64,000 nt of DNA from positions 4,712,001 through 4,776,000 of the forward strand of contig NC_043020.1 in NCBI RefSeq assembly GCF_006345805.1. Reading direction: 5' to 3'. Numbering within the stretch: position 1 is the first letter of the stretch; each line of letters begins with the position of its first letter. Made by a program: the position numbers and the translations under genes. The DNA comes from Octopus sinensis (taxonomy: Eukaryota). This document shows, one piece after another, positions 1 through 64,000 of the stretch. The notes under the pieces are model-generated. The model was not told the origin of the DNA and made no database searches. It saw only the letters and a list, made by a program, of their open reading frames with translations.

Positions 1-19
1 ATGATGATGATGATGAAGG

Positions 20-305
20 GTTCTTCTCTCGAAGACGACGTACGAGCTTTCAGCTTTTCATCGAACGACTCTGCACTAATGATTTGTCTATAGTGATCAA
101 ATGTATGTGATGCACATTAGCTCCCTCTCCCTTCCATCAAATCGATGTTACCTGAACAGGTGCACGCGTGTCACGCGTCAGGTGTCGAGATGAGCGCAGA
201 ACAAAGTGTAGTACTCAAGAACGCAACACACCACCCGGTCTAGGAATTGAAACGGCGATCACCAGGTCGTGACTGCAATACCTTAAACACTTGGCTATGT
301 GTGCC
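20..305 (-). mobile_element. tRNA-derived SINE, degenerate
   Basis: The reverse complement begins GGCACACATAGCCAAGTGTTTAAGG...GTTTCAATTCCTAGACCGGG (A-box/B-box-like head), followed by GTTCTTGAGTACTACACTTT, resembling the head of the copy at 27460. Confidence 0.6.
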
Positions 306-306
306 C

Positions 307-546
307 TCATCATCATCATCATCATTAGAGAAGAAGGAGGAGGAGGAGGGGAGGAAGAGGAGAAAAGGTAGACGACGAAGGAGGAGGAGAAGAAGAAGAA
401 GAAGAAAAGAAGAAGAAGAGAAGAAGAAGGAGAGAGAGAAGAAGAAGAAGAAGAAGAAGAAGAAGACGAAGAAGAAGAAGAAGAAGAAGAAGAAGAAGAA
501 GAAGAAAGAAGAAGAAGAAGAAGAGAAGAAGAAGAAGAAGAAGAAG
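307..546. repeat. (TCA)n followed by (GAG/GAA)n polypurine microsatellite
   Basis: Directly visible. It accounts for the poly-K/poly-F/poly-L ORFs in the track. Confidence 0.95.
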
Positions 547-675
547 CACATCTCGTTCAGAGATTTATTATTGCTTGTAGACAGTTTTTCGAAATCAGTG
601 ACAGTGGTTACTGGGAAAAACATTAAATAGATATTCGCAAACAGGTCTCCCTTTATCAAAAACCGGTGATTATCG

Positions 676-716
676 TACGTTGACAAGAGGCAAATACCTC
701 GAAACTGCAGTCCGTA
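676..716 (+). ncRNA. Degenerate minimal type I hammerhead ribozyme motif (Penelope-like relic)
   Basis: TACG-TTGACAA-GAGG(CAAATA)CCTC-GAAAC-TGCA-GTC-CGTA. Helices I and II pair perfectly and the helix III loop is palindromic, but the core differs from CTGANGA at two positions. Confidence 0.55.
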
Positions 717-1425
717 AATATCACTTAGGTTTATGAGAGAGGGATGACCTCGCTTTGCAAATACCATAAGGGCACAGAAAGTGTGCCTAAAGCCAGCTGG
801 AGACGATGATCTCCCGGGGCTAAAAGCTACAGTAACACACACCCTTAGTGGTTAGCCATATTTAGATGGCTAGTATACTAGTCTACATCACTAGATGCAA
901 ATGATGTTTCATCAGACTTCTCTCTTCGAGACAGATGTTTAAAGAGAGACTGTGTTCGGCCAGCGGCTGGATGGCAATTGACCCTTCACCCACCCTTTGA
1001 TAGGTTTCGTTTTATATTCTGCAGGGTATCCAATGAAAACTCTCTTTATCAGGCAGGCTTAGTAGGGTTTCCAGCTTCAGTGCCGACAGCCCGACGATGC
1101 GACAGATCGAACTGGGTTCTATGATACCAGTAACACTAAGAGTAACATAAATGCATAGATCACTCAGAGTTACATTTTACATTTTCCACTTTCGCTAATT
1201 TGAAGAGCTTTTCAGACACACAATATTTTGAACCTGTAAATGTAGTGATTTCAGAGGATTTCTTTGTAATCTAGATGTTTAGAACCAGTTTCATTCATAA
1301 CAGTTCAAATATTTTTTCACAGAATATAATGTAATTTGGTATCGTTACGAAATTATCTACATTCATTTATGTAAGTATGGATGGAAATGTGTAGTTATGT
1401 ATATATATATATATATATAATATAT

Positions 1426-1468
<43 letters not shown>

Positions 1469-1599
1469 GTACAAATATGTATATACACACACATTTCTGT
1501 GTATGCGCGCACAGATGGCTACATATACAGATGCATGCATATGCATATGTATGCCACACACACACATAGTTACAAGCTTACGTATACAAGGTATTCGGG

Positions 1600-2410
1600 A
1601 TACATATTTTATGCCTATTTTTTTTCAGGAAGGGCTTCAGGTATTGTTGAACAATCAACGGCGATGGAGAGCATAAAGATTAAAGTTTAAGTTGATCAAA
1701 CGTTTGCTGACTTGAAACACTGAAAGCCATTGGAAGACAAATACCTATATCAGGACGATTTTCGCCGGATGTCACATTGCTGGCATTATGACTGCTGCTC
1801 GATACACTGTGAACACTACAAAGGTTGTAAGACATGGATATCATGAAAACCAAGTTGCCCTAAACTGTGATGGTCAGTGGGTGTGTCTCCTGTGTGGGTG
1901 AAGCCATGCCGTTCCACACTTTTGGAAAGGGTCTAAGGCTTACTTCAGATGGTTATGTGACGATACTGGAGACTGTATTGAAACCCTGGCTGGGGATTGT
2001 TACTACTGCTTGAAGGCCACGTTTGGAAGCAGAATTTGGATCTAACCATACTTTCAGAAAGAGTCAGAAATGGTTGTTGGAGAATTTCTACGGCTTTATC
2101 AGGTCCGTTTTCATGCCGCCTAATTTTCCCGATCGCAATCCGATGGATTACTATGCGTGGGGCAATTAGAAACAATACCAACCGCTGTGTTTGCAACACC
2201 ATGGCCGAGTCGGTTGCCAAAATCAAGAAGGCGTCCCAAGATCTTCCCGACGACACAGTGAGGAACGCATGCGCCAGGTTCCGGAACCGTCTCGAAGCAG
2301 TGGTGGAAGTTGGGTGTGGTTACTCTGAGTAAACTGCTATCTCCCAGCCATAATCCAATTGATATCTTTTGCTCTTTTAAAATATCCTTAACTTACCTTA
2401 GGACATTGTG
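1600..2410 (+). mobile_element. Tc1/mariner (DD37D/maT-like) transposase remnant
   Basis: Broken frames give MKTKLP*TVMVSGCVSCVGEAMP, GLRLTSDGYVTILETVLKPW, PPNFPDRNPMDYYAWG and DTVRNACARFRNRLEAVVEVGCGYSE*, matching the C-terminal half of mariner-type transposases. Confidence 0.85.
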
Positions 2411-3664
2411 TTTTCGATTCCTTGTGTGCAAACTTTAACCAGAACACTCTTTATATGTCGATCATATTACAAACAAAACTTCTTGAACCGTTTACATAAT
2501 TTGACTGTCGCTCTGACAGCTTGGAGCTATAATCTTTTAGTAAGAGACGTTCTTTCTGGCTTTATGAAACCTATCCTCTCAAGATTGGCAGTGAGACAGT
2601 AGTTAGTCACGTAGCCAAGTGCACCAATAATCGTGACGATGGCTTAACTGTATACATGTATGTCAGAAGACGTCATTGTGTGTGTATATATGTATATATA
2701 TGTTTGCATGTGAAGAGAGAAAGGGAAGATGAAAAAGTGAGAGAGAAAGAGAGATAGCTAGATAGATAGATAAATAGACAAATAGAGCGAGAGAGAGAGG
2801 AATACAAAAACAGATCGATAGATGACAATATATGTAGGAGCTAAAAATAAAAACCAAGATTTTATTACAAAAAGTAATTTTCATAATTTATGTCGAATTT
2901 ATCACAGGTTTTTAAATAACTGATATAATTGTATTATTTATTACATAGATATGTATAGAGGGGTGTAAATATATGTGTGTATATATGTGTGTGTGTGTGT
3001 ATATGCATACATATATACACATTGTTTAATTTTATATACATATATTATTTGTACACGAGCATATATATATCCATATATACACATATAAAACTTACTTGAA
3101 AGAGGATGCGTGGCGTTCAATTATATAATAATATAAATGATAAATATATATATATAAATATGGCTGTCTTAAGCACCACAAAAATCATTCTCTTAGAAAA
3201 CTACATATCAGGTTTCTGAAACAAAGAATAAAAAGGGAGCCGGGCGCTGCCCTTCCCTGTCTTAGACAAATATATATATATTTATATAACAAACAGTTAT
3301 TATTTACAATGGTTATGGTAGCTGCATCTGTTGTAACGTGTCGTATGTTCAACGGCATCCTTGTTAGCGGAGTCTGCTCAAAGCTGCAGAGTCTCTTCTT
3401 ACTAACACAATGCTGTTGGAAATAGCATACGGGTTACACCTACTTTCCTTCGACCCGTCGAAGTTATATAGGAAATGTCGCTGTTTCTTGGATAATTTTA
3501 ATGAGAAATAATTTCGCTTTATTAATCACCGGACAGATTGGCGAGGAATACATGTTGACTTTTTACTCTTCGTATTTTCCAAATAACTGAGTATAAGATC
3601 TGCAAACTCATGTAATGTTGAAATGATTCAACACTTCACCACTGAGGCCCGCTTATATATACAT

Positions 3665-3702
<38 letters not shown>

Positions 3703-4319
3703 TGTGTGTGTGCGTGCGTGCGTACGTGCGTGCGTGTCTTCTGTTCTTAATTATTTAAATTCTTCCTCTGAAGAAGGAGCTGGTTTCTAACCCAGACACA
3801 AAGCTCCATCTCTGGAATGTAGATAACGAAAACAATGTCACATTTTAAACCTGAGAAAAGTCTTGCATAACTTTATTGTTCCGCTTACAGATTATATTTG
3901 TAATGTGAGAATCAGTTGGTTGATTTCTGTTTCTGAAAATCCAAGCTTATCCAGATTAACCGATTATTATTGTTATAAATGTAAATTTGTAATCCGGAAG
4001 CTGGAGGATTCGAAGCAGTTGTCCTTAGTTATCTTCTTTCTCTTTGATTTCCAAAGAGAGATTCACAGCAGCAGGACAGATGACCTTCTTTGATAATACA
4101 TACTTTTCCCTGTCTGTCCCAAACAACAATATCCGGCCCGTTATGCTTATAACGCGATATATGAATACATACGTAAAGAAATGTCTGGAAGCACAGTCAC
4201 ACACAAATACACATCCATGGAATCAGTTTGCTTCAGTAATTAATGCAGGTTTGAAACAGTTTAGCACAGCTTTCGACAGCCATCGAACCATTTCGATCCT
4301 GTAATTAATAATCATTGGT

Positions 4320-5050
4320 ACAGTTTCATATTGTCAGTGATAGAATTTTGAAACAACCTGATGTTGCAGTCATTTACATAGTTTGATAAAGTCTTTCCAT
4401 CAGATTGATCCAACGATTGAATCGATTTATATAACCAGCTGTATAGATTGATAGATTCTTTATGAGTTCCATGATGTCATCGATATTTTGATACAAGTTC
4501 ATAGGGCCTTTGTTATTGTTCGATACAGGCATTGATCCTCTGTAACAGAGGCATCGTTACTGTTTGATACATCAAACTGTTTGATACAGCATTGAATACA
4601 CTTGATGCAGGCATTACTGTCACGTGTCAGAGACACGTGACAGTAATGCTGATACAGCCATTAATACAGTTGTACACACCTTGTTTGAGACTGTTTGATA
4701 TGGACATTCAGTCAGTTTAATAATGCATTTGATACAGTTTGATACAATCATTGATGGAGTTACTTCCTGAATTTGATACAACGGGAGATACAATACGATA
4801 CGGTTATTTCGCTGTTACAGTGGAAGGTACAATGCGATACGGTCATTTCTGCTCATATAAGCATCTTGATACAAGCATTGATACAGCGATAGAGTTTGAT
4901 AGCGTTTTGCATCCAACTTGGTACAACAGACTGATGCAGACTTTCACGGTCACTGATACATTTTCTATACAGCCATAAATACAGTGATACAGTTTGATAG
5001 AGCCTCTGTGTTTGGTTATCTATGCAGTTTGATACAGCCACTGGTACAGA
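4320..5050. repeat. Degenerate short-period tandem array rich in TTGATACA
   Basis: The motif (T)TGATAC(A) recurs irregularly throughout about 730 bp. Confidence 0.7.
4611..4649. repeat. Perfect inverted repeat, 18-bp arms with 3-nt loop, each arm containing CACGTG
   Basis: GCATTACTGTCACGTGTC-AGA-GACACGTGACAGTAATGC. Confidence 0.95.
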
Positions 5051-5249
5051 TTCCCACAGCTATTCATATAATTGAAACAACTTCTGTCTTCTTTCTGTCT
5101 TTAAAAAACACGTGTATATATGTCTCCTTAATGTGAGAACATCCAAGTCTGACGCAGCAAGAAAACGATGTTGACAAACCTTCATACATATAAGCTGTTG
5201 AGCTTTATGAACATTTAACCATATTTCTTATTCCGTTGACGTTAAAATG

Positions 5250-5540
5250 CTGTTCCGATATTACAACAATAGTTATAAGGTTTGGGACTCAATGCTTAAC
5301 GAGGTTATACACTGTCTGTGGCACCCGTTAACTCCCTTTACGTTCCAGTTCTCGGCTATGAGTGTATAGTTTCTGGTTTCTGAATCAATGGCTAACGGTG
5401 GTTGAACATCGGTTCCAGCAGTTGCAGCTGTTTCTTCAGATAGTGCTCTTGCATTTTATGGCAGTTCTAGAGTTTTTCATCCAATGCTCGTATGTGGTCT
5501 ACCATTTCACATCCTATCGTTGTAGATACTTGTACAGTTT
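5250..5540 (-). pseudogene. Decayed candidate last exon of the mucin-like gene
   Basis: Acceptor CTTTTCTTTTACAG at 5541. Phase-1 reading ETVQVSTTIG... with an in-frame stop, then a frameshift to LSEETAATAGTDVQPP... A 99-bp GT-AG intron (5541-5639) joins it to the donor at 5640. Confidence 0.4.
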
Positions 5541-5639
5541 CTGTAAAAGAAAAGCGAGGTTGTGAAATCCATAACAATTCAGCTGGGAACAATTTAGATG
5601 AGAGAAGACCAACTTTTTAAAAGATAACAAATTAATTAC

Positions 5640-7075
5640 CTGTTTTCAATATTGTTGTCAGTGGTGGTTCAATGCCACTTTATGATCCACTGGTATCAGA
5701 TGGTTCAGTAGTTGGAGATATTACCCAATGTCTATTGATTAATTACTCACTGGTGGTTGTAACGGATGATGATGGTTACATTGAAGTGAGAGAGAAGTTC
5801 TCGTAGATGGTAGCTCAGTGGTTGTATTAGGGAACATTTCGTGATAGTAGAAGGTTGTTCCTGTCTGAGTAGCTGTTAGCTCAGTGCGGTTAAGCGATTA
5901 GTTAGTGGGGGGAGACAACAGTAAAGTTAGGATGGGCTATAGTTCAGTGGTATCAGATTGGGTTCAGAGCGAGTGGATTTTGTTCCTCGGTGGCAGGTTT
6001 AATATTTGTTTTATATAAAAATATTGTCAACTTAAAAGAAAGAGATGATTGTTCAGTGGGGGTAGTTATGGGCCCAGGTTTAGTAATCTATTGTTCATGG
6101 GAGTAGGTGAACATTTGCAGATGAAGGCTGAGTATTGAGTGAAGGCAATGTGTGGCGAGGTGATAATTAATGGCTTAACAGAGTCAGGCTTTACGTCACT
6201 AAAGGAGAAGATATCATCCAATGGGGCCAATAAAGACCCAGTTGTTTTGGAATGTAGATATTCTTTTCTATTCTAGGCACAGGGACCCAAATTTGGGGGG
6301 AGGGGGCCAGTCGATTATATTGACCCCAGTACGCAACTGGTACTTAATTTATCGACACCGAAAGGATAAAAGTCAAAGTCTACCTCGGCGGAATTTGAAC
6401 TCGGAACGTAAATACAGACGAAATACCGCAAAGCATTTCGCCCGGCGTGCTAACGATTCTGTCAGTTCGCCGCTCTTTAGGTCGTAGATATTAACATAGA
6501 ATGAGTTGTAAGTAAAGAAGGGCAATAACTCAATGAGAACGTGGGCGCTTGTTCAGTGGAGGTAGATGGAGTCTCAAAGGGAAAATCGTAGATAATAGAG
6601 CAATATTGGGAGGGTATGAATCGGTAGATCATTGTAGAGTAGTGGTGTGAAACGGTTTAGTTACATTGGAGTGAATGAGTTTTCTACAGAAGCAAATGTG
6701 AGCCCAACTGTTCCGTGATGTAGGGAGTGGAAAAGGGGATCTGCGAAGTATATGTTAGATGCGAGTGCATTGGAGAAGACATGTACCTGGGGATGGGGGA
6801 TGGGGGAATGGTGGGTAGATCAGTAAAACAAGGTGAGGAGTGCAATATGGATCAGTTCGGAAGGATGGAACCTGAATGATGGTATAAGAGGGGACGATTG
6901 GGCAATGGTGGTAAATGATGGTGAATTCAGTTGGATGGTGGTCCAGTGGTTGTAGAGGATATTTCAATGGTGGTTGATGATTGTCCTGTGGGTGTAGAAT
7001 ACGGGTTTTATCTTCTGTGAAAAGAAGATGGTGATTCAAGCTGAATAAAGATGGTTGTTCTGTTGTTGTTGATTT
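5640..7075 (-). pseudogene. Decayed Ser/Thr/Pro-rich former coding sequence interrupted by a SINE
   Basis: Fragments in shifting frames: STTTEQPS, STPTGQSSTTIEISSTTTGPP, TKPGPITTPTEQSS, ISPTTEPSDTSGS*SGIEPPLTTILKT. Ends at a phase-1 donor ACAG|GTAATT at 5640. Confidence 0.55.
6263..6483 (-). mobile_element. tRNA-derived SINE with 9-bp target-site duplication
   Basis: Head GGCGAACTGACAGAATCGTTAGCACGCCGGGCGAAATGC...GAGTTCAAATTCCGCCGAGG on the minus strand. TSD GTAGATATT at 6254-6262 and 6484-6492. Confidence 0.9.
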
Positions 7076-7293
7076 TTAAAATAGATTTGTGGTCTTCGAT
7101 GATTGTCCCGTGGTGGTAGACAATAACTCAGTGACTGTCGAAAATATGTTAGTGAGTGTAGATGTCGCTGCAGTGGTTGTTGATGGTTGTTGCCCGGTTG
7201 GTGTAGGCTGTGGTTCTGCGGTGGATTGGGTAACTCCGACAGTTGTGTCTCCACTCTGTCTGTTCCATGCGCCGTACCATTGTCGTGGAGGGT
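7076..7293 (-). CDS. Candidate exon of the mucin-like gene (phase-1 acceptor, 72 codons, then TAA)
   Basis: Acceptor CTGCTCTTTTACAG. Open frame DPPRQWYGAWNRQSGDTTVGVTQSTAEPQPTPTGQQPSTTTAATSTLTNIFSTVTELLSTTTGQSSKTTNLF*. Phase matches the donor at 9805. Confidence 0.55.
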
Positions 7294-7599
7294 CTGTAAA
7301 AGAGCAGATTTGTGTTTCAGTCTACATTTCAAACAGACATCACACGTTTGCTTGATATTAAGAATGGTAGCAATGATGCATATAATATTTAACAATCTTG
7401 AGAAATTAAGCTTCTCAAAACCAGAAAGGAGAAAGCTAATTCGAAGATTACAGATCCAATCCATCACTGTAACTATAAATATCTATAAAAACCTTCCAGA
7501 AGTTTATCAGTTGAATGTATATGAGCATGTCTAGATATGTGGCTATATGCAGGAGAATAAATACAATAAACTTACAAATCTGCACATACACATAAACAA

Positions 7600-7745
7600 A
7601 AATATCCTGTTGTTGGTGTTGAAATTGCAATGAAGGAGCTTTGGATCTAGGGTACGCTCCAGTTATTGGCTACAAATCTTGAAACTTAGATATGTTTCGA
7701 CCAAAGATTGGTCCAGGCCATGTCTAACTTCATAGCACCACCTGA
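7600..7745 (-). mobile_element. Interspersed repeat fragment (related copy near 3770-3830)
   Basis: Shares GGAGC...CCTAGATCCAAAGCTCCTTCATT-like sequence with 3775-3815. Confidence 0.35.
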
Positions 7746-7770
7746 TAGGATTATTTGAATCCTGTTTAAG

Positions 7771-8215
7771 TCAAGTTTTGTTTATGGTCCATTCAAGTAG
7801 TGAGTTTTTGTTGGGTGAGTTGTATGCAATTATGGGTGGCTTATCTGGTATTCCTGGAAGGAATCTATCCAGACTCCGTTTAAAGTTGATGGGATCCTTT
7901 TCCTCTTTGATCTCTTTCGGGACAATGTTAAATAGGGCAGGGCCTGTTGAGGAAAAGAAATTATGTTGCAGTGTACATGTATGCTGTGATCTTGAATTGG
8001 GCAGGGGACGTATGGCCCGTGGTCCCAGTCTTGGATGAACCTTGAAGCTAATGTTCAGGTCGTTTGGGCAAAGTTGGCGGTATATTCTCCGCATCGTACA
8101 AATGATGTACCGCTCACGGCGACGCTGGAGAGAGTAGAGTTTCAAGGCTTTAAGGCGATCCCAATAATCGAGAGCAGCCATGCCTTCAATTCGTTTAGTG
8201 AGTGCCCTCTGGGGT
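7771..8215 (-). mobile_element. CR1/L2-group LINE ORF2 3-prime fragment
   Basis: LDYWDRLKALKLYSLQRRRERY...GPALFNIVPKEIK...FKRSLDRFLPGIPDKP, a typical CR1 ORF2 C-terminus. Confidence 0.85.
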
Positions 8216-8221
8216 GATTCA

Positions 8222-8981
8222 TACATATATATATAAAATATATATATAAAATGTATGCACATGTGGTCGGATTCAGCTGAAAATATGCACACCTATGTTA
8301 AAAGTGCTAGCGAGTTTGCATGGCAACTTTGAGTTTGCTCAATTGAAAGACATGGCCTCTAGGGCAAAATTCCTCATCTTTCAAAATGTGGCCCACGTAG
8401 ACCCGAATGAAATAGGGGTATAATATCGAAACAAGTAAACCAATGATAAACTATTTTAATCCCAAGCAAGACCGGGTATATCTGTCTAATTTATAAAATG
8501 AAGAAGGCGAACATTGATACAAATTGGATTTTTATATAACAAAGGGTCTAAATGGGGCTGGAAGGGGATTAAAATTTACAGGAGGGGGTAACTTGAGGTG
8601 AGAAATTGATTGGGAGACGCTTTGGGGCGCTACAGTGATTGCTTTGGTGTTAAAATGGGTATTTTATTGATTTATGAGGACACTTGGGGGTCTAGATTGA
8701 ACACCTTTTGCCCGATTTCAATCAAATTTTCAACATCGTAAAGTGGAAGCGGATTTGTTATTTAAGCGCGAAAAATCAATATTTTTTATAAATTGGAGAG
8801 AGAGAGATAGAGAACGATAGGGAGTAAGAGAAAGCGAGGGAGAGTCCGAGAGAAAGGAAGAGTAAGAGAGGAAAAGTGAGAGAGAAAGACGAGAGAAACA
8901 AAGAGGGAGAATGTGGCGATAAGAAACAGAAAGTAACAACCACACCCTCACCCGCGCATAGAGCGGGTCACGTTAAGCTAG
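8222..8981 (+). mobile_element. Two adjacent non-autonomous Helitron-like elements
   Basis: 3-prime hairpin plus CTRR ends: CCCAAGCAAGACCGGG...CTAA near 8489, and ACCCGC-GCATAGA-GCGGGT...CTAG|T at 8950-8982. Confidence 0.5.
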
Positions 8982-9804
8982 TCAATGTACATGTATATGA
9001 TGATTATCATTATATATGTCTATGTATATAATTATACGGTGGCAAGGATCCTCTAAATTCACGCCATGCAATACTGATGATTATGATGCACTACAGAAAA
9101 GGAGACGAGACCATTACACAGGACGCTCCTCTGACGTCCAATAAGAACTTACCTCCAGTTCTCGCCTCTATTAACGTTTAGTGCAGAAGCGATCAACTAC
9201 AACAAATGTAATACCTTTCCAAAGACATTTAAAGCACCGACTGCTGCCAGAATGGAGCAGATCAACAAAAGATCAACAGTTGATCAGAAAAATATCGCCA
9301 AAGGTAAAAGCAAACATTCAAACACACCGACAGAGCAATACTTAGGAAGAAATGCACGGAGTTACCTGTTCAGTCCCCTTCGGCAGGCAAAGCTTCGTAC
9401 TTCTATTATTGCAGTGAACTGAATAAGCGATTCAGTAATGATTCTTACTTGGATATTATGGAGACTACTACATGTATTCATGTAGCTATTAGTGTCTATG
9501 TATGAAGAGACCAGTGTTTACCTGTATCTAATTGTAAGACTGTGTTTTTGGAAATGGGTTTCATTCAGCATCATTATTCATGTCAGAACCTCAATATTTA
9601 CGATAATAGTTACGTTGAAAAACAATTCCATTCTGTATTTCCAGCCAAGGCGATTTCACGTCGACAAAATCGTCGATATTTCACTTTCGTTGAGATTACA
9701 TCAAGCAAGACACACCAATCGATGTCAGGATGTGAGAGATGTCACAATCTGATCGTTGCAAAAAGAATTTGGAGAGAAGATGTTGCAGAGACTAAAACAC
9801 TCAC

Positions 9805-12800
9805 CTGTTGTCGTTGGTTCTTCAGTTGTGACTGTTGTCGTCGGTGCTGCTGCTGCTGCTTGGTTGTTCCGTTGTTGTTGTTGTTGTTGTCGGTGGTTGC
9901 TCAGTTATTGCTTTTGTTGGTCTCACATTTGCTGTCCTTCATTGACCAATTGTTGTTGTTGGTTGATCAGCTGTTGTTATTCATACGTCTTTTGTTGTTC
10001 AGACGTAGTTTGTTCACTCAGATAATGTTATTGTTTGATCATTTGTTTTCTTCGTTGTTCAGTTTTTATCCTTGGTTGAAAAGTTGTTGGATGTTCCATT
10101 GTTCAATTCTTGTTGTGGGTTGTTCAGTTGTTGTTGTTGTTGGTTGTTCACTTGTTGTTGTTGTTGGTTGTTCAGTTGTTGTTGTTGTTGTATTGTTCAG
10201 TTGTTGTTGTTGTTGTATTGTTCAGTTGTTGTTGTTGTTGTATTGTTCAGTTGTTGTTGTTGTTCTATTGTTCAGTTGTTGTTGTTGTTGGATGTTCAGT
10301 TGTTGTTGTTGTTGTATTGTTCAGTTGTTGTTGTTGTTGTATTGTTCAGTTGTTGTTGTTGTTGGTTGTTCAGTTGTTGTTGTTGTTGTATTGTTCAGTT
10401 GTTGTTGTTGTTGTATTGTTCAGTTGTTGTTGTTGTTGTATTGTTCAGTTGTTGTTGTTGTTGGTTGTTCAGTTGTTGTTGTTGTTGGATGTTCAGTTGT
10501 TGTTGTTGTTGGTTGTTCAGTTGTTGTTGTTGTTGGTTGTTCAGTTGTTGTTGTTGTTGGTTGTTCAGTTGTTGTTGTTGTTGGTTGTTCAGTTGTTGTT
10601 GTTGTTGGTTGTTCAGTTGTTGTTATTGTTGGTTGTTCAGTTGTTGTTATTGTTGGTTGTTCCGCTGTTGTTGTTGTTGGATGTTCAGTTGTTGTTGTTG
10701 TTGGTTGTTCAGTTGTTGTTGTTGTTGGTTGTTCAGTTGTTGTTGTTGTTGGTTGTTCAGTTGTTGTTGTTGTTGGTTGTTCAGTTGTTGTTATTGTTGG
10801 TTGTTCAGTTGTTGTTGTTGGTGGTTGTTCAGTTGTTGTTGTTGTTGGTTGTTCAGTTGTTGTTGTTGTTGGTTGTTCCGTTGTTGTTGTTGTTGGTTGT
10901 TCAGTTGTTGTTGTTGTTGGTTGTTCAGTTGTTGTTATTGTTGGTTGTTCCGTTGTTGTTGTTGTTGGATGTTCAGTTGTTGTTGTTGTTGGTTGTTCAG
11001 TTGTTGTTGTTGTTGGTTGTTCAGTTGTTGTTGTTGTTGGTTGTTCAGTTGTTGTTATTGTTGGTTGTTCAGTTGTTGTTGTTGGATGTTCAGTTGTTGT
11101 TGTTGTTGGTTGTTCAGTTGTTGTTATTGTTGGTTGTTCCGTTGTTGTTGTTGTTGGATGTTCAGTTGTTGTTGCTGTTGGTTGTTCAGTTGTTGTTGTT
11201 GTTGGTTGTTCAGTTGTTGTTGTTGTAGGTTGTTCTGTTGTTGTTGTTGTTGTTGTTCAGTTGTTTTTTTGTTGTATGTTCACTTGTTGTTGTTGTTGTG
11301 GTTGTTGTTGTTGTTGTTGTTTTTTGTTGATGTTCAGTTGTTGTTGTTGTGGTTGTTCAGTTGTTGTTGTTGTTGTTTTGTTTGTTGTTGTTGTTGGTTG
11401 TTCAGTTGTTGTTGTTGTTGGATGTTCAGTTGTTGTTGTTGTTGGTTGTTCAGTTGTTGTTGTTGTTGGTTGTCAGTTCTTGTTGTTGTTGGTTGTTCAG
11501 TTGTTGTTATTGTTGGTTGTTCCGTTGTTGTTGTTGTTGGATGTTCAGTTTTTGTTGTTGTTGGTTGTTCAGTTGTTGTTGTTGTTGGTTGTTCAGTTGT
11601 TGTTGTTGTTGGTTGTTCAGTTGTTGTTGTTGTTGGTTGTTCAGTTGTTGTTATTGTTGGTTGTTCAGTTGTTGTTGTTGGTGGTTGTTCAGTTGTTGTT
11701 GTTGTTGGTTGTTCAGTTGTTGTTGTTGTTGGTTGTTCCGTTGTTGTTGTTGTTGGTTGTTCAGTTGTTGTTGTTGTTGGTTGTTCAGTTGTTGTTATTG
11801 TTGGTTGTTCCGTTGTTGTTGTTGTTGGATGTTCAGTTGTTGTTGTTGTTGGTTGTTCAGTTGTTGTTGTTGTTGGTTGTTCAGTTGTTGTTGTTGTTGG
11901 TTGTTCAGTTGTTGTTGTTGTTGGTTGTTCCGTTGTTGTTGTTGTTGGATGTTCAGTTGTTGTTGTTGTTGGTTGTTCAGTTGTTGTTGTTGTTGGTTGT
12001 TCCGTTGTTGTTGTTGTTGGATGTTCAGTTGTTGTTGTTGTTGGTTGTTCAGTTGTTGTTGTTGTTGGTTGTTCAGTTGTTGTTGTTGTTGGTTGTACAG
12101 TTGTTGTTATTGTTGGTTGTTCCTTTTTGTTGTTGGATGTTCAGTTGTTGTTGTTGTTGGTTGTTCAGTTGTTGTTGTTGTTTGTTGTCAGTTGTTGTTG
12201 TTGTTGGTTGTTCAGTTGTTTTATTGTTGGTTGTTCCGTTGTTGTTGTTGTTGGATGTTCAGTGTTGTTTTGCTGTTGTTTGTTCCGTTGTTGTTGTTGT
12301 TGGATGTTCAGTTGTTGTTGCTGTTGGTTGTTCAGTTGTTGTTGTTGTTGGTTGTTCAGTTGTTGTTGTTGTTGGTTGTTCAGTTGGTGTTGTTGTTGGT
12401 TGTTCAGTTGTTGTTGTTGTTGGTTGTTCAGTTGTTGTTGTTGTTGGTTGTTCAGTTGTTGTTGTTGTTGGATGTTCAGTTCTTTTTGTTGTTTGTTGTT
12501 CAGTGGTTGTTGTTGTTGGATGTTCAGTTGTTGTTGTTGGTTGTTCTGTTGTTGTTGTTGTTGTTGTTGTTGGATGTTCAGTTGTTGTTATTGTTGGTTG
12601 TTCCGTTGTTGTTGTTGTTGGATGTTCAGTTGTTGTTGCTGTTGGTTGTTCAGTTGTTGTTGTTGTTGGTTGTTTAGTTGTTGTTGTTGTTGGTTGTTCA
12701 GTTGTTGTTATTGTTGGTTGTTCCGTTGTTGTTGTTGTTGGATGTTCAGTTGTTGTTGCTGTTGGTTGTTCCGTTGTTGTTGTTGTTGGATGTTCAGTTG

Positions 12801-15800
12801 TTGTTGCTGTTGGTTGTTCAGTTGTTGTTGTTGTTGGTTGTTCAGTTGTTGTTGTTGTTGGTTGTTCAGTTGGTGTTGTTGTTGGTTGTTCAGTTGTTGT
12901 TGTTGTTGGTTGTTCAGTTGTTGTTGTTGTTGGTTGTTCAGTTGTTTGTTGTGTTGATGTGTTCAGTTCTTTTTGTTGTTGTTGTTCAGTGGTTGTTGTT
13001 GTTGGATGTTCAGTTGTTGTTGTTGGTTTTCTGTTGTTGGTTTTGTTGTTGTTGTTGGATGTTCAGTTGTTGTTGTGTTGTTGTTTCCGTTGTTGGTTTG
13101 TGTTGGATGTTCAGTTATGGTTGCTGTTGGTTGTTCAGTTGTTGTTGTTGTTGGTTGTTCAGTTGTTGTTGTAGGTTGTTCTGTGTTGTTGTTGTTGTTG
13201 TTCAGTTGTTTTTGTTGTATGTTCACTTGTTGTTGTTGTTGGTTGTTCTGTTGTTGTTGTTGTTGTTGTTGGATGTTCAGTTGTTGTTGTTGTTGGATGT
13301 TGAGTTGTTGTTGTTGTTGGTTGTTCAGTTGTTGTTGTTGGATGTTCAGTTGTTATTGTTGTTGGATGTTCAGTTGTTGTTGTTGGTTGTTCAGTTGTTG
13401 TTGTTGTTGGTTGTTCAGTTGTTGTTGCTTTTGGTTGTTCAGTTGTTGTTGTTGTTGTTGGTGTTGTTGGATGTTCAGTTGTTGTTGCTGTTGGTTGTTC
13501 AGTTGTTGTTGTTGTTGGTTGTTCAGTTGTTGTTGTTGTTGGTTGTTCTGTTGTTGTTGTTGTTGTTGGATGTTCAGTTGTTGTTGTTGTTGGTTGTTCT
13601 GTTGTTGTTGTTGTTGGATGTTCAGTTGTTGTTGTTGTTGGTTTTCAGTTGTTGTTGTTGTTGGTTGTTCAGTTGTTGTTGTTGTTGGATGTTCATTGTT
13701 GTTGTTGTTGGTTGTTCAGTTGTTGTTGTTGTTGGTTGTTCAGTTTGTTGTTGTTGTGGTTGTTCAGTTGTTGTTGTTGTTGGTGTTCTGTTGTTGTGTG
13801 GTTGTTGGATGTTCAGTTGTTTTTGTTGTTGGTTGTTCAGTTGTTGTTGTGTTGGTTGGTTTTCAGTTGTTGTGTTGTGGGTTGTTCAGTTTGTTGTTTT
13901 GTTGGTTGTTCTGTTGTTGATGTTGTTGTTGGTTGTTCAGTTGTTTTTGTTGTTGGTTGTTCAGTTGTTGTTGTTGTTGTTTGTTCAGTTGTCGTTGTTG
14001 TTGGTTGTTCTGTTGTTGTTGTTGTTGGTTGTTCAGTTGTTGTTGTTGTTGGATGTTCTGTTGTTGGATCTTCAGTTGTTGATGTTGTTTGTTCAGTTGT
14101 TGTTGTTGTTGGATGTTCAGTTGTTGTTGTTGGATGTTCAGTTGTTGTTGTTGCTGGATGTCCTGTTGTAGTTGTTGTTGGTTGTTCTGTTGTTGTTGTT
14201 GTTGTATTGTTCAGTTGTTGTTGTTGTTGGTTGTTCAGTTGTTGTTGTTCTTGTATTGTTCAGTTGTTGTTGTTGTTGTATTGTTCAGTTGTTGTTGTTG
14301 TTGTATTGTTCAGTTGTTGTTGTTGTTGGTTGTTAAGTTGTTGTTGTTGTTGGATGTCCAGTTGTTGTTGTTGTTGGTTGTTCAGTTGTTGTTGTTGTTG
14401 GTTGTTCAGTTGTTGTTGTTGTTGGTTGTTCAGTTGTTGTTATTGTTGGTTGTTCCCTTGTTGTTGTTGTTGGATGTTCAGTTGTTGTTGTTGTTGGTTG
14501 TTCAGTTGTTGTTGCTGTTGGTTGTTCAGTTGATGTTGTTGTTGGTTGTTCAGTTGTTGTTGTTGTTGGTTGTTCAGTTGTTGTTGTTGTTGGTTGTTCA
14601 GTTGTTGTTGTTGGTGGTTGTTCACTTGTTGTTGTTGTTGGTTGTTCAGTTGTTGTTGTTGTTGGTTGTTCCGTTGTTGTTGTTGTTGGTTGTTCAGTCG
14701 TTGTTGTTGTTGTTGTTCAGTTGTTGTTGTTGTTGGTTGTTCAGTTGTTGTTATTTTTGTTGTTCCGTTGTTGTTGTTGTTGATGTTCAGTTGTTGTTGT
14801 TGTTGGTTGTTCAGTTGTTGTTGTTTTGTTGGTTGTTCAGTTTGTTGTTGTTGTTGTTGTTCAGTTTGTTGTTATTGTTGGTTGTTCCGTTGTTGTTGTT
14901 GTTGGATGTTCAGTTGTTGTGCTGTTGGTTGTTCCGTTGTTGTTGTTGTTGGATGTTCAGTTGTTGTTGCTGTTGTTGGTTAGTTGTTGTTGTTGTTGGT
15001 GTTCAGTTTTGTTGGTTGGTTGTTCAGTGTTGTTGTTGGTGTTGGTTGTTCATTGTTGTTGTTGTTGGTTGTTCAGTTGTTGTTGTTGTTGGTTGTTCAG
15101 TTGTTGTTGTTGTTGGTTGTTCTCTTTTTGTTGTTTGTTGTTCAGTGGTTGTTGTTGTTGGATGTTCAGTTGTTGTTGTTGGTTGTTCTGTTGTTGTTGT
15201 TGTTGTTGTTGTTGGATGTTCAGTTGTTGTTATTGTTGGTTGTTCCGTTGTTGTTGTTGTTGGATGTTCAGTTGTTGTTGCTGTTGGTTGTTCAGTTGTT
15301 GTTGTTGTTGGTTGTTCAGTTTTTTTTGTTGTATGTTCACTTGTTGTTGTTGTTGGTTGTTCTGTTGTTGTTGTTGTTGTTGGATGTTCAGTTGTTGTTG
15401 TTGTTGGATGTTGAGTTGTTGTTGTTATTGGTTGTTCAGTTGTTGTTGTTGGATGTTCAGTTGTTATTGTTGTTGGATGTTCAGTTGTTGTTGTTGGTTG
15501 TTCAGTTGTTGTTGTTATTGCTTGTTCAGTTGTTGCTTTTGGTTGTTCAGTTGTTGTTGTTGTTGTTGTTGTTGTTGGATGTTCAGTTGTTGTTGCTGTT
15601 GGTTGTTCAGTTGTTGTTGTTGTTGGTTGTTCAGTTGTTGTTGTTGTTGGTTGTTCTGTTGTTGTTGTTGTTGTTGGATGTTCAGTTGTTGTTGTTGTTG
15701 GTTGTTCTGTTGTTGTTGTTGTTGGTTGTTCAGTTGTTGTTGTTGTGGGTTGTTCAGTTGTTGTTGTTGTTGGTTGTTCTGTTGTTGTTGTTGTTGTTGG

Positions 15801-18800
15801 ATGTTCAGTTGTTTTTGTTTTTGGTTGTTCAGTTGTTGTTGTTGTTGGTTGTTCAGTGTTGTTGTTGTGGTTGTTCATTGTTGTGGTTGTTTGTTGTTGT
15901 TCTGTTGTTGTTGTTGTTGTTGGTTGTTCAGTTGTTTTTGTTGTTGGTTGTTCAGTTGTTGTTGTTGTTGGTTGTTCAGTTGTCGTTGTTGTTGGTTGTT
16001 CTGTTGTTGTTGTTGTTTGTTGTTCAGTTGTTGTTGTTGTTGGATGTTCTGTTGTCGGATCTTCAGTGGTTGATGTTGTTTGTTCAGTTGTTGTTGTTGT
16101 TGGATGTTCAGTTGTTGTTGTTGTTGTTGTTGTTGTTCGATGTTCAGTTGTTGTTGTTGCTGGATGTCCTGTTGTAGTTGTTGTTGGTTGTTCTGTTGTT
16201 GTTGTTGTTGATGTTCAGTTGTTGTTGTTGTTGCTTGTTCTGTTGTTGTTGTTGTTGTTGTTGGATGTTCAGTTGTTGTTGTTGTTGGATGTTCAGTTGT
16301 TGTTGTTGTTGGTTGTTCAGTTGTTGTTGTTGTTGGTTGTTCTGTTGTTGTTGTTGTTGTATGTTCACTTGTTGTTGTTGTTGGTTGTTCTGTTGTTGTT
16401 GTTGTTGGATGTTCACTTGTTCTTGTTGTTGGTTGTTCAGTTGTTGTTGTTGTTGGTTGTTCAGTTGTTGTTGTTGTTGGTTGTCCTGTTGTTGTTGTTG
16501 TTGGATGTTCACTTGTTGTTGTTGTTGGTTGTTCAGTTGTTGTTGTTGTTGGTTGTTCAGTTGTTGTTGTTGTTGGATGTTCACTTGTTGTTGTTGTTGG
16601 TTGTTCTGTTGTTGTTGTTGGATGTTCAGTTGTTGTTGTTGTTGGATGTTCAGTTGTTGTTGTTGTTGGTTGTTCAGTTGTTGTTGTTGTTGGATGTTCA
16701 CTTGTTGTTGTTGTTGGTTGTTCTGTTGTTGTTGTTGTTGTTGTTGGATGTTCGGTTGTTGTTGTTGTTGGATGTTCAGTTGTTGTTGTTGTTGGTTGTT
16801 CAGTTGTTGTTGTTGTTGGATGTTCACTTGTTGTTGTTGTTGGTTGTTCTGTTGTTGTTGGATGTTCAGTTGTTGTTGTTGTTGGATGTTCAGTTGTTGT
16901 TGTTGTTGGTTGTTCAGTTGTTGTTGTTGTTGGATGTTCACTTGTTGTTGTTGTTGGTTGTTCTGTTGTTGTTGTTGTTGTTGTTGGATGTTCGGTTGTT
17001 GTTGTTGTTGGATGTTCTGTTGTTGTTGTTGTTTGTTGTTCAGTTGTTGTTGGATGTTCAGTTGTTATTGTTGTTGGATGTTCAGTTGTTGTTGTTGGTT
17101 GTTCAGTTGTTGTTGTTGTTGGTTGTTCATTTGTTGTTGCTTTTGGTTGTTCAGTTGTTGTTGATGTTGTTGTTGTTGGATGTTCAGTTGTTGTTGCTGT
17201 TGGTTGTTCAGTTGTTGTTGTTGTTGGTTGTTCAGTTGTTGTTGTTGTTGGTTGTTCAGTTGTTGTTGTTGTTGGATGTTCAGTTGTTGTTGTTGTGGGT
17301 TGTTCAGTTGTTGTTGTTGTTGGTTGTTCTGTTGTTGTTGTTGTTGTTGGATGTTCAGTTGTTGTTGTTGTTGGTTGTTCAGTTGTTGTTGTTGCTGGTT
17401 GTTCAGTTGTTGTTGTTGTTGGATGTTCAGTTGTTGTTGTTGTGGGTTGTTCAGTTGTTGTTGTTGTTGGTTGTTCTGTTGTTGTTGTTGTTGTTGGATG
17501 TTCAGTTGTTTTTGTTGTGTGTTGTTCAGTTGTTGTTGTTATTGGTTGTTCTGCTGTTGTTGTTGTTGGTTGTTCTGTTGTTGTTGTTGTTGGTTGTTCG
17601 GTTGTTGTTGTTGTTGGATGTCCTGTTGTTGGATCTTCAGTTGTTGATGTTGTTTGTTCAGTTGTTGTTGTTGTTGGATGTTCAGTTGTTGTTGTTGTTG
17701 GATGTTCAGTTGTTGTTGTTGTTGGATGTTCAGTTGTTGTTGTTGCTGGATGTCCTGTTGTAGTTGTTGTTGGTTGTTCTGTTGTTGTTGTTGTTGGATG
17801 TTCAGTTGTTGTTGTTGTTGGTTGTTCTGTTGTTGTTGTTGTTGGTTGTGCAGTTGTTGTTGTTGGTTGTTCAGTTGTTGCTGTTGTTGGTTGTTCTGTT
17901 GTTGTTGTTGTTGGTTGTTCAGTTGTTGTTGTTGTTGGATGTTCAGTTGTTGTTGTTGTTGGATGTTCAGTTGTTGTTGTTGTTGGATGTTCATTTGTTG
18001 TTGTTGTTGGTTGTTCAGTTGTTGTTGTTACTGGATGTTCAGTTGTTGTTGTTGTTGTATGTTCAGTTGTTGTTGTTGTTGGATGTTCAGTTGTTGTTGT
18101 TGTTGGTTGTTCAGTTATTGTTGTTGTTGGATGTTCTGTTGTTGTTGTTGTTGTATGTTTAGTTGTTGTTGTTGTTGGATGTTCAGTTGTTGTTGTTGTT
18201 GGTTGTTCAGTTGTTTTTGTTGTTGTTGGATGTTCTGTTGTTGTTGTTGTTGGATGTTCAGTTGTTGTTGTTGTTGGATGTTCAGTTGTTGTTGTTGTTG
18301 TTTGTTCAGTTGTTGTTGTTGTTCGTTCTTCAGTTGTTGTTGTTGTTGGATGTTCACTTGTTGTTGTTTTTGGATGTTCAGTTGTTGTTGTTGTTGGATG
18401 TTCAGTTGTTGTTGTTGTTGGATGTTCAGTTGTTGTTGTTGTTGGTTTTTCAGTTGTTGTTGTTGGACGTTCAGTTGTTGTTGTTGTTGGATGTTCACTT
18501 GTTGTTGTTGGTTCTTCAGTTGTTGTTGTTGTTGGGTGTTCAGTTGTTGTTGTTGTTGGTTGTTCTGTTGTTGTTGTTGTTCTTGTTGGATGTTCATTTG
18601 TTGTTGTAGTTTGATGTTCAGTTGTTGTTGATGTGTGTTGTTCAGTTGTTGTTGTTGTTGGTTGTTCAGTTGTTGTTGTTGGATGTTCAGTTGTTGTTGT
18701 TGTTGGTTGTTCTGTTGTTGTTGTTGTTGGTTGTTCAGTTGTTGTTGTTGTTGGATGTTCACTTGTTGTTATTGTTGGTTGTTCTGTTGTTGTTGTTGTT

Positions 18801-21628
18801 CTTGTTGGATGTTCAGTTGTTGTTGTTGTTGGATGTTCAGTTGTTGTTGGTGTAGGTTGTTCTGTTGTTGTTGTTGTTGTTGTTGGACGTTCAGTTGTTG
18901 TTGTTGGTTGTTGTTCTGTTGTGGTTGTTGTTGTTGTTGGATGTTCAGTTGTTGTTGTTGTTGGTTGTTCATTTGTTGTTGTTGTTGGATGTTCAGTTGT
19001 TGTTGTGTTGGTTGTTCAGTTGTTGTTGTTGTTGGTTGTTCAGTTGTTGTTGTTGTTGGTTGTTCAGTTGTTGTTGTTGTTGGTTGTTCTGTTGTTGTTG
19101 TTGTTGTTGGAAGTTCAGTTGTTATTGTTGTTGGATGTTCAGTTGTTGTTGTTGTGTGTTGTTCAGTTGTTGTTGTTGGTTGTTCAGTTGTTGTTGTTGT
19201 TGGTTGTTCAGTTGTTGTTGTTGTTGGTTGTTCTGTTGTTGTTGTTGTTGGTTGTTCAGTTGTTATTGTTGTTGGATGTTCTCTTCTTGTTGTTGTTGTT
19301 GGATGTTCAGTTGTTGTTGTTGTTGGTTGTTCAGTTGTTGTTGTTGTTGGATGTTCAGTTGTTGTTGTTGTTGTTGATGTTGTTGAATGTTCAGTTGTTG
19401 TTGTTGTTGGATGTTCAGTTGTCGTTGTTGCTGGATGTTCTGTTGTTGTTGTTGTTGGTTGTTCAGTTGTTGTTTTTGATGGATGTTCAGTTGTTGTTGT
19501 TGTTGGTTGTTCTGTTGTTGTTGTTGTTGGTTGTTCAGTTGTTGTTGTTGGTTGTTCTGTTGTTGTTGTTGTTGGTTGTTCTGTTCTTGTTGTTGTTGGT
19601 TGTTCAGTTGTTGTTGTTGTTGGATGTTCACTTGTTGTTGTTGTTGGATGTTCAGTTGTTGTTGTTGTTGGATGTTCATTTGTTGTTGTTGTTGGTTGTT
19701 CAGTTGTTGATGTTACTGGATGTTCAGTTGTTGTTGTTGTTGTATGTTCAGTTGTTGTTGTTGTTGGATGTTCAGTTGTTGTTGTTGTTGGTTGTTCAGT
19801 TATTGTTGTTGTTGGATGTTCTGTTGTTGTTGTTGTTGGATGTTCAGTTGTTGTTGTTGTTGGATGTTCAGTTGTTGTTGTTGTTGGTTGTTCAGTTGTT
19901 GTTGTTGTTGGATGTTCAGTTGTTGTTGTTGTTGGTTGTTCAGTTGTTGTTGTTGTTGGATGTTCTGTTGTTGTTGTTGTTGGATGTTCAGTTGTTGTTG
20001 TTGTTGGATGTTCAGTTGTTGTTGTTGTTGGTTGTTCAGTTGTTGTTGTTGGACGTTCAGTTGTTGTTGTTGTCGGATGTTCAGTTGTTGTTGTTGGTTG
20101 TTCAGTTGTTGTTGTTGTTGGTTGTTCAGTTGTTGTTGTTGTTGGTTGTTCTGTTGTTGTTGTTGTTGTTGGATGTTCAGTTGTTGTTGTTGTTGGATGT
20201 TCAGTTGTTGTTGTTGTGTGTTGTTCAGTTGTTGTTGTTGGTTGTTCAGTTGTTGTTGTTGTTGGTTGTTCAGTTGTTGTTGTTGTTGGTTGTTCTGTTG
20301 TTGTTGTTGTTGCTTGTTCATTTGTTGTTGTTGTTGGATGTTCTGTTCTTGTTGTTGTTGTTGGATGTTCAGTTGTTGTTGTTGTTGGTTGTTCAGTTGT
20401 TGTTGTTGTTGTTGATGTTGTTGAATGTTCAGTTGTTGTTGTTGTTGGATGTTCAGTTGTTGTGTGTTGTTCAGTTGTTGTGTTGTGTTGTTGTGTTGGT
20501 TGTTCAGTTGTTGTTGTTGTTGGAAGTTCAGTTGTTGTTGTTGTTGGTTGTTCTGTTGTTGTTGTTGTTGGTTGTTCAGTTGTTGTTTTTGGATGTTCAG
20601 TTGTTGTTGTTGTTGGTTTTTCTGTTGTTGTTGTTGTTGGTTGTTCAGTTGTTGTTGTTGTTGGATGTTCATTTGTTGTTGTTGGTTGTTCAGTTGTTGT
20701 TGTTACTGGATGTTCAGTTGTTGTTGTTGTTGTATGTTCAGTTGTTGTTGTTGTTGGATGTTCAGTTGTTGTTGTTGTTGGTTGTTCAGTTATTGTTGTT
20801 GTTGGATGTTCTGTTGTTGTTGTTGTGGTATGTTCAGTTGTTGTTGTTGTTGGATGTTCAGTTGTTGTTGTTGTTGGTTGTTCAGTTGTTGTTGTTGTTG
20901 TTGGATGTTCTGTTGTTGTTGTTGTTGGATGTTCAGTTGTTGTTGTTGTTGGATGTTCAGTTGTTGTTGTTGTTGGTTGTTCAGTTGTTGTTGTTGTTCG
21001 TTGTTCAGTTGTTGTTGTTGTTGGATGTTCAGTTGTTGTTGTTGTTGGATGTTCAGTTGTTGTTGTTGTTGGATGCTCAGTTGTTGTTGTTGTTGGATGT
21101 TCAGTTGTTGTTGTTGTTGGTTGTTCAGTTGTTGTTGTTGGACGTTCAGGTGTTGTTGTTGTTGGATGTTCATTTGTTGTTGTTGGTTCTTCTGTTGTTG
21201 TTGTTGTTGGTTGTTCAGTTGTTGTTGTTGTTGTTGGTTGTTCAGTTGTTGTTGTTGTTGGTTGTTCTGTTTTGTTGTTGTTGTTGGATGTTCAGTTGTT
21301 GTTGGATGTTCAGTTGTTGTTGTAGTTGGATGTTCAGTTGTTATTGTTGTGTGTTGTTCAGTTGTTGTTGTTGTTGGTTGTTCAGTTGTTGTTGTTGGAT
21401 GTTCAGTTGTTGTTGTTGTTGGTTGTTCTGTTGTTGTTGTTGTTGGTTGTTCAGTTGTTGTTGTTGATGGATGTTCTCTTGTTGTTATTGTTGGTTGTTC
21501 TGTTGTTGTTGTTGTTGTTGTTGGATGTTCAGTTGTGTTGTTGTGGATGTTCAGTTGTTGTTGTTGTTGGTTGTTGTTGTTGTTGTGTTGTTGTTGTGGA
21601 TGTTCAGTTGTTGTTGTGGTTGGTTGTT
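9805..21628 (-). CDS. Giant mucin-like Thr-rich tandem-repeat exon, (TTTTTEQP/TTTTTEHP)n, with local frame changes; 5-prime end lost in the gap
   Basis: The plus-strand 24-mer GGTTGTTCAGTTGTTGTTGTTGTT reads ACA ACA ACA ACA ACT GAA CAA CCA on the minus strand. Variants are mostly synonymous (ACT/ACA/ACG before GAA) or conservative (CAA/CAT), and most length changes are in triplets. It ends ...TTVTTEEPTTT G|GTGAG, a phase-1 donor at 9805/9804. Track ORF 15024-15878 shows this frame. Confidence 0.75.
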
Positions 21629-21728
21629 NNNNNNNNNNNNNNNNNNNNNNNNNNNNNNNNNNNNNNNNNNNNNNNNNNNNNNNNNNNNNNNNNNNNNNNN
21701 NNNNNNNNNNNNNNNNNNNNNNNNNNNN
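21629..21728. other. Assembly gap (100 N)
   Basis: Run of N directly at the end of the repeat array. Confidence 1.
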
Positions 21729-21857
21729 ATTTACTCTGCTAGTATTGAGTACCTTATTTACTGTGGTTAATCCCGATCAACCCGGGACCTACATATATAT
21801 ATATATATATATATATCTATATAATATATATATATATATATAATATATATATATATA

Positions 21858-21900
<43 letters not shown>

Positions 21901-21965
21901 AATATATATATATGTAGGTTTGGTATGTATATATAGATATATATATATATATGTATAAATTGTTG

Positions 21966-22064
21966 TTCAGAATTTGATAAAAAAAACAAGGCTGTGAAGA
22001 TTTTAGAGCATTTAAAATTGTCCTAAATTCTTCACAACCTTGGTTTTTTTTATCTCATTCTGAA
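21966..22064. mobile_element. Small foldback/MITE-like inverted repeat
   Basis: TTCAGAAT..GATAAAAAAAACAAGGCTGTGAAGA is matched in reverse by TCTTCACAACCTTGGTTTTTTTTATCTCATTCTGAA. Confidence 0.65.
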
Positions 22065-22314
22065 AAAAAAAATTATATATGCACACGCTGATTTTTGACC
22101 TACGTTGGACTCACCGAACCTGGAGCTTAACTATGGTCCGTCGATAGCACTTACTCAGCATTACCTGACACCTTTGGGTCTCATTGACACCATTACCTCT
22201 CATAACGTATATATATATATATGTATAATACTTGGTGATGGTCTTCTGTTTTTGCCGCTTTAACACACGCATTATTTACTTGATCTTCAGTTTGTATTTT
22301 ATTCGTATCATATC

Positions 22315-22520
22315 GAACTGGCAGAATTGTTAAGCTCGCTGGACGAATTTGCTTAGCGGTATTTTGCCCGTCGCTACGTTCTGAGTTCAAATTCCACCAA
22401 GGTCAAATTTGCCTTCCATCCTCTCCAGGTCGATAAATTAAGTACCAGTGAAACACTATGGTCGATTTAATAGACTGTCCCCTCCCTCCCAAATTGCTGT
22501 CTTTGTAACAAAATTTGAAA
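22315..22520 (+). mobile_element. tRNA-derived SINE (same family as 6263)
   Basis: CGAACTGGCAGAATTGTTAAG...TTCTGAGTTCAAATTCCACCAAGGTC...GTCGATAAATTAAGTACCAGT. Confidence 0.85.
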
Positions 22521-22529
22521 CCACTATAT

Positions 22530-22563
<34 letters not shown>

Positions 22564-23001
22564 ATATATATATACATATATGTTTTATCTCGTTTTATTT
22601 CCTACTCATTTTTAAATATATCCGTTGGCTAGATTAGTTTATAATTTATTGCACAGATAGACTCCAAAATACATTAACATGTCCCTGTTTCTCTTCCTCT
22701 CTCTCTTTTACAAGTTATTTGTAAATATCCGGTCAGCTTGTGCGTATTACCATATTTGTTTTCCTTCTAATTTTTTTTTTTTGGTAATACCTTATTTTGA
22801 TGTTTCCCTTAAATGTTTTGCTCTGACGAGAATGGTAATACATAACTTTAATTATTATCGTATATGTTAAAAGGTAGATTGCCTGTATTTGGGTGTGTTG
22901 TGTGAACCACTTCTACTCCTATAATTTTCAACCGAATTTCACCAAATTTTATACATGCCTTACAAAAAATTTTCAACTTCGAAAGATGTCTGTCCTATAT
23001 A

Positions 23002-23035
<34 letters not shown>

Positions 23036-23268
23036 ACATTTATAGGCTAGCGAATATTCATTAGAAATATCACCACCAGTGGCCTAGCATATATAAATAG
23101 TCAATAGACAACATAATCATTTTTTTAAAATAGTGTACTTTTAAATACAAGACAAAACTACCCTTTAACAGGTAATTTTTACATGCTAGAAGTAGCAGCC
23201 AACACAGCCAAAAACCACGATTTAATAGGAATTTTCGAAGTAAATGAAAAATATAAACTTTTATCTTG

Positions 23269-23308
<40 letters not shown>

Positions 23309-23594
23309 ATTCCTTATGCATTCCAAAACCGAGTTACCGATGTTGACGTATGGAGTATCGAAAGATTCAGTACTATTTCAGCTAAGAATTAAATTTGATT
23401 GTCCTTCACATATTTGCATTTCAAAAATTTAACCTTATAATCTTTTCCATAAATCAAATAACGTAAACATTTTATACGGCGATGACGTCACATGTTCTAC
23501 ATGTGTGTATACCTTCAAAGACATCAATCATCACGACACACACCTTTACTCACTCACTCTATCTCTATTTCTCTCTCACGCATACACGCGCATG

Positions 23595-23634
<40 letters not shown>

Positions 23635-24884
23635 GTCCATTTCAAATAGAGGCAAAAATCCAGTTAATATGGGGGAAGATGAAAGACAGAGATGCCGGGT
23701 GACAGAGAAATGCTGATGTTTCATACCTTATATATGCTCTGAGAGAGAGAGGAGAGAGAGAGAGAGAGAGGGAGATTGTGTGTGTGTGTGTGTGTGTGTG
23801 TATGTTGCTTATGTATTCGAATATTGGGTTGCCCCTGGAATATTGTTTCACTTTCACTTTTTCATTTTTAGTTCTAATGTGATAACATTAATATCATTTT
23901 ATTTCTATTATATTTGAAATAAATGAATAATTTACATCCTAATGTGAACAACATTTCGCATCGACAACTTTCTGTCTTTATGGCCACCACAGCAGAATGG
24001 TGTGTCATTGTATGTGTTGACTGACATAACGAACGGCTGGAAGTGAAACTCTTGACAAAAAACAACGAGGTGGCAGGTCCAAGGTATATATAAATACACA
24101 GTTACCAATTAATCATTATCGCAGCAGTTGCAAGGTTGCAAGCTATTTACAGTTACATATTTGTCCTTAAATTAACATTTAATTCACGTGCTTAATGTAT
24201 ATATATTAAGAAATTTATCTACAATAATTATTGTGGCATTTACCGTTAAATTAGCAGTTCATGCACGTGCTTCTCATTGGTTAATTTATACTGCATACAA
24301 TAATAAAAACATACTACATACATACAACTGCTTGCAAAAATAGGGATTACTGTATAATTTTTTTTCCATGTTCACAATCTTTTGTTTACAAGATTGAAGA
24401 AATATGTCAGTAAGGAAAGCAAGTATATTCTCTCCAGAAACATGCATAAAGAAAGGAGGATTGTAGAAAACCGAAGGCGAGAAACCGAAGAGAGAAGCGA
24501 GAAGAGATTTTCTCAAGATCAGCAAAGGGAGGCTGCAGCACATCCCACTTTTTGCTTCTTTCTGACTTTTTTCACGATCTTTCAACCGTCCACCTTTTTA
24601 TCTTTTTAGTCAGCTTTTCTCCCTTTTTATCATCCTGTCTTTCCATTTTTAGTTCGTTATTGCATACGGGCAGAGCCTGATGATTGTGCTAGGACACCAG
24701 ACGTGTTAAAAATACTATCTGCCATGCTCCCACCTCATGAAACTAATAGTAGCACATAGAGCATATGTTACGTTTATTAAACAATATTTATCTCTCACCA
24801 GATAATGATAATAATAATACCTAAGGCGCACAGAGCTGCGCTCGGTAGTGAAGTGAAAGCACGCTATAAAAATAAAACTACTGA

Positions 24885-24915
<31 letters not shown>

Positions 24916-25055
24916 AATAATAATAAAAATAATAATAATAATATGAATAATATAATAATAATAAAATAATAATATAATATAATATATAATAATAATAATA
25001 ATCATAATAATAATAATAATAATAATAAATAATAATAATGATAATAATAATAATT
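24885..25055. repeat. (TAA)n microsatellite
   Basis: Directly visible. Confidence 0.95.
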
Positions 25056-25624
25056 TGGATAAATAAATAAAGTCGATTAGTGGTTTACATGTTGAGTTTC
25101 CACATCGATTACGCCTACCGAATTCACTCAAGACCCTAAATATTAGGAGATACTTGCCCAAGGTACCGCGTAATGGGGCCGAATCCGAAACCGCTTGTTT
25201 GGTCGCAAACTGAGCTTCGTAACCACGTAACCACGTAACCACCACTGGTCACAACTTTTCAGAAAACATTTCAGAAAATTTCTCTTCGATCACAACCAGC
25301 CTAGGGCTAACCCAAAACAACAACAACAACAGCAATACGAACAAAAACTACAACAACAACCACAACATCAACTGGAGCATTCTGTAACAAAGTATTACAA
25401 TGGCGATATTGAGTTAAACAGAGATCTGGAATGCCTTTTCTCAAACAGAGAAGCGGAAGCACAGCGTCCATCGACAGATTTATAGCGACATATAATTCTT
25501 TGCAAATAATACCGAATAAGGCAAGATTTGCTTTGATAGATAACAATGATAATTTGATAGAAAATGGTCACTTTGAATTCCTCTTTTGAATCAATCATAC
25601 TCGGATTAACACACTGCATTCACA

Positions 25625-25977
25625 AGTGTATATATATGTATATATATATATATAATATATTATATTATATATATATATATCTATATATATATTATTTTTA
25701 TACATATATATATATGTTCATACATATATTATATATATATATTGTTTATACATATATATAATGTTTACATATATATATATATTATATATATATATATACA
25801 ATATACATATATATATATATATGCATATATATAATATATATATTATATACATATACATACATATATATGCATATATATATATATACGTTTATACATGCAT
25901 ATACATATATATATACGTATACATATATAGATATACACATACATACATACATATATATATACATGTATACATATTTG

Positions 25978-26035
<58 letters not shown>

Positions 26036-26699
26036 CGTGTGGGTGTGTGTATATACGTGTTCACGAAGCTTATAGCGTAAACACATTTGCTCAAATGTCA
26101 CATTCAAGATGTTAATATAACAAATACCCTGTGTATATTACTTCTGATCCATTATCTGTAAACATATAAACATATACATACATACATGCATGCATACATA
26201 CATACATACATGCATACATACATACATGCATGCATACATACATACATACGTACATGCATGCATACATACATACATACATACATACTAACATATATACACA
26301 CATACATATATACTGTATCAGTGTATCGATCAGACTGTCTGATGTTGTTACACACCACTGGTCACAATGCGCTTCCGGGCATTGTTGTAGCCTTCAAACG
26401 ACGCCATCCCGAGGGGTAGGCGGACCAGCCTATGGCGTATAAGTGATCGAATTCAAGACATTAGCCCCAAACACGACGCCAGACTGTCACGGGTTAATCC
26501 AATTGCGGCCCAGTGGACTGGGACAAAGGTCCAGAAATCAAACCATGATCTTCCATGCAAGACGTGCCTTCCCTTTCTTACAGAGCGACTGGGAGAGAGA
26601 GAGGAGGAGGAGGAGAGAGAAAGAGAGAGAGAGGCAATTATGTGGATAAACGAATTAAAAATAAAAGCTTGGATTTGTTATACAATATACATATATATG

Positions 26700-26733
<34 letters not shown>

Positions 26734-27070
26734 TGTATGTATGTATGTATGTATGTATGTATGTGTGTATGTATGTATGTATGTATGTATGTATGTATGT
26801 ATGTATTATGTATGTATGTATGTATGTATGTAAGTATGTATGTATGTATGTATGCATGTATGAATGTATGATTGTATTTATGTATGTATGTATGTATGTA
26901 TGAATGTATGTATGTATGTATGAATGTATGTAAGTATGTATGTATGTATGATTGTATGTATGTATGTATGTATGTATGTATGTATGTATGTATGTATGTA
27001 TGTATATATGTATGTGTGTGTATGTATGTATGTATGTACGCATGCATGCATGTATGTATGTGTGTGTGTA
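25625..27070. repeat. Compound (TA)n/(CA)n/(TACA)n and (TATG)n microsatellites with a short repeat fragment at 26310-26580
   Basis: Directly visible. Source of the YI/HT/MYVC ORFs in the track. Confidence 0.9.
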
Positions 27071-27459
27071 TGTAAACAGGAATAAAGTAGAGACTTAAGT
27101 ATTTCAGACGATGAATATTCAGGTAGTAATATATTGATATTCATACCAATAGATCAAACTCACTTAAGATACAAACGACAAGGAAAATTAAAGAAAAAGA
27201 ATTAAGGTGTTATAAGTGCCATTGTTTCTGGAGGCTCGGAAATCCATCATAATGTTAATAGGCCGTAATGGAAGGAAATTAACATTGTACATATCGAGCT
27301 TCAGTCATCAGGGTAGAAAATTAATCTTACATTTCAGGACGACTTGATTCCGCCTATTGACACTTTTGACCCCACGGAATTGGTCCCTCATAAAGAGATC
27401 GGAGTCTAAGTTCGAATCATTTGAGTGTTAATAAGTGTTTACTATACCGAGAAGTGAAA

Positions 27460-27790
27460 GCGCATGGCTCAGTTTTTAGAGCGTCGAGCTTTCGATCTTG
27501 AGGTTGTGAGTTCGATTCCCGGGCCGGAATGCGTGTTGTGTTCTTGAGCAAGACACTTTATTTCACATTGCTCCAGTTCATTCAGCTGTAGAAATGAGTT
27601 ACGACGTCACAGGTGCCAAGCTGTATCAGCCTTTGCTTTTCCCTTGGATAACACTGGTGACATGGAGAGGGGAGGCCGGTATGCTTGAGCGACTGCTGGT
27701 CTTCCATAAACAACCTTGCCCGGACTTGTGCCTCGGAGGGTAACTTTCTAGGTGCAATCCCATGGTCATTCATGACCGAAGAGGGTCTAC
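27460..27790 (+). mobile_element. tRNA-derived SINE
   Basis: GCGCATGGCTCAGT...GGTTGTGAGTTCGATTCCCGGGCCGG head, then TTGAGCAAGACACTTTATTTCAC central domain. Confidence 0.8.
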
Positions 27791-28769
27791 TCATACCGAG
27801 AATCTCTGGATCTTATCTGTTTCCTACACACACACACACATACAGGGAATTTTTCCTCTCACCGTTTCTTTCGTTCTCTATCCGATTTGTTTATCTCAAT
27901 CCTTTCTATCGAAGAGTGTAGGAATGAAACGTCAAGGGCGCCTCAAATTTAGATTAAATCAGTGTTTCTCCAAGGGAAGGCCTATGGAACGGTCGTTCGG
28001 ACAAGTTGTTTTGAGAAAATTTGGTTTAAATGTTTGACAACTCAGCACCATCCATTGGAGGGGGAGGGCGTTTTGCTCGTACAGTATATATACGTATATA
28101 CTTTTACATAAAATAACGATAGGAAATATTTATACCCGTCAACATTGCAAAGCGGGTATTAGTTCATTTGAACGTATGTGTATGTGTGTACGTTCGTTTA
28201 TAAGTGTATTTGTCGTTATTTTATAATCCTTTAAGAGGTTAAAAAAAATCAATCAGTTTTCGCTATTATTCTTCAGAAATATTGTTCTTAAGAGATAGGA
28301 AAAAACTTGCGTACCTATAGAACAACTTAAGATATTTCAGTTTTTATATAAAATATAGAAATACAAAAGAAAAAAGCTGATGAAAATGTTGACATTTTGT
28401 CTTAATGTAGGATTATTCGCCGGTTCGATACTTTTTTTCTCACTCAATAAACGTTAAGGCATTTAGAATTTAAAATGAGGCGTACCGTTTAAAACCGTCA
28501 TCTTCCACACACACACATACACACATACACACACAAACACACGCACACATATATATATATATACACATATATATATACTTACAAACTTACATACATACAC
28601 ACACATAAACACACACAAAAAAACACACACATATATACATATATTTACAAATATATATATTTATATGTATATATATAAGTATGTATATATGTGTATGTAT
28701 ATGTGCATTTGTATGCATCTACGTATATATATATGTGTTATATATATAATATATATATATAATATAATT

Positions 28770-28800
<31 letters not shown>

Positions 28801-28949
28801 ATATAGGATGTCTAGAGAACTTACATGTATTTTAGCTGATGAGTACGGGACTCGTTTATATGCTGTAATCTTTGCAACTTTTAATAAACCTGTCCTTGTA
28901 TGAAACGATCGTACTAAAAACCTATCCATTCTTGTTGCTTCTTTCTCGC

Positions 28950-29004
<55 letters not shown>

Positions 29005-29359
29005 ACATAAATGTATATATGCACATCACACCCACACACACACACACACTCAAAAGCACATGCACAAACAGACATATTTACATGAATATATGCATATATT
29101 TATAAACACATTTTTGTATGCGTGTGTATTTTGGGTTGATGTGTGAGTGCGTGTGTGTTTGTGTGTGTATATAAAGCTCTTTGTCTTGTAAGATGTAGTA
29201 TAGAATCTCGTCTGTTTAACTGAACATAGCGGAGTCTGTAATAGTGGGCGCCTGTCTTAGAGAAGCGATTATGTTACTGATTGAGCGGGGGGCATATGGC
29301 GAGTGTAAATAGGAATATAATGCGACCAGTGGGGGAGTGGGGGAGTGTGTGTGTGCCGG

Positions 29360-29652
29360 TATGAGAGGGAGAGGTTAAGAGGGAGAGAGAGAGAGAGAGA
29401 GAGAAAGAGAGGGGTGGGGTGAGAAAGAGACGAATAGAGAGAAAGAGAAAGAAGGAAAGAGAGAGAAAGTGAAAGAAGGAGAGCGTGAAAGAGATAAATT
29501 GAGAGAGAGAGAGAGAGGGAGAGAGAGAAAGAGAGGAATAGAGAGAAAGCGAGAGAAAGAGAGAGAGAAAGGGAGACAGGGAGAGAGTGAAAGAGAGAAA
29601 GAAAGGTAGGGAGAGAGAGGAAGAGAGAGGGAGAGGGAGAGAGAGAAAGAAC

Positions 29653-29700
<48 letters not shown>

Positions 29701-29958
29701 AAAGATTCGATGTAAGTCAATAGGAAATGTTAGTAGACAATATATTTTGTGGAACGACAATGAAGATGATGATGATGGTGGCGGTGGTGAACAAGGTAAA
29801 GAAGAGCAAGAATAGGAAGAAGGAAATAAGAATAAGAAGCAGGTGGAGGAGGAGGAAGAAGATGAGAAGGAGGAAGATGGTGAAGGAGGAGGAAGAGGGG
29901 GAGGAGAAGAAAGAGAAGACGGAAAGAAGAAGACGAAGAAGAAGAAGAAGAAGATGAC

Positions 29959-30009
<51 letters not shown>

Positions 30010-30290
30010 GATGAAGAAGATGGTGATGAATAAGAAGAGAATAAAGAAAAAGACGAAGATAATGATGATGATGATGAAGAAGATGATGAAGAAGATGATG
30101 AAGAAGAAGATGATGAAGAAGATGATGAAGATGAAAAAGATGAAGAAGAAGAAGTGGACGAAGAAGAAGAAGAAGAAGAAAAAGTGGACGAAGAAGAAGA
30201 AGAAGAAGAAGAAAAAGAAGAAGAAGAAGTAGAAGAAGTAGAAGAAGAAGAAGAAGAAGAAGAAGAAGAAGAAGCGACGAGAAGGCTGAC
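29360..30290. repeat. (GA)n polypurine tract followed by (GAT)n/(GAA)n triplet repeats
   Basis: Directly visible. Confidence 0.9.
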
Positions 30291-30519
30291 GATGGCTTTC
30301 ACGTTCATGATCATTTTATAATGGCGATCATGGTGATGGGGATTTTCATAATGACGACGACGACGACGACGGTGGTGATGATTATGATCATATTACTGAG
30401 GGAAGAAAAAACACACAGACAGACCATCACCTCTGAATTATATGACCGGTTCCCCGTCAGCATCTTCTCACACGTTTCCAGTTTGTGCTTCATATATAAT
30501 AAGTATCAAATAGTTCAAC

Positions 30520-30679
30520 ACTATCTCTTTATCTATCTACCTGTCTGTCGGCCTATCTATTCATCTGTCTGCTTGTCTGTCCGTCAGTCTCACTGTCTGT
30601 CTGCTTGTCTGTCTGTCTGCTTGTCTGTCAGTCAGCTTGTCTGTCTGTCTATCTATTTATCTCTCAGAAGATCTGTCTG

Positions 30680-30727
<48 letters not shown>

Positions 30728-30775
30728 ACTATCTATCTATCTATCTATCTATCTTTCCATCATCTATCTATCTAA

Positions 30776-30832
<57 letters not shown>

Positions 30833-30836
30833 CATC

Positions 30837-30899
<63 letters not shown>

Positions 30900-31028
30900 C
30901 ATCTATCTATCTGTCCGTCTGTCTGTTTTTTTTTCTCCCCACCCATCCCACCTCGAAAAGAAAAAATTCTACATTGTATTTCGTCCATTTTTATTCTGTG
31001 TTTAGCCCTGTGTGGTTACAATAAAAAG

Positions 31029-31105
<77 letters not shown>

Positions 31106-31119
31106 AATATATCTATCTT

Positions 31120-31176
<57 letters not shown>

Positions 31177-31290
31177 TATATATAATATATCAACCTACCT
31201 ACATACCTATCTACCTACCTCCTACCTACTTACCAAGATATTTACCTTCGAACATATATACATCTCTCTCTCTATCTATCTATCTATCTA
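30520..31290. repeat. (TCTG)n/(TCTA)n microsatellite containing a short LINE 3-prime tail at about 30920-31030
   Basis: The tail AGCCCTGTGTGGTTACAATAAAAAG resembles the 3-prime end of the Tx1 element at about 32550. Confidence 0.8.
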
Positions 31291-32580
31291 TCTTTCTATG
31301 CGCAGATGCGCAGACACGCGCTGAGACTGCGACATCTCTGGCTCTATGTAGACGACGGTGAACAGGTGTGGTCGCCGTTTGTGAGGCACGCTTTCCCGCA
31401 GCTCGTCTCCATGACCGAACTGCAGTCGTGGATCAAAAAGAGGCCGAGGAAGGGCGAATGGCACCGCGAGTGTCGCGTTGCTCTCAAGCAACTCTGCCGT
31501 CCTGGGTCGACCTTAAGTGACTTCAACACAACCAAAGCATTCTATAGGGGTTTAGTGGAGGGGAGGTACGACGACGAGCTCGGGGCGAACCTGGACGTCG
31601 ACGAGGAGTACCTGACCCGCCTGTTCGGGACGACTTTCGGGCCAGGGCCCATGGACAACTTCCAGAGATCCCTGGCCTGGCAGTGCTACCGAGAAGCGCT
31701 ACCCGTTCGGGATAAGCTCTACAGACACGGCTCGAGAAACACGGGGCCGACCTGCCCGAGATGCGGTCAGAGCGACGAAACCGTTCTGCACGCATTCGTT
31801 CAGTGTCCAACAATTTCCGACCTGTGGGCTTGTGTCGAACAACTGCTGTCACGTGTGGGACGAGTCGGTTTATCAGCTGAGTCTATCGTCAATATGTCAC
31901 GCCTCCTTCCTTCAAACGGGAAGGAAGAGCTATTTCATCATCCTTGTGGCTATGGCGAAAGAATGTATCTGGTGGACGCGTCTGAAAGGATTGGAGACAA
32001 ACACTTTCCTCTCTGGTCAATCTCTCATCAACTTCTTCAAGTACCACTTGAAAAGGAAAGTGAGAGTAGAGAGGCAAGTTTTGTCTAGCGAATGTTTTAA
32101 AAAAAGATGGTGAATGTAGCAAGAATGGCACGTATGAATGACGAAGCCACCTTGAGCATAGTCCTATGAACCCAGAATCGAAAACAGAGAGTTGCTTATT
32201 TGCAAAAAAAAAAAAAAAAAAAAAAGAAATATAAAATGTGACTTCATTGACCGAGGTTACCGTGGTCTTTTCCGCAGGCTTTTCTTTCCACGGGTAAACC
32301 TCACCTGTCCTCCCCTTTTACACTCATATTGACATTCCTGTGATAACGATCCCTATTGATCATTTTTTTTCCTCTCCCCCCCTTTTCTTTTTTTTTTTTT
32401 TTTTTTTTTAACCCCCCTTATTTTTGTCCTCTTTCTCTCCTTTTACGATCCCTTTTGATCGAACCTCCCCCTTCCTTTTTTTTTTTTTTTTTTTTTTTTA
32501 ATACCTTCAAAAGAAAAGCTCTACCTTGTAATTTGTTCTATCTGTGTGCAGCCCTGTGTGGCTAATAAGAAACATATCTA
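31290..32580 (+). mobile_element. 5-prime-truncated Tx1/L1-clade LINE (ORF2 C-terminus and 3-prime UTR) within (TCTA)n
   Basis: GC-rich ORF with the zinc-knuckle CPRCGQSDETVLHAFVQC. A frameshift near 31890 continues as IILVAMAKECIWWTR... T-rich 3-prime UTR. (TCTA)n on both sides. Confidence 0.85.
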
Positions 32581-32581
32581 T

Positions 32582-32636
<55 letters not shown>

Positions 32637-32966
32637 CCTACCTACCTACCTACCTACCTATCTAACTGTCTGTCTGTCTGCTTAATCGCTTTCTGCTTCA
32701 TCCCTTATATCTAGTGACACTTTAACTCTATTAATACCAACACTTCCCTCACACGAAGTTCACAGTAACACTTCATATATTAACAACGATACCTATAAAA
32801 TTACATAATTACAATATAATACAGCTTCGTAGTAAACCGTTGAGTGCCTACGTCAACAAATACGAAACCAACGGAATGCACCAGAGACTGTAGGTGTTAA
32901 TAAGTATGGTAACCAATATGGTGCGAAACGCTAGACTTTCTCACACCTGATAGCAACTAAACTTAC

Positions 32967-33038
32967 CTGCAATTATAATGTATCTCGGATTTATAAGAAA
33001 TATAGACATCGGAGTAATTCCTGGCAATAATTCATTCT
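32967..33038 (-). CDS. Candidate 72-bp symmetric phase-1 exon
   Basis: CATTTCTTATAG|...ATTGCAG|GTAAGT. Open only in phase 1-1: NELLPGITPMSIFLINPRYIIIA. Confidence 0.3.
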
Positions 33039-33234
33039 CTATAAGAAATGTATATATATATATATTGATATTGATATTAATTGCTTCAGATTGTCAAATG
33101 CTTCTCTTTTCTACCCCCTCCTCCTTCTCCTTTCTCTCCTCCTTCTCCTCCTTCTCTTCTTTACCTCTCGTACGCCCACTGTTCTCATTAACGGGAGCAT
33201 GTTGTGAACTTAATGAACAGAACAGATAATTCAG

Positions 33235-33251
33235 CCGTTTTATTATTATTA

Positions 33252-33289
<38 letters not shown>

Positions 33290-33430
33290 GTTATTATTTT
33301 TATTATTATCATCCTCATCATCATCATCATCATCATCATCGTCATCAGCAGCAGCAGCAGCATTATTACTCTTGCTGTTGCTGTTATTATCATCATTATT
33401 GTTATTATTATTATCATTCTCATTATTATT

Positions 33431-33491
<61 letters not shown>

Positions 33492-33554
33492 CTATCATTA
33501 ATATTATTATTATCATTATTAATATTATTATCATTATTATTATCATCATCATTA

Positions 33555-33609
<55 letters not shown>

Positions 33610-33625
33610 CATCATCATCATTATT
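33235..33625. repeat. (TTA)n/(TCA)n microsatellite
   Basis: Directly visible. Confidence 0.95.
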
Positions 33626-33799
33626 TGTTATTCTTTAGCATTCTAACACTGTCCATCACGTAATATTAAAACTTGTTTTCCAAAAATTTGTTTTTCCCTA
33701 CTTTATCATATCTCGGTTAATTGGTGCAAAAATTTTCTTGTGAAAACAACCTTTTCGAAAAACATTTAGACACTGACCAATCGTCCACTACTTTCGACC

Positions 33800-34690
33800 A
33801 CCGCGCACCGACTCGCCATCAGATTTTTTAGCATCATCAAACAACAACGCCGGCTATACTTAATATTTATAAACAGAAATCTTATACTACGAAATCATCT
33901 TTTCCTTTCTGATGATGACACAACGTTCTCAGAAACTATGTGTCCGTAGCAATATATTTATATATACTTCTTGAGAAGCATCAAACTCAGACCTATGAAC
34001 ACCACCAGTTAACACAAGCCTTTTGGTGTCATAGTTTAGTAGCTCTGGCTGTACATAGTACGTATATACAAAATTGTTATTTGATCTAAATTATCTTTTC
34101 CTTTCTGATGATGGCACAACATAATCAGAAGCACAGTGTCCATAGTTCAGATGCACGCCCACCACTCATTGCCTACCACCAGTCTCTGTACATCATAAAA
34201 CAACTCTGGACGTATAAACAGAACTGCTCTACTCTCCGCATTATCTTTTCATTCTGATGATGGTACAACGCTATTAGAAACCATGTATCCATAGTAACAT
34301 ATTTACATATGTTTTCTTGAGAAGCATCATAGTCAGATCAGTGATCACCACCAGATATCACCAGCATTTTGGTGTCATAGTTTAGCAGCTCCGGTTGTAC
34401 ATAGTACTTATAAACTACACTGTTATTCAATCCTAACAAACTTTTCTTTTCTGATGATGACACGACGTTATCAGAAACACATTGTCCATAGTGGTATATT
34501 TCTAATTATTTCTTCAAAAAAGCTTCAGGTGCATGCCCACTACCCACTGCTTACCTCCAGCTTCTGCGCATCATAGAACAACTTTGGTTGTACAAGGTAC
34601 ATATACACAGAACCGCTCTTCTTTCCAGCTTAATTATTTTCTAATAATGATATGATGCTAACCAAAACGAATGTGCCTAGAGCAGCAAAT
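33800..34690 (+). repeat. Degenerate tandem array (units of 196, 149, 197 and 190 bp, alternating A/B types) with hammerhead-like cores
   Basis: CTGATGA at 33909, 34105, 34254 and 34451 (CTAATAA at 34641). Units 1 and 3 share CTTGAGAAGCATC and TTTTGGTGTCATAGTTTAG; units 2 and 4 share CAG.TGCA.GCCCAC.AC.CA.TGC. Confidence 0.85.
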
Positions 34691-34816
34691 TTATATTTAT
34701 TTTAATAATATAACATCTGAACTTCTATTAGCAATCTATAATTATTAAATTGTATTACTGCTACTATTCTGTACAGTGCGTTGAGCACGCTATATTAATT
34801 TGATGAATAGACAGAC

Positions 34817-34935
34817 GTGGCTGTGTGGCAAGAAGATTGCTTACCAACTATATAGTTCCGGGTTCAGTCCTACTTCGTGGCATCTTGGGCAAACCTTGTG
34901 AGTAGATTTGGTACACGGAAACTGAAAGAGGCCCA
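34817..34935 (+). mobile_element. SINE head (GTGGCTGTGTGG..AAG family)
   Basis: GTGGCTGTGTGGCAAGAAG...GTTCCGGGTTCAGTCC...GTGGCATCTTGGGCAA. Confidence 0.75.
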
Positions 34936-34996
34936 TCAAATATGCATGTATGTATGTATGTATGTATGTATGTATGTATGTATGTATGTGTGTATG

Positions 34997-35029
<33 letters not shown>

Positions 35030-35048
35030 GTATATATATATCTATATA

Positions 35049-35110
<62 letters not shown>

Positions 35111-35113
<3 letters not shown>

Positions 35114-35549
35114 AAATATTGAATTTCTAAATCTCTCGTACAGACATGTACGGTGGTGGGGCGATAGAATGGTTGTATACTGTCAATATAACAAGAACGT
35201 GACAGTAGGGGGTACACCACCGCTGTATAGCCCTAGGAAGCATCGAACGCCTCCTGATGGCTTTGACACATTTTTCCCTGTGTCCTTATATACATATACG
35301 AAGGGGAGACAAACACCCCCGGCTGCCGAAACTGCATCTAGGGACACGTGTTTCAGGATCGTTGTCCTTCATCGGCCTAGAGTAGAAGACACCGGTCAAC
35401 CGGTGATATTTTCTCGACTTCGTAATTGTATATATCTATACTCAGTGAAGTCTATTCACTGATTATCAAAATAAGAAATATTGAATTTCTAAATCTCTCG
35501 TAGAGACATGTACGGTGGTGGGGCGATAGAATGGTTGTATACTGTCAAT
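35111..35549 (+). mobile_element. 362-bp unit plus 77-bp partial direct repeat, resembling a Penelope pseudo-LTR
   Basis: 35111-35187 is repeated at 35473-35549 with one mismatch. Contains CTGATGG (35254) and GAAAC-TGCA-TC (35328-35338). Confidence 0.55.
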
Positions 35550-36257
35550 CTAACAATCTATATATACATATATATACATATAGTTACGTGTGTGTGCCTT
35601 TGGATTTGTCCCACACACCATCGCTTGGCAATCGATGCTGGTGCATTTATATCCCCTTAACATAACAGTTAGGCAAAAGAGATCGATAAAATAAGAACTA
35701 GGCTTACAAATAATAAGTCCCGGGGTCGATTTCTTCGATTAGAAAAAAAATCCTTTAAGCCTATGCTCCAGCACGGCCGGAGTCAAATGACTGAAAGAAA
35801 TAAAATAATAAAAGAAATTGAAAGAACATATCGAGTGCACCGAAACATCTCGCGCATTCATAATTATTTTAAGTAGTTTATTTTATTCAGTTTTAGAAAA
35901 CCTGAAGCATGTCTTTCGCAACCCTGCGGCGTTCCGAACCTTGAGCGTCACTTTTAACCTGCACTTTATTAAAATATCGATCCATCTGTCTTCATGCCTT
36001 TCTCTAACCCCTTATATATTTATATATATTTATGACGTCATAAGAATTGCCATTCAAGAGAATGAGATGTAATTCTTGCTTTGGAATATTGGATTTCGAA
36101 GCAAATATAGCTATAAATAGTAGAGTGTGAATATTGCATATAAAAAAAAAGGAATTTGCATAGAAGAAGACGAAAACAGCCAATATTTGTGAGTTCTTAT
36201 GGATATCATGATTTACTTTGGAATCCACCATTCCCCAAATAATATACTTCATATATT

Positions 36258-36775
36258 TAAGATGATAAATTACTTTCGAACGCCGAGACGCCGTCAGAGC
36301 AGCAGAAATATTGGATAAATTACCCTTACAAAGCGAACTCTAACCCGTATCCCTTCATGACTCCGTACAAGTGATTTACTATTAAGCTAAACTGCCCGCA
36401 GTCAAATCAATCCTCGATTTTACACGCTATAAAGCTAACATACAACTACGTATATATAAATATAAACGAACTAAACTTGTTTCTTATAACCGCTGAAATG
36501 TGTATTATAAGGGATATATGAAAAGATGTTGGTCTGTTTGTATATATATATATATACACACGTAGTTGTTATATAGTTTTATAGCATTTAAAATAACGGA
36601 TCGATTTGCAAGCGGGCAATTTAGCTTAATGATAAAACATTTGGCCGATCTTCAAGGAATGTGGCCTCGAATGTCATGGCTAATTGTTGATAAATTGTTC
36701 CGCTTTATAAGGGTAATTTACCCAATATTTCTGATGTTCTAACGGCGTCTCAGCGTTTGAAGATAAATTATCTTA
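36258..36775. mobile_element. MITE with ~70-bp imperfect terminal inverted repeats
   Basis: GAACGCCGAGACGCCGTCAGAGCAGCAGAAATATTGGATAAATTACCCTTA versus TAAGGGTAATTTACCCAATATTTCTGATGTTCTAACGGCGTCTCAGCGTTT. Begins and ends in TA. Confidence 0.8.
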
Positions 36776-37618
36776 TTTGTATCTTACAATGCACATTTCA
36801 ACTCTTATAAACAAAAGCTAGTTTATATATGTATATATGCATACATATATGACACACACTTATATATACATATATATATATAAATTGTACATATACGACA
36901 TATATATGTATATATATACATACATATATATATCTTTATATATATATATATATATATATATCAAAAATAAGCAACAAGAATGGATCCGGTAATTTAGTAC
37001 AATTGTTTCATACTACAACATTTTATTAAAAGCTGTAAATATTACAGCAGACTTAATATGCAGAGTAATCTTCAGCTAATTTTATATAGGTTTTCCAATA
37101 ATATAAATTCTCAGATCAATTAATAACATCTTAGGGAGGATAAATATACAGATAAAGATGTAGATATGAATCTTAGGAACATGAGATCATGTGGTTTGGA
37201 TGCCAACTGACCAAAACTTTGTTTACAACTGACTGTTGTAAGAAAATTTCTTTAGTTATATGTATATATATACATACATATATATATCTTTATATATATA
37301 TATTACACGCTAGGCCACTAGAAGTGAAACTTTCTATTAATTTCTATTTCCCTTCTGTATCTTATATATATATATATATAATTTATATGTGTGTGTGTGT
37401 GTGTGTATGTATATATATAAATATACATATATATATTAATATAAGGTTTGATTCGTTATGAAATTTTCAGTATAATAATTATTAGATATTTAATTAATTT
37501 CTATGTTGTTATTATAGATATCTTCTCACTATTGATGAAATAAATAAATAGCGGTTTGTCTCTATTGTGTCTCAGGAAGGTCATTCTCTTATTGCCAAAT
37601 CCCACGAATTGGTAACCG

Positions 37619-37664
<46 letters not shown>

Positions 37665-37761
37665 GCAGTTTTACTGAACCTTCAGTTTATTTATGCTAGA
37701 CCACTGGTGTGAAATCGATGTTAATTAATATCTAATTTCTCACCCTTATTTTAAATAATTT

Positions 37762-37827
<66 letters not shown>

Positions 37828-37961
37828 TATTCTGGGAATAATGATACATAATATTTTATAAACACAAAGCTTTGTCAATACACGGTGATCGCATAAAGGC
37901 TTTAAGATTATAAAACATTATCATTTACTGAATTGTCTCTTGTCGCCGCTTCTCAAATCAT

Positions 37962-38007
<46 letters not shown>

Positions 38008-38538
38008 TACGTACGTACGTATGTATGTATATGTATACATATGCCTGTATATGTATGTATAAATGTGTGTGTGATACTTTATGTTGCTATATTATATTAT
38101 ATTATATTATGCAATGAATGAAAGTTATAATTAATAATTAAATTCCATTGATCAAAAACTGCATAAAAATATTATAGGTGACAACTTACGATACTTGAAG
38201 TTACATTTTTCACACTCAAGAATTGTCTTCTCCCGAATGCTTAAATATAATTCTTCGATATAAAGTAATTTATCTTTTGTTAATCATTACAATTAATTTT
38301 ACACACATGAGTGTTTCGTTCAACATTCTTAAACAATCCTTACTCAGGGAGCTTTTGAGAGGGATGGGCTACTCGACCAGAAGAAAATTCTAACTGGGCC
38401 CCACCTGTAAGGTCATGTGCAGTTTATCTTGATATGAGATCCCCATGCCCCAATCCTTCTGCAAGTGTTTTACATTCACTGTTGATATAATAATCCATAC
38501 TGATCAGATCTCTGCCACCATTCTTTTTTATTAATGTA

Positions 38539-38936
38539 CTAGCAGTATCGCCCGGCGTTGCTCGGGCTTGTAAGGGAAATAACTATATAAGCATTTTTAG
38601 AGAGTTATAGTCAAAAAATAGCAAAAAAATGCATTAAAAATGGAAAAAAAATGATGGTAAATTTTTTTAAAAATCGTTGACTCATCGTAGACATTTTTAG
38701 AGAGTTACTTCCCTGATATAATAGCGAAAAAAATGCATTAAAATGGAAAAAATGATGGGAAATTTTTTTTTAAATCGTAGACTCATCGTAGATTCGCGCT
38801 AATACCCAGAAGGGCTCGATATGAATCACGACTATAAGATACCCGGTTTTGATTAAACTGCACCGCAAAATGTGGGAGTAGTTAGGAATCTAAATCGTAG
38901 GAGACAGACACACAACCTCTCTTTTATATATAAAGA
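38539..38936 (-). mobile_element. Non-autonomous Helitron
   Basis: On the minus strand: A|TC start, CCCGAGCAACGCCGGG hairpin, CTAG|T end. Confidence 0.85.
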
Positions 38937-38989
38937 TAACCTGTTTTAGAGTGTAAAGCTTCGTACCATGTCATTAAATTTCTCATCTT

Positions 38990-39480
38990 TCTCTCCAGCT
39001 TTGATATTTCTTATTTACTCCATCTGAGAATGGACGCACTTATATCTAACCCCTGCTCAAATATTCATTGCAGCGACTAGATTCCTTGCATTCAAGTCAG
39101 AATTCACAACCAATTTTACTCTTTTTAAATATGTCTCTAACCGTTTCTTACATTTCTGCATGCAAAATATCCTCCACATTTGAAATCCCCCAATACTTGT
39201 ATCCAATATCATCTTGCTCCATCATAGTTTATCTCGACAGCAGCCGTAATCCACTGCAGGCGGTATTTTTTTTTCAAGCTATTACTTGATAATTTAATTT
39301 GCAGGAATGTTATCTTGAAGGTTGGTGAATTTGGTTTTCCAACTCTCGTTTCTAATATCTTTCAGTCTCTTAGGTTGCATTTTGGGTGTTGTGCCAAATG
39401 CAGCTATTTCTACCGGAATAACTGTTCTAGTCTTCCACAGTCACTTGAGCTCTCTGGCTAAGTCCTAATATATATTTTTA
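38990..39480 (-). mobile_element. Dong/R4-clade LINE fragments (decayed)
   Basis: Minus-strand DLARELK*LWKTRTVIPVEIAAFGTTP (restriction-like endonuclease tail) and GYKYWG (reverse-transcriptase motif). Confidence 0.6.
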
Positions 39481-39544
39481 TTTTTTTTCATTTCATCTAG
39501 TTTCAGCTCACAAGCTGTGGCCATGCTGAGGCACCGCCATTCAG

Positions 39545-39985
39545 TGTTGTTACATGATTTTACTTCACGAATGCTTTTTAGCAATTGAAATTTGGTGCAT
39601 GAGAGAGTTTGATGCAGCTGCCCTCATCTGCACCTCCTGCCATGAAGTTGGTTCATCTGGGACACCTGACAGGAAGAGGTCCAGCTTTATTTTAAAGACA
39701 TCCGCATCCACCCCATGCAGGTCTCTCAGGTCTTTCGGGGGGATATTGAAGAGCTGTGGACCTCTGAAGCCCAGGCTATCGCAGTATCTTGTCCTACAAC
39801 TTGATGGCAAATTTGGAGTCCTTGGCACTATGCAGTGGCGCCCAGTTCTAGTATTTGTGTAACTCTCGATGCCAAGCGCACTGTTTTGTCTACACAGTCA
39901 TATGTACACTTATACTCGTTTTGCACTAGCTTACTGCTTTCACTCAAGAGATATTTGATGGTTTCATCTATTTACTGTAGAATCT
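39545..39985 (-). mobile_element. CR1-group LINE 3-prime fragment
   Basis: SLGFRGPQLFNIPPKDLRDLHGVDADVFKIKLDLFLSGVPDEP...AAASNSL. Confidence 0.8.
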
Positions 39986-39989
39986 ACAT

Positions 39990-40590
<601 letters not shown>

Positions 40591-40602
40591 TTATTATTAT
40601 TA

Positions 40603-40653
<51 letters not shown>

Positions 40654-41039
40654 CATTCAGTGAGAGAGCAGCGAATGCCGTCAAAGTGACACTGGAAGCC
40701 AAACATACCCCTCATGACTACCCGTCTAATAAGGGTACACCAGGCACATGCATCACAACCAAATTTACGCGACATGGTGAACTCATATCAAGATAACCAC
40801 TGCATGAATTTGCAGGTCGGTGTCCAGTTAGCATTTTCGCCTGATTAAGTATCTCATCCTGCTTAAAAGGTCCCAAATTAACGGTTCTTTAAGGATGTTG
40901 AACGAAATACACATTCAATGCAATACCAAATAGGTTCATACATTCCATAATCGAAGAATGTGGGATCATATAGTATGCCCTAGGATAATCGATCCATGAC
41001 ATGGCTAAGTTAGGTTTCCTCCTCTTACAGACTCAAAGT

Positions 41040-41700
41040 ACTGTTTTGCCTACCTGGAGTTGATTCTTGGTACCTTTGCATTTACGCTTACATGTGTTCT
41101 GCTCATGTGGCAGGACTCTATTTTTCCCAGATTTTCATACATTGACTCTGCGACTATTCCAGTCAATAATTTCCACCTAAGTGGCAGACAGGATATCGGC
41201 CTGTAATTGCCTACCGTATTGCCTTTTTCGATATTTTTCAAGCACTGTCCTACGCATTGTCAACCACTCCGCTGTTACTTGGTCGGCATTTAACAAGGTA
41301 TTGACAAGGTATTCGCGCGTGACAACCAATAGCCTTGATCTCCATCTGGTCCAGAGGCCTTCCAGTTTCCAATTTTTTTTGCGGATTTCTTTCAATTCCC
41401 TAACTAAAATGACTAGTTCTGACTGTTGTGGACACACTACTGTTTCAGTTCTTGCAACCATTCAGCATCCTTGTCCTTGCTCCAGATGTCACTCCAAAAC
41501 CTTTGACTTTCAATGTTATCTGGTATCAACTGTTCATCTATACACTCTCTATAAGAATATAAGAGAATTATTGACCTCTATATCTAACTCCAAGAAAACG
41601 AACATTGGAGTATCTGCACGCTGTACCTTAAAGAACAGTCGCAAGAGAGGTAAGCCCTGTTCATTGTGCAACAACATGAGTGAAGTGAATTCCATCTGAG
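41040..41700 (-). mobile_element. Dong/R4-clade reverse-transcriptase fragment (decayed)
   Basis: [25 protein letters not shown] and a degraded KGTKDQL-like motif. Confidence 0.75.
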
Positions 41701-42223
41701 ATCAAAACAGAAATGTTATGATTTATACAGAAGGTGGAACATGTAAAGATCCCCATTTGGTGTACGCTGTAGAATGTCCCTTCGTTTTAAGTGTTGTTGT
41801 TGTTGTTGTTGCTATTATTGTTATTGATTATCATCATAATTATTTTGTGTGGCAGCAGGTAGAAGCATGGACATTTGTTATCACCGATGTAAAACAAGTT
41901 ATTTCATTTGGTTTCTTGAAGTTTCTTGTGGCGTAACATGTTTTACATCATTTTTATATCGGGTAGAATTCAGTCAGTAATTACACATTGAGCTAATTAA
42001 CTGAGTTAATCTCTTTAATGTGTCGTAATTGAAGCTATATAAATGAAGCAGGAATTCTTTTGATAATGTCAGACATTTGGCAAAATGCCACTTTTAACGG
42101 ATCTTTCTATTACATTTTAATTTGCAATTTTAATCTAAACACTGGAAGAATTTTGTCAAAGATCCTAAGAACCATACATACGATACAAATTCTGTAACGT
42201 ATATTTGAATGCCTATGTATGTA

Positions 42224-43025
42224 CGTGGTCTGATCAATAAGTATCCGGACTGTCGCCATTGTAACGAAGCTAAAGAGGCCGCTTGGCACAGATTGACCCT
42301 GAACTCTGCTGTGCATGCGCGCTAAGTTTTAACGTTCTAGTTCACTTCCACTGTCTACAGCAGTGCTTGGAAGGTAGGTTTGTAGCGTATGGTCGTTGCA
42401 TTAACCATGAGAGAGAAAGCTGAACAGGGAATCTCCATAAAATTTTGCCAAAAGCTTGGCAATACCTGCTTAGAGGCCTAAACAAAGTTTTCAAAAAGTT
42501 TTCATCTTTCTCAACACAATCAAGGAGATCTTGTGCAACTGAAACCCGAGTGTGTTTTTGCTCAGCTGAAAGCAGTTTTAGCACAAACTTGGCAAACAAG
42601 TGTCTCGTTCCCAAATCTTCAGTTATAATGGCCTGAACTGAACCGTAATTAATTTACACATCCTCTCATAACTCACGGATGGTGGTTCGACGATTTCCCT
42701 TCACAGCTACAAGCACATTTGCAATGTTTTTGACAGTTCTGCTGGTTGCGGGTCTCCCAGAACGTTCGTCAATATCGACATTTTTCGGCCACCTTGGAAA
42801 CGTCTGAACCACTCGTACACTTGTGTGCGGCTCATACACTCCTCTCCATACACTTTCTGCAACTTTGTGTAGGCCTCTGAGCAGGTATCACAATGGCAAC
42901 TTTCTCTGTCATGGTCAAGGCGACGATTACACGCCCATTCCAAGTATTGCTGTGTACAACGGAAGTAAGCTAGAACGTAAAAACTTAATGCGCATGCACT
43001 GCAGATTCCAATCTGTGCCAATCGG
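42224..43025. mobile_element. Two mariner 5-prime halves in inverted orientation
   Basis: TA|CGTGGTCTGATCAATAAGTATCCGGACTG TIR, then plus-strand EQGISIKFCQKLGNTC. The minus-strand copy gives EAYTKLQKVYGEECMSRTQVYEWFRRF and AKFVLKLLSAEQKHTRVSVAQDLLD. Confidence 0.85.
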
Positions 43026-44087
43026 AAAATAGATCTTCCGCTGCTTTTATTTGGCAAATTTGGGGAAGTGTAATTCCCAGTCAATGTTAGAGGAGAGCTG
43101 GAAGGTTTACTATTTGGTATTAGTGTTCTTAGATCGAGTGTTATGCTTGTAAGATCTAGGTGGGCGAGATTGTCTAACCGTAGTAATCTATACCCTTATC
43201 ATTTGCCATATTTGTCTCCGATGACGGAATATCCCATACTCTGGGCTATCCCAGAAAAAGCTGCAAGACGTTGAATTCTGTCTTCGAAACTCATTATGCA
43301 ATTATTAATTGTCTGATAAATAAAGGGGGATATCGAACGTTCGTAGGCTTTACGTTATGTAAATAAATCGATTTTTGCTGTATTCAAATTCTCTATTTTA
43401 ATTAATATTACACTACTCAATTTATATTCACATATATCGAATCAGATAGAAACATCTATATATAGAATCAGATAGAACACCATAATATGGATAGTACTGG
43501 TGTCTATTAAACACTAATATTAACGCAAGAAGACCAATTCCTGTAAATTCACAGATATATGGATAAACTGCAGGAAGCTAAGCTAGGATGTAAGACATCC
43601 CTGGAAAGAGCAATCTTTATCTTTACAAAACCTCATATATATATATACTTCTAATATAGGATAAAATTCACCCCCCCCCCAAAAAAAAATGCCATCAAAG
43701 TGGCAGCATATTAAAATGCCTTTCAAGGCGAAAATTATACACAATTTATAATCAAGGGCAAAAGAAAAAAAAAATCTATGCCAATATGCTGAGGATAGAC
43801 TTTAAATCGTCAATCATGAATCTTGCTTCTGCTTTTTTCCATGGGTGCTTGTAAGTATTTCATTTATTTCTTATCGTGTTCTCTACTGAGGAGAGGAAAA
43901 TCCGTGGGATTAATCCTGAAATTGGTTCAATATAGAGATAATGAATTTATTTTTAAATTCTGTTAGCTTGCCTTCCTCGATTTCAGCACGACGTGTATTT
44001 ATAGTGAATGCATATTGTAATGTGGTGATTGACGATTTAAAGTCTAGTCTCAGCAAATTGGCAATGAAATGTTTTTCTTTTGCCCTC

Positions 44088-44160
<73 letters not shown>

Positions 44161-44709
44161 TATATATAAGTGTGTGTGAGTGCATGAGTGTGTGGGTGTG
44201 GGTGTGGGTGTGGGTGTGTTTGTATGTGTTCGAGGAATCTCACTAAAGGGCCTTCACTAATCGTGGTATATTTATTTAGATCAAAATCATAAAGCAATTT
44301 CTAAGCCAAAAACTATTATGTCAAGAGACGTGCTTTGTCAAAATGGCCACCATTACTAAAAACAATTCTCATTTGATTTACATAGCTTCAATTAAAACTT
44401 TCGTTGCAATTGATACACGGAGGAGATTTTCGATTAATTAGCCTCGAAACTAATTAGTAACTATATTCTATCAAATATAAAAGCTCTTCGTATAATACTT
44501 TAGCAGAAACAAAGAAAAATAGAAGGAAAGAAACAGAAAAAAAACTAGGTTTTTACTGCGATGATATTGTAACCTATTAACCACTCCCAGCTGTCACTTG
44601 AAATAATAACAACAACGAAAATAACATGAACAACAGCAACAATAACAACTACAAGATTAACAACAAAAACAACTACGATAACAGCAACAGCAACAATAAT
44701 AACAGCAGT

Positions 44710-44990
44710 GGAGGCGCAGTGGCCCAGTGGTTAGGGCAGCGGACTCGCGGTCGGAGGATCGCGGTTTCGATTCCCAGACCGAGCGTTGTGTATGTTTATT
44801 GAGCGAAAACACCTAAAAGCTCCACGAGGCTCCGGCAGGGGGTAGTGGCGACACCTGTTGTACTCTATTGCTCCAACTTTCTTTCACTCTTTCTTCCTGT
44901 TTCTTGTCCCCGACTTCCTACGCAACCGCTGAGCATGGATGCGTATTCATCCATCCGTCGGGGATTGAGCTGCTTACTCTTCTGCGGGTC
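44710..44990 (+). mobile_element. tRNA-derived SINE (Arg-like head)
   Basis: GGAGGCGCAGTGGCCCAGTGGTTAGGGCAGCGGACTCGCGGTC...GGTTTCGATTCCCAGACC. Confidence 0.85.
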
Positions 44991-45129
44991 ACATAGTGGG
45001 ACTGAACCCGGAACCATGTGGTTGGAAAGCAAACATGTTAACACACGAAAACAACAAAACCAATTGCTTCACTTTAGGCAAAAAACTAGCAATTTTGTTG
45101 AAAAGTTGTAAATGGAGTTGAAAGAGATA

Positions 45130-45288
45130 AGACGTGGCTGTGTGGTAAGAAACTTGCATCGGAACCACATGGTTCTGGGTTCTGTCCCATGTGTGGTACC
45201 TCGGGCAAGTGATATCTACTATAGCCTCGGGCCCATCAAAGCCTTGCGAATGGATTCGGTAGATCGACACTGAAAGAAGCTCGACCTG

Positions 45289-45371
<83 letters not shown>

Positions 45372-45620
45372 GTCTATCTCTCTGCATATGTGTGTGTCTG
45401 TGTTTGTCCCCCACAATCACTTGACAACCGGAGTTGTTGTGTTTGCGTCCCTGTAACATAGCGGTTCAGCAAAAGAAGACCGATAGAATAAGTACAAGGC
45501 TTAACAAAAAGAAAAATAAATAAAATTAAAAGGAAGTACAGCAGTCGATTCATTTGACTAAAAATTATTGAAGCCTGTGCTCCAGCAAGGGCGCAGTCCA
45601 ATCACTGAAACAAGTAAAAG
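45130..45620 (+). mobile_element. SINE with an internal (TCTA/TCTG) microsatellite
   Basis: GTGGCTGTGTGGTAAG head, and a GCGGTTCAGCAAAAGA..CGATAGAATAAGTAC...TGACTGAAACAAGTAAAAG-type tail. Confidence 0.85.
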
Positions 45621-47619
45621 ATAAAAAAGATAAAGAAGAAAGGGGAGGTAATCTTCGCTAATGTAGGTGACAGCTGAGTGGTCAAGGGTAGATAAAGTGT
45701 TAGAGGAGAATCCGTAAGCTTACATGTACAAATATTAGCAACTCATGCATGTATGCCTATATATATATATATATATATTCATTCACATTTGATTACTATT
45801 CGCCACAGACCAGCTCAGTTCCTATTATGAATGGTTCTAAGCAAATATATTTGATAGAAAGAGTACACAAATCCTTCATTGAGATGAAATAATAACAGTT
45901 ATGCATCTCCTGCGAACGACTTCAAACCCGGCAGTTCTACTTCATAATAACACTTATGCATCCAATGGGAACAACTTCAAACCCTGAGCTCGTCGTCCTA
46001 AAAATTGTAGAAGAGAGAGCGAGCAAGCGAGAGAGAAGAGGAGAGAGAGAAAGGGAGAGAAAGGAAAGAAAAGAGAAATAGATCGAGAAGAGAGACAATG
46101 TGAATATTTCATCTATGTTTGAATGATTCTGTTGGATAAAATACGGAAATAATCAGATAGTTAGAATCAGGGAAATACACTGTAGTTATCAGATGACATT
46201 TCGCTCATTTTTACTTTATTACATCAGCGTTAAGTTTTTGGGGTTCATCTCTTATATTAAATACGTATATCTAAAATGGCGTCTGTTGAAGGTTTTAAAC
46301 GTCACGTTGACTTTCTACCTTAAATGTCCGATCAACAATTTTAGAAGTTCATCCTGAAATCGCAGAAGGCACATGCCACCCACAGATACACCAACTGCAC
46401 ATACCAAATATACACACTGCATTAAAGGCCATATGCATCATTTATAGGCAGCAACTATTTATATAAGCCAATTATATTCTTATCTGATCTTAAGTCGTAT
46501 TCGGCTCACGAACGTAAGGCCGTGAGTTCGATTCTAGAAGCTCAGGATCGACGCTCAGCTTTGTCACAGATGGATGTGATCTTTGAAGGTAAACGGCTTT
46601 CTTACCCATTCTTCCCCTCCAACTGACTCTTCTTGGTTGTTCCGCTGTGTCAAAGGGTAAGAGTTCGAGGGTAGCCTTTCTTTCTCTTTCTGCTCACGAA
46701 TACATAATACACTTAAAAACAATTAAGAAAAGCATGATACGTGACTGCAAATGATAGTCGCTTGCGAATGACGGCTCTAGTTTTCTTTTACAGCTGTTTC
46801 GCAGCACTGGTTACAGCGTGAGAGTTCCATCTGCGTGTCTTACCTGTTTCCATCAACAGAAGTACTTGAAAATAATTAGCCAAACCATGGTACTTGATAG
46901 CACATGATAACTGCATGCGAGTGAACGTTGTAGAACCTTTTCTTTACAGCTGTTTCGCTGAATCACAAGGGTGAAATACCGAAACTCTCTTTCTCTGTCT
47001 TTCTATCTTTCTCTGCTTCCGTTCATAGAAGCACTTAAGTAACAACATCCCTGTACGTGATAGCATACACTCGCTTGCGAGTGACGGCTGTAATTTTTCA
47101 TCAAAGTTAAGCTTACTCTACAATAATGACTCTTATAGGAATTCTAAAAGGAAATTTGAAATATACCAATTATTTATAGAAGACCAATGGCATAAGTTGA
47201 CGTGCAGAACGTTGTGTAGCGTTGATGCCATTCTCAAGAGTATTTCTCATTGAATAAGAACAAGTTATAATCGGAAAGCGGATTAAACCACAATATGATT
47301 TCGTAATAGCTACCATAATGAGATTATGATTTTTTAATTCCGTATGAAAACTTAAATTTTTGAAGCTATAAACATGTTAATATTTGGTCATGTTGTTTAT
47401 TGTTTTTCTTTGTTTTTTTTTTCTTTTCTTGGTTTTGTTTCCGAAGCGGCGTTAACTTTAATAAAGGTTTTTCGCCATTAATATTCAAATCTGAAAGAAA
47501 CTTTCTCTCAACACACAAAACCATTCTCTCCAAGATGTCAGTAAATTTGTTTTAATTAGACAGCCGGCTTCAACGAAGTGAAGTGTCTTATCCAGAGAAG
47601 TTAATTATATTAGCAGCCA

Positions 47620-47920
47620 GCGATAGCCACGACTACAGAAACAACCACAACAACGACAGCATCAACAGAAGCAACAACAATGAGAACAACAGCAGCAGCA
47701 TCAACAACAGCAACTACATCAACAACAACAACTATAACAGCAGCAGCAGCAGCAACTACAGCAACAACAACAAGACGAATATCAGATATATCGACCACAG
47801 CAACAGTAATAACAACAACAACAGTGACAATAGAAACATCGACAGCAGCAGCAGCAGCAACAACATCCACAAAAACATTGTCAATAACAGCAACATCGTC
47901 AATAACGACAGCAGCAACAA

Positions 47921-47952
<32 letters not shown>

Positions 47953-48225
47953 ATGGTAGTAATATTAGTAGTAATTGTAGCAATAGTAGTAGTAGTATTA
48001 GCAGTTGTAGTAGCAGTAATGGTAGTAATAGTAGTAGTAATGGTAGTAATAGTAGTAGTAGTAATGGTAGTAGTTGTAGTTGTAGTAGTAGTACTACTAC
48101 TAGTAGTAGTAGTAATGGTAGTAATAACAGTAGTAGTAGTAGTAGTAGTAGTAATAGTAGTAGTAGTAGTAGCAGTAGTAGCAGTAGTAATGGTAGTAGT
48201 AGTAGTAGTAGTAGTAGTAGTAATG

Positions 48226-48256
<31 letters not shown>

Positions 48257-48360
48257 CCGTTGTGTTTGTAGTAGTGTTAGTACCAGCGGCAACACCATAT
48301 TAGTATGAGCAGTTGTGGCAACAGCAGCAACTACTACTACTACTACTACTACTACGTAGA
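47620..48360. repeat. Degenerate (CAA/CAG)n followed by (TAG)n triplet repeats
   Basis: Directly visible. Opens low-complexity ORFs in several frames. Confidence 0.85.
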
Positions 48361-48619
48361 CACTTTAATTAACATAATCGACATTAGAGTGAGTGAAATT
48401 ATTACCTTTCCTAATTGAATTAACACCGAACCCGCATCCGTTAATTCAAGTATTTCCTCGCCGTTCCGTCCACCTCTTTTTCTTTTCTTTTTCTTTATCC
48501 AAGATGTGTCACAACGTCACATGACCTACCACATGCTCTTTTGTTGTTGTTGTTGTTATTTTTTTTTCTATTTAGTTCTTGCAATGGGGAAATAATAATA
48601 TATATTTCTTTACTACCCA

Positions 48620-48832
48620 CAAGGAGCTAAATACAGGGGAGACAAGCAAGGACAGACAAACGGATTAAGTCGATTAAATCGACCCCAGTGCGTAACTGGT
48701 ACTTAATTTATCGACCCCGAAAGGATGAAAGGCATAGTCGACCTCGGCAGAATTTGAACTCAGAACGTAGCGGCTGACGAAAGACTGCTAAGCATTTTCG
48801 CCCGGCGTGCTAACGTTTCTGCCAGCTCGCCA
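48620..48832 (-). mobile_element. tRNA-derived SINE (family of 6263)
   Basis: GTCGACCTCGGCAGAATTTGAACTCAGAACGTAG...CGCCCGGCGTGCTAACGTTTCTGCCAGCTCGCC. Confidence 0.85.
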
Positions 48833-48989
48833 TTATTTCCTCCACTGCCCCGGAGTGGCATTACAACCTCAAAGTACCGCAATGACGGTAAATGCTTGCG
48901 GTTCCTTCATATATCGACCTCAAACGTTGAGACAAACCCAGTCAGTTAATTCGGCTCTTTTCCCGCGTCGTATCCACCTTTTTCTTTAC

Positions 48990-49400
48990 TGTCTCTTTTA
49001 CTATTTTACTTGTTTCAGTCATTTGACTGCGGCCATGCTGGAGCACCGCCTTTAATCGAGCAACTCGTCGACCCGGGGATTTATTCTTTGTAAGCCCAGT
49101 ACTTATTCTATCGGTCTGTTTTGCCGAACCGCTAAGTTACGGGGACGTAAACACACCAGCATCGGTTGTCAAGCGATTTGGGGGGGCGGCAAACACAGAC
49201 ACACAAACACACACGAAGATATATATATACACATATATACGACGGGCTTCTTTCAGTTTCCGTCTACCAAATCCACTCACAAGGCTTTGGTCGGTCCGAG
49301 GCTATAGCAGAAGACACTTGCCCAAGGTGCCACGCAGTGGGACTGAACCCGGAAGCATGTGGTTGGTTAGCAAGCTACTTACCACATAGCCACTCCTGCG
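48990..49400 (-). mobile_element. SINE (GGAGTGGCTGTGTGGTAAG family), full length
   Basis: Plus strand TTTTACTTGTTTCAGTCATTTGACTGCGGCCATGCTGGAGCACC...GGGACTGAACCCGGAAGCATGTGG...TAGCCACTCC. Confidence 0.9.
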
Positions 49401-50179
49401 CCTTTCTCTTTTTCTTTATCCAAGATGTGCCACAACGTCACATGTTCTACAAAATGTTTTTTTTTTTCTTCCATTTTTTTGTTCTTGAAATCGTGAAATA
49501 GTAATATCTTCGTTCCAGTGCCGCTGGGTGATATTGCAATCTCAACAGCGCCATAATAAAAACGGGTGCTACAAGACTTGTATCGAGATACCCGTCCATC
49601 ATACAGGTTTCAAACTTTGATAAAAAAAACCCAACAATTTTAGAGGAAGGATCCTCGAACGATGTCTGTTAATTAGGGTGTTTTCCCGCCGTTTTGTTCA
49701 CCTCTTTTCTCTTTTTCTTTATCCAAGATGTACAACAATGTTACCTGGCCTAGTGCATGTTCTTTTTTGTTTTCCTTTTAAGTTCTTGCAATCGCAAAAT
49801 AATAAAATGTTCCCTTTGGGACCTCGAGGCAATATTACAACATGAACAGATCCGCAATGAAGGCGGCTGCTGCAAGACTTGTAACAAGTTACCCATTCTT
49901 CATATTGGTTTCAAATTTTGAGACAGACCCACCAATTGTTGAGGAGTGAGTGAGTCAGTTACATTAAGTTAACTGGTATTGATAGCAAGAAACTTTCAAG
50001 GGAGCCGAAAAGCAGGTCTTCAGATAAGAAACCCTGATTTTCTTTGGAAAGTCTTTAACTTCTTACCATGTAAAGGGTCTGAGTTGCATCCAATTTATAA
50101 CTCACGTGTGCCTTTCTACTGACACTTTTTATCCACTTGGATATCAGGAACTTGTGCATTTCAAACACTTGGAGATTTC

Positions 50180-50185
50180 ATCGAG

Positions 50186-50216
<31 letters not shown>

Positions 50217-50452
50217 CTTCTTCTTCTCTTCTTCTTCTTCTTCTTCTTCTTCTTCTTCTTCTTCTTCTTCTCTTCTTCTTCTTCTTCTTCTTCTTCTCTT
50301 CTTCTCCTCCTTCTTCTTCTTCTTCTTCTTCTTCTTCTTCTTCTTCTCCTTCTTCTTCTCTTCTTCTTCTTCTTCTTCTCCTCCTCCTCCTTCTTCTTCT
50401 TCTTCTTCTTCTTCTTCTTCTCTCTCCTCCTCCTTCTTCTTCTTCTTCTTCT

Positions 50453-50487
<35 letters not shown>

Positions 50488-50490
50488 GGT
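50180..50490. repeat. (TTC)n microsatellite
   Basis: Directly visible. Confidence 0.95.
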
Positions 50491-51153
50491 AACTCCTCTC
50501 CGTTGACTCGTCAGTGAAACTTATATCTAGAAACGTTGAAAGGCAAAGACGATCTCAGCGGAATTTCAGCCCAGAAAAAAAAAAAACAAAAAAAAAACGG
50601 AAGAAACGCCGTTAAACATTTTGTCCAACTCACAGACAAATCTGCTACTGATAATAACCTTTTTAAAATGCGGCGAACTGGCAAAACCGTTAGCAGAACC
50701 GTTGTCCGGCGTATTAACGATTCTGTCAGTCCAATGACTTCTTCCACCCCTAATATTGTGTTAATCAATTTCTAAAATAATTTCAAAAAATATTCTCAGT
50801 TGACTCCCTATCATTTAGTTGATTTATTCCTTATTCAACAATGCGTACCTCATCCGTCATCACTTTAAGCATATTCGTTCTTCACTGTTCAACGCTAGAC
50901 TTGAGCCGGAAAGAATAGCTTCCAGTGTAACGATATCTCTTCCTAAATATTGTCATAGTATTAATGGCTTTAACAACGTTAAGGATATTGGTTAATCTAG
51001 TCTGCCGTGTTAACATTACTATCTAATAACTGCAGGTGTGGAGTGTTAGCAAAGAAAATCTATTTTGGTTCAAAGAAAATACGAAAAGCGCTTCTCCCAT
51101 CAACCAGGAGCGCTTCTGCGAAATACCGCCATTTTCATATACATGAACTCAAT

Positions 51154-51212
<59 letters not shown>

Positions 51213-51688
51213 CGCTCCCTCGCCGCTGTCTGTTCTTTCTCTTCGTCTCCATCTCTCTCTCTGTATACATGTAGAGGTTAGCACAGATATACGACTTACG
51301 GTAGACGCGGCGTTCGAATCATGCCGGTGGTGGTAGTGAACTCTTTTCTTCTCCTCTCCCACTTCCCCTTTCTCTCTCCCTCCTTTCTCCTGCTCATGCT
51401 CCTCCTGCCCCTCATGCTCCTCCTTTATTCTTTCTTTTAGTCTTTTGTGTCATCCATGCTGTAGCACAATCTGAAGGATTTTAGTCGAGCAAATCGACTC
51501 AAGTAATTATTCTTTAAGCCTATTACTTATTCTATCACTCTCTTCTGATGAACCGGGATGCAAACACACCAACAGCGGTTGTGAAGCGGTGACGATGGGG
51601 AGCAAATACAGACGCACGCACACACACATACACGCACACACACATACACGCACACACACATACACGCACATATATACAAACATACATA

Positions 51689-51722
<34 letters not shown>

Positions 51723-51979
51723 CCAGTATACAAATGTATTTTCCCCGCCAAAACTAATGCCACGCGGGTAAAATTCTTTGAGTAGGAGGTAACGCCACTC
51801 CTCCTGCGTATAACCGAAGTATTCACGTCGGTAAGCCGCTCCTATTTGCAACTTTTGAGCCCAGAGTACGGATGCGCAGTGCGCGTTCAACAAATTTTCC
51901 TTTTTCACGTAAGATGACTGAACGCCTCGCCAGGGGCATCGCCTTGAAACAAACACAGACACAAATACATACACGCACA

Positions 51980-52018
<39 letters not shown>

Positions 52019-53271
52019 ACACGTGACTGTAACTCAAAAATTTATGCAATTTAACTCAATTTCATAAATACAAAGGTGGGACAAAAGATAATGCAAATAA
52101 TTATTGCATTAGTTTCTGATTCACCTCCATGTGTGTGTGTGTGTAAATACGAGGGACTTCTTTTAGTTTTTGTCCACCAAATCCTTCACAAGAACTTTGG
52201 TCGGTCCAGGGCTATAGCAGAAGACACTTGCAATAAAAGTGCCCCGCAGTGGAACTGAACCTGGTACCATGTGTTTTCGAGAAGGTAAACCTCGTACCAC
52301 ACCGTTACATCTATACCTATAACAACGCCACGAATCTCGCATATGTGCTCCCTCGTTAGATCGTAAAAAGAACCCGCCGTGGAACTGAACCTGGTACCAT
52401 GTATTTTCGAGAAGCAAACCTCGTACCACACCGTTACATCTATACCTATAACCACGCCACGAATCTCGCAAATGTGCTCCCTCGTTAGATCGTAAAATGT
52501 TACGTTTTATAATTATTTACGAAACGCCGATGTTGAAATGAATTGTAATAGCCTGAAAATTGCTAAGAGCCATTGACAGTTCCGAATTTACAAGTTGATT
52601 CAATTAGCAATAAACAGTTTGAAAGATTTACGTAAAAGTGAGAATTTTTCGCTTAGATATAAAACCATGACGCTATCTTTTCTATTCCAGCTTTCAGAGT
52701 GGTTAGTTCTCTTATGATATCGTAACCACGAAACCATAACAGTTTGTTCATCGAATATTACATATAGAATAAATGGCTCTCTTAAAAAACCCAGAGATTT
52801 CTATAAATGATTGCAGTGACTAAGTTGTATTTTATGTTCTCGATGCAAAGATGTATGTCGGAAAAGTGCTACCTGTCCAATAAAACTAATATCAGCCATT
52901 TAGCTCTTGTTCCTCTGTTTTGTTTTGTATTTTAAATTACTATCTGCTCTCTGGATTTCTAGTTGGGAGAGATTTTATAGTTGCAGATACCTGTTAGAGT
53001 GGAAATGCATAGAGTAGGGGCAAGGAGATTGCATTCATAATTACAAAATCATGGTTTTGTTTCCTGGACGGGTTGCGAGTTTTATTCTTGAGAAAAACAA
53101 TTCTCTTTTCACGTTGCTCCAGTTCACTTAGCCGTAAGTGGATAAACCTGCAGCGAACTGACATCCCGTTTATGTGGAGTGTTTTGCTCACGGATACTTA
53201 TATATCACGGAGACTGGGTAAGCGGCACGATGAGTCCTACGACTTGAGACAGTAATGTCCAGGGAAATTAT

Positions 53272-53309
<38 letters not shown>

Positions 53310-53333
53310 GCATACAGACACGTGTTTACATGC

Positions 53334-53386
<53 letters not shown>

Positions 53387-53453
53387 ACCGCGTGTATACC
53401 GTTGGCGATATTTTTCCTCCGTCTTCCCTTCTCTGGATCTTTCCTTCTCCTAT

Positions 53454-53488
53454 GTTTCCGACGAAGAGCTCCGCTTGAAACGTTAAAC
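53454..53488 (+). ncRNA. Degenerate minimal hammerhead motif (Penelope-like relic)
   Basis: GTTT-CCGACGA-A-GAGC(TCC)GCTT-GAAAC-GTT-AAAC. Helix I has 4 bp and helix III is the palindrome AACGTT; the core carries U4 to C. Confidence 0.5.
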
Positions 53489-53586
53489 CCTCCTTCTTTC
53501 CTGAGCGTCCAATAATACTATATTTGTTCCACGTCCTCGTGTTGTTGTGTTTTTTGTGCTTTCATGTTTGGATTAACTTTATACAC

Positions 53587-53639
<53 letters not shown>

Positions 53640-54109
53640 GTGTAATAAATAAAATATATGCATACATACAAACATATATGTACGACCTACATCTACATGT
53701 ATATATACATGTATATATAAATATATATACACGTGAGTACAGGACACCACAACTAGACGTAGAACTCAACGAGAAACGAAAAACGAAAACGGAAAAACCA
53801 TTTTTTTACAACAGAAAAACAAGTACAGGACATACTACTCAAGGAAAAATCCCCTATCATCAGCTGTCACTAGTTCGGCTCTAGCGTGTTTCGAAGGCAA
53901 GACAGGACACGACTCGCTAAAGAAGTCCTTCCTGCGAGAAGAATTAAAACAAAATTGCCTCGCAGAGGAGTAAAAACAAGCAAGGAAAAAATGTATCACA
54001 AACAGGACGTAAAAACGTTACGAATAAGACTACAAAATAAAATACAAGATAAAAATATATGTACAAGAAAATACAATACGAGAAATAAAAAGAAAATACA
54101 ATACGAGTT

Positions 54110-54214
54110 CAGTCCCACTGCGTGGCATCTTGGGCAAGTGTCTTCTGCTATAGCCTAGGGCCGACCAATGCCTTGTGAGTGGATTTGGTAGATGGAAACT
54201 GAAAGAGGCCTGTC

Positions 54215-54269
<55 letters not shown>

Positions 54270-54490
54270 GTAGTGTGTGTGTGTTTGTGTGTCTGTGTTT
54301 GTCCCCCTAGCATGCTTGACAACCGATGCTAGGGTGTTTACATCCCCGTCACTTAGCGGTTCGGCAAAAGAGACCGATAGAATAAGTACTGGGCTTACTA
54401 AAAATAAGTCCCGGGGTTGATTTGCTCGACTAAAAGGTGGTGCTCTAGTATGGCCGCAGTCTAATGACTGAAACAAGTAAAAGAGAGTAA
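54110..54490 (+). mobile_element. SINE (same family as 48990) with internal (TA)n
   Basis: AGTCCCACTGCGTGGCATCTTGGGCAAG...GCCGCAGTCTAATGACTGAAACAAGTAAAAG. Confidence 0.85.
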
Positions 54491-54539
54491 AAAAGTATGT
54501 GTATCACCGCATATCTTTATCGCTTTCTCTCCAGGGAGT

Positions 54540-54960
54540 AGACCTTTAGTTTTTGCAGCCTCTCAAGCTAGCTCATGTGCTTAACTGAGCCATTCTCGTT
54601 TTGTAGTGGCACTGGATTGCCTCAAGTTCAACACCAATCTGTCCCTCTTGGTGACCACAGTTGGGACCAGTAATCCAGATTCCTGAGGACAACTGATCTC
54701 CATAGAAGTAGCAAAGTTTCCTTATTTCTGTTCCTGAATGATCTAAGGATCCATCCACTTACTCACCAGCAGTGTTGCTATCTTGGCAATATGCACATGT
54801 AACGGTGCATCACTACTCATGTGGATTCCCAGGTCATACACCGGTTCTAACTCTGGGATTTCTCTGACCTCTGCGCCTATGTATTCCGATTGTAGTCTGT
54901 GGGCCGATAGCGGGGCACTTGAAACTTACCGGCATTGAACTGCATGTTATTTGCATCAGC
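54540..54960 (-). mobile_element. CR1-group LINE reverse-transcriptase fragment (decayed)
   Basis: Minus-strand ADANNMQFNAGKFQV and HMSSDAPLHVHIAKIA, plus MDYWSQLWSP. Confidence 0.7.
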
Positions 54961-55258
54961 ACATTTATATATATATATATAACATATATATATAAAACAA
55001 GTAGAAAGATAAACTTTTTCCAGCAAGTAAATATGGAACAGTACATATAAAGGATGAAATCTTTTTAAGAGCAGAAAAATCTGCCGGCAATAAGCCGTGA
55101 GTATCAGCCGTGAGGATCGAACTCACCTCTTCGAATAACCGGCTAGTGCTCTAACCCTTTAAGCCAAACTGCCAACTGGTGAAAACATATGTATATATAT
55201 ACATATATATTATATATATATATATTATATATTATATATATATATATATACATATACA

Positions 55259-55296
<38 letters not shown>

Positions 55297-55766
55297 AACA
55301 TACATATATATACCCTATTATATATATGTATATATATATGTATTATATATGTGTTTTATATATATAATATTATATATATATATATATATATATAATATAT
55401 TATATATACCATATATCATATATCATATATCCATATATTTTTATAATAGTAGTATAGAAATTAGACCAACATCACGGCAGCTAATAACTTCTCCTCTATG
55501 AAACACGAATTTCCAAATATGATTTTCATCATTTTTATATGAAGATAAATCTGATTATAAACTGACATACTCCGGCAGCCATATTGAGATCGGATAAGTT
55601 TTTATTTTTATTCTTCTTACCATTCCTGTCTATTACGTGACAGCAAGCACATTAGGAATTATATTCTTGCATATTTGATTCCACGGTGCCATTTATAACG
55701 ACTTGACTCGTATCTGAAAGATAGATAGAAAACACACACAAACCAACTGCTAGCACAATAGACAAG

Positions 55767-55817
<51 letters not shown>

Positions 55818-56410
55818 CATCATCATCATCATCATCGTCATCATCGTGAGCATCATCTTCATCATCACCATCATCATCATCATCATCATCACCACCATCA
55901 TCAACCATCATCATCATCACCATCATCATCATCATTATCATCATCATCATCAATCATCATCATCATCTTCACCATCATCATTATTATCATTACCATTAGT
56001 ATAAAGGAATAAGATTCATAATAATAGTAATAAAAGTGATGATAATAACAACAGCAGCAACAACAACAACAGCAACAACAACAAGAAGAAGAACAATAAT
56101 AATAATAAATGCCCTGATGCAGTGCCAGGCAGTGGCTCTCATGGCTTCTGATCTTAACTGATTGGAAGTGTTATCATCTACATTGTTTTGTCTTGGTATA
56201 AAAGATGGGCTGCAGCGAATATTCTGCTCAATACCACAGATTTGCTTGTCAGTTGTTTGACCTTAACCAGTTGACCAATGTCCCTTAGTGGTCGATGATA
56301 TGTGCATCTCTGATCACGAGCAGAAGTAGTGGGGGAGTATCCTAGCCACGTGTTGAAAGGAATTCTTTGGGGTTTGAATAATTAAGGCATTGTACCTATA
56401 TGAGAAAATA

Positions 56411-57015
56411 TTATTATTATTGAGTGAGAGAGCAGTGCATGCCATCAAAGTGACACTCGGGTAAAATATACGAAGCCGAGTATACCCATCATGACTACCC
56501 GTCTGATAAGGGTACACCAGGCACATGCATCACAACCATATGTGTGTGACATGGTGATCTCATATCAAGATAAACAGCGCATGACCTTGCAGGTGGAGCC
56601 CAATTAGAATTTTCTTCTGGTCAAGTAACCCATCCCGTTCAAAAGGTCCCCGAATAAGGATTGTTTAAAGATGTTGAACGAACCACCCATGTTTCCAAAG
56701 GTGAATTATCCAAACCTCAAAGGATTCCTTTGAACAATTAAGTGTTTCGTTTAACATCCTTAAACAGTCCTTATTCAGGGACCTATTAAACGGAATGGGC
56801 TACTCGACCAGAAGAAAATTCTAACTGGGTCCCACCTGCAAGGTCATGTGCTGTTTATCTTGATATGAGATCACCATGTCGCGCACATATGGTTGTGATG
56901 CATGTGCCTGGTGTACCCTTATCAGACGTGTAGTCATGATGGGTATACTGGGCTTGTATATTTTACCCCAGTGTCACTTTGATGGCATGAACTGCTCTCC
57001 ACTCAATAATAATAA
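56411..57015. repeat. ~600-bp palindrome formed by two inverted copies of one interspersed repeat
   Basis: Arms at about 56411-56685 and 56743-57015 are near reverse complements. Single copies occur at about 38340-38450 and 40660-40920. Confidence 0.9.
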
Positions 57016-57028
57016 TAATAATATCATA

Positions 57029-57092
<64 letters not shown>

Positions 57093-58085
57093 TATTATTA
57101 TTATTATCTATTATTATTATTAGTATTATTATTATTATGGTGTAGTGAGCAACTGATACCTGAACATTGGTGCCAGGACAAAAGGTTTAACGCCATTTAG
57201 TTAATTTTTTGCATTGCTGAGATCAGAGGTCGAATTTGCCTTTCATCCTTTCCTGGTCGATGAAACAAGTACCAGTTGAACGGTTTTGGGGGTAGGGTGT
57301 AGATGTAATCGGCTAGCCTCCGTCCCCGAAAATTCTGACCATGTGACTATAGTATAAAGGAATATTTTTATTACTCTCCTCCCACTTCTCCATTTTCTCC
57401 TCTTCCCCATCGCTGCCCCTCCTTCTCCTCTTCCTCATCTACTTCTTCCCCCTCTTCCTCCCCTTCCACTTCCTGCTCCCCCTCTTCCTGCTCTTCCTCT
57501 TCCTCCTCCTCCTCTTCTCCATCCCCTTCCTGCTCTTCCTCTTCCCGCTCCTCCTCTTCTTCCTCCGCCCCGCCTCCTCGCCTTCCTCCTCCTCCGCATT
57601 ATTTTATTTGTCATCAGCGTAGAGAATCAATAATTCAGATGCCTAGATGCGTCGCCGGGGTATTATCGCAAAATATGCATGTGTGTGTGTGTGTGTGTGT
57701 TGCTGGTGGTGGTGGTGGGGTGTAGTGGTGAATATTCGGATATGTAAGACATGTAAAATCGCGATGCAATACAAATGGATTTGATCGATATAATACGTTG
57801 ATGTCGTAAATAATTGATAAGCAGATCAATGCAAAGCGTAGCTGATGCTTTCGTAATTGTATTCAGTTTAGGTTTTAGACAGAAGAATCAAATTTCTCAG
57901 GCTTCTACGAAGCAGACGACAGAAATACGTTGCCTTATCTTGACAGGCGACAATTATATGGAAAACATGCAGAATGAGGCTTCTAATAGCTTCGTATTTG
58001 CATACATACATGCATACGCAAATACAATACCTAGAAATAAGCATATACTGTACATATACATGACTATATACATAGATAGATACAT

Positions 58086-58123
<38 letters not shown>

Positions 58124-58125
58124 GT

Positions 58126-58161
<36 letters not shown>

Positions 58162-58184
58162 CATGTGTGTGTGTATGGTAAAAA

Positions 58185-58300
58185 TATTGCTTTCAAACCA
58201 CATGGTTCCGGGTTCAATCCCCATAGTCTCGGGCTGACGAAACCCTTGTGAGTGGATTTATTAGAGGGGAAACTGGAAGAAGCCCGTCATATATATATAT

Positions 58301-58335
<35 letters not shown>

Positions 58336-58550
58336 CTTTGTGTGTGTGCCTTTTTGTCCTCTCTTCACCGCTTGACATCATGTATTGGTGTGTTTATGTA
58401 TTCGCAAGTTAGCGGTTCAGCAAAAAGAACCGATAGAATGAGTAGTAAGACTTACAAAATATGTCCTAGGGTCGATTTGTTCTATTAAAATTTTTCAAGG
58501 CGCTGCTCCAAAATGGCCACAGTGGAATGAGAGAAACAAGTAAAAGAATT
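58185..58550 (+). mobile_element. SINE (same family as 48990)
   Basis: CCACATGGTTCCGGGTTCAATCCC...GCGGTTCAGCAAAAAGAACCGATAGAATG. Confidence 0.8.
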
Positions 58551-59232
58551 TATATATTCGGATATTCCATAAAAAATACATTTTTATTTACACGTCTTTT
58601 ATTCTTCAAAATTAAGATAAACAAAGTTCTTTTTTAATCTGAAATATACTCCCCTTCATTTTCTACAATGCTCTTTCATCTATCTGGTAGATTTGCAAGG
58701 CCCCCCTCTTCCATAATTTATTTGTCCTTGACGAAAAACACTCCTCCAGTAATATATTTGTGTATAGGTATACAAGCATACATATAAGTACTTATACGCA
58801 CGCATTGCACACTCGACTACGCGTATGTGCGCGCGCGAGCGCGCGCGTGTGTGTGTGTATGTGTATCTATGTGTGCGTGTGTGTGCTTTTGCATATTCGT
58901 TTCATTTTATTACACATTAGTAAGAAAAAATCGCTAGACGGAAACTGATAAATTATTGAATTAGTGGCAATTGTTCTCCTACTGAGTAAGCACAGAGTCA
59001 TGCCATGTATATTCACACATTCACACATACATGCATACATAGTTATACCCGCACACACATGCACATACACATATACACATATACATGTATATAATTCACC
59101 AGAAGCTGCTTAGTGATAATCCAGAATTCTCTCTTTAGAAAATTATATTGATGACACACATACACACACACACACACACATATATATATATGTATATATA
59201 TCTGTATGTGTGTCTCTGTGTGTGTATGTGTT

Positions 59233-59287
<55 letters not shown>

Positions 59288-59877
59288 TTATTTATGTTTA
59301 TATTTTTGATAGCTCTCTGACATAATAATTACTTTTATTGTGAAGCGTACAGGTGTTGCAACCGCAGAGACATCAATTCTTCATCTCCCTTTGATATAGT
59401 TGTCCGTGGTTGCCATAGAAATGTATAAATTGGTAACATCATCACTGCCGGAACCATGGAATTAAATAAAAATAACCAACCTCTTCCTTATTACAGATCT
59501 AACTACAAGGCTACAATTTGATGCGAGGTGCTGAATGGACCTCTTATACGGCTTCCAGAAATCCGGAACTTCCTGGAATCTGGGGATACTGTGTTGTACC
59601 TTGCAATATACTGTAGCATGTATTGAGTACACAGACCCTGTTTTTGAAGCTGAATACTTTTTTTCTTTACATTGTAAAGTAGTTTGATAAAGAATAAACA
59701 TATTCTGTTTTAGAAGTAAATAAATTTGTCTCCGTATCTGTTAAATAAAATCATGTTTTTCGCTTTTATTTATTTAATTTTTCGGCTATACACATTATGC
59801 GGTAGAATGTCGTATATTTTAAGCAGATTAATAGATATGAAGATCCAGACATAGAAGTCTATTAATTTATATCTGTA

Positions 59878-60262
59878 CTAGCAGTATCGCCCGGCGTTGC
59901 TAGGGTTTGTTTCGATTCTTTAGAATTGGAATTTTTGAAAAGTAAAAATTTTGCATTACGTAGTTTGTTATTCTCCTTAATTGAACATTTTTTCTGATTG
60001 AAGTACACCGAAAAATGGCAACTCAGCAGTCAAAAATTCGTAAAAAATAGAGATTTTCATAGAAAAAAAAGCACCATTTTGATGTAAATAATTTTTGGTG
60101 TTAACATGGTCCGATTTGAATTTTTTCTGCTACGGATGGAAGAGCAAGCCTTCTATCATACTCTCAATTTTGGTCAACAGGCGACGCAGGGTCACGGAGG
60201 AAATAGTGTTAGTTGAAGGCTACCAAACCTTCCACACACACACACAGCTTTATATATATAGA
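59878..60262 (-). mobile_element. Non-autonomous Helitron
   Basis: A|TC 5-prime end, CCCTAGCAACGCCGGG hairpin and CTAG|T 3-prime end. Same termini as the copy at 38539. Confidence 0.85.
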
Positions 60263-60289
60263 TGTCCAAATTGTAATGGTAATAGAATT

Positions 60290-61360
60290 TCGAACTGACA
60301 ATCTGTCAATGTTGAAGCATCTCAGGGTAAACAATATTCATTGTGTAATTTTATGTCGGTTTCGAAATGAATAATTTATTGCTGCTTCCAACTCGCGAGC
60401 AAGCAGCGGAGAGTTGGCCGTGAGAAAAGCATGTAGAAGAGAGATCAAGTTTAAGTACCTTGGCGGATTGACCTTGAGATTTGTTAATTAAAATATCAAA
60501 ACTTAGTTTGACTGGAAACTAAAGCGTCTAAAATTCAAATGGAGCATCTGTAGGTATGAGACGAATTTTTGGAATAAAGACATTTTCTCTTTTGTGACTA
60601 CTTCCTATGATTGTTGCCTCTAGGACATGGAAAGCGTCTTGGAGATGAACATGATATTTAGACCTTAACGGTTTTTGATAGTTACGAATGTAGAGGAGAC
60701 GCTGATTCTCAACTTTAGCATTCATATCAACCAGGTGCTGCTGAAATTGATCGCGATACATGTGTAATTGATTTGATTGTTCTGGTCTTAACATCGGTTG
60801 GTAAGAACAGAAGTCATTTGGAGGCACATGGCCTAGTGGTTAGAGCAGTGGAATCGCGGTCGAGGGATCGCGGGTTCGAATCTCAGAACGGGCGATGTGT
60901 GTGTTTATGAGCGAAACACCTAAGCTCCATGCGGCTCCGGCAGAAGGTAATGGCGAACTTCTGCTGACTCTTTCGCCACAACTTTCTCTCACTCTTTTCT
61001 CCTCCTGCATCTAGCATCTCACTTGCGACGGACCGGCGTCCCGTCCAAGTGGGGAACCTATACGCCAAGATGTTTGTCCCCTCTATGTTTAGCCCCTTGT
61101 GGGCAATAAAGAAATAATGAATAGAAGTCATTTGACGACACCTTTTAGTTTATAATTGTTTCTCCTTTTGCAGATTCAACCTGCGGAATATTGAAATGAT
61201 ACCATGTCTTGTCCATTCTGCAAAATAAGAGAATACTGGAGAGCAGCGTAAGAGGGACGAGTCTCTGAAACATGTTTAAGATTCTTATCTCGAGCACGAA
61301 TGAGAATATCCCGACTTTAATGACCGCACATCGTGCGTAAAATGTCACTTACTATAGTTT
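60290..61360 (-). mobile_element. Internally deleted autonomous Helitron (Rep and PIF1 helicase remnants) interrupted by a SINE
   Basis: Rep-side QQHLVDMNAKVENQRLLYIRNYQKPLRSKYHVHLQDA joins the helicase C-terminus ATIIGSSHKRENVFIPKIRLIPTDAPFEF, followed by INKSQGQS and CFSHGQLSAACSRVG. Confidence 0.85.
60821..61122 (+). mobile_element. tRNA-derived SINE with 12-bp TSD and a Tx1-like 3-prime tail
   Basis: Head GGCACATGGCCTAGTGGTTAGAGCAG...GGGTTCGAATC. TSD AGAAGTCATTTG at 60809-60820 and 61123-61134. Confidence 0.85.
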
Positions 61361-62031
61361 ACTATAGATGTAACGAACGCGGAAACACACACGCACTCAA
61401 AGATAGACGCTCATACACATATGTGTATGTATGTGTAGATGTGTGTGTGTGTGTGTCTGTGTGTGTTGTGTGTGTGAGAGAGAGAGAGAGAGAGTTTAAT
61501 TGTCTGACGCCTAACATATAAAACTTATCACACATACACCTCTGAATACACTCACATACATATACTAAAACAGACAAGGGCATACATTCACGCACACCTC
61601 AGGACTATCTCCATCTGTGTGTGGTGTGTCTCTATTTAGGTGTGTGTATATATATATGTGTGTGGGGGTCAGTCGTCACAAAATGTATGTATACTGATAC
61701 ACACATACACCCTCACATACACTCACACACCCATACTTCTCAGTCATCGGCCTAACGTACGTAACGAACGCGCAAAAACACACACACACTCACAGACACA
61801 TGCAAACTCATATAGAAAATGTGACGTCGTGGTAGTGGTAGTGGTGGTGGTATAAATGTCGTTTACGATAGTTGACTTATAGAAAAGATTATGATGTTAA
61901 ATTTATGCGATGCAAATATATGTAAATGAAAATGAAATTCATTTGGTAGCCGAAAGGTTACTGAATCTTTTGATATCCCATACGTCTAAATCGGTAAATA
62001 AGTTTTCGAATGCATAAGGAATATACGCACG

Positions 62032-62067
<36 letters not shown>

Positions 62068-62079
62068 TTGATATACTCT

Positions 62080-62392
62080 TTTACTCTTTTAATTGTTTCA
62101 GTCATTTGACTGCGGCCATGCTGGAGCACCGCCTTTAGTCGACCAAATCGACCCCAGAACTTATTCTTTGGAAGCCTAGTAATTATTCTCTCGGTTCTTT
62201 TGCCGAACCGCTAAGTTGCGGGGACGTAAACACACCAGCATCGGTTGTCAAGCGATATTGGGAGGGACAAACACAGACACAACATATATATATACATACA
62301 TACATATGTATATTATATATATATATATCAATATATGTATATATATATATATAATATATATATATGTATATATATATATACATATATATATC

Positions 62393-62448
<56 letters not shown>

Positions 62449-62600
62449 GACGGGCTTCTTTCACTTTCCGTCTACGAAATCCACTCACAAGGCCCGAGGC
62501 TATAATAGAAGACACTTCCCCGATGTGCTACGCAGTGGGACTGAACCCGGAACCGTGTGGTTGGTAAGCAAGCTACTTACCACACACACAGTCACTCCTG
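62080..62600 (-). mobile_element. SINE (same family as 48990) with internal (TA)n
   Basis: TTGTTTCAGTCATTTGACTGCGGCCATGCTGGAGCACC...GGGACTGAACCCGGAACCGTGTGGTTGGTAAGCAAGCTACTTACC. Confidence 0.9.
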
Positions 62601-62949
62601 CGCCTAACTATGGCAGAATTTGAACTGAGAACGTAAATACGGACAAAATGCCGCACAGTACTTTGTCCGTATGTACGCTGACCAATGTTATTTTATACCA
62701 ACTTCAAATATCAGGCCACAAGTTGGCAGAACCGTTAGAGCTTCGGGCAAAATGCCTTCTGGCCAAGAATATTCTGTACATCGTCCGTGTTTTATACTTG
62801 ACACGATGTTCTTAGAAACATTCCAAATTGAATTTTGAACGTTAATTAGAGACGTGCCAGCAAGCTTTCTTTTCCCTGCTAAAGTCTACTTCGGAATATA
62901 TCTCGAGGTTTTTCAGTTAAACATATTTACTAGATGCATCAGACAGACG

Positions 62950-63215
62950 TACATATATATGTGAGTATATGTGTATGCACACACCACACACAAACACGCA
63001 CATACACACACACATACATACATACGCACAATATATATATGTATGTGTGTATGTATATATATAATTACATATCTATGTACATACACACTTATATGTATTA
63101 ATATATATATATTATATAATATATATATATAATATATAATTATATTATATAATATATATATATATATAAGTATATACATGCATATAATATGACAGATAGA
63201 TTCATAAACAGACTG

Positions 63216-63265
<50 letters not shown>

Positions 63266-63386
63266 ACACATATATATATTACATATACATACATATATAT
63301 ATATATAATATATATTATATATATACATGTATATACATATATATGCATATAAATATATATAGATAGACAGACAGACCGATTGATAG

Positions 63387-63417
<31 letters not shown>

Positions 63418-63425
63418 GATAGACG

Positions 63426-63474
<49 letters not shown>

Positions 63475-63475
63475 G
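62950..63475. repeat. (TA)n/(CA)n/(GATA)n microsatellites
   Basis: Directly visible. Confidence 0.9.
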
Positions 63476-63824
63476 TGGTTATTTTTCTGAGGTTAATCAG
63501 CTAAAGGTGAATAAATATCAGCAAGACAAACCGATAATCCGTTGTGTTTCAGTGCAAATTCCTTGCATTACATTGTCCCATTCGCCATCTTAACAACACG
63601 GAGAATAGAGATTAGCTCGCTATAAAGACCTACCAACAAAGTTCAATGTAAATCAGAACACACAGATACACAGACACACACACATGTTCTCTTATTCTTT
63701 TAATTGTTTCAGTCATTAGACTGCGGCCAGGCTGTAGCATCACCTTGCAAGTGTTTAAGATTTATTTCGATGTGTAGTACTTGTTCAATCAGTTTTTTTT
63801 TCCTGAACTGTTAAGCTGCAATTA

Positions 63825-63901
<77 letters not shown>

Positions 63902-64000
63902 CAACACACACACACACACACACACATATGTATATATACGAAAGGCTTCTTTCAATTTCTGCCTGCCAAATCTACTCACAAGGCTTTGGTCGGCCCGAGG

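What the first reader, a model, noticed from the sequence alone, without database searches (positions are those of the whole stretch)
9805..21628. Giant hidden mucin-like exon: at least 11.8 kb of (TTTTTEQP/TTTTTEHP)n that the ORF track largely misses
Seen: a 24-bp unit repeated for 11,824 bp (about 3,900 codons if continuous) and still open at the gap. Most variation behaves like coding sequence in one minus-strand frame (ACT/ACA/ACG Thr wobble, Gln/His swap, triplet-length Thr tracts), and the array ends at a clean phase-1 GT donor. That frame has almost no start codons, so an ORF finder reports its V/C/L-rich antisense shadows instead. Established: long PTS tandem-repeat exons flanked by phase-1 introns are typical of secreted or membrane mucins. 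Inference: a very large O-glycosylated octopus protein with a regular Thr5-Glu-(Gln/His)-Pro spacing, in which the Glu-His pairs might bind metal or respond to pH. I cannot assign a family because no globular domain is visible in the window.
Basis: partly seen in the sequence, partly recalled or inferred. Interest (0 to 1): 0.82.

Follow-up and report, generated by a model that had tools for sequence, protein, structure and literature searches.

The report
Octopus 24-bp repeat, half mucin-like
An 11.5-kb run of a 24-base repeat in an octopus genome reads like a mucin in one frame, but only the half next to an assembly gap keeps that frame, so it is at best a partly decayed or truncated mucin-type exon and possibly plain non-coding repeat DNA.

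Summary
The repeat is real. About 480 head-to-tail 24-nt units span 10110-21595, with degenerate copies down to 9810, and the array abuts a 100-N gap. The minus-strand consensus GAACAACCAACAACAACAACAACT reads EQPTTTTT, with a common EHPTTTTT variant.

The claim of one continuous exon of at least 11.8 kb fails.
- The unit is (AAC)5-TG-(AAC)2-C, so 5 of 6 frames are open and a poly-Thr frame is automatic.
- The Thr frame changes phase 46 times.
- A recurrent 25-nt unit (EQYNNNNN*) occurs in two clusters.
- The 300 nt before the GT donor carry stops in all three minus frames.
- Synonymous changes show no excess.
- No protein among 5.8 billion clusters carries the repeat, its antisense frames or the proposed downstream exon.

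Some evidence still points to coding.
- The frame breaks are strongly clustered. The gap-side 6.5 kb has 3 uncompensated shifts and 51 in-frame length variants, with open runs of 758 and 934 codons. The donor-side 5 kb has 39 shifts.
- CAG|GTGAGT occurs once in the window, exactly at the last repeat copy.
- A real Octopus sinensis protein carries (TTSTTEAP)n in an exon with a phase-1 donor.

Best reading, at about 0.5: a mucin-type repeat exon that is decayed or truncated. Main rival, at about 0.35: a non-coding AAC-derived minisatellite.

The parts
10110..21595 (-). Core tandem array of about 480 units of 24 nt. Minus consensus GAACAACCAACAACAACAACAACT (EQPTTTTT, with EHPTTTTT variant).
   Evidence: TRF result; unit census; 20-mer scan.
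15075..21628 (-). Gap-side domain in which the Thr frame is nearly coherent. Runs are 11, 90, 106, 9, 1 and 30 units, with 3 uncompensated frameshifts and one compensated pair. It holds 51 in-frame length variants, and 42% of its 24-nt units are EHP.
   Evidence: permutation test (P = 5e-5 for the longest run).
18994..21267 (-). 758-codon stop-free stretch in the Thr frame.
16193..18994 (-). 934-codon stop-free stretch in the Thr frame. A single 23-nt unit separates it from the previous run.
10110..15074 (-). Donor-side domain with 39 frame-changing intervals and only 15 in-frame length variants. Clean runs of identical EQP units alternate with messy patches.
14187..14311 (-). First cluster of the 25-nt unit GAACAATACAACAACAACAACAACT (4 copies, two of them one base off). 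It reads EQYNNNNN then TGA in the Thr frame.
10173..10446 (-). Second cluster of the same 25-nt frame-breaking unit (9 copies, one of them one base off).
9806..10109 (-). Degenerate repeat edge with copies at 9810, 9955 and 10083. All three minus frames carry stops, including a TGA in the Thr-like frame reached by substitution.
9800..9808 (-). Donor-like 9-mer CAG|GTGAGT, the only occurrence on either strand of the window. It follows ...PTTTVTTEEPTTT in phase 1.
21629..21728 (.). 100-N assembly gap. The array runs into it, so its true length and 5' end are unknown.
7079..7293 (-). It is open in phase 1 but otherwise unsupported.
   Evidence: no homologue; no Pfam family; acceptor not among the 32 AG sites with at least 70% pyrimidine tracts.

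Best explanation
The array is a mucin-type (PTS) tandem-repeat coding exon by origin, on the minus strand. Its repeat is Thr5-Glu-(Gln/His)-Pro, built on an interrupted AAC microsatellite. It is not intact in this assembly.

Only the gap-side 6.5 kb or more still behaves like a reading frame. It has abundant whole-codon length changes and substitutions but almost no frameshifts. The donor-side 5 kb and the 300-nt link to the old GT donor have lost the frame.

The locus is therefore either a decaying pseudo-exon or a gene whose ORF now ends inside the array, with the first stop near 15027. In the second case the rest of the array would be untranslated.

**Shown:** the array, its unit, the distribution of frame breaks, the donor motif, and the absence of any matching protein.

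**Inferred:** that frame coherence reflects present or recent selection for translation, and that a product would be a secreted, O-glycosylated, extended polymer.
For: - **Clustering of frame breaks.** There are 46 breaks in 437 unit intervals, yet unbroken runs of 105 and 89 intervals. Permutation gives P = 5e-5 for the longest run, and 0 of 200,000 shuffles reach the sum of the two longest.
- **Clustering is not explained by age.** Substitution density is even along the array, about 45 per kb. Rare substitutions number 42 gap-side and 25 donor-side. Non-recurrent frameshifts number 7 gap-side and 26 donor-side (Fisher P = 1e-4). In-frame length variants number 51 and 15 (P = 1e-7).
- **Comparison of duplicated blocks.** Within the gap-side half, gaps are 40 of 3n length against 19 others. 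Within the donor-side half they are 7 against 45.
- **Stops by frame.** The Thr frame has no stops in any long run. The other consensus-open minus frame has 34.
- **Donor.** CAGGTGAGT occurs once in both strands of the window. It directly follows the last degenerate repeat, on the right strand and in phase 1.
- **Octopus relative.** The best hit among 5.8 billion protein clusters is an Octopus sinensis REJ-domain protein (E = 2e-50; next best 6e-28). Its (TTSTTEAP)n array is also a 24-nt repeat. It lies in one exon after a hydrophobic, signal-peptide-like segment (my reading), has no frameshift in 58 units, and ends at a phase-1 donor.
- **Errors do not explain the pattern.** The cleanest stretches of the donor-side half are the most uniform ones: 26 and 34 units with no shift. 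That argues against unpolished long-read errors.
Against: - The unit is 21/24 nt AAC repeat, so 5 of 6 frames are open, a poly-Thr frame is guaranteed, and slippage alone produces 3n indels.
- There is no synonymous excess. Third positions of the ACA codons vary least. Thr to Lys/Arg/Ile changes (position 2) outnumber Thr to Pro/Ala/Ser changes (position 1) in both halves.
- No protein or gene model carries the repeat, its antisense frames or the proposed next exon. Pfam finds nothing.
- BLASTP with composition correction finds no significant match to the Octopus protein, so that similarity is low-complexity only.
- A 4.1-kb clearly non-coding 29-nt minisatellite lies in an intron of that Octopus gene. 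Multi-kb arrays are therefore ordinary in this genome.
- Uneven assembly or polishing quality could mimic the two-domain pattern.
- I did not show that the window comes from the same assembly as the control locus.
Confidence: 0.5

Rival explanations
1. The array is a non-coding minisatellite that grew from an (AAC)n microsatellite and was never translated. The mucin-like frame is a by-product of composition. The 3n length changes come from triplet slippage. The donor motif is chance.
For: - 21 of the 24 nt are AAC repeats, and 5 of 6 frames are open in the consensus.
- AAC/GTT microsatellites occur elsewhere in the window, at 25316, 44605, 47632 and 56047.
- There is no synonymous excess.
- There are 46 phase changes, and a frame-breaking 25-nt unit has spread to two clusters.
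- All minus frames are closed next to the donor.
- No protein matches in any frame.
- A 4.1-kb intronic minisatellite sits in the comparison locus.
Against: - It does not explain why frameshifts are about five-fold depleted in the gap-side 6.5 kb at equal substitution density.
- It does not explain why the only perfect donor 9-mer in 128 kb of sequence (both strands) sits exactly at the array edge, on the Thr-frame strand.
- It does not explain why the best database match is a same-genus PTS exon with the same 8-residue layout.
Confidence: 0.35
2. The reader is right in full. This is one intact exon of at least 11.8 kb spliced at 9805, and every frame break is a long-read assembly error.
For: - Most frame-breaking units are singletons caused by 1-nt indels in AA or CC dinucleotides.
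- A non-coding control array in the O. sinensis assembly also has about 15% of its units with 1-nt deletions.
- The window and that assembly share the 100-N gap convention.
Against: - The 25-nt GAACAATAC unit is one identical variant present in two clusters, so it is not random error. It puts TGA in the Thr frame.
- The non-repetitive 300 nt before the donor need about eight corrections, including a TGA created by substitution.
- Frame breaks avoid the most uniform runs, where polishing should be worst.
- Breaks are rarer near the contig end, which I would expect to be the worse-covered side.
Confidence: 0.07

Closest known systems
Octopus sinensis 'serine-rich adhesin for platelets-like' REJ-domain protein (P0001; GCA_006345805.1, CM016865.1)
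   Same: - Both have a 24-nt, 8-residue repeat of five hydroxy-amino acids followed by Glu-x-Pro: TTSTTEAP against TTTTTEQP. Six of 8 consensus residues and 18 of 24 consensus nt agree (my comparison of the consensus units).
- Both have the repeat in a single exon ending in a phase-1 donor.
   Different: - P0001 has 58 units with mixed Thr/Ser codons (ACC, ACT, AGT, ACA) and no frameshift.
- Its array is preceded by a hydrophobic, signal-peptide-like segment (my reading) and followed by REJ-domain exons.
- The window array has about 480 units that are almost pure AAC, 46 phase changes, no flanking domains in the window and no gene model.
- Composition-corrected BLASTP shows no significant similarity.
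Central VNTR exons of gel-forming and membrane mucins, such as the 8-residue TTSTTSAP repeat of human MUC5AC (recalled from memory, not tested here)
   Same: A very long single-exon array of short Thr/Pro-rich units. Unit number and length vary by whole codons, and residue-level constraint is weak.
   Different: Those exons are continuous ORFs flanked by VWD, CysD or SEA domains, with transcript and protein evidence. None of that is shown here, and half of this array is out of frame.
Non-coding minisatellites of octopus genomes, such as the 29-nt, 4.1-kb array at L001:100905-105001
   Same: A multi-kb head-to-tail array of a short unit in repeat-rich, intron-like sequence. It has higher-order duplicated blocks and scattered 1-nt deletions.
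   Different: - The window's unit is a multiple of 3.
- It has a stop-free Thr-rich frame.
- It has a 6.5-kb domain depleted of frameshifts.
- It has a perfect donor at its edge.

Membership tests
Mucin / PTS tandem-repeat protein | Tandem repeats rich in Pro, Thr and Ser in the translated frame | tested here: met
   The consensus EQPTTTTT is 62.5% Thr and 12.5% Pro. This is expected for any AAC-based repeat, so it carries little weight.
Mucin / PTS tandem-repeat protein | Uninterrupted reading frame through the repeat exon to a splice site or stop | tested here: not met
   46 phase changes. The longest Thr-frame runs are 758 and 934 codons. All three minus frames carry stops in 9830-10110.
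Mucin / PTS tandem-repeat protein | Indels restricted to whole codons | tested here: inconclusive
   Gap-side half: 51 in-frame variants against 7 frame-changing intervals. Donor-side half: 15 against 39. Triplet slippage and uneven assembly quality are confounders.
Mucin / PTS tandem-repeat protein | Excess of synonymous or PTS-compatible substitutions | tested here: not met
   Synonymous changes are 18% and 7.6% of changes in the two halves, against about 26% of possible changes. Thr-codon position 3 varies least.
Mucin / PTS tandem-repeat protein | Signal peptide or flanking globular domains (VWD, SEA, REJ and the like) | not testable with these tools
   The 5' side lies in the gap. No exon related to P0001 is in the window, and Pfam finds only transposon fragments. 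Introns of about 25 kb in P0001 mean that further exons could lie outside the window.
Mucin / PTS tandem-repeat protein | Transcript, gene model or homologous protein | tested here: not met
   No protein with this repeat, with its antisense frames, or with the candidate next exon was found among 5.8 billion clusters. RNA data are not available to these tools.
Mucin / PTS tandem-repeat protein | Dense O-glycosylation of the product | not testable with these tools
   This needs glycoproteomics.
Non-coding microsatellite-derived minisatellite | Head-to-tail array of a 10-100 nt unit made mostly of a simple motif | tested here: met
   Unit = (AAC)5 TG (AAC)2 C, in 478.6 copies.
Non-coding microsatellite-derived minisatellite | Frame-breaking variants tolerated and spread by duplication | tested here: inconclusive
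   Met in 10110-15074, where the 25-nt unit forms two clusters and there are 39 shifts. Not met in 15075-21628.
Paralogue of the Octopus REJ-domain PTS protein (P0001) | REJ-domain exons downstream of the repeat exon | tested here: not met
   tblastn of P0001 against the window gives only chance-level hits, best E = 0.088. Only 9.8 kb lie downstream, so this is a weak test.

The most novel reading that the evidence does not exclude
The gap-side part of the array, at least 6.5 kb and continuing into the gap, is the live central exon of an unannotated giant octopus mucin. Its repeat would be a strictly periodic Thr5-Glu-(Gln/His)-Pro. The three frameshifts there would be assembly errors. The regular Glu/His spacing would give the glycopolymer pH- or metal-dependent behaviour.
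Probability: 0.2. Interest if true: 0.5.

Novelty: new member of a known kind. Interest (0 to 1): 0.27.

Why it matters
If the gap-side half is translated, this would be an unannotated octopus mucin-like protein of more than 2,000 residues. It would also be one more case of annotation pipelines missing giant repeat exons. That is useful for work on cephalopod mucus and adhesion, but not surprising.

If the array is a non-coding minisatellite, it is ordinary. The practical lesson is methodological. Any AAC-based repeat yields a mucin-looking frame and whole-codon indels for free. Frame-break distribution and substitution pattern have to be checked before such arrays are called hidden exons.

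Tried and rejected
- **Protein searches, all negative for this locus.**
  - The 1046-aa Thr-frame stretch returned only generic PTS proteins and one Octopus protein with a different repeat.
  - The candidate 7293 exon joined to the last repeat codons returned no hit.
  - A 950-aa plus-strand ORF covering the V, L and C frames returned no hit.
- **Exact look-up of a window ORF** (31306-32088), to identify the assembly, found nothing on record.
- **Pfam** on the Thr frame and the flanking ORFs found only zf-RVT and a Mos1 HTH domain.
- **tblastn of the Octopus REJ protein** against the window found no paralogous exons.
- **BLASTP of the Thr frame against that protein** found nothing once composition is corrected.
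- **Literature searches** for octopus mucin tandem repeats, octopus minisatellites and the O. sinensis assembly turned up nothing on this array.
- **Linear-gap wrap-around alignment** overcounted indels (265 non-3n events), because 3-nt shifts in AAC runs are split. I replaced it with a phase analysis anchored on GAAC.
- **Whole-half alignment** of the donor-side half against the gap-side half was uninformative, at about 87.5% identity in any register.
- **Rejected idea: the other open minus frame (QQQQLNNQ) is the coding one.** It carries 34 stops.
- **Rejected idea: the two-domain pattern reflects age.** Substitution density and identity between duplicated blocks are alike in both halves.
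Full report
**1. What is there**

TRF reports a single array at 10110-21595 with period 24, 478.6 copies, 85% matches and 7% indels. A 20-mer taken from the unit matches 424 times with up to 3 mismatches, against 0.06 expected. Every listed match is on the minus strand, and the lowest are degenerate copies at 10083, 9955 and 9810.

The array runs straight into a 100-N gap at 21629-21728. Its real length and its 5' end on the minus strand are unknown. The region has extreme strand asymmetry, with GC skew about +0.72 and AT skew about -0.83.

The commonest minus-strand unit is GAACAACCAACAACAACAACAACT = EQPTTTTT, with 110 exact copies. It is followed by GAACATCC... = EHPTTTTT.

**2. Why the mucin look is cheap**

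The unit can be written G(AAC)2C(AAC)5T, so 21 of its 24 nt are an AAC microsatellite interrupted by TG and C. Three things follow from this.
- The consensus is open in five of six frames. Only the minus frame that reads TGA is closed.
- One frame is necessarily poly-Thr.
- Triplet slippage will produce whole-codon length changes without any selection.

**3. Frame integrity**

I aligned the array to the cyclic consensus and followed the phase of the GAAC anchor in 438 units. The Thr frame changes phase 46 times. The longest stop-free minus-strand stretch is 3141 nt.

A 25-nt unit, GAACAATACAACAACAACAACAACT, has 10 exact copies. With near-identical variants it accounts for 13 frame-changing intervals in two clusters, at 14311-14187 and 10446-10173. 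In the Thr frame it reads EQYNNNNN followed by TGA. Because it is one recurrent variant, it cannot be random sequencing error.

Between the array and the supposed donor (9830-10110), all three minus frames contain several stops. One of them is a TGA in the Thr-like frame that arose by substitution. In this assembly the array is therefore not joined by an open frame to position 9806, and the figure of about 3,900 codons if continuous does not hold.

**4. Substitution pattern**

I tabulated changes from the consensus in the 348 units of exactly 24 nt.
- Gln to His (CAA to CAT) occurs in 116 units.
- Inside the four ACA codons, the third position varies least: 16 changes, against 46 at position 1 and 64 at position 2.
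- Leaving out the two hot positions, synonymous changes are 18% of changes in the gap-side half and 7.6% in the donor-side half. About 26% of the possible single-base changes are synonymous (my tally of the table).
- Thr to Lys/Arg/Ile changes outnumber Thr to Pro/Ala/Ser changes in both halves.

There is no residue-level signature of coding. PTS domains are only weakly constrained, so this is mild evidence against a coding role, not decisive evidence.

**5. The unexpected part: two domains**

The frame breaks are far from evenly spread.
- From 21530 to 15074 the phase runs are 11, 90, 106, 9, 1 and 30 units. That amounts to three uncompensated shifts plus one compensated pair (26 + 22 nt) in 6.5 kb.
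- From 15074 to 10110 there are 39 shifts.
- Shuffling the 46 breaks over the 437 intervals gives a longest run as long as observed in 5e-5 of trials. The observed sum of the two longest runs was never reached in 200,000 trials.

Age does not explain this.
- Substitutions against the consensus run at about 45 per kb along the whole array.
- Rare substitutions number 42 gap-side and 25 donor-side.
- Non-recurrent frameshifts number 7 gap-side and 26 donor-side (Fisher P = 1e-4).
- In-frame length variants number 51 and 15 (P = 1e-7).

Both halves consist of duplicated blocks with similar best-match identity, 90-98%. Between such blocks, gaps in the gap-side half are 40 of 3n length against 19 others. 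In the donor-side half they are 7 against 45.

Within the phase runs, the Thr frame has no stop in any long run. That gives open stretches of 758 and 934 codons. The other consensus-open minus frame has 34 stops.

**6. Selection or assembly artefact?**

Most frame-breaking units are singletons caused by 1-nt indels, the typical long-read error. A clearly non-coding 29-nt, 4.1-kb array in an Octopus sinensis intron shows 1-nt deletions in about 15% of its units. Two observations argue against a pure error explanation.
- The most uniform stretches of the donor-side half, runs of 26 and 34 in-phase units made largely of identical EQP units, carry no shift at all. The shifts cluster in messy patches that also carry several substitutions per unit.
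- The part nearest the contig end, where I would expect consensus quality to be worst, is the cleaner one.

I cannot exclude uneven polishing. I also did not establish that the window comes from the same assembly as the control. What is shown is 85-93% identity of interspersed repeats to O. sinensis chromosome CM016865.1 and the same 100-N gap convention. An octopus origin is therefore supported at about genus level only.

**7. Splice sites and neighbours**

CAGGTGAGT occurs once on both strands of the window, at 9808-9800 on the minus strand. It comes immediately after the last degenerate repeat copy. The preceding 31 codons, ending ...AAAAAPTTTVTTEEPTTT, are open and end in phase 1. By my rough estimate, such a 9-mer falling within about 300 nt of the array edge on the correct strand has a chance of a few per thousand. 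This is the best single argument that an exon once ended here.

- It is absent from my list of 32 AG sites downstream with at least 70% pyrimidine tracts. Five of those give at least 50 open codons in phase 1.
- Its 72-codon product has no homologue and no Pfam family.
- The minus strand there is A/C-rich, so Thr-, Pro- and Gln-rich peptides appear in all frames.

The supposed intron contains an ORF (7771-8292) that I read, from memory, as the C-terminal end of a retrotransposon reverse transcriptase. Pfam does not confirm this. Introns of about 25 kb in the comparison gene mean that real downstream exons could lie outside the window.

**8. External evidence**

No protein among 5.8 billion clusters carries the TTTTTE(Q/H)P repeat, and none is flagged as encoded by the window. 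The antisense frames also find nothing.

The best hit for the Thr frame is an Octopus sinensis REJ-domain protein (E = 2e-50; the next hit, from a fungus, has E = 6e-28). Its first coding exon holds a hydrophobic, signal-peptide-like segment (my reading) and 58 units of a 24-nt repeat encoding TTSTTEAP. The codons are mixed (ACC, ACT, AGT, ACA), there is no frameshift, and the exon ends in a phase-1 donor, CAG|GTAAAT. Octopus does build real PTS exons on this 8-residue plan.

Composition-corrected BLASTP finds no significant similarity between the two. The relationship may therefore be shared motif and shared mutational habit, not common descent.

**9. Verdict**

| Reading | Probability |
|---|---|
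| PTS-type repeat exon by origin, with only the gap-side 6.5 kb or more still frame-coherent. It is either a decaying pseudo-exon or an ORF that now ends inside the array, first stop near 15027. | about 0.5 |
| AAC-derived minisatellite that was never translated | about 0.35 |

If translated, the product would be an extended, densely O-glycosylated, acidic polymer. The Glu/His metal- or pH-sensing idea is untested speculation. Either way this belongs to a known kind of feature and is of modest interest. The question is settled by stranded long-read RNA data and an accurate re-assembly across the gap.

Noticed in passing
window 15075-21628 versus 10110-15074: The same array falls into two domains with opposite indel spectra, although substitution density and identity between duplicated blocks are equal. 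The gap-side domain has mostly 3n indels and 42% EHP units. The donor-side domain has mostly 1-nt indels and 20% EHP units. Whether the cause is selection, the mutational process or assembly quality is unresolved.
   Followed up: partly
L001:100905-105001 (O. sinensis CM016865.1, intron of the REJ-domain gene): A 29-nt minisatellite of 142 copies (4.1 kb). About 15% of its units carry 1-nt deletions and none carry insertions. It is a useful yardstick for indel noise in long arrays of that assembly.
   Followed up: partly
window 31306-32088 (+): A 260-aa ORF with a zf-RVT domain (PF13966, E = 7.7e-9), which is a retrotransposon fragment. No identical gene is on record.
   Followed up: yes
window 42707-43084 (-): An ORF with the HTH_48 domain of Mos1 transposase (PF17906, E = 2.5e-8), which is a mariner-type transposon fragment.
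   Followed up: yes
window 7771-8292 (-): A 173-aa ORF that looks, from memory, like the C-terminal region of a LINE reverse transcriptase.
   Followed up: partly
window 6248-6479; also 38526-38937, 48597-49403, 54107-54501, 59863-60262: Interspersed SINE-like repeats. The first has 42 copies in a 118-kb O. sinensis locus. The others are 85-93% identical to copies there. This is the basis for assigning the window to Octopus.
   Followed up: partly
window 5700-7320 (-): An A/C-rich stretch with scattered ACTGA(A/G)C motifs that read T-E-Q or T-E-L in changing frames. At least one, near 5815, looks like a reverse-complemented tRNA A-box (my recollection of the motif), that is, a SINE head. Others could be very old repeat remnants.
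   Followed up: no
window 52243-52497: A 129-bp unit duplicated in tandem at 95% identity. It contains a GGAACTGAACC motif that reminded me of SINE sequence; I did not check this.
   Followed up: no
whole window: Very high microsatellite density, with 118 TRF rows in 64 kb. Long trinucleotide arrays include (TTA)128 at 33240, (AGT)111 at 47922, (AGA)123 at 29905 and (CTT)101 at 50187. No conventional gene was seen anywhere in the window.
   Followed up: no
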